A stretch of 64,000 nucleotides of DNA from a bacterium (GTDB lineage: Bacteria > Patescibacteriota > Saccharimonadia > UBA4664). This document shows, piece by piece, positions 1 through 64,000 of the stretch; positions within the stretch are counted from its first letter, which is position 1, and each line of letters starts with the position of its first letter. Made by a program: the position numbers and the translations under genes. The DNA is taken from assembly GCA_016699105.1 (NCBI GenBank), contig CP064960.1:520727-584726 (forward strand), in the 5' to 3' direction. The notes beneath the pieces are model-generated. The model did not search any database and was not told the origin of the DNA. It worked only from the letters and a program-made list of their open reading frames with translations.

Positions 1-105
1 TCATAGCGGAGTTTGCTTGTAGTTTCTGACTGATGGAAACAGCGCATATGCATCGGTTGATCAGGAAACTACGATTTATATAGTGTCTTTTGGGGTTGTA
101 CTAGG

Positions 106-513
106 TTGATGATGAATACGCCAAAAATGACGGTAGTGGCAGGCTGTGTACTTAAGCGTGATGGCAAGTATTTACTTGTGCAAGAGCGAAAGTCATCTGC
201 ATCGGGGCTGTGGAATTTGCCTGCAGGTCACGTTCATGAAGGTGAGCCAATTCGAGATGCAGCTATTCGCGAGGTTAAAGAGGAAACTGGATTCGATGTT
301 GTCCTTATTGCTGAACTTAAGTCAGAAGTATTACACGAAAAGCACCTAGAATTGCATGCATTTGCAGCAGAAATAATGGGTGGTGAACTTCGGTTTAATC
401 GCGAAGAACTCATGGATGCCCAATGGTTTGACATAGATAAGATCCGGCAGCTTGATCAGGATGGTCAAATTCGCGGTGGTTGGGCGAGCCGGGCCATAGA
501 ACAGGTAATCTAA
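106..513 (+). CDS. NUDIX hydrolase
   Basis: 135-aa ORF containing the Nudix box GHVHEGEPIRDAAIREVKEETGF (GX5EX7REVXEEXGU). The true start is probably Met8 (MTVVAG) at position 127. Confidence 0.85.
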   Translation: MMMNTPKMTVVAGCVLKRDGKYLLVQERKSSASGLWNLPAGHVHEGEPIRDAAIREVKEETGFDVVLIAELKSEVLHEKHLELHAFAAEIMGGELRFNREELMDAQWFDIDKIRQLDQDGQIRGGWASRAIEQVI

Positions 514-520
514 TAAAATA

Positions 521-781
521 TTACGGCTCAGGAGTAGTGCCGGGGCCGCCACCAGAGATACCGCCGAAAGTATCGGCGAATGGTTGGACGAGGGCGGAGA
601 TGATGCCGTCCATGAGGCCGGTCATAGTCAGGAACCCGAATACTCCCAAGAGCGATCCTAGGAGCTTGTACACCCCGTAGGTGCTGCCTTCGCCGGTGTA
701 TTGTTCTAGCCAATGCTGAGGGCCGGTGGCATTGCGGAACCACATGGTGTATTTGACCATTAGAATGCCCACGGCAACCAC
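521..781 (-). CDS. small hydrophobic hypothetical protein (convergent with NUDIX)
   Basis: 86-aa ORF with a hydrophobic core (LLGSLLGVFGFLTMTGLMDGIISALV) and a Gly-rich tail. No recognisable family. Confidence 0.25.
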   Translation of the reverse strand: MVAVGILMVKYTMWFRNATGPQHWLEQYTGEGSTYGVYKLLGSLLGVFGFLTMTGLMDGIISALVQPFADTFGGISGGGPGTTPEP

Positions 782-2565
782 GAGACCGATGAGAAATGGT
801 AAAGCTAAATTGGAGCATAAGCGCTACTATTATAGCAGATGTGATAGACTGGTCGATATGAATGATACTGATCTGATAATTGTCGGGCTTCCATGCCATT
901 AAGCACGCCTGCGCTTTGGCGGGCAGGTGGTGGAATTGCGAGTGTAACGGGGAGCCGTGGCGACAATTGGCGGCCGATTTAGCACCCGATGTGGAAGAGC
1001 GAATGGCGAAATCGGTGCATGTCGACGATAAGCGGTTTGGATATTGAGCCACGAAACACCTTACTGGGCTCGTGGATTGGTCAAGCGTCCAGATTATAAA
1101 TCAAATGTGTTATTGCGACCGCGCGGATGGCTCCGGTGGTGCTTTTAGAGAATCCTAAGGGACAGGCAACGGGGGGCTGTCATCCGGGTAGCGGCGGCCG
1201 TGGAGCTGGCGGCGTGCTGGTGACGGGCGAGCTTTGACCTGTGGGGTCGGGAAGTAGTGCGGGGTGCGGCGGGACCGGGCAGTGGCCAGAAGGAGAGTGA
1301 ATCTGACAGAGCCAGCACCGGTCGTGGCAGCTGAGAAGGTCAAGATATTCCAGATTTTGAGCTGCCCGTGCTGTATGGCATTTGATCGAGCGACAGGGGC
1401 TTTCACCCTGCTGCGACAGCGGGTGACAGCGACGGTAAGTTTGCCGATGCAACCAGGCGGTCGAGTCTGAATTTGGCGACCAGTGTGAGCGCGGTGCTGT
1501 ATTGGTGGCGGCTGAATCAATCGAAGTAGAAATTCCAATTTGCGGCCTGTAACTAAACAGTTTCTCAAAGCCGAACGATTGTCGGCAATTTGGGGTACTG
1601 TCTAACATCGGTAAGCATAAACCTACTTTTAACAGATGGCCATAGTCCGCATCGCTTAAAGGCCGAGCCCGTCAAAATCGACGGGGGCTCTAGGTTGGTG
1701 CGGGAGTTTTACGCACAGCTTTTACGATCTCAGCTCCTGTCTGTCGCCAAGCCTGGCTGCGGCTTGCTCCCAATGCGAATCGTGCCTGGACTCGAGAAGG
1801 GACGATAGTAGTCAGCTTCTCCGGTGGCATCGGCGTTAGCAAAATCAGCTCTCACCCACTGACCATAGACAGTTAGAAGCACAGCAGCAGCAGTCGAAGT
1901 CAAAGGCAAAGATATACGGATACCCGCCAGACATATGGGCCTTCCTGCTGGGAACTTGATGCAACATCAAGATCCGTCTGAAAGTCAAGCTTGGGGATTT
2001 GAAAGCCCTCTCGATGATGGCAACAAAACATCGGCTTTGATGTAGATAGTCTGGTCGTCAACGTAAGACACCTGAAAATTGGGGAGTAGTCACGGATAGA
2101 TTCATACATGTAAACGCCGAAAAAGTCCAAAATGGATCTCGCCATCTGACGACGAACATAATTACGGAGATGACCGTTTTATATCTGACGACTCGATTGA
2201 GATTTGCCACCGGTCTTACCTATTTGCAAGATTTCTGCCTGATGCCCAGTGGCAGGAGTGAATTAACAGCATCTTGAGCTTTCCTCTGCAAGGTGTATTT
2301 TGTATGCGGGGTAAACAAATCGCCCGCCTGAATTTTTGCATCATCGAAAGCGAAAAACTTCGAGGATGAATAATTGAATTGCGCAAGGCGGGATACGTTA
2401 GTTCCCTCGCAGGTAATGATAAGATGCTGTGTGGTCTTGTAAGAATTACCTTGGCCATTAACGTTTAAGGTGTATCGCCGGTTCATGGTGAGACGTATTG
2501 CATGCGTTTATTAAGAGCGGTCTTTTGAAACGATCTTAACAAAAACAACTATAAAAACAAAAAGA

Positions 2566-2638
2566 GCATGCCGGGCCTGAACTGGCCACCTCCCGTTGCA
2601 AAGCAGGCGCTCTTACCAAATGAGCTAATGCCCTCAAT
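2566..2638 (-). tRNA. tRNA-Ala(TGC)-like, possibly degenerate
   Basis: The reverse complement reads GGGCATTAGCTCATTTGGTAAGAGCGCCTGCTTTGCAACGGGAGGTGGCCAGTTCAGGCCC. The D-arm and a TTTGCA anticodon loop resemble tRNA-Ala, but I could not pair the anticodon stem, the T-arm or the acceptor 3' side canonically. Confidence 0.4.
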
Positions 2639-2752
2639 ACTGTCAAAGATGATATCTTATCTATCGCTCATTTTGGTAGAGCGCCTCGGCGCAACATTAT
2701 CATCTATGTCGCTGAAGGCTCCCAAATGAGCTAATGCCCCAAAAATATAAGG

Positions 2753-2827
2753 TGGTGGGCTTGGCGACCGGAACCTGCGACCTCGTCATTATCAGTGACG
2801 CGCTCTAACCAGCTGAGCTACAAGCCC
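2753..2827 (-). tRNA. tRNA-Ile(GAT) with encoded CCA and atypical T-arm
   Basis: The reverse complement reads GGGCTTGTAGCTCAGCTGGTTAGAGCGCGTCACTGATAATGACGAGGTCGCAGGTTCCGGTCGCCAAGCCCACCA. It has a perfect 7-bp acceptor stem (GGGCTTG/CAAGCCC), a canonical D-arm, and an anticodon stem CGTCA/TGACG with loop CTGATAA, matching E. coli tRNA-Ile closely. The 17-nt T-arm does not form a canonical 5-bp stem. Confidence 0.6.
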
Positions 2828-2926
2828 GTAATAGGCGGACAACGGCTTGCCATAGATTGAGGCTTGATTCAAGAAAAGAATGAAATGTGTGTGCCATTGC
2901 AGCCGAGGGTGGTCATCGCGTAACAT

Positions 2927-3868
2927 ATGGACTATCAATATGAGGGTGAATGGCTCAAAATTTTAAGTCGAAGTAATTTGCATAAAAGTTATGGCAAACG
3001 AGGTCGAAAAAGAGGAGTGAGCTTTGAAAGTGCCGAAAGGCACAGTATTGGCGGGTTACTCCCAACGGGGCTGGTAAGACGACAACCGGGCCAAGTGGCG
3101 ACGTTATTGCGGCCAGGATGCGGGTGATGCGAGTCAATGGGCACGATGTAGTGGCCGAGCCGCAAGCGGTGCGGGCGGGCATTTGACTGGTCAGTTTGCA
3201 GCGGTAGACGAGTATTTAACGGGTCGCCGGGAAAACATCCGTTTGGTAGGGCGGTTATATCATCTGACTCGGGTGTGTTGGAACGAACGAACGAGTAAGT
3301 TCTCGATCAGTTTGATTTGGCGGATGCGGGCCGACCGGCCTGCCCGACATACTGCGGGCAGAAGCGTCGGGCTCTGATCTAGCCGCGAGTTTGTAGCTCA
3401 GCCGCCGGTATTGTTTTTGACGAACTGACCACGGCTGGATCCCCGTAGCCGATTGATGCTTTGGGCATGATTAAAGATTTGACCAAGGGTGGTACCACGG
3501 TGCTACTGACGACCCAATACATGGAAGAAGCAGACTATCCAGCGTCGCAAGTGGTGGTCATTGATCATGGCGGTAATTGCCGAAGGTACGCCAGCGGGAA
3601 TTGTTGTGGCCGGCCGGAGCGGCGATAGCTGAAATAAGTTTTGTCGAGAATGGAGATTTGGAGACAGCGGCGGCGTTGTTCGATGAAGCGCTTGTTGATG
3701 TCGATGCAGGTAGACTAGGCGATTCCGGCGGCTCGAGGCGTGCAAGACTTTAGAACACGTCTTGGCGATTTGTGTAAAAAAGGGCTGATCCAGATACGGC
3801 GTGGATTGCGGCGGCCAACACTCGATGAAGTGTTTCTTGGCATTAACTGGCCCAAGGAGGGGCGACCA
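2927..3868 (+). pseudogene. ABC transporter ATP-binding protein (DrrA-like), multiply frameshifted
   Basis: Motifs are spread over all three forward frames. They include KSYG...VSFE...GLLP / GAGKTTT (Walker A) / LLRPG / RVNGHDVVAEPQAVRAGI, then GQFAAVDEYLTGRENIRLVGRLYHL, LDQFDLADAGRPA, TYCGQKRRALI (matching TYSGGMKRRLDLA), and a C-terminal PTLDEVFL. There are at least six frame changes and internal stops in under 1 kb. Confidence 0.8.
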
Positions 3869-4613
3869 TGAATAATATCATCTGCGGATTCGCGATTGCT
3901 GGAGCCAGCCAGGCGGAGTATTTGCATATTTTGCGCAGCTTTGATCAAGTGATGTCACCGATTATGTTTCCGATTATGTCTGGCGCTGCTCAACCGGTAT
4001 GTACTGGCGGCGCCATCAATACCGGCGATGTCAGTTATGCCAACTATTTGTTTGCGGGCATTTTGGGCAAACATTGGCTTTTGGGGCAATTACACCACCA
4101 TTAATTTGGTTGTAGATATGAAAGAGGATTATCGACCGGTTCCATCGTTACCCACATAACTCGGCTGTCGTTATCGGGCATATTACTTCTGACTTGTTCC
4201 GCAATATCGTATCGTAGCATCATCGTGACTAGGATTTTTGATCGGATTCCGCCAAATGCCACCACCAGGCGAATGTTGCCGGGGGCTTGAGCATCCTGTT
4301 TACGCTGGCCATTTCGTAGTTTCGGTCCATTTTGGGCTTGGTGGTTTTAAATCACTGAAGTACCAATGGATTGTTTGTTGGTGATATTCCCACCGACATT
4401 TGTATCAAGTGCCTTGTGCCAACCGAAACTATGCCACGGTGTTCAAATATTATGGAAAACCAACCACTTACGCACGTTATGAATGCGATGCGCTCATGGC
4501 TGGTAGGAAACGCCATTGGTGATTCAACAGGGTGGTTGGCGCTATGGTGGTGTGTGTTGGTATTATCATTATATCTACCAACAACTGGGGCTGTGGCGCT
4601 GAAGGAGTAATGA
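3868..4613 (+). pseudogene. ABC-2 family permease (DrrB-like partner), frameshifted
   Basis: Fragments such as FPIMSGAAQPV and a C-terminal VPTETMPRCSNIMENQPLTHVMNAMRSWLVGNAIGDSTGWLALWWCVLVLSLYL are typical of ABC-2 permease C-termini. They are split between ORFs 3868-4104 and 4371-4610 with stops in between. Confidence 0.6.
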
Positions 4614-4639
4614 ACAATAACCAAAATATGGGCATGCCT

Positions 4640-5200
4640 GTTTACTGCAGAAACGGGTGGGGGTGAATGCATATTGATTGATCCGTGGATGGTCGAGTGG
4701 TTTTGAGAGCTTAACTGATCTGAATGCGGTGTTGATTACTCATTCTCATCCGACTGGTTTGGTGCCCGATCATGGCAGAGTTATTGAAAAAGAATGCTGA
4801 TATGGCCGGTATATACGGACAGATTCGGCTGCCGTGCTCAAAGACGGACGGTACGCCGGAGGTCAAAGCGGACAGTTTTGAGATTGCGACGCCATGTGAG
4901 GGCGGTAGTCATCACGCCGTAGTGCATCCAGACATTCCCGTGATCACCAATGTTGGTTACTTATTTCGATGGTTTTTACTATCCCGGTGACAACTTTACT
5001 GAGCCCGATCGACCTGTTAAAGTTTTGGCGCTGCCTTTGAGCGCGCCGTGGTCAAAGGTGTCGAAACTGCTGAATTTGTGCGCTTGGTGAAGCCAGAAGT
5101 GGTGGTGGCCGGCATGAGGTTTGAGAAACCAGAATTGTATGAAAATATTGTCGGTCGACTCAGTGGCTCGGGGAAATTGTGCACTTGAATGCCGCAGAGT
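4640..5200 (+). pseudogene. MBL-fold metallo-hydrolase, frameshifted
   Basis: The translation contains DLNAVLITHSHPDH (the HxHxDH motif) and YFDGFYYPGDNFTEPDRPVKVLALPLSAPW. These pieces lie in different frames and are separated by stops. Confidence 0.6.
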
Positions 5201-5348
5201 CACATGAGTTTTAAGCCACAATGTAACGTGTTGAGCATGGCATTAGAGCCATGCAAACTGCTTAAACGTGGTCACGCGGTCCGGCTATTGACTGATATGG
5301 CGCTGGGCTACTATGGTGCCACTACAGTCGGTTTGCCAATAAGACGTT

Positions 5349-6560
5349 GTGGTTCTTGAGTGGTTCAGCCTGGCCATCGCACCTTTAGTCTCACGGGCGA
5401 CCGAGCTTCCGGAGGACTTGTTGGCGGTCAAAACAAAGTGTACATTGCGCATCACAAAATGTGGGGGCGTGGGCTTTTTTGTGCTATTGATGATCCATCC
5501 GATGATGATGGCAATGATGTATACGCAATTGGGTTTGAAAAAGCGGGCAGAAATGCTGCCGCCGATGCCATCAAATATTCCCGTGGCTTTGTGTGTGTTG
5601 TGGGCGCTGATTATTTTGCCCGTAATCACGCTGTATATTAAGTTACTGTATGGATTGTGGCTGAAAACAAGCTGTTGGGTGTGTGAGTTTTTTGTTGGTG
5701 GAACTCATGCCCTGGTCGTACGCAATCAACCGTTCATGATCGGTTTATCCGGGGTATATCTTGATAGCGGTCGCCTTGGCGCTGGCCTGGATATATCGGA
5801 CACCGTCGGCCGTTGGTTGGTTCGGCGGAAAGAAACATGGTTCGCGGCGCGGTTCTCAAGGCACCCGGAGACATCGAAGTAACATTAGTCCCAGATAACC
5901 AATTGATGAATTTTAAGGCGGGCAGTTTGTGTTTATCTCGTTTTTAGCTGATGGCATTTCGCACGAGGGGCATCCTTTTTCGATTTCGTCGGCTCCCTGG
6001 TTCGGGGCAACTGGGTATTACGATCAAAGCCTGGGAGATTACACGAATCGACTGTTAGCGGCTCTGCCGGGCATGACGGGACACTGCACTTGGTGGAGGG
6101 AGCTCACGGGCGATTTAGCTTATCAGTATCTCAGTAATCCCTCAACAAATTTGGATTGGCGGTGGTATCGGTATAACGCCTTTTTTAAGTATGGCGCGAC
6201 ATGGGAGCGCATTTCATAACATTGATTTGTACTATAGTGTGGCGCATGCCAATGAATTTATTGATTTGGCAGCTATTCAAACGGCCCAGATCAATACCTG
6301 ATCGGGCATTGCGAGTGATACCGTTTGTGGCTGAGACGGAAGGTTTTTGACGGGCCAAAACGGATAACCGAGATTACGCCTGGTGCCGTCGGGCGGGAAA
6401 TTTTAATCTGCACCACCGGTGATGAGAACCGTTACGCGAACAATTTAAATGCCAGTAGGTGTGCCAAACAGAAATATTCATACTGAGGAGTTTCAATGTC
6501 ATGAAGCTCAAAGTAGTGGTAGCGGGTCGTATTAGCATTATTTATCGGAAGTGACAGTGC
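5349..6560 (+). pseudogene. ferric reductase / NOX-like flavocytochrome (TM, FAD and NAD domains), disrupted
   Basis: A His-rich TM segment sits in ORF 5349-5882. It is followed by GQFVFISFLADGISHEGHPFSISSAP (the FAD_binding_8 HPFTIsS motif) and QQIWIGGGIGITPFLSMAR (NAD-binding). The pieces are spread over three frames with several stops. Confidence 0.65.
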
Positions 6561-6566
6561 TGTTGA

Positions 6567-7678
6567 TCATTGGCGGTTGGTGGCTGGAGCAGCATTAGTA
6601 TTACGCTGAAATTGAGCCCCGGATGCATTAACTTGTATCCGGGCGGTTGTGTTTGTGATGACCAGCGGGCTGAAGATGATGACGAAACACCAGACTGGCG
6701 CGGTCAACAGGACAGAATCGACGCGATCGCCGATGCCACCCATACCTGGTAGTATGCCAAAGATTTTTTGGCAAAGTCCTTGATGCCGAAGGCGCGTTTG
6801 AGGCTCGACATGAGGTCTCCAGCTTGCCCCAGGATCCCAAGGAGGAATGGCCAGGGCGATAAGCCAACTCTGATATGGCTGCGTGCGGACGAAAATCGGC
6901 AGTGACAGCCATCCCAAATACCATGGCTCCCATGAATCCGAAGATAGTCTTGTTGGGGCTTAGGTATTTAGCCGGTTTAGCTTTGAGCCAGAGTAAGAAA
7001 TTCTGGTAGCGGTACTTTCTGATGGTGCGGCCACAGATATAACCCCCGACATCACTGCTGACAATCAAAGCTGCATAGTCAAACAGATAACTGATCCGTT
7101 CGAAGTAATAAAAGTGTAATGAGCCAGGCTAACGGTAGGCCATCCAGCCAGCCCGTAGAACCAACCAGAAATGATCAGTAGTTGCGGGGCTGGCAATTTC
7201 AATCTGGATATAGCCCAGTGTCAGAACAAAAGGAGAAGTTCTGCCGATAGACGACCAAAGGATGCCGATTTGAAAACAGTAGTGGATCCTGATATGAGAT
7301 AAAAACCAGAAATCCGGCTACCGCAATGGCTACACCGTTATCTCCCCTTGGTGAGCCTCAATGAGGTTGGTGGGATTGCCGTGCGCACCGCACCATCTCA
7401 AAAGCCAGGGTGATGGCAGCGGCTGCGAGCAAGGCTGCCATAGCCTGGAAGCCAGTAGACGCCGACATATACCCAGGTGCCCAGTAAACAGCGGTGAACG
7501 ATCGCGGCCAAAAAGAATCGGTTTTGGTTTGGCTGGTGCGTCGACAGTTGTCATCTTGTGCCTCCTCAGGCAGGAAATAGAACGATAGATGGTAAAGAGC
7601 AAGAAATCCGGCCTCACTTAACATATAATAGAAGATGAGTGATTTTGACCCAGCAATCGAAGATTTTCCGTAATTCAT
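6567..7678 (-). pseudogene. cdsA: phosphatidate cytidylyltransferase, frameshifted
   Basis: The minus-strand ORFs 6567-6917 and 6628-7068 carry LPGMGGIGDRVDS and SDVGGYICGRTIRKYR...LSPNKTIFG, which match the CdsA signature, in two different frames. The N-terminal TM part is in a third ORF at 7358-7678. Confidence 0.7.
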
Positions 7679-7699
7679 AATCGTGATGGATTGAAACTG

Positions 7700-8453
7700 T
7701 TTGTGAAAGTAATTACGCTGACCGATGTGCCAGTGCGGGGAAAACGCCTATCTGGTACATGGATATGGTGATGCGCATGATGCTGCTCATGAGGGTTGCT
7801 ACGCGCGGCGTACGCGAAGGCTTGCGGGGTAATCGTTTGGGATGCCACGCATGGGCAGCTGGTTCCGCAGTGAAGGCGTGCAGACAGAAGCAACGTTCTA
7901 TTATCACGCTGAAGATTTGGAAGATGTCGTGGAGTGGAGCCGGTCGCAAGCATGGTTTGAGGAACAGTTCTGGCTACTTGGTTATAGCTTGGGTGGACTA
8001 GCGGCCGGCACATATGCTGCCGCTCATGCCAAAATGGTACGGGGTCTCATGCTGTTGGCGCCGGTTGTGAGTGGTGGTCACTTGAAACGACGGGTACCGT
8101 GGCCACTGCGCTGGTGGTGGCGTGTACGGGGACGAGTGCGGGGAATTGGCCGGTGGAATTTACCGCCCTGGAGTTTCATGGATAGCGGATGGAACTATGA
8201 TTTACAGCGGGTAAGCAGGCGGCTCATTATGCCAGTACTGGTTGTTGTGGGTGCGCGCGATATCATTACTCGACCGCGGGTTTTGAGGCGGTTGGTGGCT
8301 GGAGTGTGCTCGAGTGACAAACGCCTGATAGTGATGGAAGGAATTGGGCATAGTTTTGACCGACCGGGGACCATGGGTCAACTTGACGCGGTGTTGAGGC
8401 CGTGGTTGGCGACGCAATTAGAGAAAGTATTGACCAAGACAACAGGTATGTGA
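7700..8453 (+). pseudogene. alpha/beta hydrolase with disrupted N-terminus
   Basis: The C-terminal 203 aa are intact. They carry the nucleophile elbow GYSLGG, PVLVVVGARD and the catalytic His GIGHSF. The N-terminal roughly 50 aa (AYLVHGYGD ... DATHGQ) lie in other frames with a stop at 7830. Confidence 0.55.
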
Positions 8454-8689
8454 TAGATTGATTGAGTTACTTCGAGGGCTTGCATGCATAGACGGTCGAA
8501 CATGAGGGGATATTTCTCTTAGATAGTCGACTGTCAACCATGTGTACGCAAGCTCCGTAGGGTCTTCCAGAACCCGCGGAGTAGTTTTTTGAGAACTGAA
8601 TATGAATTGGGTAAAAACAATTTCATCGAATCAATAAAATGGTTCGAAATTTTTTAGAAAATCTAGCAGTCAAGTACTGCTAGTCAAAC

Positions 8690-12165
<3,476 letters not shown>

Positions 12166-12280
12166 TTTGACTAGCAATATGTGGCTACTAGCTACTTGTT
12201 TTGACCAATTCATATTCGTTTTTTGTAACGGCTTTACGTGCTGAACAAGCTTCGGTCTGCCGCACCAATGTTTATTAGCA

Positions 12281-12400
12281 TTGGCACGATAGACCGGTGC
12301 TTTTGGCGCGGGTGATACACCGGTTCCCATCCCGAACACCACCGTTAAGACCCGCTGCGGCGATGATACTCACTTGTGGGGAAAGTAGCGCGGTGCCGGA
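12281..12400 (+). rRNA. rrf: 5S ribosomal RNA
   Basis: CCGGTTCCCATCCCGAACACCACCGTTAAG and GCGATGATACTCACTTGTGGGGAAAGTAGCGCGGTGCC match the 5S loop C and helix IV/V consensus. It sits about 120 nt downstream of the 23S. Confidence 0.85.
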
Positions 12401-12407
12401 TTATTCA

Positions 12408-12437
12408 AAAACCACCCTGAAAGGGGTGGTTTTTGGC
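12408..12437 (+). terminator. rho-independent terminator after the 5S
   Basis: AAAAACCACCCTGAAAGGGGTGGTTTTTGG forms a perfect 7-bp GC-rich stem (CCACCCT/AGGGTGG) followed by a T5 run. Confidence 0.8.
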
Positions 12438-12450
12438 GTATTGACAGCCA

Positions 12451-12479
12451 TTGACCTTTTACGCCAACTTTCCTATAAT
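12451..12479 (+). promoter_or_regulatory. sigma70-type promoter giving a near-leaderless mRNA
   Basis: TTGACC (12451-12456), a 17-nt spacer, then TATAAT (12474-12479). The predicted TSS near 12486 is only 3-4 nt upstream of the ATG at 12490. Confidence 0.6.
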
Positions 12480-12489
12480 TGATTCTGAC

Positions 12490-13977
12490 ATGCTTATTCG
12501 TCAAATTGAGTTAAAACGCCAGAAACGTTACGTTGCGCTGCTCATGGTAGCTTGTATCAGCTTAGGCTATTATGTAGTGACGAGATCATTTGCCGCTGGA
12601 CCGCTAGCGGCTTTTGAGGCAGAGGCCGGAGCACTCGGTAATGGGGCTAGTAGTGTGATTATTGCCGGTGCCAGTGGCAGCGGTGTTGTCAAATTTGGAG
12701 TGGCTGCTTCACCGACGCCAACACCGGGCGGTAGCCTGAGTTTATCGCGTATTCCCTGGGAAGGTGGTCCGGCCTATTGGGGTCAGTTCTCAAAAACTAA
12801 TGCTGCCGGCTGGACCGATCCAAATTTCTTCCCGATCAGTGTGTTCTTGAGTAAAGGCGATACTGGCCATGTAGCCTCGCTGAAAGATGCTGGAATAAAC
12901 CTCTATATGGGCATTGAGCACGATTTCGTGAGCTCGCTGACGAACATCACCAATGGCGGGTTGTTTGCCATGCCGCAGCAAGACGAGTGGACGTCAACTG
13001 AAGTTGGGACGAATCCCAAGGCCGTAGCTTGGTTTAGTTCAGATGAGTGCGACATGGGCTATGGGGGCTGTTCCGGCACCGAGCAGCAGCAGTTAGCCAC
13101 CCAGACATCATTTGTGAATAAGGTGAAAGCCTATAATGACGGGCGGTTCGTCCACGCCAACTTCGGCAATGGCATTTTGCGCACGTTTTGGTCGCCCACC
13201 ACCATGAATCAGCAGGTTCAGCTGATGGATTCGGCGAGCGCCGACAAATATACCTACACCAGCCCGGATGTAGCGAGCATTATCGACGGTGTGCATGATG
13301 CACCCGACTGGCCAAATGGTGTGCCAGTGCCGCGTTCCTACTCGTATGGATGGCAAGCCGACCAAATGAAGCGGTTCCAAAGCCCAGCCAGTCCGCGGCC
13401 GATCTGGACATTTGTGGAAACGGCTATGCCATATATTGGTGAGGCGGGTGCACGCACGATTCTGCCTGAGCAAATGGAGGGTGCGGTGTGGTCGGCCATT
13501 ATTCACGAGGCCCGCGGCATCGCTTATTTCCAGCACAATAACGGTACCGGCACATGCTCGGCAAACTATTCAATTGTCGATTGCCCGGCAGTGCACGCCA
13601 AAGTGAAAGCGGTGGACGCCGATGTTCGAGCATTGGCGCCGGTGCTCAACACTCAGTCGTACTACAACACTACGCGGGAAGTGAATGGCTTCACCTATTA
13701 TCAGTACAGTTTTAATAATGCCACTGATGCTATGCTCAAAACGTATAACGGATCGGCATATATTTTTGCTGCCCTCGGTATGCACTGCGCCACGAGTACC
13801 TGTGCATCGGGTTCGGCCGATCCAATAGGTATGAAATCTTTCACCTTACCAGCTGGAGTGTCAGGCACTACCGTAACTGTGGTTGGAGAGAACCGGACCA
13901 TTCAAGTGCAAAATGGTGCATTTAGCGATAATTTTGCGGCTGAATATAGCCATCATGTCTATCAAATTAGTTTATAG
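12490..13977 (+). CDS. secreted or membrane-anchored hypothetical protein, possibly a glycoside-hydrolase-like enzyme
   Basis: Long ORF in the 12451 frame. The likely start is Met14 (MLIRQIELKRQKRYVALLMVACISLGYYVV, a signal anchor). It is a Trp/Tyr-rich globular protein with no motif I can assign. The enzyme call is a guess. Confidence 0.75.
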   Translation: MLIRQIELKRQKRYVALLMVACISLGYYVVTRSFAAGPLAAFEAEAGALGNGASSVIIAGASGSGVVKFGVAASPTPTPGGSLSLSRIPWEGGPAYWGQFSKTNAAGWTDPNFFPISVFLSKGDTGHVASLKDAGINLYMGIEHDFVSSLTNITNGGLFAMPQQDEWTSTEVGTNPKAVAWFSSDECDMGYGGCSGTEQQQLATQTSFVNKVKAYNDGRFVHANFGNGILRTFWSPTTMNQQVQLMDSASADKYTYTSPDVASIIDGVHDAPDWPNGVPVPRSYSYGWQADQMKRFQSPASPRPIWTFVETAMPYIGEAGARTILPEQMEGAVWSAIIHEARGIAYFQHNNGTGTCSANYSIVDCPAVHAKVKAVDADVRALAPVLNTQSYYNTTREVNGFTYYQYSFNNATDAMLKTYNGSAYIFAALGMHCATSTCASGSADPIGMKSFTLPAGVSGTTVTVVGENRTIQVQNGAFSDNFAAEYSHHVYQISL

Positions 13978-14043
13978 AAATCATGTGACTTAGGCTAATT
14001 TAGCTTGAACCAATCGTTCATTAATGAGACAGTTGTAATAATT

Positions 14044-14910
14044 ATGCATATTAGATGGATATTACGAGACAAATTGGTTGCATACATGTTTGTGGGCTCG
14101 TTGGTTGTTGCAGTTGTTGGGGTGCTCAGTATGCCGTCAACTGCCCAGGCGGCCTGTTCTGCGATGCCCAAAGACAAGGGCCAGGTCAGTTTCTCGGTCG
14201 ATATACCTTCGACGGGAGTTTATCAGGTGTGGTCACGGATTTACTCACCAACGGCAAGTGCAAATGGTTTTTATATCCAGATCGATCAAGCGGTTTGTAA
14301 GACGGTGGTAGGCAATGGTGGGCCGATAGACGCAGGTAAATTTACTTGGGTAAATTGGACGGATGGGGATACCAAAAAGTTATTAAGCGTCAATTTGGAG
14401 AAGGGTAAGCACACGATAATCGCGGCGGGACTCGACGCAAATCTGAGTCTTGATAAGGTGATGTTTTTAACAGATACTGCGTGCATTCCAAAAGACACAG
14501 GGACGAATTGCGATTGGATGAGCGATGGCACGTCACCCTCGCCAAGCGTATCGGTATCGCCGGGTGCAGTTCAAGCATCGCCAACACCCGATGCCAACGG
14601 GAATATTCCAGCTGGAGACAGTAGCGGTACAGGGAAAAATTCAAGTACAGATCAAAAAGGTCTGGTCGCGGGTCTTGTAAAATATTGGCCATGGATAGCT
14701 GGTGGGGCTGTGATGTTGGCGGCAATTGGTGCAGGCGCCTGGTTTGGCCGCAAGCGATTATTCGGCAAGTTTGTCCACAAGCCTCAGGTTCAGACACCGT
14801 CGCTTAGTACCCCAATGCCAACGGCACCGCCAGCTGGTAATGCGGGGGATGTGTCGAAGCCAGGCACGGTGATCCTACCGCGAGATCCCGGCGGGCCGAC
14901 CGTTTCGTAA
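14044..14910 (+). CDS. secreted protein with signal peptide, CBM-like beta-sandwich domain, Ser/Pro/Thr linker and C-terminal TM anchor
   Basis: It has a signal peptide (MHIRWILRDKLVAYMFVGSLVVAVVGVLSMPSTAQAA) and a domain with YQVWSRIYSPTASANGFYIQID...KGKHTIIAAGLDANLSLDKVMFL that resembles carbohydrate-binding modules. A low-complexity S/P/T linker follows, then a C-terminal hydrophobic segment YWPWIAGGAVMLAAIGAGAWFGRKR. Confidence 0.75.
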   Translation: MHIRWILRDKLVAYMFVGSLVVAVVGVLSMPSTAQAACSAMPKDKGQVSFSVDIPSTGVYQVWSRIYSPTASANGFYIQIDQAVCKTVVGNGGPIDAGKFTWVNWTDGDTKKLLSVNLEKGKHTIIAAGLDANLSLDKVMFLTDTACIPKDTGTNCDWMSDGTSPSPSVSVSPGAVQASPTPDANGNIPAGDSSGTGKNSSTDQKGLVAGLVKYWPWIAGGAVMLAAIGAGAWFGRKRLFGKFVHKPQVQTPSLSTPMPTAPPAGNAGDVSKPGTVILPRDPGGPTVS

Positions 14911-15402
14911 GCTGTACAGAGCAATCCCGGCAGCAACCGCCACTCCGAATGATTCTTTTTGGCCCAACATTGGTATTTCGAGAATGGTTTCGGCACTGGT
15001 TTGAGCGGCTTTAGAGACGCCATCAACTTCATTACCAAGTATGAGGGCTGTCGGACCAATAGGGGAATAGTCACAAAGCGTAAGCGAATTCTCAGCTTGT
15101 TCCAATACAATCAAATGGTAGCCTTCACTTTGCATGAGTGCAATGGCTGCCTGGATGTCGGTCAGTGGAATAACTGGCACACTTTTTTCTGCACCTAAGG
15201 CAGTTTTGGCTATTTGACGAGTATTAGCATAGGCAACATGAGGCGGACGGTTATCTTGCTGATCGACTTGGCGCGGGAATGGGGTATAGCCGACCACGTA
15301 AACTGCCTCGACAGCAAAAGCGTCGGCTGTTCGAAGAATTGAACCAACATTAGTTGTGCTCCGAATATTTTCGAGAATAAGTCGCAGTGGAAGCTTGGTC
15401 AT
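14875..15402 (-). CDS. SpoU/TrmH-family RNA 2'-O-methyltransferase
   Basis: Motifs NVGSILRTADAFAV, LILGNEVDGVS and IPMLGQKESFGVAVAAGIALY match the SPOUT class. Confidence 0.85.
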   Translation of the reverse strand: MTKLPLRLILENIRSTTNVGSILRTADAFAVEAVYVVGYTPFPRQVDQQDNRPPHVAYANTRQIAKTALGAEKSVPVIPLTDIQAAIALMQSEGYHLIVLEQAENSLTLCDYSPIGPTALILGNEVDGVSKAAQTSAETILEIPMLGQKESFGVAVAAGIALYSLRNGRPAGISR

Positions 15403-15601
15403 TTGTACATAGTGTAACAGATAGATTGTAGCATAATTACTATTGACATATTAAAGTGTATATGCTACAATTCGATCCGTACTTGATTTGATCGGTAAAT
15501 CCTCCAAATACTGGAGGTTATACGGTCGGTCTTTTGGCTATATTGCCAGAGTTGGTACACTTTCTATTTGTCATAATACATAACATAAGAGGAATGCATA
15601 T

Positions 15602-15805
15602 ATGGCAGGAACTCGTGCTGGTGGCATCAAAGCCGCTGCAACAAACAAAGCCCGCTATGGCTTGAACTTCTATGAGATGATCGGCCGCCGTGGTGGTAAA
15701 ATCTCTCGTGGTGGTGGCTTTGCCGTCAATCGTGATCTAGCTGTTGAAGCTGGTCGCAAAGGCGGTCGGGCATCGCGCCGTAGTAAGTCTGACGTCGCAG
15801 CTTAA
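15602..15805 (+). CDS. KGG-repeat general stress protein (YciG/GsiB-like)
   Basis: 67-aa basic Gly-rich protein with RRGGKISRGGGF and GRKGGRASRR repeats. An RBS AGAGGA lies upstream. Confidence 0.6.
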   Translation: MAGTRAGGIKAAATNKARYGLNFYEMIGRRGGKISRGGGFAVNRDLAVEAGRKGGRASRRSKSDVAA

Positions 15806-15842
15806 TGCTGTTGACGGCTGATACTAATCAGACCAAATCAAA

Positions 15843-15882
15843 ATAACCCCAAGTGTCTCTCATCAGACTGGGGGTTATTTTG
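15843..15882. terminator. bidirectional terminator between convergent genes
   Basis: ATAACCCC ... GGGGTTAT is an 8-bp stem followed by TTTTG on the plus strand and an A-run on the minus strand. It lies between the stop of the 15602 gene and the stop of the 15875 gene. Confidence 0.55.
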
Positions 15883-16381
15883 TGCCGGTATTGGTGAGGG
15901 CATTACTAAAACGCGATATGATCGTCCGTTTGACGCGGCGGTCTTTGCGCCAATTGACGACCCATTTGGCGCCACAGGCAAAGCAGCCGTACGAATCTCG
16001 ACCACGTTGCAGACTGAAATTATTGCAGTCTGGACATGTCGCACGCTTGGTTAGCCAACTGTCGTAAGAAGCGACTGTAGAGGCGATATGTTCTTCATTT
16101 ATACTGACGTTTAAACGCGGAGCTAAATCGCGGGCAATGTCCCATGCTTCCATCTCCATTTGCAGGAGTTCCATATCATACTTGTATATCCTGTGGCCAA
16201 GCCTTGCGTGTCCGATCTCATGTAAGAGGGCGAGGCGGCCATTGTTACTACTGATGCGTCGAGTATCAAAAGTAATGGTTCTGCTCGCAGGTGACCACAT
16301 AAAATACCGTCCCGGTATAAAGGTTTGGTCTGTAAAGTGATCAAGAAACTCCAAGCTCACCCTCCCAAGTGTCTTGTCCAA
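15875..16381 (-). CDS. zinc metallopeptidase-like protein (HEXXH) with C-terminal zinc ribbon, SprT-like or ImmA/IrrE-like
   Basis: It carries LALLHEIGHARLGH (HEIGH plus a downstream His/Glu) and a C-terminal CPDCNN...CFACGAKW CxxC-CxxC ribbon. The start is probably the internal Met MWSPAS. Confidence 0.7.
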   Translation of the reverse strand: MDKTLGRVSLEFLDHFTDQTFIPGRYFMWSPASRTITFDTRRISSNNGRLALLHEIGHARLGHRIYKYDMELLQMEMEAWDIARDLAPRLNVSINEEHIASTVASYDSWLTKRATCPDCNNFSLQRGRDSYGCFACGAKWVVNWRKDRRVKRTIISRFSNALTNTGTK

Positions 16382-16447
16382 AATAATAGCGCGGATGATG
16401 GAGGAGCGCCAGCATAAGCGTTATAGATACGAGTTCAGGGGATTGTA

Positions 16448-16477
16448 TTGACAGAAACCGTTAAGTAGTGGTATGAT
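16448..16477 (+). promoter_or_regulatory. sigma70 promoter with extended -10, followed by a roughly 240-nt leader
   Basis: TTGACA (16448-16453), an 18-nt spacer, then TGgTATGAT (16469-16477). The downstream leader contains paired segments (GTGAGGGTG ... CTCACCTCC) and a GCCCGTGTCGGGATTTTT hairpin with a T-run. Confidence 0.45.
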
Positions 16478-16720
16478 ATGACCAATCGATCGTGAGGGTG
16501 ACGGACGGTGTTGGGGTATTGTCTGTTAATATGACCGCCAAACGAGTGCTCACCTCCTTGTGTAACGGACAATTCAGCCGATGCCCCTACACTGCCCGTG
16601 TCGGGATTTTTAGCAGTAATTTTTAGTTTGAACATCGTTGGGTGTTGCTTGGGTTTTGGCCCCTCCAAGGTATCCACTCCTCAGCAACACCGAGCGATGT
16701 TTTAACAAGGGGACAACAGA

Positions 16721-17143
16721 TTGACTCGTGATTCACTCAAAACAGTAATTGGCCTCGTTCTCATCGTCGGTATCGTGGGAGCGACATTTTGGTATGGTAA
16801 CGCCCAACGCCAAACTCAATTACGCAAATCTGCCAACACCCAAGCGACTCCTACTCCTACGCTAAGTAGCTCTCCAACTGCCGGTGGCACTGATGGTGGC
16901 AATAACACGGCGCCAGTCAAAAGTCCATCTTCAAACGTAATTCAAGGAGGCGGAGCTTCTATTACTCCTGCCCCTACCCAACAGCCAACAGCCCAAAACG
17001 CAGTACCGACCACTGGTGGTAGTGATACCTTGCCAGACACTGGTGCGCCCATTAGTGGAATTATCGGCGCAGTGGCCATGCTTGGTGCTGCGATTTGGCA
17101 CCGCCAATCGGTGGGTCAAGCCCGTCGCGCTCGTTTGCGTTAA
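16721..17143 (+). CDS. small LPXTG-anchored surface protein (sortase substrate)
   Basis: It has a TTG start and an N-terminal TM or signal segment. The body is a low-complexity T/P/S/G region. The C-terminus reads LPDTG, then hydrophobic APISGIIGAVAMLGAAIW, then the basic tail HRQSVGQARRARLR. Confidence 0.75.
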   Translation: MTRDSLKTVIGLVLIVGIVGATFWYGNAQRQTQLRKSANTQATPTPTLSSSPTAGGTDGGNNTAPVKSPSSNVIQGGGASITPAPTQQPTAQNAVPTTGGSDTLPDTGAPISGIIGAVAMLGAAIWHRQSVGQARRARLR

Positions 17144-17260
17144 ACCCTGATATCAGGTATACTATACCTAATCACTCATAAACAGAATGCCAATCTGGAG
17201 TGAAATCTTTTTTGGAAGGAGAAGTACGCAAGCTACTTTTGAGATGCCCGTGGAACGGTA

Positions 17261-18382
17261 TTGGTAGCATATTTTGCGGAAAATATTTCTTTTATGGCAC
17301 AAGCAAAAACATTAACGATGGACGATTTACTGGCTGAAGCGCCGTTGTCAGGTATGGCAGTTGGCGACGTTGTCGAAGGTACCGTCATTGCCTCAGAAAA
17401 ACATGAGGTCTGGTTAGATCTGGGTCCCAGAGGAACTGGTCTGGTAGTGGGTCGAGAAATCGAGCACTCACAAGATATTAGTCCTGGTGATATCATTTCG
17501 GCGAGTGTGCTTGATCCCGAAGACGACAATGGCTACGCCATATTGTCTTTGCGCAAGGTCGCCAAGGAAAAAGGTTGGGAATCACTGGAAGAGCGTTTTG
17601 GTAAAGGTGAAGTCTTTAGTGTTACTCCCTTTGACGCCAATAAGGGTGGTCTGCTGATCGAAGTCGACGGCATTCGGGGATTTCTGCCGGTCAGCCAGCT
17701 GAGTGCCGAAAACTACCCACGGGTAAGTGGCGCCGATAAAGACGAAATTTTGCATCGTTTGAACGCGTTGGTGAGCAGGTCGCTGGAAGTCCGGGTGCTC
17801 GATTTGAGCCGTCGTGACAACAAACTGATTTTGAGTGAGAAAGCGGCCAAGCGTGAAGACACTGAAAGCAAAGTAGCTAAGATGAAAGTAGATGACGAAG
17901 TCGAAGGCATTGCGACTGGCGTAGTAGACTTTGGTATATTTGTGAATGTCGGTGGTGTCGAAGGTCTTGTCCATATCTCCGAAATAGCTTGGGATCGGGT
18001 AGATAACCCATCGAGTTACGTCAAGGTAGGCGACAAAGTAAAGGCCAAAATCATTGCCATTGATCGCGACAAGCTTTCACTCTCGATGAAGAAGCTGATG
18101 CCCGATCCCTGGATCGAAGATGCTGCAAAGTATCAAGTTGGCAATGAAGTTGAAGGTAAAATTACCCGTATCACGCCGTTTGGCGCTTTTGTACAGGTAA
18201 CGCCTGCTATTGAAGCCCTCGTTCATATCAGCGAGCTGAGCGATTCGCATGTTGAAGATCCAGCGTCATTGGTTAAATTGGGCGAGACCAAGAAGTTTAG
18301 AATCATTGCGATTGACTCGGAAGCTCACAAATTGAGCTTGTCCTTGAAATCTCCAGTTCGTAAAAAGTCCGAGGAAAAGTAA
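17261..18382 (+). CDS. rpsA: 30S ribosomal protein S1 (short, four S1 domains)
   Basis: Repeated S1 domains (VEGTVIASEKHEVWLDLG, VEGIATGVVDFGIFVNVGGVEGLVHISE, VEGKITRITPFGAFVQV). The likely start is MAQAKTL at 17294. Confidence 0.9.
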   Translation: MVAYFAENISFMAQAKTLTMDDLLAEAPLSGMAVGDVVEGTVIASEKHEVWLDLGPRGTGLVVGREIEHSQDISPGDIISASVLDPEDDNGYAILSLRKVAKEKGWESLEERFGKGEVFSVTPFDANKGGLLIEVDGIRGFLPVSQLSAENYPRVSGADKDEILHRLNALVSRSLEVRVLDLSRRDNKLILSEKAAKREDTESKVAKMKVDDEVEGIATGVVDFGIFVNVGGVEGLVHISEIAWDRVDNPSSYVKVGDKVKAKIIAIDRDKLSLSMKKLMPDPWIEDAAKYQVGNEVEGKITRITPFGAFVQVTPAIEALVHISELSDSHVEDPASLVKLGETKKFRIIAIDSEAHKLSLSLKSPVRKKSEEK

Positions 18383-18387
18383 GTCCG

Positions 18388-18597
18388 ATGAGCAAGCAGA
18401 CCCGACACACCCCCATGCGCCAGTGTCGGGTCTGCCGCACACAGGCAGCCCAACATGTGCTCCAACGGTGGACGTTACAGGCGGGAACACTCGAAGCTGA
18501 TACAAATCATCGGCAGCCGGGTAGAGGTTATTATAGTTGTAGCGAGCGGTGCGCCGATATTGTGGCCCACAAGTACCAGCTCAAAGGGAAGGAGTAG
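18388..18597 (+). CDS. ylxR: YlxR/DUF448 family protein (nusA-infB operon component)
   Basis: PMRQCRVCRTQ...GRGYYSCSERC matches the YlxR pattern (RxCxxCR...GRGAYxC). It sits immediately upstream of infB. Confidence 0.7.
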   Translation: MSKQTRHTPMRQCRVCRTQAAQHVLQRWTLQAGTLEADTNHRQPGRGYYSCSERCADIVAHKYQLKGKE

Positions 18598-18606
18598 ATC
18601 AAAAAC

Positions 18607-20379
18607 GTGGCTTTAGCAAACACATCGCAAATCGTTGTCACAGTACCCGAAGCAATCGCCGTAGGGGAGTTTGCCACCAAACTTGAACTACCCGTGTCCA
18701 AAGTAATCGGTGAACTCATGAAAAATGGCGTCATGGCGACCATTAATGAGCAAATTGATTTTGATACAGCGGCCATTATTGGTGCCGAACTAGGTTTTGA
18801 CGTCCAGCAAGAAGCGGCTCCAGTATCCGAACCACAGGGTAGCCTCAAGCAGCATTTAGCAGAAGGTGAAGGTACACCACGACCACCGATCGTGGCAGTA
18901 ATGGGTCATGTTGACCATGGTAAAACCTCTTTGCTGGATGCCATCCGGTCCAGTCATGTGGCCGATAAAGAGGCGGGAGGCATCACTCAGCATATTGGAG
19001 CTTACCAAATCCAAAAAGGTGAGCGCTGGATAACGTTTATAGATACGCCGGGTCATGAGGCTTTTAGTGCGTTGCGCCAACATGGTGCCCGGATGACCGA
19101 TGTGGCCGTGATCGTGGTAGCTGCGGATGATGGCGTGAAACCTCAAACCAAAGAAGCAATTCGTCATGCCAAAGAAGCTGGTGGCCAGATGGTGGTGGCG
19201 ATCAATAAAATTGATAAACCGGGTGCCGATCCGACGCGAGTGCGTCAGGAATTGAGTGATCTTGGGCTCGTACCCGAAGAATGGGGCGGTGATACTGTTA
19301 TGGTAGACGTGTCGGCCAAAACCCACCAAAATCTCGATAAATTAATTGACATGGTTCTGCTGGTGGCTGATGTCGAAGACCTGAGAGCTCGCTCGGAAGG
19401 TCCGGCTGACGGTGTAGTTGTGGAGTCGCATTTAGATAGTGGTAAGGGACCAGTGGCGACGGTATTGATCGGCAATGGTGTGTTGAAGGTTGGCGATTAT
19501 CTCGTATCGGGGAGTACCTATGCCAAGGTACGCTCACTCGGTGATTTTCGGAGCAAACGGATAACAACAGCGCATCCGGGCATGCCGGCAATTGTTACTG
19601 GGTTCAAAGCAGTTCCGTCATTTGGTGATCGCTGGGAAGCTGTCGCCTCGGAGCAAGCCGCCCGAGCGCGGGTAGCGGCTCAAACGCGCCGTGAGCAAGC
19701 TAAATCGTTGGGTATTAAGCGAATTGACGCTTCGGGATTGTCGGCAGCCATTTCGGCAGGTCAGATCCGGGAATTTAACGTCGTGCTGAAGGCAGATACG
19801 CAAGGCTCATTGGAATCATTGGCTGAAGCGCTCGCGGTCTTACACAACGAGGAAGTTGCTATCAAAGTAGTGTCCAGTGCTGTCGGAGATATCGCTGAGT
19901 CTGACATCGCTTTTGCTAAAACAGCCAACGCCTTGTTGATTGGATTTAATGTGGCCTTGCATTCGAGCTTGCGGGCATTAGCGAATCGTGACGGCGTGCA
20001 AGTGAAATTATACCGTGTGATATACGAACTAACCGATGACTTGCGTGATGCATTGAGCTCAATGCTGGCGCCGGAAGTCATTGAGACGGTTAATGGTTTA
20101 CTTGAGATTAAGGGCGTATTTAAAGTCACAAAGTCGGCGGTAGTATGTGGCGGTACGGTAACTCAAGGCAAACTCGAACCGGGCTTGAAGTTTCGTGTCC
20201 GACACGGATCGGAGGTTTCTGGTGAAGGCACCTTGGCGAGCTTGCAAAAGGACAAGCAGTCAACCAAAGAAGCTTTTGAAGGTGATACCTGTGGTCTCAA
20301 CGTCAACACCAATGCCGCAATAGAGCTGGGCGACGTTCTTGAATTTTACTCTGTAACTGAAAAAGCCCGGCAGCTGTAG
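18607..20379 (+). CDS. infB: translation initiation factor IF-2 (short form)
   Basis: GTPase motifs GHVDHGKTSLLD, DTPGHEAF and NKIDK, with C-terminal beta-barrel domains. Confidence 0.95.
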   Translation: MALANTSQIVVTVPEAIAVGEFATKLELPVSKVIGELMKNGVMATINEQIDFDTAAIIGAELGFDVQQEAAPVSEPQGSLKQHLAEGEGTPRPPIVAVMGHVDHGKTSLLDAIRSSHVADKEAGGITQHIGAYQIQKGERWITFIDTPGHEAFSALRQHGARMTDVAVIVVAADDGVKPQTKEAIRHAKEAGGQMVVAINKIDKPGADPTRVRQELSDLGLVPEEWGGDTVMVDVSAKTHQNLDKLIDMVLLVADVEDLRARSEGPADGVVVESHLDSGKGPVATVLIGNGVLKVGDYLVSGSTYAKVRSLGDFRSKRITTAHPGMPAIVTGFKAVPSFGDRWEAVASEQAARARVAAQTRREQAKSLGIKRIDASGLSAAISAGQIREFNVVLKADTQGSLESLAEALAVLHNEEVAIKVVSSAVGDIAESDIAFAKTANALLIGFNVALHSSLRALANRDGVQVKLYRVIYELTDDLRDALSSMLAPEVIETVNGLLEIKGVFKVTKSAVVCGGTVTQGKLEPGLKFRVRHGSEVSGEGTLASLQKDKQSTKEAFEGDTCGLNVNTNAAIELGDVLEFYSVTEKARQL

Positions 20380-20394
20380 GCCTTTGGAGATTGT

Positions 20395-20730
20395 ATGAGT
20401 CAGCGCGTTGCCAAAGTCGAGAGTGTCATTCAAGCAGTAATAGCTCCAGCGTTACTGGAGCTATTAGAAGCTGATGGGACCTCGGTGACGGTTACGCGCG
20501 TGGATGCAGCGCCTGATTTGCGCAATGTGTCAGTGTGGGTCGGGTTACTAGGTAAACCAGCTCAAAGTGACCGGATTTGGGCACGAATCATGGGACTACG
20601 ACCAGAGTTGCAGCGAAGGGTCAGCGCCACTATGACTACTCGGTATGCACCAGTTATTCATCTGAAACGAGACAGTGGCGGCGAATATTCCGAAAAAATC
20701 GAGCGGCTGCTAGCTGGGCTCGATACCTAA
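20395..20730 (+). CDS. rbfA: ribosome-binding factor A
   Basis: 111 aa (RVAKVESVIQAVIAPALLEL...RYAPVIHLKRD). It follows infB as expected. Confidence 0.9.
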   Translation: MSQRVAKVESVIQAVIAPALLELLEADGTSVTVTRVDAAPDLRNVSVWVGLLGKPAQSDRIWARIMGLRPELQRRVSATMTTRYAPVIHLKRDSGGEYSEKIERLLAGLDT

Positions 20731-20778
20731 TTTGAGATATACTTACCTTTAGACGATAAGCATGAGGGTAATGAGTGC

Positions 20779-23700
20779 GTGGATGAGCATGGACCAGGTT
20801 ATTCACCTGATAATGAAGCTCCACCGACCAGGCCAATAGAAATACCGCCTGGAGTTTTTGGTACGACAGAGTCGATTGGTAATCCCGACGATCCCACAGA
20901 TAGAGAAACTGCTCATGAGAGCCATTTTACGCCTCCCGTAGAAGACCCATTTCATGGTGATGACGGTGTTGAAGCTAAGGCACGAGGAATTGCCCGGGCA
21001 CGGGCGGCAATCGAGCGTGCTCTTGGTTTGGGGCTTCCTGGCGAAAGTCGGCGAGAACGCCGAAATCGTCAAAAAATTGGCGAGACGTTATCGCAAGCTG
21101 GAATTGATGAAGATGCTGGTCTGAGTAGGGCGCGTGATGCACTAGCTGCTGTTGTAGACATGCATACCACTTCTGAAAATCCACAGCCAGATGAGAGTCA
21201 AGAACCATGGCGGAAACGAAAGATAAATCAGCTGCGTGAATATTCAAATGCGCGGTGGGGCGAATTTTTAAATCAAGTACGACAACCATCAGAGACCGAT
21301 GAAATATTAGAAGAGTCAACTGGGAAATCTGTTGAACCATCAGAGCTACCATCACAAATGGCTCGTATTCGGGGCTACTCAACGAAGCGCAGCGTATTAC
21401 TGATGCCGATGAATCTGCCATCCGTGAGCAAGCAATTATTTTGCTGGCTGTTCGTCGTGCACTATTAGCCTTAAATGTGGCTCAAGAATCAGCGTCAGGT
21501 GAGCGCGGAGATTTATCGATTGAAACGGTTCAGCCTGTGGGGGCACCTGGTCATGATGAAGTAGAACAGTTTAATGAAATAGCCAGATATTGTCGCCAGA
21601 GTTATGATCGATTGCGAGGCGCTCCAGAGAGTCCGAATATTCCTGTGTCGGTAACGATTGAGACAGAACAACCAGAAACTTTGCCATCTCCTGATGTTCC
21701 GTCAGTAAATATAGATGATCAGGTGAGTCGTGAGCAGCTTCACGAATGGCTTTGGTCTAGCCAATCTGAACCACTTATTCCGGAAGTGGCTAAGGCAAAT
21801 TTAACAGGTCATTATACTGAGTTGCATTTGCGATACGATCGACTCGACAAATTGGTTGCGCGTCATTCGAGTAAACCAGAATCTATGACAGTTAGCACCG
21901 ACTTCACAGCAGATGAGCGGGCACAATTGATTGATAAATTGAAAGCAGACTTAGGCTGTCAAACTGAGCTGGCACAAACTATTGGTTACCTTCCAGAGGA
22001 GCCGAGTAAAGAGAAAGGCGTAGTTGCACGACGTAATAATGCTAAGCTGCGAATGCGGAATTGGTTGAGACCAAAGCCGCATCGTAAAGACCTCGGAAAG
22101 AAGCTCAAATTCACGAAGTTATCCCAACACGTAATTCTCGTATAGCACTTGTAGTGACTCGGGCGGGTACGTTACAACAATCTGAGATTCAAGGTGTCCA
22201 TGTGATGATGATGCCAGATCCAGTATTTAGGCTAGCAGCTGACGCCTCAGCTCGGCTTGAAGTTACCGATATGGCAAAGGCTTATATTGTAAGTCCAAAT
22301 ACTTTTCAACTATCAAATCCATTGCCGACTCCTCCTGGCGCCATTTCAAGGATTCCTGAGACTCGAAACGCCACATCTATACCTGTTATTGAGAATGGGC
22401 CACGTGTACCTATGCCGACACCCGAATTGCCACAGGCATCGACGCAAGTGCCTACTGAGAATGGTATACAAGCGCCATATGTCCCGGGAATGGGTACTAT
22501 TGGGCCACAATTTTTACGCGCTGCAAGTAGTACAGTTGTTGAACATCGTACAGGCCGTCAGCGCGAAAGACGTGCGAGTGAAACGATTGATTTGGCTCAC
22601 AGTATGCTGGGCATGAAGACAAATGCGGTTGCACATGAGGCGCTACTGAGACAAGACGCGGTTTATCGAAGTGAGTATCAAGCTGCGACTTCTGCTCATG
22701 AAGTGGATCGAGATCGAGCACTACGTGATTTTTGGGAAACCCATGCCGGTCAGCTGGCTCAGCAGCGTGAGCTGCTGCAGGGCCCCCTCCAACCTCATGA
22801 GTTAAAGCGGGTGGAATTGCTTGGACAACTACTGAAGAGTTCGGAACAAGAAAAACAATTACAATCGTTGATGACAACATTAGTGAAGCGGGCTGCCGAT
22901 GCAACTGAGCGGTCGCCGATTGAAATCGAGATACCGGCTGACAATCCTGATGACCCACTGGAAAAAACACGATGGGCTGTTGAAGGTATTCTTGACCTTG
23001 CTATTGCTGCCCGAGCTGAAGGAGCAACAGAAATTGAGCAGAAAGCTGATCCATTTGCAACCAAGAATAATGCAAAAGAGGTTCAAGAAGCTCTTAGTCG
23101 GATATCTGACATTTGGCTGGCAAATCAATTTATCGATACCGTTTATTCAAAGTCAGTACCAATTAATGATCCCGAAATCTCGGCCAAATTGGGCGCTGAA
23201 ATTGTTGCAATCATGACTTCAAATGAAGCAGATACCGGATTTACTGAAGCAGAATTTGCTCAATTGGGGGCAGCCTTAACTGCTCGTCCAGCCGAGCTTC
23301 GTAAACAACAAGAGGCGGAGATCGGGCCATTTGCTCAGACTTTTTTCCGAGCATTTGAGGCGCTGCCTGACTATGAACCACCCGGCGGCGATGATAAAAA
23401 AATGTGGAAATTAACACCAGAACGAATAGCGGAGCGACGCCAGCTGCTGAATGGATTCAAAAAGCAGGCGGTTCAGAATCATTTGTTTGAACAAGTGCCT
23501 CCGGATGCAGTTGCCGATTGGTCGTGGGACGTAAAACCAGTTGAACAGGCCGATAGCCCTCGGACACAGAAATGGGCGCCAGAAGCTTTAAGTGTGTTCC
23601 AAGCCCTGGTGCGCGAACGGGATTTACTTGATCGACAAGAGCTTGATAATAAGTTGAAAGATCTTGGTGAGGTGATCAAACGACCAGATGTTAAAAATCC

Positions 23701-24982
23701 GGGTGATTCTTGGAAATTTGTTGAAGGTAGTGTTCAAAAACCTAGCCGATCCGGAGGCACTCGTTAAGGCAAAGGAGCGCTTGATTCGTGATGGGTTCGT
23801 AGAGCGGGTTAGTGTAACACAATCTGATGGTGCACTAACCGAGGTGTATAAGGTTATTGTAGATCCTAACAATCGACCACAGCTTGATCCAACAGTTGCT
23901 GAAATCTGGCAAACAATCGAGAGACTCGAAATTCGGAACAATTTGACTGGTATACAGCCACCAGATACGACGACAACTACTGTTGAAAATCAGCCTGGTG
24001 GGCGCATAGAGTTTACGCCTGATGTAGTCAATAATTTGGCAAATAAATTAGCAGGCGATGCCGTTGCTCCGGATGTGCTGGCTGACGTTAAGCGACAGAC
24101 TCAAGACCTGATCGTAGAAGCTGTGGCCAATCGGTGGGCTAGTATTTATTCTCCCAGCGCTGAAACTGATCGGCAGTTTTATAGTTTGAACTCGGGTGTG
24201 GCCGATGAGCAAGTTGCAGCCTTTGGGGCACTGATGAATGTGGTTAACCGGCTGGGCGAACTGGGGCAAACAGTGGAGGTCGATGAGCAAGCAGCACTGG
24301 CTCGGCGTCAAGAAGCAGTACAGACAACACGGCGCGAACTGTCTGCCGCAGATATTACGCGTGAAGCAGCCTATTTGGAAAGGACTGCACAGGATTTAAT
24401 GCAACAGCGGTCAGAGTTAAAAAGTAACAAAAAAAGACGCTAATCGTAGAGCTTTACTCAAGCTTGGTGAAACCATGGTGCGTCGTGGTTTTGCAATAGA
24501 AACTTAAAGAAGGTGAAATTGCACCGGCTGAGGGTATATTAGACGCAGACGCCCGCAAAGCGATCGATACCTATAATGCGTTTGTACGATTTACCGCCGG
24601 TCAGACGAGTTTTGATGATGAACCGTATGATCGACAGTTTGAAGCCGATAAGATGCGAGAGCGAGAGCGGGTAGAGACTGAATTTGAGGATCGTTTAAGC
24701 TTGATCGAGAATGATATACTGAGCAATTTCGTAAACTCGTTTGACACAAGTATTGAAGCAGCCAATGATGCTGATGCCTTACGTGCAGGTATTACAGCGA
24801 TGTTTAATAATGCTATCGCGAATGGTCTAGCGCAACGAAGTGCTGGAACAGCGAATTTGGAGCCTGTCATGATACCGAATACTGACCGTGAATCAGAAGT
24901 ATCAAAATCATTTGTTGATGCCTTCAACGATGCGCGTCAACGAGTCTATAGACGTGTGGCAGAACTGAGAGATACTACCTAA
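20779..24982 (+). CDS. large acidic hypothetical protein(s) of about 1400 aa, split into 5 ORFs by frameshifts
   Basis: The ORFs are 20779-21468, 21441-22145, 22154-23767, 23688-24443 and about 24500-24982. They overlap or abut in different frames. An upstream in-frame extension of each next ORF is open; for example frame 0 is open from 21333, and a switch at the GGGG run near 21370 would join ORF1 to ORF2. The proteins are acidic, helix-rich and low in complexity, with no signal peptide and no recognisable domain. Confidence 0.5.
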
Positions 24983-25095
24983 GAGTTGGTTGTATTAGAG
25001 CGAATGGCCGGCTAGAAAAGCGCTCGCGGGCATGTCTTTGGAGCCAGCGGGTTTGAGGGAGTCTATTATCAAAATGCCGTCAGTAGTATGGCATA

Positions 25096-25933
25096 TTAGT
25101 TGTTTGCCGATTTTTCAAATGTGCCAGCAGGCTGCAAGAGTGGGTTAGGGTCTAACCAAATATGGGCACCGGTGATAGTGACATCGGTGCCGGTGATGGT
25201 CGTTATGCTCCCTGGCCAGCCGGCATAGGCTCTGATTTGACGCTCAATATGGCGAGCCGGCTGCTGCCAGTTGATCTGGCTCATTGGCTTGGTAAGGCGT
25301 TGATCATATGAGGCTTGAATATCATCTTGAGGTTGGGCTACCAATGTACCATCGATAATACTGGGAAGAGTTTTAATGAGCTGCTCAGCGCCAAGTAGTC
25401 CCAAGTGGTCAGCTAGGGCTTGCTTAGTTATGGTATCCGCAAGCGGTACGGTAACTTGATAAAATACTGGTCCCGCGTCCATGGCTGGAGCGAGCTGCAT
25501 CAATGAGATGCCGGTGATATTGTCGCCATCTCGAATAACGGCTTCCAGAGGTATTGGTCCGCGATGGTGGGGTAAGAGTGAGGGGTGTAGGTTAATAATA
25601 CCGTGCGGAAACGCTTGGATGACACTGGTTGGCATGAGTCGGCCATAGGCCACAAGTATACCTATATCGGCTTTTAGTGCCGTGATTTCATCAGTGGAGA
25701 TGTGTGAAAGGAGGAATGTTGTGGGTGGCAGCAAACGTACTAATTTCTAATTCCCGATGCTTTCGCGATGATCCGGCATTGGTGCTCGTGACAATAGCGC
25801 AGATATTGTAACCAGCAGTTTGTAATGCTTGCAGTACTGGCAACTGTGTAGTTACTCCTGTAGCCAGCCGCTCATTGCCAAAAAGATGAGGCGCTTGTTC
25901 ATGAAGTGGTGGTTGAGCTGAGGGCAGGTACAA
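25096..25933 (-). CDS. fmt: methionyl-tRNA formyltransferase, with a frameshift near 25700-25734
   Basis: INLHPSLLPHHRGPIPLEAVIRDGDNITGISLMQLAPAMDAGPVF is the Fmt core. The N-terminal part (LQALQTAGYNICAIVTSTNAGSSRK) is in a separate overlapping ORF, 25691-25933. Confidence 0.85.
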
Positions 25934-26450
25934 ATTTGCCTTCAGCGGTTAAACGAAACAGTTTGGCCTGGTCTTTGATATGGTCAACGAACACCGTGCC
26001 GTTGGTGTGGTCTATTTCATGCTGAAATACCCGTGCCAAAAAGCCGGTAGCTGTTAGTCTGATAGGCTTACCCGAAAGGTCTAAGGCTTTGACTTTGACT
26101 TTGGGATAGCGAGCGACCGAACCATAGAGGTCTTTGACGCTCAAGCAACCTTCGAGATCTTCGATCGGCTCACCTTCATATTTGGCAATTTCCGGATTGA
26201 TTAACACGCTGAAGCTGCGGTCGGACTTGTCATCAAAGTTATTGCGCACGACTACGACGCGAAGTAATTGTCCGACTTGGACAGCAGCTAAAGCGGCACC
26301 AATTTCATGGTCTCGGCTCGACTCCCACTCAAGGGTGGCGGCAATCATACCGGCGGCCAAATTTTGGACGTCGTCGTCGATGTGACCGATGCGTACAGAT
26401 CGTTGGTGTAAGCGCGGGTCAGGTAGGGTAATGATGTCTTGTGCAGTCAT
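25899..26450 (-). CDS. def: peptide deformylase
   Basis: Motifs GAALAAVQVG, EGCLSV and QHEIDHTNG. The start is probably MTAQDIITLPDP at 26450. Confidence 0.9.
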   Translation of the reverse strand: MTAQDIITLPDPRLHQRSVRIGHIDDDVQNLAAGMIAATLEWESSRDHEIGAALAAVQVGQLLRVVVVRNNFDDKSDRSFSVLINPEIAKYEGEPIEDLEGCLSVKDLYGSVARYPKVKVKALDLSGKPIRLTATGFLARVFQHEIDHTNGTVFVDHIKDQAKLFRLTAEGKFVPALSSTTTS

Positions 26451-26464
26451 ACCCTGACATTGTA

Positions 26465-28314
26465 CTAGAGTAGGTTGATAGGGTCGAGATCTACAATCCA
26501 AGAAGTGCCGGCAAGTTGTTGGGCGATTTCCACTAAGGGTGGCCGCCGCGGGCTTTTGACGGTGATGGTCCAACGGTAATGATTGGCGATGGTCTCCAGA
26601 AAGGCCGGTGCCGGTCCAATGATTTCAAGCCCCCGCACCCGTCTGAGCTTCTGCGCAAGCTCGGTAGCTTGACGTTGAGCGGCGGCTGAAGACGATTGGC
26701 TCGTTTCGAGATGTAGGAGATAGGTGAATGGTGGATAGCGGAGTGCCGAGCGTTCAGCGAGCTCGGTGGCTACGAATTCGTGGTAGTTATGAATTGCAGC
26801 AGTTGTAATGGCAGGGTGCGTCGGTGAATAGGTCTGGACATAGACATGTCCTGGTCGATCACCGCGACCAGCACGACCAGCTACCTGATTGAGTAATTGG
26901 AAGGTACGTTCAGTGGCAGTGAAATCTGGTAAAAACAAGAGTGTGTCAGCGCTAATGACACCAACGACATCAACCGCTGGCAAATCGAGTCCCTTGGCGA
27001 TCATTTGGGTGCCAATAACAATATCAAGTAGTCCGCGATCGAGTTTTTTGAGGGTGTCTTTGAGGTGTTTGAGCGTGGCCGAATCGCGATCAAGCCGGGC
27101 AATCCTGGCTTCAGGAAACAACCGAAGTATTTCAGCCTCAACCCTTTTGGTACCGACTCCCAGCAACTTTAGATTGGGACTCGTACATTGGGCGCAGATT
27201 GCTGGTACCGCTTGGCGCCAATTACAGTGATGGCAAATGAGTCGCAGGCTGTCGGCGTGAAAGGTGACAGGCAAGTGACAATTGGGGCAGGTACTAACAT
27301 AGCCACAATCATCACACACTTGAGCCGACGCACTGCCGCGCCGATTTAAATACAACAAAGCTTGGCGTTTTTGGTCCAAGGCTTCAGTAATGCCGGCAAT
27401 AAGTGGCTCGGAAATAATTTTACTTTGTTTGAATAAATCTTTGTTGCGTAAGTCGATGATCGTGCTTTTGGCAGCGGTAAGTTGTTAGCTCTTGTCGGTA
27501 GGAAAACAGTCTTAAATCGGCCTTGTGTAGTTAAATATTGTTCATTAATTCCGGGTGTCGCCGATCCCAGCACGAGGCGTGCGGTGCATAACCGAGCCAA
27601 ATACGTGGCGACAGCGAGGGTGTGGTAGCGTGGTTGGCGGTCTTGTTTGTAACTGCTTTCGTGACATTCGTCGACGACAATCAGCCCGATCTGCCAGGCA
27701 GGCAAGAATAGACAAGAACGAGGACCAATAATGATCTTTGGTTGCTTGGCGTCAGTCGCCGCTAATGCTTGTTTCCAGATGCTATGGCGGTTAGCCTCAG
27801 TCATTTTGGAATGACTGGCCAGTACTACGCCACTGCCGAACGTGGTTTCGAACTGACGGACGATTTGAGGGGTCAAGGTGATTTCCGGTACTAAGATGAT
27901 GGCACTGCGATTTGAGGCTAGGCATTTAGTTACCAGTTCAAGGTAGACCCGCGTTTTACCTGAACCGGTGACGCCTTCGAGTAATATTCGGTCGAGTTTC
28001 GGATCAGCTAGGACTGTCAACGCATGCTGTTGGTCTGAGGTTAGAGCAAAAGCTGGCAATCCAGTACCAGATGATGGTGTAATTTCAACAGTAGTCCGGC
28101 GATGTTTACTTAGGCCGGTCGGTAAAAACGTATTCCAAACCGTAGTTAACGAAGTAGCATAGTACGTGCTCATCCAAGTAGCCAATTCTTGGAGATAGGT
28201 TGGTAACACCGGCACATCCAGTGCCGTTCCCACTGACTTGGTGGCAAAATCCGGTTTAGTTGTAATTTGTTTGACGACACCAATCAGTTGTCGCCGGCCA
28301 AACGGTATCTCCAC
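26465..28314 (-). CDS. priA: primosomal protein N' (PriA helicase), with a single frameshift near 27440-27470
   Basis: The helicase N-terminal ORF 27346-28314 carries GVTGSGKT, DECHE and LGSATP. The C-terminal ORF 26465-27379 carries LNRRG, the Cys-rich zinc-binding CDDCGY...CPNCH...CHHC, and GTQMIAKG. The two join if one base is restored in the run at about 27465. Confidence 0.9.
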
Positions 28315-28448
28315 GATGGTGCCAGAGCCAGTCCAGCTGGACCATGATACGTAAAGACACTGGCAACCCCAGTGTAGTTGGTGGGTACGATCTGATAATA
28401 GTGGTCGGACATGGAGATATCATACCAAGCTTGATACAATTAACGTGT

Positions 28449-29105
28449 ATGTATTTCTCTGACCGGCACGAAGCTGGTAATTTACTGGCTGAAGAACTCA
28501 TGAAATATCGATTTGAGCCAACGTCAGTTTTGGCTTTGTCGCCGGGTGGAGTAGCTGTGGGCGAACAAATCGCTAAACGATTACATTGTACGCTGTCTTT
28601 GCTGTTGACAGCGCGCATTTCAGCACCGGGAGACGACAGTTTAGTGCTAGGTACGCTCGATCAAAGTGGCGTATTTACTTATAATTCCATGATCAGTGCT
28701 GGTCAAATGGAAGAGTACATGGAAGATACACGTACGTTTCTGGAAGAAGAAAAGTTGCGTCATTTGTATCAGATGACAACGTTGTTAGGTGAAGATGGGG
28801 ATTCGAATATGGATCGGTTGCGGAATACCAATGTCATTATTGCGACTGATGGAGTTAAAAATGGCATTTCCATTGATGCCGCCATGAATTATTTACATCA
28901 TGTGCCCTTCAAAAAGGCGATAGCAGCTATTCCGGTGGGCCCTGCTGAAGTAATTGAACGATTGCATGCGATCGTCAATGAACTGCATTATTTGTACATA
29001 CCGGATAATTTTATCAGAGTTAGTCATTATTTTACTGACGAACCAGAAATTGATCCCGACTCAATAATAGAGCGACTCAATAGCGTCAAAGCAAACTGGG
29101 TTTGA
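28449..29105 (+). CDS. phosphoribosyltransferase-family protein (COG1926-like, tandem PRTase)
   Basis: MYFSDRHEAGNLLAEEL is the typical N-terminus. PRTase-like motifs are VLALSPGGVAVG and VIIATDGVKNGISI. The ORF track starts it at 28344. Confidence 0.7.
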   Translation: MYFSDRHEAGNLLAEELMKYRFEPTSVLALSPGGVAVGEQIAKRLHCTLSLLLTARISAPGDDSLVLGTLDQSGVFTYNSMISAGQMEEYMEDTRTFLEEEKLRHLYQMTTLLGEDGDSNMDRLRNTNVIIATDGVKNGISIDAAMNYLHHVPFKKAIAAIPVGPAEVIERLHAIVNELHYLYIPDNFIRVSHYFTDEPEIDPDSIIERLNSVKANWV

Positions 29106-29142
29106 CGAGATTTATCAGGTAGCCTATAGTGAGTAACCAGAT

Positions 29143-30474
29143 ATGAGTCTACGAGTCAAACTAGCAATTATCGCTCTGCTTGCTGCTATGTCGGCAGTAT
29201 TGGCCTACCCCAGGGAAGACCAGTTGTTTGCAGCTATTGGCCTCAAAGACACCGTCATGAAAGTGCGCCAGGGTTTGGATTTGCAAGGTGGCGCGCAACT
29301 GGTTTTTCAAGCCGATTTAAACGGTGTCGAAGCTGCCCAGCGTAGTTCGGCTATACAATCGCTGATTGCTGTGATTAATAAGCGAGCTAATTTCGGCGGT
29401 ACCAGTGAAATTGTGGTTCAGCAGCAGGGGAGTGATAAAGTCAGTGTCAGTTTACCGGGCGTCAAAGATGTTGATGAAGCCATTTCGCGTATTGGTAAGA
29501 CAGCTAATCTGACGTTTGTAGAAATTAATGCTGCCGATGGTACTCAGACTCCAACAGGCATTGATGGTAAAGATATCGATTCAGCTACTGCTGACTATGA
29601 TCCGCAAAAATTGCAGCCAGTCGTACGATTGAAGCTCAAATCCGGCGATGCTACCAAGCGATTCGGTGAGATGACGACTAAATTGAGCCAAACTGGTAAT
29701 TTGTTACTGGCCGTACTCGATGACCAGCCAACATTTGGCCCAGCCAGAACTGAAGCCATCAATGATGGTATCGCCATACTTTCAGGTAATATGGACATCG
29801 CTGAAGCCCGCAAAATAGCTGAAGAGATCACGGCTGGTGCATTGCCAGTGCCCGTCACTCTCGTTGAACAACGCTCAGTTGGACCAACACTCGGACAAGA
29901 AAGTGTGAGTAGGTCATTGGTGGCAGGGCTTATTGGCTTGATAACGGTAGCTCTATTCATGATTGCGTATTACCGCTTGGCCGGAGTTTTAGCCGTATTG
30001 GCGCTCACGTTTTATACAACTCTGACGCTGGCGATATATAAATTGTCGGGCTTTGTACCGGGGTATACGATCGTGCTGACACTGGCCGGAATTGCTGGCT
30101 TTATTTTGAGTATTGGCATGGCGGTTGACGCAAATATTTTGACCTTTGAGCGGTTGAAAGAAGAACTGCGGGCGGGAAAGAGTTTTCGTATGGCGACCGA
30201 AACTGCGTTTGACCGTTCGTGGACGAGTATTCGAGATTCGAATGTCAGCACGCTTATTACCTGTGTGATTTTATTTGTGACTTCGGGGTCGACGCCGATT
30301 ATTCGAGGCTTTGCAGTAACACTGGGCTTAGGTGTACTTATCTCAATGTTTACCGCTATTGTCGTGACTCGTAGCTTGATGCGCGTCGTTATCAGAGCAC
30401 CTTGGGCTCGTAATCCCAAATTCTATGGCTTAAAAATAGCTCAACCGACGAAGGCAGAGGAGGCACAAGTATGA
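29143..30474 (+). CDS. secD: protein translocase subunit SecD
   Basis: 443 aa with an N-terminal TM, a periplasmic domain and C-terminal multi-TM segments carrying the SecD/F signatures. Confidence 0.9.
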   Translation: MSLRVKLAIIALLAAMSAVLAYPREDQLFAAIGLKDTVMKVRQGLDLQGGAQLVFQADLNGVEAAQRSSAIQSLIAVINKRANFGGTSEIVVQQQGSDKVSVSLPGVKDVDEAISRIGKTANLTFVEINAADGTQTPTGIDGKDIDSATADYDPQKLQPVVRLKLKSGDATKRFGEMTTKLSQTGNLLLAVLDDQPTFGPARTEAINDGIAILSGNMDIAEARKIAEEITAGALPVPVTLVEQRSVGPTLGQESVSRSLVAGLIGLITVALFMIAYYRLAGVLAVLALTFYTTLTLAIYKLSGFVPGYTIVLTLAGIAGFILSIGMAVDANILTFERLKEELRAGKSFRMATETAFDRSWTSIRDSNVSTLITCVILFVTSGSTPIIRGFAVTLGLGVLISMFTAIVVTRSLMRVVIRAPWARNPKFYGLKIAQPTKAEEAQV

Positions 30475-31394
30475 ATATAATTGGCCACCGACGGTTATGG
30501 TATGCGATCTCGCTGCTGTTGATCGTACCGGGAATTGTGTCTTTGTGGTTTTGGGGATTGCGACTGGGTATTGACTTCAGCTCAGGTCAATTATTGACTG
30601 TGCGCGGTGAAGCAACACAGGCCGTGGTCGATGAGGCTGCCATTGGCTTTGGTTTCACTGATATTGTGGTGGTACCGGCCAGTGGTGACCAAACGCAAAT
30701 ACGATACCGTGATCCATCGGAGCAAAAAGACCATGAAGCTAATCACCAGCGGTTCCGGTCGGCCTTGGAACAACGAGGGCTAGTGGAATTGTCTTTCGAT
30801 TCGGTGGGACCAACGGTATCGACGTCCATTGCCCAAAATGCAATCTTAAGCTTGGTGCTCGCGAGTGTAGCAATTGTGCTCTACATCGCCTATGCTTTCC
30901 GTAATACGCCGCCGCCTATATCGAGTTGGAGTTTTGGGTTTATGGCAGTCGCAGCATTGCTACACGATTCGTTACTCTTGCTGGGTATATTTTCGCTGCT
31001 AGGACATTTTTGGGCAGTAGAGATAGATGCATTGTTTGTGACGGCAGTACTGACAGTTATTGGTTTTAGTGTGCATGACACAATTGTGGTATTTGACCGC
31101 ATCCGTGAGAACTTGCGACGACGAAAGGGTAGTTTTGAGCAAATCGTGAACGACTCAATCTTGGAGACACTGGCACGGTCGCTGAATACTTCATTTACCG
31201 TCATGCTGACGCTATTGGCATTATTGTTGTTTGGTGGTCACTCCATTCGGATGTTTGTCCTAGCACTCTTGATCGGAATTGCTGCTGGTACGTATTCGTC
31301 GATATTTAATGCCTCACCATTGCTTGTGACATGGTACAACTACCAACAACGACGAATGGCCCGTCAATCAGCAGTTCGTCGCAAACACGCCTGA
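30471..31394 (+). CDS. secF: protein translocase subunit SecF
   Basis: 307 aa. It overlaps the secD stop (ATGA). SecF TM motifs are present (FDRIRENL, SIFNASPLL). Confidence 0.9.
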   Translation: MNIIGHRRLWYAISLLLIVPGIVSLWFWGLRLGIDFSSGQLLTVRGEATQAVVDEAAIGFGFTDIVVVPASGDQTQIRYRDPSEQKDHEANHQRFRSALEQRGLVELSFDSVGPTVSTSIAQNAILSLVLASVAIVLYIAYAFRNTPPPISSWSFGFMAVAALLHDSLLLLGIFSLLGHFWAVEIDALFVTAVLTVIGFSVHDTIVVFDRIRENLRRRKGSFEQIVNDSILETLARSLNTSFTVMLTLLALLLFGGHSIRMFVLALLIGIAAGTYSSIFNASPLLVTWYNYQQRRMARQSAVRRKHA

Positions 31395-31504
31395 TATAGC
31401 CGGCATAAAACTTGTCGGAAAGGGATGTTGTAAAAAAGACTTGCATTTAGCTTACGCTTGGCGTAGGGTTAGGTAGTAAATAACAAATAACAAAATACAA
31501 ACAG

Positions 31505-31789
31505 ATGCTGGAATTATTCATAACGTCAAAAACGCGACGTAAAATCATCGTCGTATATACTAAATATCCTGATTTCCGAATGCACGTTCGAGGTCTTGCT
31601 AAAATGATCAAAGAAGATCCTGGCAACGTGCAGCGTGAGCTCAAACGCTTGGCGGAAGTTGGCTTTGTGATAGTCAAAGATGAAGGTAATTCTAAAGTTT
31701 ATGCCGCTAACCCGCGGTTTTTGCTGTATCGCGAATTGCAGGGACTGGTGCTCAAGAGTCAAGCGCGACGTGGGAGCCGACAATTATGA
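31505..31789 (+). CDS. small hypothetical protein, possibly a winged-helix DNA-binding protein
   Basis: 94-aa basic protein (TSKTRRKIIVVYTKYPDFRMHVRGLAKMI...ELKRLAEVGFVIVKDEGNSKVYAANPRF) with a wHTH-like pattern. The assignment is weak. Confidence 0.45.
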   Translation: MLELFITSKTRRKIIVVYTKYPDFRMHVRGLAKMIKEDPGNVQRELKRLAEVGFVIVKDEGNSKVYAANPRFLLYRELQGLVLKSQARRGSRQL

Positions 31790-31968
31790 AACAGATGATT
31801 GGGTTAATTCTTGATCTGTGGCAACCCCGGCCAGTTTACCGACCGCGATTATATGATTATCGGACACCTGAGCCGCCGATGGGTTTTGTTTTGCGTAGTG
31901 ATCCCAACTATTTTTTCTTAGCTCGCAAGTTTTAGTTACATCCGATTCGTTCTTGATATACTTGGTTC

Positions 31969-33630
31969 ATGAGTGATCATAATCAGAACCGGGATATGTC
32001 GTTCGATATACCACCGATTGTACAACAATTGTTGGCTAGTCGCGGCGTGAATACGCCAGAGGATATCAAACGATTTTTATATCCAGATTTTATGTCAGAA
32101 CTCCATGACCCGCTGGCGATGCTGGATATGGATAAGGCTGTAGCGCGCATAGTCCAAGCTATCGAGCAGCGCGAAAACGTGGTCATATATGGCGATTATG
32201 ATATCGATGGCATTACGGCAACGGCATTGCTAGTATCGGCTTTCGAGCTTTGGGGGCTACCAGTTACTTCGTATATTCCCGACCGATTCGAGGAAGGATA
32301 TGGTATCAACCAAGACGCGCTCGTTGGCCTCAAGGCAGCCGGTGCCGAACTTGTCATCAGTGTAGATTGTGGCATTACGAGTGTGGCAGAAGCCGAGTGG
32401 GCACAGCAACATGGTCTTGATCTGGTTATAACTGACCATCATTCGCCGCCCGAACGCACACCCGAGGCGATTGCGGTCGTGAACCCGAAGCGTGAAGGCG
32501 ATGAATACCCGTTCAAGGAGTTGGCTGGTGTGGGTGTGGCCTACAAGCTGGTCCAGGCTGTAGCCCAAGGCTTAGGTCGGCCCGATGCCGGACAACTAAA
32601 GTGGTTACTTGATCTGGTGGCCTTAGGCACCGTCTGTGACGTTGTGACGCTAACTGGCGAAAATCGGGCACTCGTCTATTTTGGGCTCAAAGTCTTGCGT
32701 CAAACGCGACGAGTTGGTCTGCGGGCATTGGCGGAGGTAGCAGGAATAGATATAACTACTATTCGCAGTTCACATTTAGGGTTTGGCTTGGGGCCACGGC
32801 TCAATGCCGCTGGTCGGTTAGAGCATGCGGCTTTAAGCCTAGAGCTTGTATTAACTACTGACGAGCTAAAAGCCCAGTCGATCGCGCAAATGCTAGACAA
32901 TCTCAATCAACAACGGCGGAGCGATCAAGCGTCGATTGTAGAAGGGGCACTCGTTCAAGCTCAGACCTTTGTGGCCGATCCGGTTGTGGTTTTGGCACAT
33001 GAAGCATGGTCGCATGGAATAGTGGGCATTGCGGCGGCAAAAGTGGTTGAGCAAGTTGGTAAACCAGTGCTGGTAGCTCAAATATTGGGAGATCATACCA
33101 AAGGTTCTGCCCGCAGTGTGCCTGGTTTTAACATAGTTGAAGCTTTGCGAGCCAGGCCGGACTTATTCATCAAGTTTGGTGGTCACGCTTACGCTGCTGG
33201 ATTTACAATTGCTACCAATCGTTTAAACGAGTTACGCAATCATCTCAATGCGTATTGGCGACAAAACTTACCTGCAGATTTAGATTTAACGAATCGTGGC
33301 GATATTCAACTGGATAGTGTCGGGATGATCGATGGTAAGCTCATGGCAGCGCTTCAAATGCTTGAGCCATTTGGGAACGGTAACCCAGAACCGGTTATTG
33401 AATTGCAAAAGATACAGTTGGTTGATACTAAATTGATGGGTAGCAATCGCCAGCATGTGCGCGGAACACTCCGTGACTTAGAGTCGGCTCGGTTGCCATT
33501 GGTGGCGTTTGGCTGGGGAGACCGACTTGACGAATTGGCACAAGCGACTACACTGATAGGCACTTTGAACCAAAATGATTGGCGCGGAGTCACGACAGTA
33601 CAGTTTGTGGCAAGGAGAATACGAGCTTGA
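31969..33630 (+). CDS. recJ: single-stranded-DNA-specific exonuclease RecJ
   Basis: DHH motifs YGDYDIDGITATALL and ITDHHSPP, followed by a DHHA1 domain. Confidence 0.9.
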   Translation: MSDHNQNRDMSFDIPPIVQQLLASRGVNTPEDIKRFLYPDFMSELHDPLAMLDMDKAVARIVQAIEQRENVVIYGDYDIDGITATALLVSAFELWGLPVTSYIPDRFEEGYGINQDALVGLKAAGAELVISVDCGITSVAEAEWAQQHGLDLVITDHHSPPERTPEAIAVVNPKREGDEYPFKELAGVGVAYKLVQAVAQGLGRPDAGQLKWLLDLVALGTVCDVVTLTGENRALVYFGLKVLRQTRRVGLRALAEVAGIDITTIRSSHLGFGLGPRLNAAGRLEHAALSLELVLTTDELKAQSIAQMLDNLNQQRRSDQASIVEGALVQAQTFVADPVVVLAHEAWSHGIVGIAAAKVVEQVGKPVLVAQILGDHTKGSARSVPGFNIVEALRARPDLFIKFGGHAYAAGFTIATNRLNELRNHLNAYWRQNLPADLDLTNRGDIQLDSVGMIDGKLMAALQMLEPFGNGNPEPVIELQKIQLVDTKLMGSNRQHVRGTLRDLESARLPLVAFGWGDRLDELAQATTLIGTLNQNDWRGVTTVQFVARRIRA

Positions 33631-35801
33631 GTACATTGCGTATACAATACAATACAGATCGGTTTTCAGAATCCCAAAACGAAGTCATTAATAGGGCTTT
33701 TGAATTTGGCCAGCAAGCACATAGTGAGCAGCGTCGAGCGAGCGGTGAACCTTTTTTTATGCATCCAGTAGCTGTGGCCGAAATTGTGGCGGGCTGGGGT
33801 CTCGATCATGAAGCTGTGGCCGCTGCTTTATTACACGATGTCGTCGAAGATACAACGGTAACGGCAGCCGAACTGGAACAAAAATTTGGTGCGGTCATAG
33901 CTGAGCTTGTTGATGGGGTGACAAAACTACGATTGTCAGCCCATCCGCGCTTGTCAGACGATTCAAGGCCGGCCAGTAGTGAAAATTTGCGAAAATTGTT
34001 ACTGGCGAGTACGAAAGATGCGCGGGTGTTGCTCTTGAAATTGGCGGATCGCCTCCACAATTTGCGGACACTTGAACATCTACCGGTGACGAAACAACGA
34101 CTCATAGCTCGTGAAAGTTTGGAAGTATTTGCACCAATCGCTGATAGATTGGGTATGGGTTTAGTGAAGGGGGAAATGGAGGATCTGGGTTTTCGATTTG
34201 CTATGCCAGAAGAGTATGCGGATCTGGTGCGTCGCCTGAAATTGCCGACCAGGCAAGCTCAAGCTGAGCTAGAGACTCTGAAACGGTCGATTCAACAGCT
34301 CCTGGAGCAATCTGGTATTGAGGTTTTACAAATTGAAGGCCGCCGTAAACATGCCTGGAGCATAAACAAAAAACTAGCCAAAGTGGAAGGCGATATCGAT
34401 AAAATTTATGATCTGGTAGCTATGAGAGTAATAGTGCCAACAGTCGCCGATTGTTATCAGACACTGGGGGTATTACATCAAAACTACAAACCCTTGATAA
34501 ATAGAATCAAAGATTATATTGCCGTGCCAAAGCCGAATGGGTATCAAAGTTTACACACGACGGTATTTGGCTTGAAGGGACGGATTACTGAAATTCAGAT
34601 TCGGACTCCTCAGATGCACGCTGAGGCGGAACATGGTTTGGCGGCACATTTCTTTTACGACCAACAAAAAAACAGCAAAGCTTATGCGCGCCGGTCAGAA
34701 GTGACGCCGACTATGCCACCTAAGTCTGGATGGGTGCGGCAGCTGGGTGTGCTGGCGCAAGAAGCTGGTAGTTTGCAAGAATTTGCTCAAGGGGCAAAAT
34801 TGGAACTTTTTGCCGACCAAATTTATATCTTTTCTCCCAAAGGTGATTTGTACGAATTGCCAGATGGTTCGACACCGTTAGATTTTGCTTTTGCTGTCCA
34901 CTCTGGTGTCGGTTTGCGGGCGTTGGGAGCTCGGGTAAATGGCAAAATGGTAGGGCTCGATTCACTACTTGAAAATCGTGATGTGGTGGAGATTGTGACA
35001 CGCAAAGAGCCTGCGCCAAACCGAGATTGGTTAAATTTTGTCGTCACGAGCAATGCTCGCAATCGCATAAAAGCTTGGTATCGGGCTGCGAGCCGAGAGA
35101 CAAATATTGTCACGGGTAAACAGACACTTGAGCAAGCCTTAACAGTTTGGGATATCAAGAAGATTGACCAATTGCCAAAACGGGTAGTAGCTGAGACGTT
35201 GGATACACTTCATCTCAAAGATCTTGATGAGCTGTACGTTCAGGTGGCGGAAGGTAGTTTATCGGCTAGCCAAGTAATAAAAAAACTTATACCTGACGCC
35301 GCCCGCCCAGCCAATGCTCCGATTGTGAAACGACACGAACCAACCGGTCGAGTACAGGTGGCGGGTGACGAAATATCATATACGTTGGCGCCCTGCTGTC
35401 ATCCAGTGTATCCTCAACCGCTGGTTGGCTATATCACTCGAGGTAAAGGTGTTACCGTGCATGTCCTCGGCTGTCGTAATGTACCCAATGATGTGGAACG
35501 TCTCGTGGCGTGTCAGTGGGAGACGAGTGGTCACGCGGCTGAGCAGTTGGTTGTGTGGTTGCAGCTTCGAGCGGCTAACCGGGTCGGATTGATAGCCGAC
35601 ATCACCGGCATTATTGCCCGCCGGCATCTTAATATGATTGCAATTAGTAGTGATGGTGTCACAAATCTGGAGAAGAAGATTGAATCGATGATTGAACTGG
35701 GGGTTGAACTACCAGATATGTTTGTACTGGCTGGTCTGATGCGGCGATTGGCTCGTGTCCCCGGAATGGTAGCGGTTGAGCGGACAAAGTCCGGCAATTG
35801 A
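33627..35801 (+). CDS. relA: bifunctional (p)ppGpp synthetase/hydrolase RelA/SpoT
   Basis: HD domain (AALLHDVVEDT), synthetase domain (RVIVPTVADCYQTLGVLH), TGS and ACT domains. The likely TTG start at 33627 has an AGGAGA RBS 7 nt upstream and overlaps the recJ stop (TTGA). The ORF track extends it to 33579. Confidence 0.9.
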   Translation: MSTLRIQYNTDRFSESQNEVINRAFEFGQQAHSEQRRASGEPFFMHPVAVAEIVAGWGLDHEAVAAALLHDVVEDTTVTAAELEQKFGAVIAELVDGVTKLRLSAHPRLSDDSRPASSENLRKLLLASTKDARVLLLKLADRLHNLRTLEHLPVTKQRLIARESLEVFAPIADRLGMGLVKGEMEDLGFRFAMPEEYADLVRRLKLPTRQAQAELETLKRSIQQLLEQSGIEVLQIEGRRKHAWSINKKLAKVEGDIDKIYDLVAMRVIVPTVADCYQTLGVLHQNYKPLINRIKDYIAVPKPNGYQSLHTTVFGLKGRITEIQIRTPQMHAEAEHGLAAHFFYDQQKNSKAYARRSEVTPTMPPKSGWVRQLGVLAQEAGSLQEFAQGAKLELFADQIYIFSPKGDLYELPDGSTPLDFAFAVHSGVGLRALGARVNGKMVGLDSLLENRDVVEIVTRKEPAPNRDWLNFVVTSNARNRIKAWYRAASRETNIVTGKQTLEQALTVWDIKKIDQLPKRVVAETLDTLHLKDLDELYVQVAEGSLSASQVIKKLIPDAARPANAPIVKRHEPTGRVQVAGDEISYTLAPCCHPVYPQPLVGYITRGKGVTVHVLGCRNVPNDVERLVACQWETSGHAAEQLVVWLQLRAANRVGLIADITGIIARRHLNMIAISSDGVTNLEKKIESMIELGVELPDMFVLAGLMRRLARVPGMVAVERTKSGN

Positions 35802-35860
35802 TCATGGTGGTATGCATGTGGTACGCTTGGCACCGTAATCAAGCAAGATAGGAACACAAC

Positions 35861-37138
35861 GTGGCGAAGGCTCAGATACAATCGGTTCGTGGTATGTATG
35901 ACATCCTCCCAGAGCGGCGGAGACTTTTTGACCATGTGATGAACGTATTTAGCCAAGCGGCTGACGATGCCGGATATGGTCGGGTTGAAACACCATTACT
36001 TGAAGATGAAGCATTGTTTATCCGATCGGTAGGTGAGGGTACCGACGTAGTCGACAAAGAGCTCTATAGTTTTGAAGACCGGGGCGGTAAACGATTAGCA
36101 CTGCGTCCTGAAGGTACAGCCGGTGTGGTACGGGCGTACCTTGAACATGGTATGGCATCGTGGCCGCAACCGGTCAAATTGTATTATTTGGAAGAAATGT
36201 TTCGCTACGACAGGCCCCAAGAGGGTCGGTATCGGCAACACAAGCAGATGGGTGCTGAAGTTATTGGGGATGCACATGCTAGTACCGATGCCCAATTGAT
36301 CGTGTTGCTCGGACGGGTGTTGAAACGTTTACGCCTGCCCGGGATTAGCTTGCAACTCAATACGATTGGAGACAATGCCTGTCGTCCAGCGTATCGCAAG
36401 GTATTGGTAGAGTATCTCCATGCCCACGAACAGGAACTCGCTGCAATTGATAGAGAACGGGTTGCCAAAAACCCATTGCGAGTGCTCGACTCAAAAGAAG
36501 CGAAAACCCGAGCAGTTTTGGAAGACGCACCTCAGACTTTGAACCATTTATGCGAAGACTGTCAGGCTCATTTTGCTGGAGTATTAGAGTATTTGGATGA
36601 CTTAGGTGTTAGTTATGAATTAAATCCGTTATTAGTACGAGGATTGGATTATTATACTCGGACGGTGTTTGAATTCTATGGTGAGCGTGAAGGGTCACAA
36701 AGTTCATTAGGTGGTGGTGGCCGGTACGATCTCTTGATTGAGCAATTGGGCGGGTCAGCAACGCCGGCTGTTGGTTTTGCATCGGGTATTGATCGAGTGC
36801 TTTTGGAAATGGAGAGTGCGGCAGTTGTGCCGGAACTAGCCAAGGTCAAAGGGGTGTATGTCGCTTCATTGGGCGAACCAGCGCGTTTGGCTGCATTTCG
36901 ATTGACGCAAGGATTACTTGATGCTGGCGTCCGCGCTAGTGGCATGGTTGATAAGGATAGTATTGGAGCTCAACTGGCTAGGGCAGATCGCCTGGGTGTG
37001 CCTTATGCCGTTATTATTGGTCAACGTGAAGTACGTGATGAAACTGTTATCTTGCGAGATATGGCCTCAGGTGCGCAGGAGATTGTCCCCATAAAGTCGA
37101 TTATCGCTGAACTTCGTCTAAGGTTTGGTATTACTTAG
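35861..37138 (+). CDS. hisS: histidyl-tRNA synthetase
   Basis: Class II motifs: RGMYDILP, FRYDRPQEGRYRQHKQMGAEVIG and GGGRYD. Confidence 0.95.
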   Translation: MAKAQIQSVRGMYDILPERRRLFDHVMNVFSQAADDAGYGRVETPLLEDEALFIRSVGEGTDVVDKELYSFEDRGGKRLALRPEGTAGVVRAYLEHGMASWPQPVKLYYLEEMFRYDRPQEGRYRQHKQMGAEVIGDAHASTDAQLIVLLGRVLKRLRLPGISLQLNTIGDNACRPAYRKVLVEYLHAHEQELAAIDRERVAKNPLRVLDSKEAKTRAVLEDAPQTLNHLCEDCQAHFAGVLEYLDDLGVSYELNPLLVRGLDYYTRTVFEFYGEREGSQSSLGGGGRYDLLIEQLGGSATPAVGFASGIDRVLLEMESAAVVPELAKVKGVYVASLGEPARLAAFRLTQGLLDAGVRASGMVDKDSIGAQLARADRLGVPYAVIIGQREVRDETVILRDMASGAQEIVPIKSIIAELRLRFGIT

Positions 37139-37866
37139 TTTTTAGGAATAAGTGGTGCTACCTTGAGACCCAAAATAATCGCCAATATAACTGCAAATCC
37201 ACACATTATGGAGGGGATTCCGGCGCGTGACTGGGGTAATAGATGATAAATAATTAGTGTTGGTAAGATAAAGCCTGCATAGCCTAAAGCAAGCCATTTT
37301 AATGGACGACGGCGAGATGGCAGAGCAAAACTTGCACTGACTGTTGAAAGTATGATTCCCAGCAGAACAGCACCTGAGTAGTAATTGACCCACATTGTTC
37401 TAAATGGTTCAGAAAGCTTAAAGATTGTGTAGTTGCCCGTACATACAGCTTGGTTGAGGGTAGAAGGTACGAATGCCAGAGTTGTAGCTAGTGCTATAGC
37501 GCCAGCATATGTGATCCAGACAAACAATTTGCCCTGATTTTGGTTGAGAGTACTGATGAGATGTAAGCCGAGAGCGGGGAGTAATGTGATTAAGACATAG
37601 CCAAGTCGTGACCAGATCAATGTTCCTTCGGCACCGGTACATACACCGTACTCAGCTATTTGGAATCCGGCCAAGCCAATGAGGATTGCCAGGATGATGC
37701 GTCGCGGCTGATTAAGACTATATCGAGTTAGTACCCAACCTGCCATACCTATTTCGATGAGTATTGTAGCGATCATTACTGGCGGAGAAAAGCAGTACAT
37801 AGTGTTTTGTCTTGGTCGGAAATTCTTCATAGATGGATCATAATGGTTAAGGTTAGTGCTAGGCAA
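37135..37866 (-). CDS. polytopic integral membrane protein, hypothetical
   Basis: About 7 predicted TM segments and no recognisable family. The start may be an internal Met at 37800 or 37830. Confidence 0.55.
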   Translation of the reverse strand: MPSTNLNHYDPSMKNFRPRQNTMYCFSPPVMIATILIEIGMAGWVLTRYSLNQPRRIILAILIGLAGFQIAEYGVCTGAEGTLIWSRLGYVLITLLPALGLHLISTLNQNQGKLFVWITYAGAIALATTLAFVPSTLNQAVCTGNYTIFKLSEPFRTMWVNYYSGAVLLGIILSTVSASFALPSRRRPLKWLALGYAGFILPTLIIYHLLPQSRAGIPSIMCGFAVILAIILGLKVAPLIPKN

Positions 37867-37977
37867 TACAAATATCTAAGTTGTACAGATAGTCCAGATG
37901 TGATAAAGTGATGCTTGCAATGGTGGCCGGAATATGGCCGCCGTAAATATTTTGGTAGAAAGGAGGTGATTTCAATT

Positions 37978-38190
37978 ATGTTACAAGTTACACGCAAAGA
38001 TGATAAAGAGTCGCTCGAGAATCTGATCCGCCGTTTCAATAAGAAAGTGCAGCAGTCAGGTGTTTTAGGTGTTGCTCGTCGTGGAAAATATTTTGAGAAA
38101 CCTCTTACTAAGCGAGCTCAACGGGAAATTGCTATTCGCAAGTCAGCTCGTAAAGCAGCGAAATCAAAGCTCTACGCTGCTGGTCGCTAA
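37978..38190 (+). CDS. rpsU: 30S ribosomal protein S21
   Basis: MLQVTRKDDKESLENLIRRFNKKVQQSGVL...EKPLTKRAQREIAIRK matches S21. An RBS AAAGGAGGTG lies 7 nt upstream. The track ORF is extended to 37915. Confidence 0.85.
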   Translation: MLQVTRKDDKESLENLIRRFNKKVQQSGVLGVARRGKYFEKPLTKRAQREIAIRKSARKAAKSKLYAAGR

Positions 38191-38212
38191 ATAAGAGTAA
38201 TATGAGGGTGGT

Positions 38213-38668
38213 ATGACCTTTAGTGAGCGCTTAATTGAAGACATGAAAACTAGCATGAAAGCTAGTGATATTGGACGTACGGGAACGGTACGATTGCTTC
38301 GGGCGGCCATGAAAAATGAAGAGATTAAATCAGGGCATGTTTTATCAGATTCAGAAGCTATTGTGGTGTTTCGCCGTGAGGCTAAACAGCGTCGTGATTC
38401 GATTGCTGCATATAAATCTGCCGGTCGGGAAGATCTAGTTTCTCAAGAACAACTTGAGCTTGATATTATAAACTCGTACTTACCGGCAGCGTTGCCGGAA
38501 TCTGAGCTTGCAATTGTGGTGAAGAAAATCATTGATCAGACTGGAGCCACCGACATGACTCAAATGGGTCGTGTTGTAGCGGCAGTGAAGTCAGAAGTAG
38601 GAGACAAAGCTGAAGGTGGTGATATTGCGCGTTTGGTAAAGGAGCGATTGGTAGGTGATCAGGCATGA
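38213..38668 (+). CDS. yqeY: GatB/YqeY domain protein
   Basis: 151 aa and YqeY-like (RLLRAAMKNEEI...AYKSAGREDLVSQEQLELDIINSYLP). Confidence 0.8.
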   Translation: MTFSERLIEDMKTSMKASDIGRTGTVRLLRAAMKNEEIKSGHVLSDSEAIVVFRREAKQRRDSIAAYKSAGREDLVSQEQLELDIINSYLPAALPESELAIVVKKIIDQTGATDMTQMGRVVAAVKSEVGDKAEGGDIARLVKERLVGDQA

Positions 38669-39084
38669 CCAAATCGGCGCCAATCGACGATCATACCGTA
38701 AGAATCCATCCGCAAGCTCAAACTAATTACATTAGTAGTTTCGTGCATGCATTGCATGGAGTTCTGCATGTAATCAAACACGAGCGAAATGCGCGGATTC
38801 ACTTGGGTTTTGCTGTGGTCGCTTTTGGCTTGGGTGAACTACTCGGCGTTACAAATGCTGAGTTAGCAGCTGTATTTTTTGCAGTGGTCATTGTGTTTCT
38901 GGCGGAAATGTTTAATACGGCAATCGAGCGCACACTCGATCTGATAGATGTGCGCGAGAACCCCCAGATTAAATTAATCAAAGACATGTCAGCTGGAGCT
39001 GTCCTCATTGCGGCGGTAGCGGCTGTGATGGTAGGTATTGTTGTGTATCTGCCGGTAACCCTAAGGTGGTTATGGGCGAATTAA
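38665..39084 (+). CDS. dgkA: diacylglycerol/undecaprenol kinase
   Basis: Three TM segments and the EMFNTAIERTLDLID motif of the DAGK_prokar family. Confidence 0.8.
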   Translation: MTKSAPIDDHTVRIHPQAQTNYISSFVHALHGVLHVIKHERNARIHLGFAVVAFGLGELLGVTNAELAAVFFAVVIVFLAEMFNTAIERTLDLIDVRENPQIKLIKDMSAGAVLIAAVAAVMVGIVVYLPVTLRWLWAN

Positions 39085-39608
39085 TAATTTTAATGGGGCC
39101 AACTGGTTCTGGTAAGTCGACCCAAGGTGAACTACTGGCCCAAAAACTTCACGGAGTTCATTTATCGAGCGGTCACTTGTTACGAGAGCATCCCTCGACC
39201 AAGCATTTGATGGAGAGCGGCAAGCTGGTCGAAGCCGATTTGGTTGAACAGGTGGTAGGTGATGTGATTGACACTATTGCCCAGTCTCAGCCAATTGTAC
39301 TCGATGGCTTTCCCCGAACGCAGAGTAATGTGCATTGGATTGATACTGAATTGATCAAACACGGTCGGTCGTTACGCCAGGTTATCTTGCTGGAAGTTGA
39401 TAAAAAAGTAATTCTAGAACGCTTGCGACAAAGGCAGCGTTCGGATGATGATCCGGCTGCGGTTGAACGCAAATGGGTGGCTTACGATCGATGGACTACG
39501 CCCGTCGTCGAGCATTATAGAGACCTGGGCCACTTACGAGAAGTTGATGGTGCTGGAAGTCCCGATGAAGTTCAATCGAGAATCTGGGAGGTAGTTCAAG
39601 CCGCATGA
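39066..39608 (+). CDS. adk: adenylate kinase (short, lid-less form)
   Basis: P-loop ILMGPTGSGKSTQG and NMP-binding GFPRT. It is in the adk-map arrangement. Confidence 0.75.
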   Translation: MVMGELIILMGPTGSGKSTQGELLAQKLHGVHLSSGHLLREHPSTKHLMESGKLVEADLVEQVVGDVIDTIAQSQPIVLDGFPRTQSNVHWIDTELIKHGRSLRQVILLEVDKKVILERLRQRQRSDDDPAAVERKWVAYDRWTTPVVEHYRDLGHLREVDGAGSPDEVQSRIWEVVQAA

Positions 39609-40378
39609 GCAGCGTACGAAACCGTGTGAAAACTATGGCGGAGCAATCGTCTCTGCGCCAAAGTGGGGCAATTTTGGCGGCAGTACTGCGGCACGTATCT
39701 ACTCAGATGGGCTCCGGCCAAACCACAGCTGAACTTGACGCTCTGGCACGTAAGGAGCTGGCAGCGTTGGGCGGCACTTCGCCATTCCTGGGTTATGTGG
39801 TTGATGGTAGTCAACCATTTCCAGCGGCTTTGTGTGTATCGGTAAACGATGAAATAGTACACGGAATTCCCGGTGCACGTGAATTGGTGTTAGGAGATGT
39901 GGTCGGTCTCGATTTTGGCGTTACCTATGAAGGTATGATTACTGATGGCGCGATTACTGTTGTGGTGGGCGGACAGCCAAACTCAGCAGTAAGCCGGCTG
40001 CTGGCGGCTACTCAGGAAGCGTTGGCGGCCGGAGTCGCTCAGGTGAAGGCTGGTGCCAGGGTTGGTGATATTTCGGCAGCCATCGAACACCGACTCAAAC
40101 GCGACAAACTAGGAATTATACGCGAGCTCAGCGGCCACGGTGTGGGCGATGTTGTTCATGAAGAGCCGACGATTCTTAATTATGGCCGGGCGGGAACGGG
40201 AATGCGCCTCGAAGCCGGTATGTCTCTCGCGATAGAGCCAATGGCAAGTTTGGGAGACCGCCATATCCGCATAGCTGCCGACGGTTGGACTATTAAGACG
40301 TCCGATGGCTCGATAGCTGCTCAGTTTGAACACTCGGTGCTGGTGACGGCGACGGGTTGCGAGATACTGACTAAGTAA
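39605..40378 (+). CDS. map: methionine aminopeptidase type I
   Basis: Metal-ligand motifs VCVSVNDEIVHGIP, DVVGLDFG, HGVGDVVHEEP and LAIEPM. Confidence 0.9.
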   Translation: MSSVRNRVKTMAEQSSLRQSGAILAAVLRHVSTQMGSGQTTAELDALARKELAALGGTSPFLGYVVDGSQPFPAALCVSVNDEIVHGIPGARELVLGDVVGLDFGVTYEGMITDGAITVVVGGQPNSAVSRLLAATQEALAAGVAQVKAGARVGDISAAIEHRLKRDKLGIIRELSGHGVGDVVHEEPTILNYGRAGTGMRLEAGMSLAIEPMASLGDRHIRIAADGWTIKTSDGSIAAQFEHSVLVTATGCEILTK

Positions 40379-40389
40379 TGTTTATGACT

Positions 40390-40417
40390 TTGGCGCAACG
40401 TCGCAAGCGTGTATAAT
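40390..40417 (+). promoter_or_regulatory. possible promoter upstream of ftsA
   Basis: TTGGCG, a 16-nt spacer, then TATAAT (40412-40417). The -35 is weak. Confidence 0.3.
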
Positions 40418-40445
40418 GAACACCTAGAAGGAACAATCGATACCT

Positions 40446-41687
40446 GTGGCGAATAAAAAATAGCCGAAGAAATTTATATCGGACTCGATATTGGCAGTAC
40501 AAAAAGTATGCTGCATTGTGGGTCTTCATGAAGAAGGTGCGGTATTGCCAAGCGTCATCGGTGTAGGAGTGGCACCTACTACTGGTATGCGCAAAGGAAT
40601 AGTTGTTGATGTAGAAGAAACTGTTTCAGCTATCACAGCAGCGGTAGATGAAGCCGAGCGTATATCTGGTGTAGCTATTGATAGGGCCACAATTTCGGTA
40701 GACGGGGCACACGTTTCGAGTCAGAATTCCCGCGGTGTCATTGCCGTTGGCCGGGCTGATCAAGAGATAACTGTAGACGATGTATTGCGCGTTGAAGAAG
40801 CGGCGACTGCCATTCAAATGCAGCCGAACCGTGAGATTATTCAAGTATTTCCGCGATCATATGCAGTTGATGGGCAAATGAACGTGAAAGATCCAGTTGG
40901 TATGAACGGAGTGCGGCTTGAAGTAGAATCGCACATTATTACAGGATTACTGCCGGCTATTAAAAACCTCGATCGTTGTTTACATCAGGCGGGTATCGGT
41001 ATTCAGGGTCAAGTGCTGGTACCGTTGGCGGCTGGACGAGCAGTACTGACGAAACAACAGAAAGAATTGGGGGTGGCCATAGTTGATATTGGCGGTGGTA
41101 CCACTGGCGTGGCTGTATATGAAGAAGGTGATGTTCTGTATTCGGGAGTATTGCCGGTAGGTGCTAGCCATATCACCAACGACTTGGCAATTGGACTGAA
41201 GACTAGTGTGGACACTGCTGAGAAAATTAAACTCAAGTATGTCCGCGCGCATGTATCAAAAGCTAGCTTGCAAGAGAAAATCAGAATCGAAGAGTTAGGC
41301 GGAGAAGATGCTCTGGTGACGCGGGCTAGTCTCCAGAATATTGCTGGCGCGCGATTGGAAGAAATTTTTGGACTGGTGCGAGCCGAACTCAAAAAAGTCG
41401 GCAAAGATGTTATGTTGCCGGGCGGTGTGGTATTGACTGGAGGCGGAGCCAAAATGCCTGGTATTGAAGAAATGGCACGCGAAGCACTAGATTTGCCGGT
41501 TACTATCGGCAAGCCTGAAGGCTTTACTGGAATAGTCGACCGGGTGAATGATCCGGCGTTTGCCGCGCCCGTGGGCTTGATGCTCGAAAATATGACGTTT
41601 GCGAGTCGAGAACGAACGCCAGCAGCTGATTCAATTGGCCAAGCTGTCAACAAACTTAAGAAAACGTTGCGTAATTTTTTGCCATAA
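40446..41687 (+). CDS. ftsA: cell division protein FtsA, with N-terminal homopolymer frameshifts
   Basis: The actin-like fold N-terminus EIYIGLDIGSTK is in a different frame from the main ORF (40491-41687, VCCIVGLHEEG...). Restoring one A in the A6 run at 40457-40462 yields a GTG start (VANKKIAEEIYIGLDIGSTK). A second shift lies in the A5 run near 40500. Confidence 0.85.
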
Positions 41688-41916
41688 ATTAGTTGTACAA
41701 AAATAATAATCACGGCCACTTGGGACAGTTATCCACAGTGGTTTTTTTGTTCAGGCAAATATACGATAATTTGCTCGTTAAAATCACTGTTTTTATAAAG
41801 CCATGTATGTGACTTATTGAATAAATAATGTAATCATTACAACGATGAATGAGTCTGAATAAATAGTTTGCATGCCCTGCAGACGCCGTGTATAGTTTGG
41901 CGTGAAGGAGAGTTGC

Positions 41917-43347
41917 ATGGCGGAAATATTACCGGAAGTAGATACCTCAGCCCGCATCAAAGTGATAGGCGTCGGGGGTGGTGGTGGCTCGGCACTCAAT
42001 CGCATGATTGATGCCAAAATGCAGGGCGTAGAATTTGTGGTCGTCAACACGGACGCTCAAGCACTACTGCACTCTAAGGCTAAACACAAGATTCATATTG
42101 GTCGCGATACAACGCGAGGATTGGGCGCTGGTGCTGATCCCGAAGTTGGACGCCAGGCAGCTGAGGAAAGTGAAACAGAACTCAAAGAGGCAGTTAAAGG
42201 TGCCGATATGGTGTTCATTACTTTGGGTGAAGGCGGCGGCACTGGTACTGGAGCGGCGCCATTGGTGGCAGCGGCAGCCCATGAAGCTGGTGCGTTAGTT
42301 GTAGCGATCGTAACAAAGCCCTTTAGTTTTGAAGGTGAACGCCGTCGCCGGAGTGCTGAAGCTGGCATTGTGGAACTGCGTGATAATGTTGACACTCTCA
42401 TTACTATACCCAACGACAGATTGTTGCAGATGATTGATCGGAAAACATCTCTCGTCGATGCATTTGGCATTGTTGATGAAGTTCTCCAACGCGGTGTGTC
42501 TGGGATATCGAGTTTGATTACCATACATGGTTTGATCAATCTCGATTTTGCCGACGTCAAAGCGATCATGAGTAACGCCGGATCAGCATTGATGGGTATT
42601 GGTCGAGCTTCTGGTGACAACCGCGCGATAGAAGCGGCACGGCAGGCAATTGATTCCCCGTTGTTGGAAACCAGTGTCGAAGGTGCTCGGGGTGTGCTGT
42701 TCAATATAACCGGTGGTCGTACTATGACCATGCATGAGATTGATGAGGCGGCAAAAACCATTACCGATGCGGTTGATCCAGACGCAAACATTATTTTTGG
42801 AGCGGTGCTCGACGACAATATGGATGATGATATTTTGATTACCGTGGTGGCGACCGGTTTTGACGTTAGTCGCAAGCCGCGACCTCGTGATGTGCCGAGT
42901 GAGCGACAACCATTGGTCCGCACCCGGTCAATGGAAGACACTGCAGTTCCACCAACTACTCGGGAAGTACCAGTAGTCATGGCTGAGCCGGCTCCGGTAG
43001 CTGAACCCGAACCAGAACCATATGAGCCACCTGTCATGCCGGCAACGCGAAAGCCATTTATCGATGAACGACCACAGTTGACACCGGTGGCTGGTTCACC
43101 AACGGCTCCCCGCCGATTTGCACCCTGGGCTTCGATCGAACCTCAAGTTGAACCAGAAAGGCCTGTGGAAGCTCTGGCAGAACACAAACCTGACGAATTA
43201 GTTGAGACGGTGATAGAACCACGCTTCGAAGATCCGATTGAGCAACCGCGGTCTGAACGCAAGCCTGATCGTGATCCTGGATATAGCTTGCCGATGGACG
43301 ACGATGATTTGGACGTACCAGCATTTATTCGCCGAAAGATCGATTAG
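41917..43347 (+). CDS. ftsZ: cell division GTPase FtsZ
   Basis: Tubulin signature [17 protein letters not shown], with a long Pro/Glu-rich C-terminal tail ending [11 protein letters not shown]. Confidence 0.95.
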
Positions 43348-43461
43348 CTCATATAATGGCCAACAATCAAGATTGGCGTCCTAGCGCTACACCGCTACTA
43401 TAGAATGACAAACCGGGTGACTAGAGGAGGGTGCTAGTGACCCGGTTTTGCTATACTATTA

Positions 43462-43737
43462 GTGAAGAACAATATGAACTGCACGATTTTATACAACCAA
43501 GCCACGGCCGATGAACGTTGGGCAGCCGATTTGGCGCGAGAACTTGATAAAGGTGGCGTGGTAGCCGAACTCCTTGACGCTGATAGTCCACGCGGTATTG
43601 ATATGGCCGAACATTATGACATCATGGGTCGGCCAGCAGTGTTGATAGCTAGTAATGACGGTACGCCCGTGGCGCTATGGCAGGGTCGTGATCAAGTGCC
43701 ACTTATTTCAGAAATTGCTCACGCCGCGCGGCAATAA
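43462..43737 (+). CDS. thioredoxin/glutaredoxin-fold-like hypothetical protein
   Basis: 91 aa. It sits in the position usually taken by SepF between ftsZ and yggT but lacks the SepF motif and any CxxC. Confidence 0.55.
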   Translation: MKNNMNCTILYNQATADERWAADLARELDKGGVVAELLDADSPRGIDMAEHYDIMGRPAVLIASNDGTPVALWQGRDQVPLISEIAHAARQ

Positions 43738-43752
43738 CCGAGAACATACTAT

Positions 43753-44022
43753 ATGGATCCTTTAGCCGCCAAACAACTTGCCCTCGTTTTTATCAACATT
43801 TTTGTTGATGTGTTTTATGTATTGTTACTGATTCGTCTGATTTTGAGTTGGTTTGCTAGTGGTACAAACAGTTTTTACGGTTGGCTCGTTGGAGTGACAG
43901 AGCCGGTGCTGGCTCCAATTCGGAAAATGGTACCGTCTGCCGGTGGCTTGGATTTGGCGCCACTTGTGGCATTTATATTGTTGCAATTACTGCAAGCAGT
44001 GGCACGATCGGTGCTTGAGTAA
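43753..44022 (+). CDS. yggT: YggT-family membrane protein (dcw cluster)
   Basis: 89 aa with two TM segments (VFINIFVDVFYVLLLIRLILSWF). Confidence 0.8.
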   Translation: MDPLAAKQLALVFINIFVDVFYVLLLIRLILSWFASGTNSFYGWLVGVTEPVLAPIRKMVPSAGGLDLAPLVAFILLQLLQAVARSVLE

Positions 44023-44039
44023 AATGAACCCTCGTGGTA

Positions 44040-44275
44040 GGGTAGGTGAGTGACAATCTAGTAAAACACACTGCCTATAAATTAGGCATGAGCGGTTATC
44101 ACCCGCGAAGTGGCAGGCAGAATAGCTTTCATCTTTTTATAAAGCTTAGTAGATCCTGACGATTATATACCTGGCGTTAACAGGAATGAAAACGAAGTGT
44201 CCATCTGGAAAGCAGGGTGGTACCGTCCGCTAAAAAAAGCGGATCCCTGCACAAATAATTCCGGATGGTTTTTTG
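44040..44275 (+). promoter_or_regulatory. T-box riboswitch leader (Ile specifier) upstream of ileS
   Basis: The T-box core AGGGTGGTACCG lies at 44213-44224. GCAGGG (44212) can pair with CCCTGC (44245) in an alternative helix. GTCCATCTGG (44199) pairs with CCGGATGG, followed by TTTTTT at 44266, forming a terminator. A candidate specifier GGTTATCACCCG carries AUC-A (Ile). Confidence 0.6.
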
Positions 44276-44292
44276 ATGAGAAGGAGATGGCA

Positions 44293-47262
44293 ATGAAAAA
44301 AGCAGTTCAACCTGATTTTCCGGCTTTTGAAGCGGAAATTCTGAAAACTTGGGAGTCTGAAAAAACATTTCAAGCAAGTCTTGAAGCGCGTAAACAGGGC
44401 CAACGGTTTAGTTTTTATGATGGGCCACCTTTTGCTAATGGCAAACCCCATTATGGACACATATTAGCTGCTACAATCAAAGATTCAATAACCCGCTATA
44501 AGACTATGCGAGGTTACTATGTCCCGCGTCGTTTAGGCTGGGATACTCATGGGCTGCCAGTCGAGTATGAGGTTGAAAAGAACTAAAATTGTCGGGTAAA
44601 CAACAAATTTTGGAATATGGCATCGATAAATTTAACACGGTCGCTCGGGCGAGTGTCTTCCGGTATCGCGATGTGTTTGAAAGTTTATATCGTCGTATGG
44701 GACGGTGGGCAGACCAAGATAACGCCTATGCCACATTGGATGATTCGTATATTGAGAGTGTGTGGTGGGTGTTGGCGAAGTTGCATGAGAAAGGTCTATT
44801 ATATCGGGGATTTCGTAGTAATCCTTATTGCCCCCGTTGCGCTACGCCGTTGTCGAATTTTGAAGTAAATCAAAATTACAAAGATAACGTGCCCGATCCC
44901 AGCGTGTACGTTAAATTTCCGGTAGTTGGGCGAGATGGCGTCAGTTTACTGGCTTGGACGACAACACCTTGGACATTGCCGGCGAACGCGGCCTTGGCAG
45001 TAAACAATGCGGCAGTATACGCAGAAGTTGAAATGCAAGGCGATGGTGATTCGTGGACGAAAGGCGAACGACTCATAGTAGCGAAATCGCGATTGGACGA
45101 ACTTACTCTACGTAAAGCCGATTTCCAGATCGTTCAAACGTATATGGGTAAAGAGCTCGCTGGATGGAAATATGTACCGTTATACCCAACAGTCCAAAAA
45201 TTGTCCGATAGCGAGCAAGCAGCCGTTCACACCGTGTACGTAGATGAAAGTGTCAGCCTAGACGATGGTACCGGAGTGCTTCATGTGGCTCCCAGATATG
45301 GTGAAACCGATTTGGCACTGGGCTTACGCGTTGGACTGCCACTGCTTGAGAGTGTAAACGGTTTCGGCAAAATGACTGATGCCATCACAGAGTTGGATGG
45401 CCTTGAAGCGGTCCGAGACACTTTTTCAAGCAAGCTGATGCGCATATTATTGCCGATTTAACGAGTAAAGGCCGGGTGTTTGCGGCAGAAACCTTTGAGC
45501 ATACCTATCCGTTTTGTTGGCGCTGCGAGACGCCGCTACTGTACTTTGCGATGCCGAGCTGGTTTATTGCTGTGACCAAATTGCGAGATCGGTTGGTTGC
45601 GAACAACGATCAAATCAATTGGACACCAGGTCACATCAAAGATGGCCGGTTTGGGAACTGGCTAGCTGAAGCCCGTGATTGGAATTTCAGTCGTAATCGC
45701 TTTTGGGTGCGCCACTGCCAATATGGGTAAACGAGCTAGACGAAACTGACTATATTGTGGCTGGATCCGTCGATGAACTTCGAAAATTGACAGGCGCTCC
45801 ACCAGATTTAGATTTACACCGGCCCGGAATTGACGCTGTTGTAATTAAGCGTGACGGCAAGGTCTATAAACGGACTGAGGAAGTTTTTGACTGTTGGTTT
45901 GAATCGGGTGCTATGCCTTATGCTCAAGATCATTACCCGTTTGCCGAGGCGGCAAGGTTTGAGCAAGCGTTTCCGGCAGAGTTTATCGCTGAAGGTCTTG
46001 ATCAGACTCGCGGTTGGTTTTACACATTGCATGTTTTGGGCACGGCATTATTTGATAAACCGGCGTTTAAAAATGTAATTGTAAATGGCATGGTGCTGGC
46101 AGCAGATGGTAAAAAACTGTCAAAACGACTCAAGAATTATCCGGATGCCGATGAATTGTTTGCGACGACTGGCGTTGATAGCTTGCGCTTTTTCCTCATG
46201 AGCTCGCCAGTGACGACGGGTGAAGATGTGCGCTTTAGCTTTGATGCCGTCAATGAGACGAAGCGTAACGTGTTTATGACCCTATGGAATGTCTATAGTT
46301 TTATGTCCACGTACGCCGAAATCGATGGTTGGGAACCTGCCAGTGCCTACCCTGACGGTAAACTGACAGAACCGACAAGCGATAATCTCCTCGATCAGTG
46401 GATGTTATCACGACTCAACCAAACTATCGCCGAAGTGACCGAGCAGTTGGATGCATACCAACTAGCTCGAGCAGTGCGACCTCTGCGGGATCTCATTGAC
46501 GATGTGTCGAATTGGTATGTTCGGCGGAGCCGACGGCGGTTCTGGAAGAGTGAAGATGATGCCGATAAAGCCAGTGCGTACGTAACGCTGCACTACGTTT
46601 TGTGCCGGCTGACACAATTATTGGCACCGTGGAGTCCATTTGTGCCTGACAAAATGTGGCGTGAACTGACAGCGGGTATGAAGGCGGCAAAGAGCGTTCA
46701 TTTGAGTGATTGGCCCGAAGATGGATCTATTGATGAAGCATTGCTGATGCGGATGTCGAGTACACGCAAAGTTGTGACCGACGGGTTATCGTTACGAGCG
46801 GCTGCCAAGATTAAAGTACGCCAACCACTGGCTCAATTGACCTATGCGCAAGACGATACGTTGGGACATGAGCTCGAGCAAATTGTGGCAGATGAAGTCA
46901 ACGTTAAAACCGTAACTTGGGGTAATGACACAAAGGTTGGTGATGCTGTCGTTTTGGACACTGAAATCTCTCCGGAACTGCGGGCTGAAGGCTTGATGCG
47001 AGAAGTAATCCGACACGTGCAAAGCGCTCGCAAAGCCGCTGAGCTTGAGGTAAATGATCGGATTAATTTGGAGCTGGCAGTCACTGACAATGAATTGTCG
47101 ACCGCTATTTCGACCTACTCAACAGTCATTGCGGCGGAAACGCTGGCTACGCAATTGGTGGTGAGCGGTCAAGAATTGCCCGATGGTAGTACGGTTAAAA
47201 TAGGTGGGATCGAATTAACACTACGGCTGCACAAGGCAGATCAAAGAGCTAAGATAGGTTAG
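44293..47262 (+). CDS. ileS: isoleucyl-tRNA synthetase, interrupted by three homopolymer frameshifts
   Basis: Four consecutive ORFs (44197-44586, 44589-45461, 45476-45730, 45703-47262) together give a full-length IleS, including the HYGH-type [14 protein letters not shown] as KLSKRL, and the editing domain. The shifts are at an AAAG/AAC run near 44580, the TTTTT run at 45422-45426 and a GGG run at 45704-45708. The start at 44293 is preceded by an AAGGAG RBS. Confidence 0.9.
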
Positions 47263-48377
47263 TGTTTGTATCCCGTTTTTGGCGAAATTTTGATTGGGTA
47301 ATCGCTGGCGTAACTGTACTGCTCGTGGTCATGGGTATTTTAGTTATCTGGTCGACGACGTTTAAAGCGACAACCCAAGTAGGTATGGGCGACGTCTGGC
47401 GCCAGCTTCAATTTGCGATAGTTGGCTTGTTGGGTCTGGCTGCAATGGCGCGCATTGACTATCGAACTTGGTCTAAACTGACTGTTTGGCTGTATGGTTC
47501 GATGATTGTACTGCTCTTATATGTCCTGCTTTTTACTAATTCGATATTGGGCGCACAGCGCTGGATAGATCTGGGGTTGTTTAATTTTCAGCCGTCAGAA
47601 TATGCCAAATTGGTTGTTATTATCGTGCTAGCTAAGTTTTTATCACAGTATTACGACCGACTGGAACACTGGCGATATTTACTCTGGTCGGTGGTGATTG
47701 TGGCGGTTCCAACTATCTTGGTCATGCGGCAACCTGATCTCGGAACGGCCTTAGTGCTGGGAGCGATTTGGTTGGCAATGGTTGCTTGTTCGCGGGTGCG
47801 TAAGTCGCACTTGGTGATTTTGTTTGGGGTGGGACTGGCCTCATTACCGCTATTTATAGCCAACCTCAAGCCCTATCAGCGAGCGCGTTTGGAAGCATTT
47901 TTCAATCCCGCGGCAGATCCGCTCAATACCGGCTACAATGCCGTGCAATCACAGATAACGGTCGGCAGTGGGCAAATTTTCGGGCGGGGATTGGCGGCAG
48001 GTTCGCAGAGTCAACTTAATTTTTTGCCTAGTCTGGCTCAGCATACCGATTTTATTTTTGCGGTGCTCAACGAAAAACTTGGGTTTGTGGGCGGGGTACT
48101 GTTACTGACATTATTTGGTGTTTTGTTGTGGCGGGGTTTGCGGATAGGTTATTTGGCTCAAGATCGGTTTGGCATGTTTGTCGCGGTGGGCGTGGTGGCC
48201 ATGATACTGTTTCACGTCACGATCAATGTTGGTATGAACTTAGGTATTGCCCCGGTGACGGGAATCCCTTTACCGTTTGTGAGCTACGGCGGGACGGCAT
48301 TACTGACGATGATGGCGGCAATTGGTCTATTGGAAAGCATTGCGGTCCGTCGCAAAAAGTTGCAATTCGAGGACTAG
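47262..48377 (+). CDS. FtsW/RodA/SpoVE-family peptidoglycan glycosyltransferase
   Basis: 371 aa with about 10 TM segments and the SEDS motifs (PSEYAKL, GYNAVQSQIAVGSGQIFG). Confidence 0.85.
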   Translation: MFVSRFWRNFDWVIAGVTVLLVVMGILVIWSTTFKATTQVGMGDVWRQLQFAIVGLLGLAAMARIDYRTWSKLTVWLYGSMIVLLLYVLLFTNSILGAQRWIDLGLFNFQPSEYAKLVVIIVLAKFLSQYYDRLEHWRYLLWSVVIVAVPTILVMRQPDLGTALVLGAIWLAMVACSRVRKSHLVILFGVGLASLPLFIANLKPYQRARLEAFFNPAADPLNTGYNAVQSQITVGSGQIFGRGLAAGSQSQLNFLPSLAQHTDFIFAVLNEKLGFVGGVLLLTLFGVLLWRGLRIGYLAQDRFGMFVAVGVVAMILFHVTINVGMNLGIAPVTGIPLPFVSYGGTALLTMMAAIGLLESIAVRRKKLQFED

Positions 48378-48475
48378 TCTTTACCAAACGGCTCGTTTCT
48401 GGTATGATACGGCGGATATTAAAAAATGAAGCACGCCTGCACCATCAAGCAGGCCTTTGAAAGGGGCTCACATTT

Positions 48476-48775
48476 ATGCAAGCAGTAATTATGACCGGCG
48501 GAAAGCAATTTCTGGTAACTTTGGATCAAGAACTCGATGTCGAGCTTATTGGTGATGCCAAGAAAATTGATTTCGAGCCATTACTGGTAATCGATGGCGA
48601 CAAAGTAACTGTTGGTCAGCCGACAGTTGCGGGAGTCAAAGTTAAAGCCGACGTCCTAGAAGAAGTGAAGGGCGATAAGCTCAAAATTCTCAAATTTAAG
48701 GCCAAAAAACGCGTCAAGAAATTGACTGGTCACCGCCAGCACTATTCTCGTATTAAAATTACGTCTATAGCGTAA
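48476..48775 (+). CDS. rplU: 50S ribosomal protein L21
   Basis: MQAVIMTGGKQFLVTLDQ...KFKAKKRVKKLTGHRQHYSRIKI matches L21. No rpmA (L27) follows. Confidence 0.9.
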   Translation: MQAVIMTGGKQFLVTLDQELDVELIGDAKKIDFEPLLVIDGDKVTVGQPTVAGVKVKADVLEEVKGDKLKILKFKAKKRVKKLTGHRQHYSRIKITSIA

Positions 48776-48793
48776 GCCCAAACGGTCGGTCGG

Positions 48794-49912
48794 CTACTGT
48801 ACGACCCAATACTCGAAGCTGTAGCTGGTGTTGCTGGACGACGGTGCGTTGACTGCTCCCACGGTAAATCCGGTGGCGGTTTTAATGATGTATGGTTGCA
48901 AGGCAGCGCTGCCGCTACCTATGGGCGTGATGATGATATGGGGTGCTCGCGGATAAGCTGATTTGAAGGTGAGGTTGACGAGTAATCCCGCGGTAGAACC
49001 ACTTCCGGTGCGAATTGTGAGGGTGCCGGCGGAATCAATCCCCTCAACACTGGCACTCGAGCCTGATCCGGCTTGACCAGCCGGTGATGCTGATGGAGCT
49101 TGGCCAGAAATCGAAATATGTCCACCGATATTGAGGGTACCGGTCACTGTAACGGTCGTGGCATTGACTGTCGGCGCTGACACGACACCACCGAAACTGC
49201 CATTACCCGTGGTCGTGAGATTGCCGGTAACGGTAGCGCCGGCGCCCAATGTGACGGGGGACTGAGCACTCAAAGGACCAGCTACCGTGAGCTGGCCACG
49301 GACATTGGTGACACCAAGATTGGCCGTTTTATTGGCAGTCAATCCAGCCAATGTCGTATCGCCCGATACTTCAAGTCCACCAATGACCTTGAGGTCTTGG
49401 GAGACAGCGACACGGTTCGAAAACAAAGTGCTGGGGCTAATTGTTAACGTCTGGGCATTGCTCCCGGCTGAATTGCCTTCGAAAAAGCTACCGAGTTTCT
49501 TGAGATCTTCAGACGATAATTCGGTTGTCGTGGTAGTAGCGGTCGGTTGGTTTTTCGATTGCCGGATGGCAAACCAATAATAGCCGCCGAGTAAGGCGGC
49601 CAGGGCGATAATGACACCCAAGGTAGTCAAGAGTGTCGTCATGATATCGGCGCGACGATACACGCCGGTGCGCGACACTTTGCCTTTTGATACCGGTCGA
49701 TGACCATCGCCGGCTGACAATACCGTTGGCATGGTGCCATCTGATAGTGCTTCTGCAGGTGGCGCACCGGCTTTGGCCGCTGTCGGCGGAGCCGGATCGG
49801 CAGGTTTCGCTGGTTTGTCGGATTCGCTTTTGGGGTTTGCGGGTTTTACTGGTTCGTCGGCCATAGTCATATGATACCGCTTGTGGTTTGGAGCAGCAAA
49901 CTGTGTTAGCAT
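48794..49912 (-). CDS. type-II membrane protein with Pro/Ala/Lys-rich cytoplasmic head and extracellular beta-helix-like T/G/V repeat domain
   Basis: The N-terminal segment is Pro/Ala/Lys-rich (ADEPVKPANPKSESDKPAKPADPAPP). One TM follows (MTTLLTTLGVIIALAALLGGYYWF). Then come repeats of the LEVSGDTTLAGLTANKTANLGVTNVRGQLTVAGPLSA type. The likely start is MTMADEP at 49870. Confidence 0.7.
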   Translation of the reverse strand: MLTQFAAPNHKRYHMTMADEPVKPANPKSESDKPAKPADPAPPTAAKAGAPPAEALSDGTMPTVLSAGDGHRPVSKGKVSRTGVYRRADIMTTLLTTLGVIIALAALLGGYYWFAIRQSKNQPTATTTTTELSSEDLKKLGSFFEGNSAGSNAQTLTISPSTLFSNRVAVSQDLKVIGGLEVSGDTTLAGLTANKTANLGVTNVRGQLTVAGPLSAQSPVTLGAGATVTGNLTTTGNGSFGGVVSAPTVNATTVTVTGTLNIGGHISISGQAPSASPAGQAGSGSSASVEGIDSAGTLTIRTGSGSTAGLLVNLTFKSAYPRAPHIIITPIGSGSAALQPYIIKTATGFTVGAVNAPSSSNTSYSFEYWVVQ

Positions 49913-49919
49913 GACAGAT

Positions 49920-50866
49920 ATGGCTGTGTTCCAGGAGTTTAATCATGCCGTGCAGTTTGGACGGCGATTGCCCAAAAGGGAAACATCCTATGCCACCCTG
50001 GTATTCTTGATGATGGCATTAGGTGTGCTGTTGGGTAGTTTTACTTGGACGGCGGCAGCCGACACGCAGGGGACTGCCAAATACAGCGTGACGGCGGTGG
50101 TACCAGGTGCACGGCCAACTCAACCCGTCGTTATAACCTCACCGACAACTGGCCAAACTTTTACCGTCAATCCCGTTGTGGTGGAAGGAACCTGTCAGCC
50201 GGCGACATTAGTAAAAGTATTTACTAATGGCATCATGGTTGGCAGTATTTTTGTAGTGAAAACGGCCGCTTCAGTATTCCGGTGCAACTCGTGATTGGAC
50301 GCAATGATTTAACGGCGCAATCATTTAACGCTCTGGATCAAGAAGGGCCAACATCGGGGACAGTGACGGTTACACTCAACCAACCACCAGGAGCACCCGG
50401 CTTTTCCACTGAGTTATTGATTCAATCGGAGAATTATTATCGGGGGAGCGAGCCTGGTCAAGAGATTGTGTGGCCGATTGAACTCATTGGCGGATTGGCA
50501 CCGTATGCGGTGAGTATTGATTGGGGTGACGGTACTCAAGATCTCATAACCAGGTTGGCGCCGGGCCGGTTTACGGTCAGTCATACCTATAAACAAGTCG
50601 GGGGATACTTGGGATCATACCCGCTCATCATTCGGGCGACTGATTCGGCAGGTCGGACGGCTTATTTGCAATTGACGACCATCGTTAATTCGCCAACGGG
50701 TGCTACAACCGATGGCAGTGGTGCCCAGGCGACGAGCACAACTATCACAAAACTACTGGTGATTTGGCCGATATGGATAGTATTACTGTTGATGATAATC
50801 TCATTCTGGCTGGGTGAACGCCGTGAGAAACATATTATGCAGCGACAAATGGCGGCCTTGGCATGA
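49920..50866 (+). CDS. secreted Ig-like/PKD-domain protein with C-terminal TM anchor, one frameshift
   Basis: Signal peptide (RRLPKRETSYATLVFLMMALGVLLGSFTWTAAA). An Ig-like segment follows, then a PKD-type motif VSIDWGDGTQD...FTVSHTYKQVGGY. The C-terminal TM is LLVIWPIWIVLLLMIISFWL. ORFs 49881-50294 and 50282-50866 join if the TTTTT run at 50247-50252 is corrected. Confidence 0.7.
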
Positions 50867-51570
50867 AGTGGTTTGGTAAACGACGGCCACCTGAACCGGA
50901 AGCGCCGGCTGCTCTGCATGCCAGTGAGCTTCATGGCATGGCGGCTGAGGATTTGGCCGATTATGAGCAAGAGCTAGAATTAACTGATAAGCGCGAAGGC
51001 AAGGGATCCCGGCGTAAAGCTTGGTGGATCACGATTATCATCATGGGGGTGGTAGTAGGCGGTACCATAATTTTGATTTTGAAATATACTTCGGCTCCGG
51101 TAACAGTTGATTTGTCGGCGGCCGCTCCCAGTATTCGGCCGACGCCGACACCTCAAAATGGTCGGGGATTATTATCGGGAATATATGTGGCTTTGGAATA
51201 TCCGGGAGAATTTGATCAAGTCTCGAGAATAACTTCTGACCCAACGGCACTCGAACAATATTCAATCGGTTCGAAAGCCAGTTACCGGCGGCTGATTGCG
51301 GTAAATGTGCGCAAACTGGAATCAGGAAATCTAGATGATGATGCTAGTTATAAACGGCGGCTATTGTATCCAAAAGAGTATACTGAAACCAAGCAGGCGG
51401 TGACGGGAGCTAAGGTGAGTATAATGACAAAAGTAGATGGTCATGAACAAACGCTCTTTTGGGCGCAGGGGGGAAAACTGTTAACGGTGTCGGCTACTTC
51501 AACAGAGTCCGGTGACAATGTACCGGCCTTTTTGGCGACGGTGCGGGAGAGTGTGACATGGCGTCAATAA
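50863..51570 (+). CDS. single-pass membrane hypothetical protein
   Basis: 235 aa. An N-terminal charged region is followed by a TM (AWWITIIIMGVVVGGTIILIL) and then an extracytoplasmic domain. Confidence 0.6.
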   Translation: MKWFGKRRPPEPEAPAALHASELHGMAAEDLADYEQELELTDKREGKGSRRKAWWITIIIMGVVVGGTIILILKYTSAPVTVDLSAAAPSIRPTPTPQNGRGLLSGIYVALEYPGEFDQVSRITSDPTALEQYSIGSKASYRRLIAVNVRKLESGNLDDDASYKRRLLYPKEYTETKQAVTGAKVSIMTKVDGHEQTLFWAQGGKLLTVSATSTESGDNVPAFLATVRESVTWRQ

Positions 51571-52613
51571 CTACGTGGCTGGGATTACCATTGGTATTGT
51601 TGCTATCGGCGTTACCAGCCAGCAATAACTACGAGCTCGGATCATATGGCTTTGGGACCGGTGGCACCAGTAACTCGAGCTCGAGCAACTATCGAATCAA
51701 TGGCGCTGCCGGTGAAGTAGCGGGGTCACAAAACTCAACCAATTATAAAGCAGGTGCTGGTGTCAATTATGAACAGCAAGCGAACGTGCCGATCATCACT
51801 ATTAGTAATGATGACAATTGGTACAACAAACTCAAAATTATCATTGATGCGCAGAACAATCCTAGTGACGCGGTTTTTGCGGTGGCCATATCGACAGACG
51901 GCTTCACGACCACCCAGTATGTGAAATCTGATTTAACGATTGGTTCGACATTAGCCCTAACAGATTATCAAACCTATGCAGCTTGGGGTGGGGCAACCGG
52001 GGTGATGGTGCGCGGACTGGCACGGTCGACGGTCTATTCGGTGAAGGCCCGGGCCATGCGGGGTGATTTCACTGAAAGTGCCTGGGGACCGACGAGTAGC
52101 GCCAGTACGGTAGATCCGACTTTGGTATTTGATATTGATGTGGCGCCAACTGATACGTCGACAAGTTCACCATATGTCGTGGATTTTGGTAGTTTGCCGG
52201 TCAGTACGGTCAGCCAGCCAGCTGATCAAGTGTGGGTTAGTTTGAGTACCAATGGTGAGTCTGGCGGTAAAGTATATCTGAGTGGCCAAAACGCTGGTTT
52301 ACGTAGTACCTTGGCCAGTTACACGATTGCCTCGCAAACTGGCGATTTGAGTGCATTAGCAGAAGGATTTGGGGCTCAGGGGCAATCGGCTACTCAGGGT
52401 TCAGGTGGACCATTGAGCTTGGTCGCGCCGTATAATTCAGCGGGTGCACTCGTGGGAGTTACTGATACAGTTATTCGGGAGATGTTTACAGCACCTGCAC
52501 CTGTTACATCGGGTCGGGGTTCGTTTACCCTCAAGGCTAAAACCCAACCACTGACACCTTCGGGTGGAGACTATGCGGAACTGTTACAGGCTATCGCCTC
52601 GGCGAGCTTTTAA
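51558..52613 (+). CDS. secreted hypothetical protein
   Basis: 351 aa with a signal peptide (MASITTWLGLPLVLLLSALPASN), then a Ser/Thr/Gly-rich globular region. No known motif. Confidence 0.65.
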   Translation: MASITTWLGLPLVLLLSALPASNNYELGSYGFGTGGTSNSSSSNYRINGAAGEVAGSQNSTNYKAGAGVNYEQQANVPIITISNDDNWYNKLKIIIDAQNNPSDAVFAVAISTDGFTTTQYVKSDLTIGSTLALTDYQTYAAWGGATGVMVRGLARSTVYSVKARAMRGDFTESAWGPTSSASTVDPTLVFDIDVAPTDTSTSSPYVVDFGSLPVSTVSQPADQVWVSLSTNGESGGKVYLSGQNAGLRSTLASYTIASQTGDLSALAEGFGAQGQSATQGSGGPLSLVAPYNSAGALVGVTDTVIREMFTAPAPVTSGRGSFTLKAKTQPLTPSGGDYAELLQAIASASF

Positions 52614-52706
52614 TGATTGTGAATAAATGGGGTTGACAAAAATACAGCGTTTACAATAGGATAAGCGTAAGTAGTTCAGTAATAAAAACTACAAATCAAA
52701 ATCAAA

Positions 52707-53846
52707 ATGCAGAATCGAAAACTACACATCACCCTCGCCGCAATCGCCGCCATCATGGCGGACTTGTTCGTGCCAGCGCTTGTTGGTACGGCTTTAGCGG
52801 CGCCACAGTTTACGCAAGCGTTCGTACGACCTGATCGGCACAAGGAGCTGACAGCTACAGGTGCGACCGTTTGTGCGACACCGACAGCAGCGACAACTGG
52901 TCAAACTGAAGACCAAGTGGTGGTCATATTCCCGACTGACGGTGGTGCCACTGACTTTGTGGTAAACGCTACCGCTGCGAACTGGGTTGTAAACAATACC
53001 GACCTGCCAGCGGGCTCGACTTTCTGGCCTGGTATGACTTCGGGAACAACAACAGCATCAAATGTCAGTGGAAAAACCGTCACTTTTCCATCAGGTGACT
53101 TGTCAGCAGCAACTCAGTATTGTTTTCACATTGTAGGCACAAACACCCTGACAAATGGCTCGGCTACTACCTCTATCAACATTACTGGTGCGACATTATA
53201 TAGCCGAGTATCTGGTGGACCTACGATCGTTAACCAAACCAACTGGGCTTATACTGTAACTACCGATGATAGTATTGTCATCTCAGCGGTAGTGCCGCCG
53301 AACTTCACCATCGCCTTGAGCGCCTATGTAGACGCCTTCACAACAAACCTTGACCCTGCCGGCATCGTCAGCACCACAGGAGTTGATGCCACTATCACGA
53401 CCAATGCTGTCGGTGGTTGGATAGCTTGGGCCAAAGATCAATATGGTGGACTGTATTCGGCCGCAGCTAACTATACCATAGCTTCAGGGCTGATGAACCC
53501 ATACCCAACCCAACTGTATGCGGTCGGCGACCCTGCCTTCGACCTGGTGGCCAGTGCCGGTGGAGTTGGACGTGAAGGTTACGTCATGGACGTCGATATC
53601 GATACTGATGCTGCAAGCGGTTGTACCGTCGCAATTGATGCTGCGTACAACAGCGCGAGTGGTAATGGTGGCGGCGTCTTGAGCAGCACCAGTTTCCGGC
53701 CAATCGCTGGTTGTACCGGAACAGCGCCTGCGACTTCAGATGGTGATATCATCACACTCATCGAACGAGCGGTCATCCGCGGTGGTACTCCAGCCGGATC
53801 AGACTATACCGACGTCATTACTGTCGTCGGTGCTGGTAACTTCTAA
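52707..53846 (+). CDS. secreted surface protein, paralog A of a tandem pair
   Basis: 379 aa with a signal peptide. It shares conserved blocks with the next gene: VVPPNFTIAL, GGWIAWAKDQYGGLYSA, EGYVMDVDIDTDAASGCTV, AGCTGTAPATSDGD and a C-terminal SDYTDVITVVGAGNF. Confidence 0.75.
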   Translation: MQNRKLHITLAAIAAIMADLFVPALVGTALAAPQFTQAFVRPDRHKELTATGATVCATPTAATTGQTEDQVVVIFPTDGGATDFVVNATAANWVVNNTDLPAGSTFWPGMTSGTTTASNVSGKTVTFPSGDLSAATQYCFHIVGTNTLTNGSATTSINITGATLYSRVSGGPTIVNQTNWAYTVTTDDSIVISAVVPPNFTIALSAYVDAFTTNLDPAGIVSTTGVDATITTNAVGGWIAWAKDQYGGLYSAAANYTIASGLMNPYPTQLYAVGDPAFDLVASAGGVGREGYVMDVDIDTDAASGCTVAIDAAYNSASGNGGGVLSSTSFRPIAGCTGTAPATSDGDIITLIERAVIRGGTPAGSDYTDVITVVGAGNF

Positions 53847-53972
53847 AAGTACCATTCACTTTCGAAAACTATCATAGCCCATAAGCAACATGCAATAGTT
53901 TACTTGCATGTTGCTTATGCTTTGGAGTACACTTGAGGGGAAACTAGAAATAAAGAGAGAGTGTAGATTAGA

Positions 53973-55049
53973 GTGTCCATGCAGCGGGTCCGGCGGACAA
54001 AGCGAATACGGATAGTCGGAGCTATAATTCTGCTGCTCGCGGTAGTGGCTGATTTTGTACCTATACAGGCACAAGCTGGGTTTATCCAAGCTTATTTGCG
54101 TCTCGACCGGATGAAGATTAACACTGCTAGCGGTGGTTTGGTCTGTGCTCGGGCGTCATTGGCCGGTCCAACCGAAGCCAAAGTCATTGTGACATTTCCT
54201 TCGACGTATACGCTTAATACTACGGCTGCCAACTGGGTGATGACAACCACCAATCTGCCGAGCGGAGCTACGGCCTGGCCGGGTGTTGTGTCTGGTACTA
54301 CTACAGCCAGTGCTGTGGACAATACTCTCAAGACGGCGACGTTTCCGTCAAATGACTTACCTAACAACACCACGTTGTATTGTTTTAATTTTGCGGCCGC
54401 CAGTACATTGACGACAGCGGCTGCGGCCGCTAATAGTCAGCAAGCCAGCATTCAAACTCAGACATCAGCCAATGCGGTGATTGATCTGACGCAAATAGCA
54501 CTAGCTAATGCTACCGATGACACTATTCTTGTGACAGCGGTGGTGCCACCGTCGTTTATTTTTACCATGAGCGGTTATGCTGACCCCTTTGCTTCGAATC
54601 TAGACCCGCTCGCGGTTGTAAACACGAGCGGTATTATGGTTGATGTCGTCACAAACGCTAAAGGTGGCTGGATAGCGTGGGCGCGTTCGCAGTACGCGGG
54701 ATTATATTCGGCGACGGCTGGGTATACTATCCCGACCGTTGGTACGATCAACGGAGCTGTATCGAACCTAACGGCTGGAAATGAAGGGTACGTGATGGAT
54801 GTAGACCTGACGGCTGATGCGGCCAGCGGTTGTACAGTCAATATTGATAATGAATATGACGGATCTACAGCCACTGAGGGCGGAACGCTGTCGACGAGCT
54901 ACCAGCCTTTAGCTGAGTGTACAGGTACCTCTCCTGCAACTGCCAATCATGATCAATTTACTCTGACTGAACGCGCGGCGATTTCGGGTGCAACGCCAGC
55001 CAGCTCAGACTATACTGATAATATAACGGTCGTAGGGGCAGGTAATTTT
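53973..55049 (+). CDS. secreted surface protein, paralog B of the tandem pair
   Basis: It shares the same motif set with paralog A (VVPPSFIFTM, GGWIAWARSQYAGLYSA, EGYVMDVDLTADAASGCTV, AECTGTSPATANHD, SDYTDNITVVGAGNF). The track ORF reads through to 55157, but removing one T from the T6 run at 55045-55050 creates TAG directly after GAGNF, matching paralog A. Confidence 0.75.
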
Positions 55050-55056
55050 TTAGACT

Positions 55057-56160
55057 ATGAAGTTGTCCGATTCGGTAGTGAAATGGGTGTGTGCCAGTTT
55101 AAGTGCGGTCATGATTGCGGGCAATTTGAGCTGGCCGGCGACGGTATATGCGGTTGACGCTGAAGAATCCGCGCCGCTGGTATTACAAACGTCGCCGTTG
55201 CCGATAAATTTGCAAGTTGATCCGGGTAAATCGGTAACTACCGAGCTCAAAGTCAAACAAAGTGGGACTGAAAAAGCCCGGCTCAAGGTCGGTTTGATGA
55301 AATTTACTGCCTATGGTGAAGAGGGTAAGCCCGAACTCAAAGACCGAGAAGCTGGTGATGATTATTTTGATTGGGTTAAATTTGATAAAACCGAATTTGA
55401 TGCGCCCATCAATGTGTGGCAGACCGTCAAAATGACTATTACGGTACCAAAATCAGCCGCTTTTGGGTATTACTATGCTGTAACGTTTTCGCGCGTGGGT
55501 GACGATGTGAAACGGACTGACCGGACCAACTCAATCGCGGGAGCGACAGCGACATTGGTGCTGTTAGAAGCTGTTAATCCGAATGCAAAGCGCGAGCTGC
55601 AGCTTGATAGTTTTGGCTCAAAACATCGGGTATATGAGTTTTTGCCGGCTGAGTTTGATATCAAACTCAAGAACGTGGGTAATGTGCATGCGGTACCTTC
55701 GGGAGATGTATTCATCTTGCAGGGCAATAAGCAACTGGCGGCGTTGCCGATCAACGGTGGCTTCGGCAATATATTGCCGGATTCAAACCGAATATTCCCG
55801 GCGAAGTGGAGCGATGGCTTTCCGCACTGGGAGCCAGTGATTGCCGATGGTAAAACCAAGCTGGATAAGAACGGCAAAATTGTTAAAAAATTGGTCTGGG
55901 ATTGGGGCAAGCTTAGTAGTATCAGGATTGGTCGCTATACTGCCCATTTATTTGCCGTCTATGACGATGGTAAGCGCGATATTCCAATTGAAACTGAGAT
56001 TACGTTTTGGGTGATTCCGTGGCGGTTCCTACTAGTAGTGCTGGTGATATTGGCACTGGTGGCTCTCGGTGTGTACGGTATGGTGCGGGAGGCTTCAATA
56101 AACTGGCTGGCAAGCGCGGCAAATCAAGGACACTGCGCGGCCGGAGGCGGTAATGATTAG
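55057..56160 (+). CDS. DUF916/DUF3324-like cell-surface protein with C-terminal TM anchor
   Basis: Signal peptide. The N-terminal domain (VLQTSPLPINLQVDPGKSVTTELKVKQSGTEKARLKVGLMKFTAYGEEGKPEL) and C-terminal domain (FDIKLKNVGNVHAVPSGDVFILQGNK) are arranged like CscA-type Gram-positive surface proteins. It ends with a TM segment (FLLVVLVILALVALGVYGMV). Confidence 0.65.
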   Translation: MKLSDSVVKWVCASLSAVMIAGNLSWPATVYAVDAEESAPLVLQTSPLPINLQVDPGKSVTTELKVKQSGTEKARLKVGLMKFTAYGEEGKPELKDREAGDDYFDWVKFDKTEFDAPINVWQTVKMTITVPKSAAFGYYYAVTFSRVGDDVKRTDRTNSIAGATATLVLLEAVNPNAKRELQLDSFGSKHRVYEFLPAEFDIKLKNVGNVHAVPSGDVFILQGNKQLAALPINGGFGNILPDSNRIFPAKWSDGFPHWEPVIADGKTKLDKNGKIVKKLVWDWGKLSSIRIGRYTAHLFAVYDDGKRDIPIETEITFWVIPWRFLLVVLVILALVALGVYGMVREASINWLASAANQGHCAAGGGND

Positions 56161-57090
56161 TCGGCGACAGATCTGGTTACTGGCAGTAATGATTGTCTGT
56201 CTGCCGGCAGTAGCGATGTCGGCAACCAAACCCACTGGACTCGTGCTGACGCCAGCTTTTCAGACAGTGCAGATAAAGACTAATGATGGTCGGCTCCCAT
56301 TTGAGCTTTCGATAACCAATCGCGATACCTCGGCACAAACGTTTGCCTTGTCGGCAATTGATTTTGGCAGCCTTGATGAAGAAGGTGGCGTGGCATTTCT
56401 GGGAGCGCCAGCCAGTGAACTCGAGCACAAGTATGGCTTGGCGGCTTGGTTGGAGCTCTCTCAGAAGTCGGTTGTAGTGTCTCCCGGGCAAACGGTAAAA
56501 GTGGGGGTGACGATCGTTAACCGACCCAGTTTGGTGGCAGGCGGACATTATGGAGCAGTCTTAGCTACGGCTCAACTACCCGGATCGGCAGTTAAGGGTG
56601 AGCAAGTCGGTGTGCAACAAGTCTTGAGTAGTTTGATACTGGCGGTCAAAGAAGGCGCTGGTGGTGCCAAATTGGATCTGAAAAAGACAAACTGGCACCA
56701 CAGTTTTTGGCGCTTGCCGACTGAGTTTAAGCTCGGATTTGGCAATAGTGGCACGGTTCACGCGCTGCCGCGAGGTACGGTGGTGGTAACAGATCCTGGG
56801 GTCGAAAAGTGGCTCAAGGCGAGCTCAATGAAGCCAGTAGCGTGATACTGCCGGAAACGAACAGGAATTATGAAGTCGCTATGCGGACTGTCAGTCAAGC
56901 TTGGTTGCCCGGCCGCTATATGGTCAGTATCAATTATCGCGACGAAACCCAAGAAAATTTTCAGGCAGTCCATCAGACAATATGGCAGGCGGGTGCGGTC
57001 GTCGTCTGGGTTGCCATGGTGTTGGCAATCTTAAGTACCGCCGGACTGGCTTGGTGGTTGTTTGGGCGTCGCCGAAAACGTCGACGTTAG
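56153..57090 (+). CDS. second DUF916/DUF3324-like anchored surface protein, with a frameshift near 56810-56845
   Basis: Same architecture: signal peptide, LVLTPAFQTVQIKTNDGRLPFELSITNRDTSAQTFALSAI, then GNSGTVHALPRGTVVVTDP. The C-terminal part (NYEVAMRTVSQAWLPGRYMVSINY...VVVWVAMVLAILSTAGLAWWLFGRRRKRRR) is in overlapping ORF 56809-57090. Confidence 0.65.
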
Positions 57091-57185
57091 CCTCAAAAAC
57101 TCTTGTGTTTAATCTGTAAACCAGTTATGCTTTTGGTGTAACTTTGTGATGGTAGGCGAGTGCCCAAAGGCTTGTTTTTAGCCGA

Positions 57186-60100
57186 ATGATGTGGGTTAAG
57201 TCGGTAGCATATAACCGTCGCAAGGTCGCTGGGGCACTCTTTGCCACCAGTCTTTTGGCGTTGGCTTTGTTCTTGAATGGACTAAGCAGTGTGCAAGCTG
57301 CAGTTGGTATCAATAAACAGGTCAATTTCCAGGGTAAAGTCGTCAATGCCAATGGCACCAATGTAGCCAATGGTACCTATACGTTTGTGTTTAATATCTA
57401 TACCCAACAGGCTCCCGGTGGGACTTCAATTTGGACCGAGTCAAAAAGTCTGACCGTGACAGACGGAATTTTTCAGACCAATTTGGGTTCGGTGACGAGC
57501 CTTCCGGGATCGGTGGACTTCAATACCGATAATATTTTCCTGGGGATAAACTTCAACAGTGACGGCGAAATGACGCCACGTATTCAATTCACGGCTGCCG
57601 CCTATGCCTTTAACTCAGATCGTTTAGGTGGACTGACGGCGGCATCGTTCGCGCAGCTCAGTCCAGCCTCTGCCCAAACCGGCTCGCTCAATGTCACTGG
57701 CACGGTGCAAGCAGCTACTAGTTTACAAGCGCCATTACTCGATACGGCGACGGCTGTGGCGCTCAATATTGGTACTGCCACTGCTACAAGTGTGACCATT
57801 GGCCGGACTTCAACACCGTTTGTGGTGCAAGGCAACAGTAGCTCGACTTTTACAGCCACCAACGGTAGCTTTACAGCTACAGTTGGCTTTACGACCCCGA
57901 CGGCCAATAACAGTATTTCGTTCCCGAATGCCGGGGGCACAATTTGTACGACTGTCGCTAGTACCTGTAATACCACTTACGCACCATATGCTGCTGGTGG
58001 ATATCTGGCCAAAAATGCTGCCGACACCTCAGCCGCAGCCGTGACGGCTGCCAATTACTTGTACGGATTTACCAATTCGAGCTCGGCCGTGGCAAGTGGA
58101 GTTCTACGACTCGACAATGGTACCAACACTGGTAACGGTTTGTTGGTTACAGCCAGTGGTAATCCGGGTGCTAGCAGTGCCTTAATTGTGGCCAACAACA
58201 CCGCCGGATCCCAGCGGCAATTTAATTGATCTCAAAAGCCGGAGTCGGTGTCTTTACAGTTGATTATAACGGTAGCCTGACCCAAAGCGGGGATCAGGTA
58301 CTACCCAGACGATTAACGGCCAGAGGATATCGAGTGCGGCCAACTTCACTGGCACCGTGACGGCTGCTACCAGTTTCTTGAGTACGTTGATCGATACACC
58401 TACTGCTGGCGGAACACTGGCAATTGGTACGACCAACGCTACTGGCGGTATCAATTTGAACCAAAATACCACGGTCGGTAGTGGCAAGACTCTCACCGCA
58501 AACGGATCAGTCCTGGTACAGTCAGCCGCCAATTCTACTTCGTCGTTTAACATTAAAAATTCGACAAACAATAACTTATTTACAGTAGATACTTCAAACT
58601 CAAGAGTCGGCATTAATCTGACTAGCAATAATGTACCGACACTTCAGGGAACCGGGTTGGAAGTGAATGGAGCATTACGGCTATCGGGTGGACGTAGTAG
58701 TGGTACGGCGGTCGATACATTTACAACACCAGCAAGTAGTAGTGTTGAAACTAAAATTAATATACCGATATATGATGCAGGGGCATTCGGACAGGTTTTA
58801 GCATTTGGCTTACCGTCGACAGGCTGTACTGGTGTAACGACTACCAGCTGTACGGCCAGGGCTATTTCCGTTTTTGACGCACGGACGCTTAGCCATCAAC
58901 CTTCAATTGGCGTGTTCGCACCAGATGAAAATACCTTGGTTGGTTTTTCGTGGGAAGGCAGTAATAGTGTGGCTTCGGTAATGACAAATTCAGGTAGTGG
59001 ATCTAGTGACGGCATCATACTGCAAAGTGGTGCCACCACGGGCGCCAGTGGTACCTCGGGTACCGTATCGGTGGTCAGCGGCGACGGCACTGGTACCAAT
59101 AGCTCAAGTGGCAACGTGACAGTAGATTCGGGCGCCAAGACTGGTACCGGTACGAATGGTACGGTAAATATTGGTACAACTAATGCCAGTGCCGTGACGG
59201 TAGGTCGCAACAATAGCGGTGTAGCTTTGACGTTGCAAGGATCAGCTTCGACCATTTTCCGGGCGACTGGTGTGAGTGGTACCACTACATTAGACTTCAC
59301 CGCTCCCAGCGGCTCGAATACTGTGCATGTGCCAGCCGAATCGGGCACGATTTGTCTCCAATCAAGTGTAAACTGCGGTTTTGTAGTAGGTTCGTCGACA
59401 AGCTTCTTGGCGCGTAACGCTGCCGATACTTCGACAATCAATGCAGCGGGAAATCTTTATGGTTTGAGCAATACTAATGCTGGCGCCGCTGGAGTGCTGG
59501 CTTTGACTAATGCTGGCACCAACTCGGCACTGGCAGTTACGAGCTCAGGTAACCCAACGAGCGGTCAAGCGGTCATATTGGCTACTAATTCAAATGGTTC
59601 TCCCAGCGGCAATCTTATCGATCTGCGGGTGACAGCAGGGAGTCGGTTTAGTGTGGACACAGCGGGTGTAGCGACAGCAACAAATTCGATCGTGACACCA
59701 ACCCATACTTCGGCAGATGTAGCAACTGGATTATCGGCTGATGCCACGTTTAGATCTGGTAACGGGACCGCTGGTAACGCTAGTACTGGCAGTGTTACGG
59801 TACGGTCGGGTAATGCTAATGGTACTGGCAGCTCGGGAAATGTGACGTTTGATGTTGGTACCAAAGGTGGGGGAGTCGGAAGTAATGCTGGAAATCTGTA
59901 TATCGGCAATACCAATGCGGCCAATGTGGTGGTGGGTCGAAATGCGGTTACGGCCAGTGGCGCCACCGTTTCCATCCAAGGCTTGGCCGCCACCAGTAAT
60001 ATGATTATGAACAATGCCGCCAATACGGCTAGTACCACGATAGGATTTCAAGCACCAACTGCCAACGTAACCTACGAATTTGCGGCCGCGACTGTCGGAA

Positions 60101-62904
60101 CCTATCAATTGTGTAGCACCTATGCCACAACCTGTAGTACGACTTATGCACCCTATACGGCTGGTGGTTACTTGGCTAAATCGCCGACAAGCACCGAAAG
60201 TTCAAGTAGCTCGATAGCGGGCAATCAGTACAGTTTTGCTAATACTAATGGTGGGGCCGCGGGTGTGCTGGCACTAGCCAATACCGGTACGAATTCGGCG
60301 TTGAGCGTGTCGAGTGCGGCCAACCCAACAAGCGGCCAAGCGGTAATCTTGGCGACCAATTCCAATGGTACGCCTTCAGGCAATTTACTTGACTTGCGGG
60401 TAACGGCGGGTAGCCGGTTTAGCGTTGATGCGGCTGGAGCGGTAACCACCAGTAGCACTATTAATGGGCAGACCATTTCAGCAACGGCCAACTTTACCGG
60501 TACCGTCACGGCAGCTAATACAGTCAGTATTACTACAGGTGGCTTGAGTGTGACGGCTGGTGGTGTAGCTATTACAGCAGGTGGACTAACAGTGTCAGCA
60601 GGTGGAGCGAATATTAGTGGTGGTCTCAATAATAATGCCGGTGGCATTACCAATACCGGAGCTGTCAGTGGGGCGACCAGTTTAGCCTTTACGGGTGCGG
60701 CTGCAGATGTTACGGGCGCCCGGGACATTACCGGAACGGGCACCATTACTGGTGGCGGAGCGTTCAAATCGGCAGATAGCACGACGGCTAGTTCAAGCGC
60801 TACCAGCCTCAAGAGTGGAGATGTCAACACTGCTACGAACGGATTTAATACCGGCAATGTGATCGTTGACTCTGGTGCTCGAACGGGTGGTGGAACTGGA
60901 ACAACTGGCACTGTCAGTATTGGGGCGACTAATGCCAGTGGTGTGACGGTTGGTAATAGCGCTGCAGCCTTTACCGTGCAGGGAACGGCTGGTAGTGGTG
61001 CGTCGAAGTTAGTTTTGGAAATACCACGGTCAATGCCCAATCGTCAGCGACGGTGGCTACCTACCAATTTGCCGCACCGACCAGTGCCACAACTTACACC
61101 ATTTGTACGACTGATACCGCTTCCTGTGGCGCTGGTTCCGTGGGGTATTTGCGCAAAGGGTGGCGGGCGAGACATCTTCGGCTGGCATGACGGCCGCGCA
61201 AGCGCTGTACAACTTTTCCAATACTGGTGGTGTCCAAAGTGACGTTCTTCAACTCGATAATGGTGCTGGCACTGGATCGGCCTTACGCGTAACGGCAGCT
61301 GCTAGTGCGGCGGCCAACAATGCCCTGGTGTTGGTGGACAATACCCTCAACAATGCTACGGGCAATCTGCTTGATCTACGAAGTACTCAAGCCGGCGTCA
61401 GCGCCAGCCGCCTAAGCGTGAGCACGACGGTGCGGTTACGGGCGGCACTTTCAACGGCCAAACGATAAGTGCCACTGCTAGTTTCACAGGTACTGTTGGT
61501 ACGGGCGGACTGTTGACAGCCCATAGCTTGACCGTGACAAACACAGCTACCTTCAATGCTGGAGCGACTGTTAACAACGTGGCCTTGACGGCCAATGCTG
61601 GAGCTTCCGTGACCGGTGGTATCAATAACAACGCGGGCGGCATAACGGGTGCTGGAGCCATCAGCGGATTGACGAGCCTCGAGTTTAGCTCGGCTGGCAC
61701 CATTGATACCAACGCTGCCATTTCTTTGAGTATCGGTACTGCTCAAGCTTCGACAGTGTCCGTCGGTCGCACTGGTGGCACGCTCAGTTTGCAAGGAAAT
61801 GCTTCAACGTCACTTTCGGCGACCAACGCAGGTTCGACTACCAGTCTGCAGTTTGCCACACCTACCGCCAATGTGATCTACCAATTTGCGACAGCTCCAG
61901 CTAACACCTATCAGATCTGTACCACCTATGCCAGTACTTGTAGCTCAACGTATGCTGCCTATTACGCGGGTGGTTATGTGCAGTTGGCTCCCGGCACAGC
62001 CCAGGCCGACGCCACAGCTAACCCCAGCATCTTTATCAGCAAAACAGCAGCTGGTTATCTGGCCAGACTCCAAAATACCGGCACAGATGTATTTTCGGTT
62101 CAAACGAACGGCACTATGACATCGAGTGGTTTAGCCTACTTGGGTGGCACATCTGGCAATTATGTAGCGCAAGTTGATACGACTAATTTCAAAGTGCGCA
62201 TTGGTACTGGTACGCCCACTAGGGGCAGTGAAGGTGCCAATTCGACGGCTGGCTTGTATGTGAGTGGCGCCACTGAAGCGGCTGGACTCGTACTTATCGG
62301 TACTACTTCCAACGGGGCCACCTTCGACGCAACCAACCATGAGCTGACGTTATCGGGTACTGCCCGGCACACTCGTCGGGTCTCAATGGTGCCGGAATAT
62401 GCCGGGGCAGTTATGACACCGAGCGGTACTTCAAATACGGGGTTGATGACCTCGGACTTTTGTTCTGGATCAGGGCGCCTAAACATTCCAACTAGTGGCA
62501 ATGTGTGTGCATCCAGCGACGAACACAACTTCTATAAATGGGTGTCGGCCAACTCGAGTACCCAAACATATGACATCTATGTGCGGTATTTGCTCCCGGC
62601 TGACTTTTCGGCCTTTACCGGCGATAATACAATATACATGAGCGGTTACCGGACGACATCAAGTGATAGCGTAGCTCTGGCTATCTATCAACCGAATGGC
62701 ACAATTTGTGGCTCATCGACGAACATAGCTACCGGTACGGCAGCCTGGACCGAGAATACGGTGACTGCGCCCATCGCCACCACCTGTGCTGCCAACTTTA
62801 CTGCTAATTCATTGGTGACGTTCCGGGTAAGACTGACCTCAACGAGTACGGTAAATGCAGCGTTAGCAGGGGAGATACGGTTTGACTATCGCTCGATTTA
62901 TTAA
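57186..62904 (+). CDS. giant secreted repetitive surface protein of about 1900 aa, fragmented by several frameshifts
   Basis: The ORFs are 57186-58229, 58357-61242, 61160-61468 and 61513-62904, plus pieces in other frames. The first ORF starts with a signal peptide (MMWVKSVAYNRRKVAGALFATSLLALALFLNGLSSVQA). At least five repeats of a roughly 330-aa module carry Q[FI]xxPTANxxYxFA...TYQ[IL]C[ST]TYA[ST]TC[ST][ST]TYA[PA]YxAGGY[LV] and NSNG[ST]PSGNL[IL]DLRVTAGSRFSVD. The DNA repeats are about 75% identical (59521-59680 vs 60291-60450). The sequence ends with a distinct C-terminal domain and a TAA stop at 62904. Confidence 0.7.
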
Positions 62905-62909
62905 TAAGT

Positions 62910-64000
62910 TGCCGCGACCATCGCGGGCGTGGTGGACTCAAGCTCGTGATGGCAAACCAGCCCGGATTGTGGGCGTGGCGGTATTTAGCTTGAGTTTGTT
63001 TAGTGGCTTTGCGGCGGTTATGATCCGGCCACCAGGAGCATCGGCGCTCATTGAAACTGGCGATGGCTTAACGGTCTATGGCAATAGCGCCACTTCATCG
63101 ACAACACCGCGCTACCGTGATTATTATGAATTAACTGATTCATTTGGCTCTGAGACAAATACCGTATCGGGCTCGACGCCTTTGGCGATGCAGATTAAAA
63201 CGTCGCCCGTCAAAACTGAAGCCATAGTGGGTTATCAGAACTCGTCGGGTACTCTGCAAATTATGTGCTATGACGGCACCAACTGGAGTAACGATTGGAG
63301 TGTATCTAGCTATGGTACTGGCGTTACACGGGCGTATGACATTGCCTATGAGTGGCAAAGCGGTGATGTCGTTGTTATGTATAGCACCAATACTGCCACC
63401 ACCAATGAATTGGCATTTCGGCGCAAAGCTGGCGGAAAGGCCTGTGGTGGGGCTAACTGGGATTCGGCCGTCAACGTTAATCCGGTGCGGACGTCGGCCA
63501 TTATCAACTGGGTAACTTTGCAGCAAGACCAAAATAGTAATAACATTGCAGCTATTTGGGCAGATTCAAGTCGCGACTTATCGGCCATGATTTATGACGG
63601 GACAGCTGGTACCTGGGGCAATGAGCCCACGGCCGCTATTGCGACCAATTTATCGTATGTGACATCAAGCACACGATCGGACACGGAATCGTTTGATTTG
63701 GCTTATGAAAGTGTATCCAGTGACTTAATGATCGTCGCGGGTAATTCGGGCAATACATCGAGTGGTAATAACCTAATCACCTATAAAACTTGTACCGGCG
63801 GTGGAGCGTCTTGTACCTGGCAAACGACGAGCACAGTCCCTTCGCAACAGGCTCAGGATAATGCCAATCACCTGGATATGGCGGCCAATCCACAAACCAA
63901 TGAAATTGTGTTTGGCGCAATTTCGAATGGTGAAGACTTGTCGATTGGCTATTGGGACGGCTCGTCATGGCCGACAACTGGTAGCCGAGGTCTGCCCAAT
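62910..64000 (+). CDS. secreted or membrane-anchored protein with beta-propeller-like repeats, partial (runs off the window end)
   Basis: It has an open frame from the TTG at 62910 to the window end, about 363 aa. The N-terminus is basic with a TM (KPARIVGVAVFSLSLFSGFAAVMI). Repeated YDGTxxW / WDGSSW blocks follow. The ORF track omits it because the window has no stop. Confidence 0.65.

What the first reader, a model, noticed from the sequence alone, without database searches (positions are those of the whole stretch)
52707..55049. Tandem paralogous secreted proteins sharing distinctive blocks and a predicted identical ...VVGAGNF C-terminus
The genes at 52707 and 53973 share the block set listed in their feature entries, with diverged N-terminal halves. 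Paralog B reads through into the next gene only because of a T6 run. With T5 it terminates exactly like paralog A. These could be candidate subunits of a polymeric surface structure.
Basis: seen in the sequence. Interest (0 to 1): 0.55.

Follow-up and report, generated by a model that had tools for sequence, protein, structure and literature searches.

The report
Tandem Pam-type pilin genes, CPR bacterium
Two neighbouring genes in a Saccharimonadia (CPR) genome most likely encode subunits of the recently described "Pam" pilus, and the apparent read-through of the second gene is a one-base assembly error, so the locus is real but of an already known kind.

Summary
A (52707-53846, 379 aa) and B (53979-55049) are paralogs: 47% identity, E 1e-94. 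They are 44% identical in the N-terminal domain and 80% over the last 30 residues.

B's 35-residue tail comes from a T6 run at 55046-55051. Six independent assemblies at 99.3-99.9% identity all have T5, so B ends ...VVGAGNF-stop, 3 nt before the next gene. Every indel between the window and those assemblies lies at a homopolymer run; nearly all are a single base. Of 120 homologs, 116 end in GNF, and none carries an extension.

The genes sit in an operon conserved across Saccharimonadia and Microgenomatia. It holds:
- a PamR anchor (NCBIfam E 3e-88);
- a third pilin paralog;
- A and B;
- two paralogous chaperones with a PapD/CsuC/WxLIP-like fold and a C-terminal membrane helix;
- a fibre-like protein.

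A's predicted structure is signal peptide, nine-strand sandwich, conserved linker, then a C-terminal Ig-like domain. This matches the Pam pilins of Mycosynbacter amalyticus (bioRxiv 2026).

Direct comparison with PamA, PamB or PamE could not be run.

The parts
49881..50866 (+). PamR-like membrane anchor or terminator (RbmA-like, C-terminal TM helix). In the window it is split into two ORFs by a homopolymer error near 50248 (T5 here, T6 in the other assemblies).
   Evidence: The window fragment 50282-50866 matches NF058578 PamR at E 9e-59. The intact 318-aa version in L001 scores 295.3 bits over the full length, E 3.4e-88, against a cut-off of 300. The indel is listed.
50863..51570 (+). Conserved 235-aa protein 'X' with an internal TM segment; function unknown.
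   Evidence: It lies between the PamR-like and T-like genes in most Saccharimonadia loci. It has no Pfam or NCBIfam hit.
51558..52613 (+). Third pilin paralog ('T-like', 351 aa, ends ...IASASF). It shares the linker and C-terminal domain with A and B but has a different N-terminal domain, and its N-terminus weakly resembles PamT.
   Evidence: hhalign of A1 against A5 gives probability 99.0%, E 7e-18, aligning A residues 194-379. NF058579 PamT matches residues 19-81 at E 2.9e-7, far below the cut-off.
52633..52662 (+). Promoter-like site TTGACA-18-TAGGAT upstream of A.
   Evidence: Consensus scan, 10 of 12 positions matched. This is a pattern match only.
52707..53846 (+). Pilin paralog A (379 aa). 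It has a signal peptide ending ...TALA|APQF, a nine-strand N-terminal domain, a linker (invariant A194, V196, P197, P198, F200), a C-terminal Ig-like domain, four invariant Cys, and ends GNF-COOH.
53880..53919 (+). Perfect 16-bp hairpin directly after gene A; probably a terminator or attenuator, or an mRNA-stabilising element.
   Evidence: RNA fold of the intergenic region gives -35.7 kcal/mol, z = -3.4. Hairpins, several followed by T runs, sit after the first pilin gene in other species.
53904..53933 (+). Conserved promoter-like element TTGCAT-18 nt-TACACT upstream of B, with an invariant CTTATGCTT in the spacer.
   Evidence: Alignment of 10 intergenic regions from different species shows invariant TTG...CTTATGCTT...A.A.T.
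53979..55049 (+). Pilin paralog B (357 aa once corrected). The true stop, TAG, follows Phe when the T run is T5.
55046..55051 (.). T6 homopolymer; the extra T is an assembly error that removes B's stop codon.
   Evidence: T5 in L001-L006. All other indels between the window and those assemblies are also 1-2 nt changes at homopolymer runs.
55057..56160 (+). Chaperone C1 (365 aa once corrected): two beta-sandwich domains plus a C-terminal TM helix. It starts 3 nt after B's true stop. Its C-terminal tail is garbled in the window by an indel near 56087.
   Evidence: AF2 pLDDT 89.8, helix 322-356. Foldseek PDB top hits are WxLIP 9i25_C (5e-10), CsuC 5d6h_A (2e-9), CfaA, YadV and RbmA.
56153..57090 (+). 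Chaperone C2 (312 aa once corrected), a paralog of C1 with a C-terminal TM helix. It is split in the window by an indel near 56795.
   Evidence: hhalign of A3 against C2 gives probability 97.2%, E 3e-11. Indel; operon conservation.
57186..61242 (+). Large fibre-like secreted protein (1260 aa in the independent assembly), split in the window by indels at 58210-58289.
   Evidence: Gene call in L001. A weak N-terminal match to the 'mosaic adhesive trimer fiber' family, E 1.5e-5. The Pam preprint reports a tail-fibre-like gene co-located with pam operons.

Best explanation
A and B are two tandemly duplicated structural subunits (pilins) of a Pam-type pilus. This is the donor-strand-exchange filament recently solved by cryo-EM in the Saccharimonadia parasite Ca. 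Mycosynbacter amalyticus.

Proposed mechanism:
- Each precursor is exported by Sec, and its signal peptide is cut after ...ALA (inferred).
- The mature protein has a variable nine-strand beta-sandwich N-terminal domain, a highly conserved linker strand (..AVVPPxFxF..), and a C-terminal incomplete Ig-like domain (predicted).
- The two membrane-anchored PapD/CsuC-like chaperones encoded immediately downstream hold the open C-terminal domain. The linker strand of the next subunit then replaces the chaperone strand, which polymerises the fibre (inferred from the Pam and chaperone-usher paradigms).
- The T-like paralog probably caps or starts the fibre, and the PamR-like protein terminates it and anchors it in the membrane (inferred).
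- A has its own promoter-like site and a strong downstream hairpin, so it is probably the abundant major subunit. B is transcribed with the chaperones from a conserved second promoter-like element and is probably a second or adaptor subunit (inferred).
- The nearly invariant free C-terminus ...G-A/G-G-N-F-COOH is probably needed for chaperone or groove recognition, as the C-terminal carboxylate is in chaperone-usher subunits (inferred).

The 35-residue tail on B in this window is not biological. It comes from a one-base homopolymer error (T6 for T5) in this assembly.
For: Paralogy: 47% identity, E 1e-94.

Assembly error: six independent assemblies have T5, and every indel against the window is at a homopolymer run, several of them breaking conserved genes. 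The extended 394-aa form is on one contig only, whereas the 357-aa form is on 18.

Invariant C-terminus: 116 of 120 homologs end in GNF, and none is extended. All complete members in the fetched species-level loci end at the same aromatic residue. Profile matches in 1.84 billion representatives usually run to the last residue.

Operon identity:
- PamR scores 295 bits over the full length, E 3e-88.
- The PamT model weakly hits the upstream paralog.
- The order R-X-T-P(-P)-C1-C2 is conserved across loci.
- C1's model has two beta domains and a C-terminal helix, and Foldseek returns chaperone-usher chaperones CsuC, CfaA and YadV, plus WxLIP and RbmA.
- C1 and C2 are paralogs.

Pilin architecture:
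- AF2 pLDDT is 87.9, with a signal helix, nine strands at 37-179, a linker, and a C-terminal beta domain.
- Conservation is highest in the linker and C-terminal domain.
- Four Cys are invariant, two in each domain.
- These features match the description of PamA, PamB and PamE in bioRxiv 10.64898/2026.03.03.709456.

Taxonomy: the loci come from Saccharimonadia and Microgenomatia only. Loci titled Gammaproteobacteria or Pseudomonadales are probably mislabelled: the one such contig tested (L030) carries a Gottesmanbacteria-like CTP synthase.
Against: No direct sequence or structure comparison with PamA, PamB or PamE was possible. Their sequences and the PDB entries 25PZ and 25QA are not in the accessible collections.

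NCBIfam has no model that hits A, B, C1 or C2.

Foldseek of the full-length A model returned only generic Ig-like adhesin, pilin and integrin hits with low TM-scores.

Gene order appears to differ from what I infer for the M. amalyticus pam operon. The upstream T-like gene is a two-domain protein, not the single-domain PamT.

Polymerisation, donor-strand geometry and the role of the C-terminal Phe are inferred, not shown. No multimer prediction could be run.
Confidence: 0.85

Rival explanations
1. A and B are non-polymerising surface proteins held on the cell envelope by the downstream membrane-anchored two-Ig-domain proteins. This would be analogous to Firmicutes WxL proteins bound by WxLIP (DUF916/DUF3324): an adhesin complex rather than a pilus.
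For: The best PDB structural match of C1 is WxLIP from E. faecium bound to a WxL protein (9i25_C, E 5e-10), slightly ahead of the chaperone-usher chaperones. WxLIP has the same layout: two Ig-like domains, a C-terminal TM helix, and a strand inserted into its partner (PMC10599100).
Against: A and B have no WxL Pfam match or motif. C1 has no significant sequence match to WxLIP; one of 68 family members scored E 0.053. The operon carries a near-equivalog PamR, and the Pam operon of M. amalyticus makes filaments seen by cryo-EM. A WxL chain is not among A's top 50 structural hits.
Confidence: 0.08
2. The T6 run is genuine in this strain, either as a recent mutation or as phase variation, so B really carries a 35-residue C-terminal extension that overlaps the chaperone gene.
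For: The deposited genome and its GenBank annotation (QQR53150.1, 394 aa) contain it. Homopolymers can be phase-variable.
Against: Six independent assemblies from different samples have T5. The window differs from them by 1-2 nt indels at about ten homopolymer sites, which break or truncate PamR, C1, C2 and the fibre gene. IleRS is also fragmented elsewhere in the window. None of roughly 230 family members inspected has any extension. A T5/T6 tract is short for slipped-strand switching.
Confidence: 0.03
3. A and B are secreted enzymes or substrate-binding proteins unrelated to any fibre.
For: None beyond their being secreted proteins without annotation.
Against: They have no match to any enzyme family in Pfam, NCBIfam or PDB sequences. 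The predicted fold is all-beta and Ig-like. They are tightly coupled to chaperone-like genes.
Confidence: 0.02

Closest known systems
Pam pilus of Ca. Mycosynbacter amalyticus (PamA/PamB/PamE pilins, PamT, PamC/PamD chaperones, PamR); bioRxiv 10.64898/2026.03.03.709456
   Same: Both are in CPR (Saccharimonadia). The pilins are Sec-exported two-domain proteins with a nine-strand N-terminal domain, a conserved linker and a truncated Ig-like C-terminal domain, and carry paired cysteines. A and B are about the size of PamB (about 38 kDa). Both have two paralogous PapD-like chaperones with C-terminal TM helices. PamR is recognised at near-equivalog score. A fibre-like gene lies nearby.
   Different: The gene order here is R-X-T-P-P-C1-C2. 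An extra conserved gene, X, is present. The PamT-like gene is a two-domain pilin paralog rather than a single-domain protein. No ATP synthase genes are adjacent; the neighbours identified upstream are IleRS, FtsW, L21, FtsA and FtsZ. Sequence identity to PamA, PamB and PamE is unknown because it could not be tested.
Chaperone-usher pili of diderm bacteria (Pap, Fim, Csu, CFA/I)
   Same: C1 has the two-domain chaperone fold, with Foldseek hits to CsuC, CfaA and YadV at 1e-9 to 1e-7. The presumed assembly is by donor-strand complementation and exchange. The subunit C-terminus is conserved, ending in an aromatic residue with alternating hydrophobic positions before it. The major-subunit gene is followed by a hairpin.
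   Different: There is no usher and no outer membrane. The chaperones are membrane-anchored. The pilins have an extra N-terminal domain, and the donor strand is an inter-domain linker rather than an N-terminal extension (according to the Pam preprint). There is no detectable sequence similarity.
WxL / WxLIP (DUF916-DUF3324) surface-protein clusters of Firmicutes
   Same: The best structural match of C1 is WxLIP (9i25_C). Both have two Ig-like domains plus a C-terminal TM helix and are encoded next to secreted beta-rich partner proteins in a monoderm organism.
   Different: A and B lack the WxL domain and motifs. There is no significant sequence similarity. WxL proteins are described as peptidoglycan-bound, not filament-forming.
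Sortase-assembled pili of Gram-positive bacteria
   Same: The pilins are built from tandem Ig-like domains, the organism is monoderm, and BcpA appears among the weak fold hits.
   Different: There is no LPXTG sorting signal, no sortase in the operon and no pilin-motif lysine evidence. The C-terminus is a free ...GNF.

Membership tests
Pam pilins (CPR Pam pilus) | N-terminal Sec signal peptide | tested here: met
   A and B both have a hydrophobic N-terminal helix (A residues 2-25 in the AF2 model). In A it ends ...TALA|AP. No dedicated signal-peptide predictor was available.
Pam pilins (CPR Pam pilus) | [quoted passage not shown] | tested here: met
   The AF2 model (pLDDT 87.9) has nine strands between residues 37 and 179, linker strands at 183-204, and a beta-rich C-terminal domain at 221-377. 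This was judged from secondary structure only; coordinates could not be inspected.
Pam pilins (CPR Pam pilus) | Highest conservation in the donated linker and the C-terminal-domain binding site | tested here: met
   Invariant A194, V196, P197, P198, F200 in the linker. Mean conservation is 0.73 for the linker, 0.69 for the C-terminal domain and 0.84 for the last 30 residues, against 0.63 for the N-terminal domain.
Pam pilins (CPR Pam pilus) | Paired cysteines (two or three pairs) | tested here: met
   Four invariant Cys in A (56, 139, 306, 336), and four in B at the equivalent positions. The pairing itself was not verified.
Pam pilins (CPR Pam pilus) | Encoded in an operon with PamR, PamT and two membrane-anchored PapD-like chaperones | tested here: met
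   PamR scores 295.3 bits against a cut-off of 300. C1's fold and TM helix are, and C2 is a paralog. PamT is only a weak partial match, E 3e-7.
Pam pilins (CPR Pam pilus) | Detectable sequence or structure homology to PamA, PamB or PamE themselves | not testable with these tools
Pam pilins (CPR Pam pilus) | Restricted to CPR (Saccharimonadia, Microgenomatia) | tested here: met
   57 loci are from Saccharimonadia, Patescibacteria or Levyibacteriota MAGs. The 'Gammaproteobacteria'-titled contig L030 carries a Gottesmanbacteria-like CTP synthase at 74-76% identity.
Pam pilins (CPR Pam pilus) | Forms helical filaments by donor-strand exchange | not testable with these tools
   This needs a multimer prediction or cryo-EM.
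Chaperone-usher pilus system | Outer-membrane usher | tested here: not met
   No usher-like gene is present in the operon or in any related locus. The host is a CPR lineage, which is generally monoderm.
Chaperone-usher pilus system | PapD-like two-domain chaperone | tested here: met
   Foldseek returns CsuC, CfaA and YadV at E 2e-9 to 2e-7, with TM-score 0.5-0.56 normalised to the target. This is structural similarity only; there is no Pfam PapD hit.
WxL / WxLIP cluster | Partner protein carries a WxL domain (PF13731, dual Trp-x-Leu) | tested here: not met
   A and B have no Pfam match at E <= 1.
WxL / WxLIP cluster | DUF916 and DUF3324 sequence families in the membrane-anchored protein | tested here: not met
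   Only 1 of 68 C1-family members touched WxLIP_PGBD, at E 0.053. The similarity is structural only.
Sortase-dependent pilins | C-terminal LPXTG-type sorting signal with hydrophobic tail | tested here: not met
   A and B end ...VVGAGNF-stop, with no LPXTG and no hydrophobic tail.

The most novel reading that the evidence does not exclude
The Pam machinery and the Firmicutes WxL/WxLIP clusters may be two branches of one ancient monoderm system. In both, membrane-anchored PapD-like proteins would hold and hand over secreted beta-sandwich subunits by strand complementation. In the Pam family, the invariant free C-terminal ...GNF carboxylate would be the chaperone-docking signal, functionally equivalent to the C-terminal carboxylate anchor of chaperone-usher subunits.

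A corollary concerns family members in which a whole pilin module sits at the C-terminus of a subtilase, an NHL propeller or a TIG array. These could be enzymes or adhesins built directly into the pilus.
Probability: 0.25. Interest if true: 0.6.

Novelty: new member of a known kind. Interest (0 to 1): 0.35.

Why it matters
Pam pili are thought to be how parasitic or epibiotic CPR bacteria first reach their hosts, and they were described only in 2026 from a single organism. This locus adds four things.
- The system is present in a different Saccharimonadia lineage, with a different and widely conserved gene order.
- It documents a tandem pilin duplication with a variable outer domain.
- It identifies a nearly invariant C-terminal GNF end that any annotation or model must respect.
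- It shows that the deposited genome mis-annotates the second pilin, and several neighbouring pam genes, because of homopolymer errors. Anyone modelling or expressing these proteins needs to know that.

Tried and rejected
Searches that returned nothing useful:
- Pfam and NCBIfam scans of A and B gave no hits at E <= 1.
- An NCBIfam scan of 109 family members hit only PamT, and weakly. A PamA, PamB or PamE model either does not exist or does not reach this family.
- PDB sequence searches with A alone and with a diverse profile found nothing meaningful.
- Foldseek of full-length A against PDB gave only generic Ig-like hits (integrin legs, MSCRAMM adhesins, BcpA, FimF) with TM-scores around 0.2, probably because of the two-domain geometry and the signal helix.
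- The preprint's supplement holds no sequences.
A direct A/B versus PamA/PamB/PamE comparison was therefore impossible.

Ideas considered and rejected:
- The C-terminal aromatic residue as an outer-membrane beta-signal. CPR bacteria are monoderm, and the operon context points to pili.
- A sortase signal. There is no LPXTG.
- Programmed frameshift or phase variation at the T run. It is contradicted by six assemblies and by the overall indel pattern.
- Occurrence of the family in Gammaproteobacteria. The one tested contig with that label carries a CPR housekeeping gene.
- The 23S rRNA insertions. ORFs inside them gave no Pfam hit.
Full report
**Observation.** The region holds two same-strand ORFs. 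A is 52707-53846 (379 aa). B is listed as 53973-55157 (394 aa). BLASTP gives 47% identity over the full length, E 1e-94. Identity rises along the protein: 43.5% in the N-terminal domain, 48.6% in the linker, 60.8% in the C-terminal domain and 80% in the last 30 residues.

A ends ...ITVVGAGNF-stop. B has the same heptapeptide, followed by 35 more codons that overlap the next gene by 101 nt. The T run is 55046-55051, one base to the right of the finding's coordinates. With five Ts the reading becomes AAT TTT TAG.

B most likely starts at ATG 53979. An AGAG lies 5 nt upstream, the same arrangement as in orthologous loci, and independent gene calls give 357 aa.

**Is T6 real?** Protein A occurs with an identical sequence on ten other contigs. 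Eight were fetched: seven Logan assemblies of sequencing runs and one ENA assembly with SPAdes-style contig names. They are 99.3-99.94% identical to the window.

All six contigs that cover the site have T5. Every indel between the window and these contigs is a 1-2 nt change at a short homopolymer run (A3/A4, T5/T6, G3/G4, G4/G5, C2/C3). The one exception is a strain-specific difference in L007.

Several of these indels break conserved genes in the window:
- PamR is split near 50248.
- The C1 tail is garbled near 56087.
- C2 is split near 56795.
- The fibre gene is split at 58210-58289.

The isoleucyl-tRNA synthetase further upstream is also in pieces. This is the signature of homopolymer consensus errors in a long-read assembly; that attribution rests on general knowledge, not on a tool result.

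The 394-aa form of B exists only as GenBank QQR53150.1 on one 1.32 Mb contig. The 357-aa form is recorded on 18 contigs. B therefore ends ...VVGAGNF, and its stop lies 3 nt before the start of the next gene.

**The C-terminus is a family constant.** Of the 120 best homologs of A, 116 end in GNF, three end in GSF or GVF, and one is truncated. None continues past the Phe.

An HMM built from A, B and 89 homologs found 111 members in the loci fetched from GTDB species representatives. Every complete one stops at the same aromatic residue. Against 1.84 billion cluster representatives the profile finds 731 proteins at E <= 1e-3 and 521 at E <= 1e-10. In nearly all of the complete proteins among the 150 listed, the match runs to the last residue.

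**What the genes are.** A and B have no Pfam, NCBIfam or PDB sequence match, but their neighbours are informative.

*PamR.* The gene upstream, intact in the independent assemblies at 318 aa, matches NCBIfam NF058578 'pilus system RbmA-like protein PamR' over its full length. It scores E 3.4e-88 and 295 bits against an equivalog cut-off of 300.

*Third paralog.* The 351-aa gene just before A weakly matches the N-terminus of NF058579 'CPR-type pilus protein PamT'. By profile-profile comparison it shares the linker and C-terminal domain with A and B (99% probability, E 7e-18), but its N-terminal domain is different.

*Chaperones.* The two genes after B are paralogs of each other (97% probability). 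C1 was modelled at pLDDT 89.8 as two beta-sandwich domains followed by a long C-terminal helix. Its Foldseek hits in the PDB are:
- WxLIP of E. faecium (9i25_C, 5e-10);
- the chaperone-usher chaperones CsuC, CfaA and YadV (2e-9 to 2e-7);
- RbmA.

*Published system.* These names come from a 2026 preprint (bioRxiv 10.64898/2026.03.03.709456). It solved the thin filaments of Ca. Mycosynbacter amalyticus by cryo-EM. The filaments are built from PamA and PamB: Sec-exported pilins with a nine-strand N-terminal sandwich, a linker strand donated to the truncated Ig-like C-terminal domain of the neighbouring subunit, and paired cysteines. The same operon encodes PamE, PamT, two PapD-like chaperones with C-terminal membrane helices (PamC and PamD), and the RbmA-like PamR.

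*Fit of A.* The AF2 model of A (pLDDT 87.9) shows the following:
- a signal helix;
- nine strands between residues 37 and 179;
- a linker segment at 183-204;
- a beta-rich C-terminal domain.

The invariant residues cluster in the linker (A194, V196, P197, P198, F200) and the C-terminal domain, and four cysteines are invariant. Each of these features matches the published description.

**Conservation of the operon.** In the fetched species-level loci the order is U(-) | PamR - X - T-like - pilin (one or two copies) - C1 - C2. This order is conserved across Saccharimonadia. A second clade has the order pilin - C1 - C2 - T-like.

Records of that second clade are titled Pseudomonadales or Gammaproteobacteria. 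I tested one of them, L030. Its CTP synthase is 74-76% identical to proteins from Gottesmanbacteria and the Patescibacteria group. The label on that contig is therefore wrong, and the family stays within CPR, as the preprint states.

The tandem A/B duplication is present in the lineages nearest the window and in a few others.

**Expression signals (partly followed up).**
- A is preceded by a TTGACA-18-TAGGAT promoter-like site.
- A is followed by a perfect 16-bp hairpin at 53880-53919.
- In other species the first pilin gene is likewise followed by strong hairpins, several with T runs.
- Upstream of B lies a promoter-like element, TTGCAT-18-TACACT, with an invariant CTTATGCTT in its spacer. 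It is conserved in ten loci.

I infer that A is a separately and strongly expressed major subunit, and that B is co-transcribed with the chaperones.

**Mechanism.**
- Shown: paralogy, the true stop codon, the invariant C-terminus, the operon composition, and the predicted folds.
- Inferred from the Pam and chaperone-usher paradigms: Sec export, capture of the open C-terminal domain by C1 or C2, replacement of the chaperone strand by the next subunit's linker, a start or cap at the T-like paralog, and termination and anchoring by PamR.
- Hypothesis: the free ...GNF carboxylate is a chaperone-docking element, by analogy with the C-terminal carboxylate that PapD anchors with conserved basic residues. 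If so, the spurious 35-residue tail would matter for anyone modelling B.

**Rivals.**
- A WxL/WxLIP-like wall-bound complex is the most serious alternative, because WxLIP is C1's top structural hit. However, A and B lack WxL features, and the operon is a pam operon.
- A genuine T6 is very unlikely.
- An enzymatic role has no support.

**Verdict.** The object is a new member of a kind that is already known, though only very recently described. Interest is modest. The value lies in the corrected gene models, the variant operon layout, the invariant C-terminus, and the structural link between Pam chaperones and WxLIP.

Noticed in passing
window 53904-53933 (also L009, L010, L011, L017, L018, L022, L035, L037, L016): A conserved non-coding element, TTGCAT-18 nt-TACACT, lies upstream of the second pilin gene. 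The spacer contains an invariant CTTATGCTT, which is unusual for a plain promoter spacer, so it may be a regulator site or an RNA element. In the window its 5' half forms the 3' arm of the hairpin after gene A.
   Followed up: partly
P0261, P0267, P0268, P0273 (representative-library hits, not in the window): A complete pilin module sits at the C-terminus of long multidomain proteins. The N-terminal parts are a subtilase S8 with CHB_HEX_C domains (1113 aa), five TIG plus twelve NHL repeats (1641 aa), five TIG domains (936 aa), and Big_5 domains (784 aa). These may be enzymes or adhesins incorporated into pili, or they may be gene-fusion artefacts.
   Followed up: partly
window 47243, 50248, 52629, 55046, 56087, 56795, 57175, 58210, 58234, 58289; IleRS ORFs 44197-47262: The window carries many 1-2 nt homopolymer indels relative to independent assemblies. 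They split PamR, C2, the fibre gene and isoleucyl-tRNA synthetase. Gene models from this deposited genome should be treated with caution.
   Followed up: yes
L025, L028-L031, L036, L059 (GTDB representative contigs): Records titled 'uncultured Pseudomonadales/Gammaproteobacteria bacterium' carry the pilin-chaperone operon. The one tested contig (L030) has a CTP synthase 74-76% identical to Gottesmanbacteria and Patescibacteria proteins, so these look like mislabelled or mis-binned CPR (Microgenomatia) sequences. Their gene order, pilin-C1-C2-T, differs from the Saccharimonadia order.
   Followed up: partly
window 55057-57090 (C1, C2): The best solved-structure match of the Pam-type chaperone is the Firmicutes WxL-interacting protein WxLIP (9i25_C), slightly ahead of the chaperone-usher chaperones. 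The Pam preprint does not mention WxL or DUF916. The two monoderm systems may be related.
   Followed up: partly
window 8695-12161: The 23S rRNA gene spans 3467 nt against a 2925-position model, so it contains roughly 540 nt of insertions, as is often seen in CPR rRNA genes. ORFs on the opposite strand inside it gave no Pfam hit.
   Followed up: partly
window 48794-49912 (- strand) and 50863-51570 (+): Two uncharacterised genes are conserved with the operon across Saccharimonadia. 'U' (about 370 aa) is divergently transcribed, and 'X' (about 235 aa, membrane-spanning) lies between PamR and the T-like pilin. Neither appears among the components named in the Pam preprint.
   Followed up: no

Follow-up and report, generated by a model that had tools for sequence, protein, structure and literature searches.

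The locus lies within a 64,000-nucleotide stretch of DNA from a member of the Saccharimonadia, here called the window, and consists of a single live gene on the forward strand. Its start codon at position 57186 and its stop codon at 62902-62904 agree with the limits given in the original prediction. The product has roughly 1,905 aa and belongs to a family that is unnamed in the domain libraries searched. The setting is chromosomal. The gene lies within a conserved envelope-protein block adjoining cell-division genes, and its flanks (ileS, ftsW, L21 and a seven-gene envelope block) are syntenic across genomes whose orthologues share only 53-55% identity; no phage genes were found near it. A WxL/Csc-type cluster was considered for the upstream seven-gene block, for which Pfam gave no WxL or DUF916 match. 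Threonine, alanine, glycine, serine and asparagine make up 63% of the residues of the protein and charged residues 6.8%, while its 16 cysteines all fall into eight local pairs spaced 7 to 26 residues apart. At the N-terminus, an RRK n-region is followed by the hydrophobic core AGALFATSLLALALFL, with the hydrophobic segment at residues 12-30 and likely cleavage after VQA. Such a signal peptide, together with the local cysteine pairs and the charge-poor composition, suggests that the protein is extracellular. The features of the gene and its product are collected in Table 1.

Table 1. Features of the gene and its product, in coordinates of the window
Feature	Coordinates	Strand	Remarks
Whole gene	57186..62904	+	About 1,905 codons after repair of six assembly indels; intact orthologue P0001 (1,907 aa)
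Sec-type signal peptide	57186..57299	+	Read from the translation
N-terminal domain, about 129 aa	57297..57683	+	Conserved; NF053851 matches; proposed cell-proximal base/anchor
Module 1	57648..58386	+	Cys codons 57945/57966; three assembly indels inside
Spacer domain, about 220 aa	58387..59055	+	Own C-x7-C pair, 58825/58849
Module 2	59056..59775	+	Cys codons 59353/59374
Module 3	59782..60534	+	Cys codons 60112/60133
Linker, Gly/Thr/Ala-rich (TGGLSVTAGGVAITAGGLTVSAGG...)	60535..60792	+	
Module 4	60793..61524	+	Cys codons 61104/61125; three assembly indels inside
Module 5, partial and divergent	61600..62187	+	Cys codons 61918/61939
C-terminal domain, about 267 aa	62101..62901	+	Cys pairs 62461/62506 and 62707/62785; proposed distal ligand-binding tip

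The original prediction described this gene as broken by at least five frameshifts, and its frame in the window is indeed interrupted six times, at about 58208-58210, 58234-58237, 58289-58292, 61003-61014, 61158 and 61421-61429. The source of these breaks, however, is the assembly. All six are deletions of 1-2 nt relative to a short-read contig (L001) that has the same gene order, and most of them lie in or adjacent to short homopolymer runs. On this contig the orthologue P0001 is one uninterrupted ORF of 1,907 aa, with 98% protein identity and 100% query coverage. The contig and the window are 95.8% identical and differ by 16 indels across 15.8 kb. At 12 of these the window lacks 1-2 nt, mostly within or next to short runs of a single base (A, T, G or C); one is a surplus T in the window, and the other three form a compensating cluster at about 47840-47846. 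These sites are distributed over the target gene, four neighbouring genes, the 3' end of ileS and intergenic DNA. The rate over the neighbouring genes and intergenic DNA is about one per kb, and within the window even the essential ileS is broken into separate ORFs. Two further relatives, P0002 and P0003 (84-85% identity), read in a single frame through all six break sites. The window and contig copies differ synonymously at 244 codons and non-synonymously at 17, a ratio that places the gene under purifying selection.

Broken frames, most of them at short homopolymers, would also be seen if the gene were phase-variable or a true pseudogene; the frameshifts would then be real, produced by slipped-strand on/off switching or by decay. 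We consider this very unlikely. Similar indels occur at about one per kb in intergenic DNA and in neighbours as indispensable as ileS, the runs concerned are merely 3-6 nt, below the length of typical phase-variation tracts, the codon differences reveal constraint without relaxation, and three independent relatives are uninterrupted at all six sites. The intact orthologue, the like indels in the neighbouring genes and ileS and the 244:17 ratio thus point to a gene that is live and an assembly that is prone to errors. From these sequence comparisons, the six frameshifts are homopolymer-type errors of assembly and no biological property of the gene. Neither decayed remnants nor separate genes are what the fragments represent; the latter are ruled out by intact orthologues that cover every fragment. 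With homopolymer indels so frequent, the appearance of a pseudogene anywhere in the window is unreliable at face value.

Between its two terminal domains the protein is built from a repeated module rich in threonine, alanine, glycine, serine and asparagine. Self-BLAST identifies five internal repeats with 38-54% mutual identity (E down to 1e-35), and an HMM built from them scores the five copies at E 1e-99 to 1e-21. The view of a giant modular surface protein made of cysteine-pair repeats is therefore upheld, whereas the module, proposed to have some 330 aa, actually has about 240 (HMM length 239). On P0001 the copies occupy residues 154-401, 625-864, 867-1117, 1204-1448 and, partially, 1474-1669. 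The spacer domain and linkers that intervene make their spacing uneven, at 245 to 470 aa. By visual comparison, this spacer domain is common to some relatives, such as P0002, P0005, P0011, P0016 and P0022. Every copy carries a C-x6-C pair, and in an alignment of 30 module sequences, based on module 3, both cysteine columns are at least 90% conserved. The block NSNGxPSGNLxDLRVTAGSRFSVD had been described as conserved, and its G-N-L-x-D-L core is indeed close to invariant in this alignment, but the truncated fifth copy has no NSNG..PSGNL..DLR block and merges into the distinct C-terminal domain. An AF2 monomer model, also of module 3, is of moderate confidence (pLDDT 71, pTM 0.49) and nearly devoid of intrachain sheets, which we count toward an extended shaft. 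Foldseek found no significant match for this model in the PDB (E above 0.2, TM 0.17-0.27); at noise level, the top hits were the triple beta-helix of the phage tail-fibre protein HylP, with Bd2133 at rank 28, and we give them no weight in judging the fold.

Database searches place the module outside characterised adhesin families, as had been suggested. Pfam assigned no family to the module in the window and none common to more than one of the 30 module instances, NCBIfam and PHROGs had no match to it, and a module profile search of PDB sequences returned nothing at E up to 10. Searches of PDB sequences with P0001 and with a profile of the C-terminal domain also returned nothing, and when the fragments and P0001 were scanned against Pfam, NCBIfam and PHROGs, a weak Bdello_MAT_N match was the only result. 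Nor did we find a description of this family in the literature searched on Saccharibacteria and Patescibacteria. As judged by these searches, the module of about 240 aa is a previously undescribed repeat, absent from Pfam, NCBIfam, PHROGs, the PDB and the phage genomes searched. It occurs in 191 instances in 56 of the 120 homologues, with 1-12 per protein, and a search of 1.84 billion protein clusters gave 453 cluster representatives (E up to 1e-3), mostly giant proteins with as many as 19 matched stretches each. Wherever a source name or a named genome identifies the carrier, it belongs to the Saccharimonadia, the Saccharibacteria or another CPR group.

The C-terminal domain gives a confident model, a beta-sandwich whose core is a jelly-roll of the CBM/lectin type and which resembles the tips of phage receptor-binding proteins and domains of phage minor-tail and tail-fibre proteins. 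This CBM-like fold, as modelled, is a generic one. The domain is conserved in 53 of the 120 family members, suggesting that the tip may not be freely swapped. At the other end, the N-terminal domain is found in 83 of the 120 homologues, where it begins at median residue 45. When the N-domains of eight diverse members were searched, NF053851 (Bdello_MAT_N) was the sole significant NCBIfam match for all eight (E 1e-11 to 8.2e-4); these matches score 19-42 bits, in every case less than the 60 bits of the curated cutoff, and span only profile positions ~10-91 of 162. Scans with whole proteins gave no NF053851 match. The similarity indicates that the domain is distantly homologous to the N-domain of Bdellovibrio mosaic adhesive trimer (MAT) fibres, short of membership by the curated threshold. 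What follows this shared N-domain differs among relatives: PF13884 (Peptidase_S74) in seven proteins, PF01391 (collagen), PF02018 (CBM_4_9), PF13385 (LamG), PF13229 (beta-helix), Kelch or the jelly-roll domain of about 265 aa. By domain assignment, the family is a mosaic in which one N-domain is joined to a variety of shafts and of tips, with and without S74. Neither the MAT-like N-terminal domain nor the CBM-like C-terminal domain had been noticed in the original prediction.

This organization is best compared with the MAT fibre architecture of Bdellovibrio bacteriovorus (Caulton et al. 2024, PMC10769870). In both cases a long, secreted (here predicted), Thr/Gly/Ser-rich surface protein combines a conserved N-terminal domain, the source of the sole NCBIfam match here, with varied shafts and a beta-sandwich tip (here modelled), in a family with S74 and non-S74 members, and its owner is a bacterium that needs to recognise and attach to other bacteria. 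The two differ in several respects. The N-domain similarity here is below threshold and covers about the first half of the NF053851 model, the shaft is a module with predicted disulfide loops that is absent from MAT structures in the PDB, and the C-terminal domain is kept in about 44% of the retrieved relatives, whereas MAT tips are freely variable. The MAT fibre is a homotrimeric, intertwined beta-prism, and a trimer is only presumed here. Furthermore, the owner is a cell-wall-associated CPR epibiont in contrast to a Gram-negative predator. Trimeric autotransporter adhesins of the YadA/Hia/Hsf type share a repetitive fibrous architecture, and JGI automatically names some homologues "fibronectin-binding autotransporter adhesin". 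Unlike their beta-barrel, however, the C-terminus here is modelled as a soluble jelly-roll, and no YadA anchor, Hep_Hag or other Pfam domain of such adhesins was detected on any fragment or on the 30 module instances.

We therefore favour, with reasonable though far from full confidence, the view that this one live gene encodes a secreted, MAT-like surface fibre or adhesin by which an ultrasmall Saccharimonadia epibiont binds its host. After Sec export, the N-domain would keep the protein attached to the envelope of the epibiont itself; the modules may form an extended shaft, probably homotrimeric and stiffened by the short disulfide loops; and the C-terminal jelly-roll may bind a glycan of the bacterial host and thereby play a part in attachment and host range.

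Some of these observations also fit an envelope protein of the "beta-strand repeat" or beta-solenoid kind that is monomeric and mechanistically unrelated to trimeric fibres, for example a generic spacer at the surface or a coat resembling an S-layer. Its modules would fold alone, with its C-terminal domain binding the wall of the cell that produces it. One homologue is named "beta strand repeat-containing protein" by its source, the C-terminal domain is conserved to an extent that might be expected of an anchoring domain, the gene has its place in an envelope block beside cell-division genes, and the trimeric state is one that we infer. Yet the N-domain consistently matches the MAT fibre model, and family members with this N-domain end in Peptidase_S74 or hold collagen repeats, both established features of trimeric fibres (PMC10769870). 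The scarcity of self-contained sheets in the monomer model likewise speaks against modules that fold alone, and the Pfam scan found neither SLH nor any other domain of S-layers or of wall binding. We regard such an envelope protein as rather unlikely. Phage tail fibres and receptor-binding proteins (T5 pb1, HylP and Klebsiella phage fibres) are the other obvious comparison, since they too have N-terminal attachment, a fibrous shaft and a C-terminal CBM-like binding domain, as predicted here; the top fold matches of the module, which are not significant, are to HylP fibres. The similar tip structure and the Peptidase_S74 of some family members could be taken as signs of a tail-fibre gene that belongs to a prophage or derives from a phage. 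Such an origin is highly improbable: the chromosomal locus is conserved and syntenic, with no phage genes nearby, a tblastn search of 50,697 phage records gave no match, and PHROGs gave none either.

How CPR bacteria, the Patescibacteria, recognise and hold their hosts is little understood beyond type IV pili (PMC12206443). In one Saccharibacterium, Tn-seq identifies several surface "adhesins", none of them named, as essential, and epibiotic growth of Saccharibacteria requires several adhesins (PMC10633639). The gene described here defines a compact family (about 450 of 1.84 billion clusters), unnamed so far in the domain libraries searched, with an architecture that parallels those of Bdellovibrio prey-recognition fibres and phage receptor-binding proteins. 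We further speculate, as a tentative and on the whole doubtful extension, that patescibacterial epibionts own a large repertoire of MAT-like mosaic fibres, that their anchoring N-domain is shared with the fibres of predatory Bdellovibrio by ancient descent or horizontal transfer, that the module represents a new trimeric shaft fold, and that the family is a principal determinant of the range of host bacteria to which a Saccharibacterium can attach. If the fibre interpretation is true, these proteins would be concrete candidates for determinants of host range, and their conserved N-domain would provide a handle on the repertoire of such fibres across metagenomes.

The giant gene at window positions 57186-62904 (+) is intact and constrained, since its relatives read through without interruption, indels like those that break it also occur in neighbouring genes, ileS and intergenic DNA, and its codons differ from those of the contig L001 at 244 synonymous against 17 non-synonymous positions, a balance that resembles that of the neighbour genes. 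In the window the span falls into four long ORFs in three frames, and a three-frame read-through yields a single protein-like translation with six frame changes, whose joined pieces make up ~1,902 residues. The original prediction was right that the frame breaks are present, but the broken gene it took them to mean is an assembly artefact. The orthologue P0001, from our first homology search, is a single ORF of 1,907 aa with 98% identity at 100% query coverage, and P0002 and P0003 (84-85% identity, from two other datasets) are likewise uninterrupted across all six break sites, which argues against separate genes or decayed remnants.

P0001 is encoded on L001, a SPAdes short-read contig with a gene order identical to that of the window. 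Over window 47194-63006 the two share 95.8% identity, with 645 mismatches and 16 indels, of which 12 are 1-2 nt absent from the window, mostly in or beside short A, T, G or C runs, one is an additional T in the window at 55046, and the last three, clustered at ~47840-47846, compensate one another. The six indels inside the gene (58210, 58234, 58289, 61014, 61158, 61429) match its six frame changes. Others lie at the 3' end of ileS (47243), in four neighbour genes (50248, 55046, 56087, 56795) and in intergenic DNA (52629, 57175). The window genes for the 318-, 357-, 365- and 312-aa proteins are split, truncated or extended, and ileS (44589-47262), one 987-aa gene in L001, is broken up in the window into two or more ORFs, matching tRNA-synt_1 profile positions 88-184 and 240-410. 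The assembly behind the window thus carries roughly one homopolymer-type indel per kb, a rate that holds throughout the aligned 15.8 kb, and other "pseudogenes" in the window should be regarded as artefacts until shown otherwise.

Coordinates of the giant gene, its parts and the upstream block (window positions unless another sequence is named)
Feature	Position	Strand	Remark
ORFs of the gene	57186-58229; 58357-61242; 61160-61468; 61513-62904	+
Frame changes	0>1 ~58208; 1>2 ~58237; 2>1 ~58292; 1>0 ~61003; 0>2 ~61158; 2>1 ~61421	+	three-frame read-through
N-domain, ~129 aa	57297-57683	+	best-conserved part of family
Spacer domain, ~220 aa, between modules 1 and 2	58387-59055	+	own C-x7-C pair
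C-terminal domain, ~267 aa	62101-62901	+
Module copies in P0001	residues 154-401; 625-864; 867-1117; 1204-1448; truncated 1474-1669		239-position HMM
Seven Pfam-poor genes directly upstream	~50250-57090; L001 2719-9901; L003 2725-9845; L004 2413-9761

Self-comparison of the protein reveals five repeat copies at 38-54% identity (E down to 1e-35). The Cys-pair module proposed originally is therefore real, each copy sharing C-x6-C, but its unit is ~240 aa rather than ~330 aa, as the copy boundaries from the HMM indicate; the unequal spacing of copies results from the spacer domain and from Gly/Thr-rich linkers between them. Aligned copies share the pattern SG[ND]..G....SGNV..D.G......G.V.IG.TNA..V.VGR, then.QG.A. 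and F..PTA; in copies 1, 3 and 5 the Cys pair is followed by Y..Y.AGGY, and the later part includes L.L.N.GT..AL.V, N.NG.PSGNL.DL, FSVD..G and TINGQTIS..A.FTGTV.

The suggestion that this module lies outside characterised adhesin families was borne out. Neither the module nor the CPR family built on it has a curated family match in Pfam, NCBIfam, PHROGs or PDB; over 30 module instances there is no consistent Pfam match, and PDB sequences contain no relative. Modelled by AF2 on 30 aligned sequences (pLDDT 71, pTM 0.49), the module stays extended and forms no more than two short hairpins. Foldseek finds nothing significant for this model in PDB; its weak best matches, not significant, are HylP triple-beta-helix tail fibres of streptococcal phages, with Bd2133 at rank 28. 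The module is also rare: when 1.84 billion cluster representatives were searched exhaustively with its profile, 453 proteins were found at E<=1e-3, of which 249 reach 1e-10 and 97 reach 1e-30. Most of these proteins have 1,000-4,600 aa, with up to 19 matched stretches each. The family members P0121 (4,527 aa), P0123 (4,635 aa) and P0048 (3,229 aa) carry 13-19 such stretches, so that the module can be amplified into shafts far longer than the one described here.

Residues 1-38 form a signal peptide with a basic n-region, a hydrophobic core and VQA|A, where we infer cleavage. The N-domain occurs in 83 of 120 homologues, beginning at median residue 45, and many homologues match it alone (6-8% of the query, 60-75% identity). 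Its sole family match is NCBIfam NF053851 (Bdello_MAT_N), with E 1.4e-5 for the window fragment; eight N-domains from diverse members give E 8.8e-11 to 8.2e-4 (19-42 bits), with no significant competing match in NCBIfam. Since all scores lie below the curated cutoff of 60 bits and the matches span only profile positions ~10-91 of 162, we read this as probable distant homology, not membership. The spacer domain, with the conserved motif ...AFGLP...ARAISVFDAR...PDEN..GFSWEG, is found again in P0002, P0005, P0011, P0016 and P0022. At the very C-terminus of 53 of the 120 homologues stands the C-terminal domain, in at least three sequence flavours; its confident model (pLDDT 83, pTM 0.75) is a predicted beta-jelly-roll of the lectin/CBM type, and its BFVD matches (E about 4e-6) are phage minor-tail, tail-fibre and S74-containing proteins. 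T, A, G, S and N make up 63% of all residues and charged residues 6.8%, and all 16 Cys fall into eight local pairs, which would fit an extracellular, disulfide-stapled fibre.

Named homologues belong to Candidatus Saccharimonadia or Saccharibacteria; a few come from other CPR, among them Moraniibacteria and Levybacteria. When GTDB species genomes were scanned, 27 loci turned up; almost all of them are in MAGs of Saccharimonadia or Patescibacteria, and the best match (88%) belongs to a Saccharimonadales MAG. Three N-domain relatives, L020 (1001-1345), L021 (1001-1336) and L026 (1001-1567), match the first ~110 residues at 50-60% identity in MAGs labelled "uncultured Gammaproteobacteria", reflecting either mis-binning or spread of the N-domain beyond CPR. 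The gene is chromosomal, downstream of ftsA, ftsZ, ileS, ftsW and L21; no phage genes were found near it, and P0001 had no match in 50,697 phage records (tblastn) or in PHROGs. Elsewhere in the window, the 23S rRNA match (8695-12161) is 3,467 nt long where the model has 2,925 nt, the ~540 extra nt probably being an insertion or intron, as often reported in CPR bacteria.

The order of the seven upstream genes is kept even beside orthologues of only 53-55% identity. Their products (318, 235, 351, 379, 357, 365 and 312 aa) carry a signal peptide or a C-terminal TM segment and give Ig-like hints, the 318-aa protein matching Glucodextran_B/Big Ig-like domains (E 1e-7). The 351/379/357 paralogues are secreted, the latter two ending in VVGAGNF, and the 365/312 pair has a signal peptide and a C-terminal TM helix with a basic tail. 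Possibly these genes encode proteins that anchor the fibre or act together with it. Downstream, a second giant gene (62882-64000, continuing beyond the window) has a TTG start overlapping the stop codon of the fibre gene; its product, with an N-terminal TM helix and an architecture unlike that of its neighbour, shares 80% identity over 362 aa with a 1,743-aa gene 3' of P0002 in L002, and in L004 a Kelch/beta-propeller protein of 1,528 aa is encoded at the orthologous position.

The predicted layout, from signal peptide through a MAT_N-like base and a repetitive shaft to a CBM-like tip, resembles that of phage tail fibres and, together with the mosaic family, that of Bdellovibrio MAT fibres, although trimer state and orientation are here predicted. 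In MAT fibres the N-domain is invariant and lies close to the surface of the predator; the trimeric shaft is intertwined, and the binding tips, which vary, fall into S74 and non-S74 subfamilies (PMC10769870). Other members of the present family end in Peptidase_S74 (7 of the 120 listed), collagen repeats, LamG, CBM_4_9, beta-helix or Kelch. Because the jelly-roll fold is generic, ligand binding by the tip is itself a prediction. The main rival explanation, which we consider rather unlikely, is an envelope protein or monomeric solenoid that would bind the wall of its own cell through its conserved C-terminal domain. Cultivated Saccharibacteria are obligate epibionts that need several surface adhesins (PMC10633639), and with the MAT-like design this makes a surface fibre that would bind a glycan of the host cell the most likely reading.

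Mosaic fibrous adhesins as such are already known. Our literature search found no description of the module or its CPR family, and within the scope of our searches the putative, sub-threshold relation to the MAT N-domain is new. By sequence and structure inference, this family provides a good lead on host recognition in CPR bacteria.
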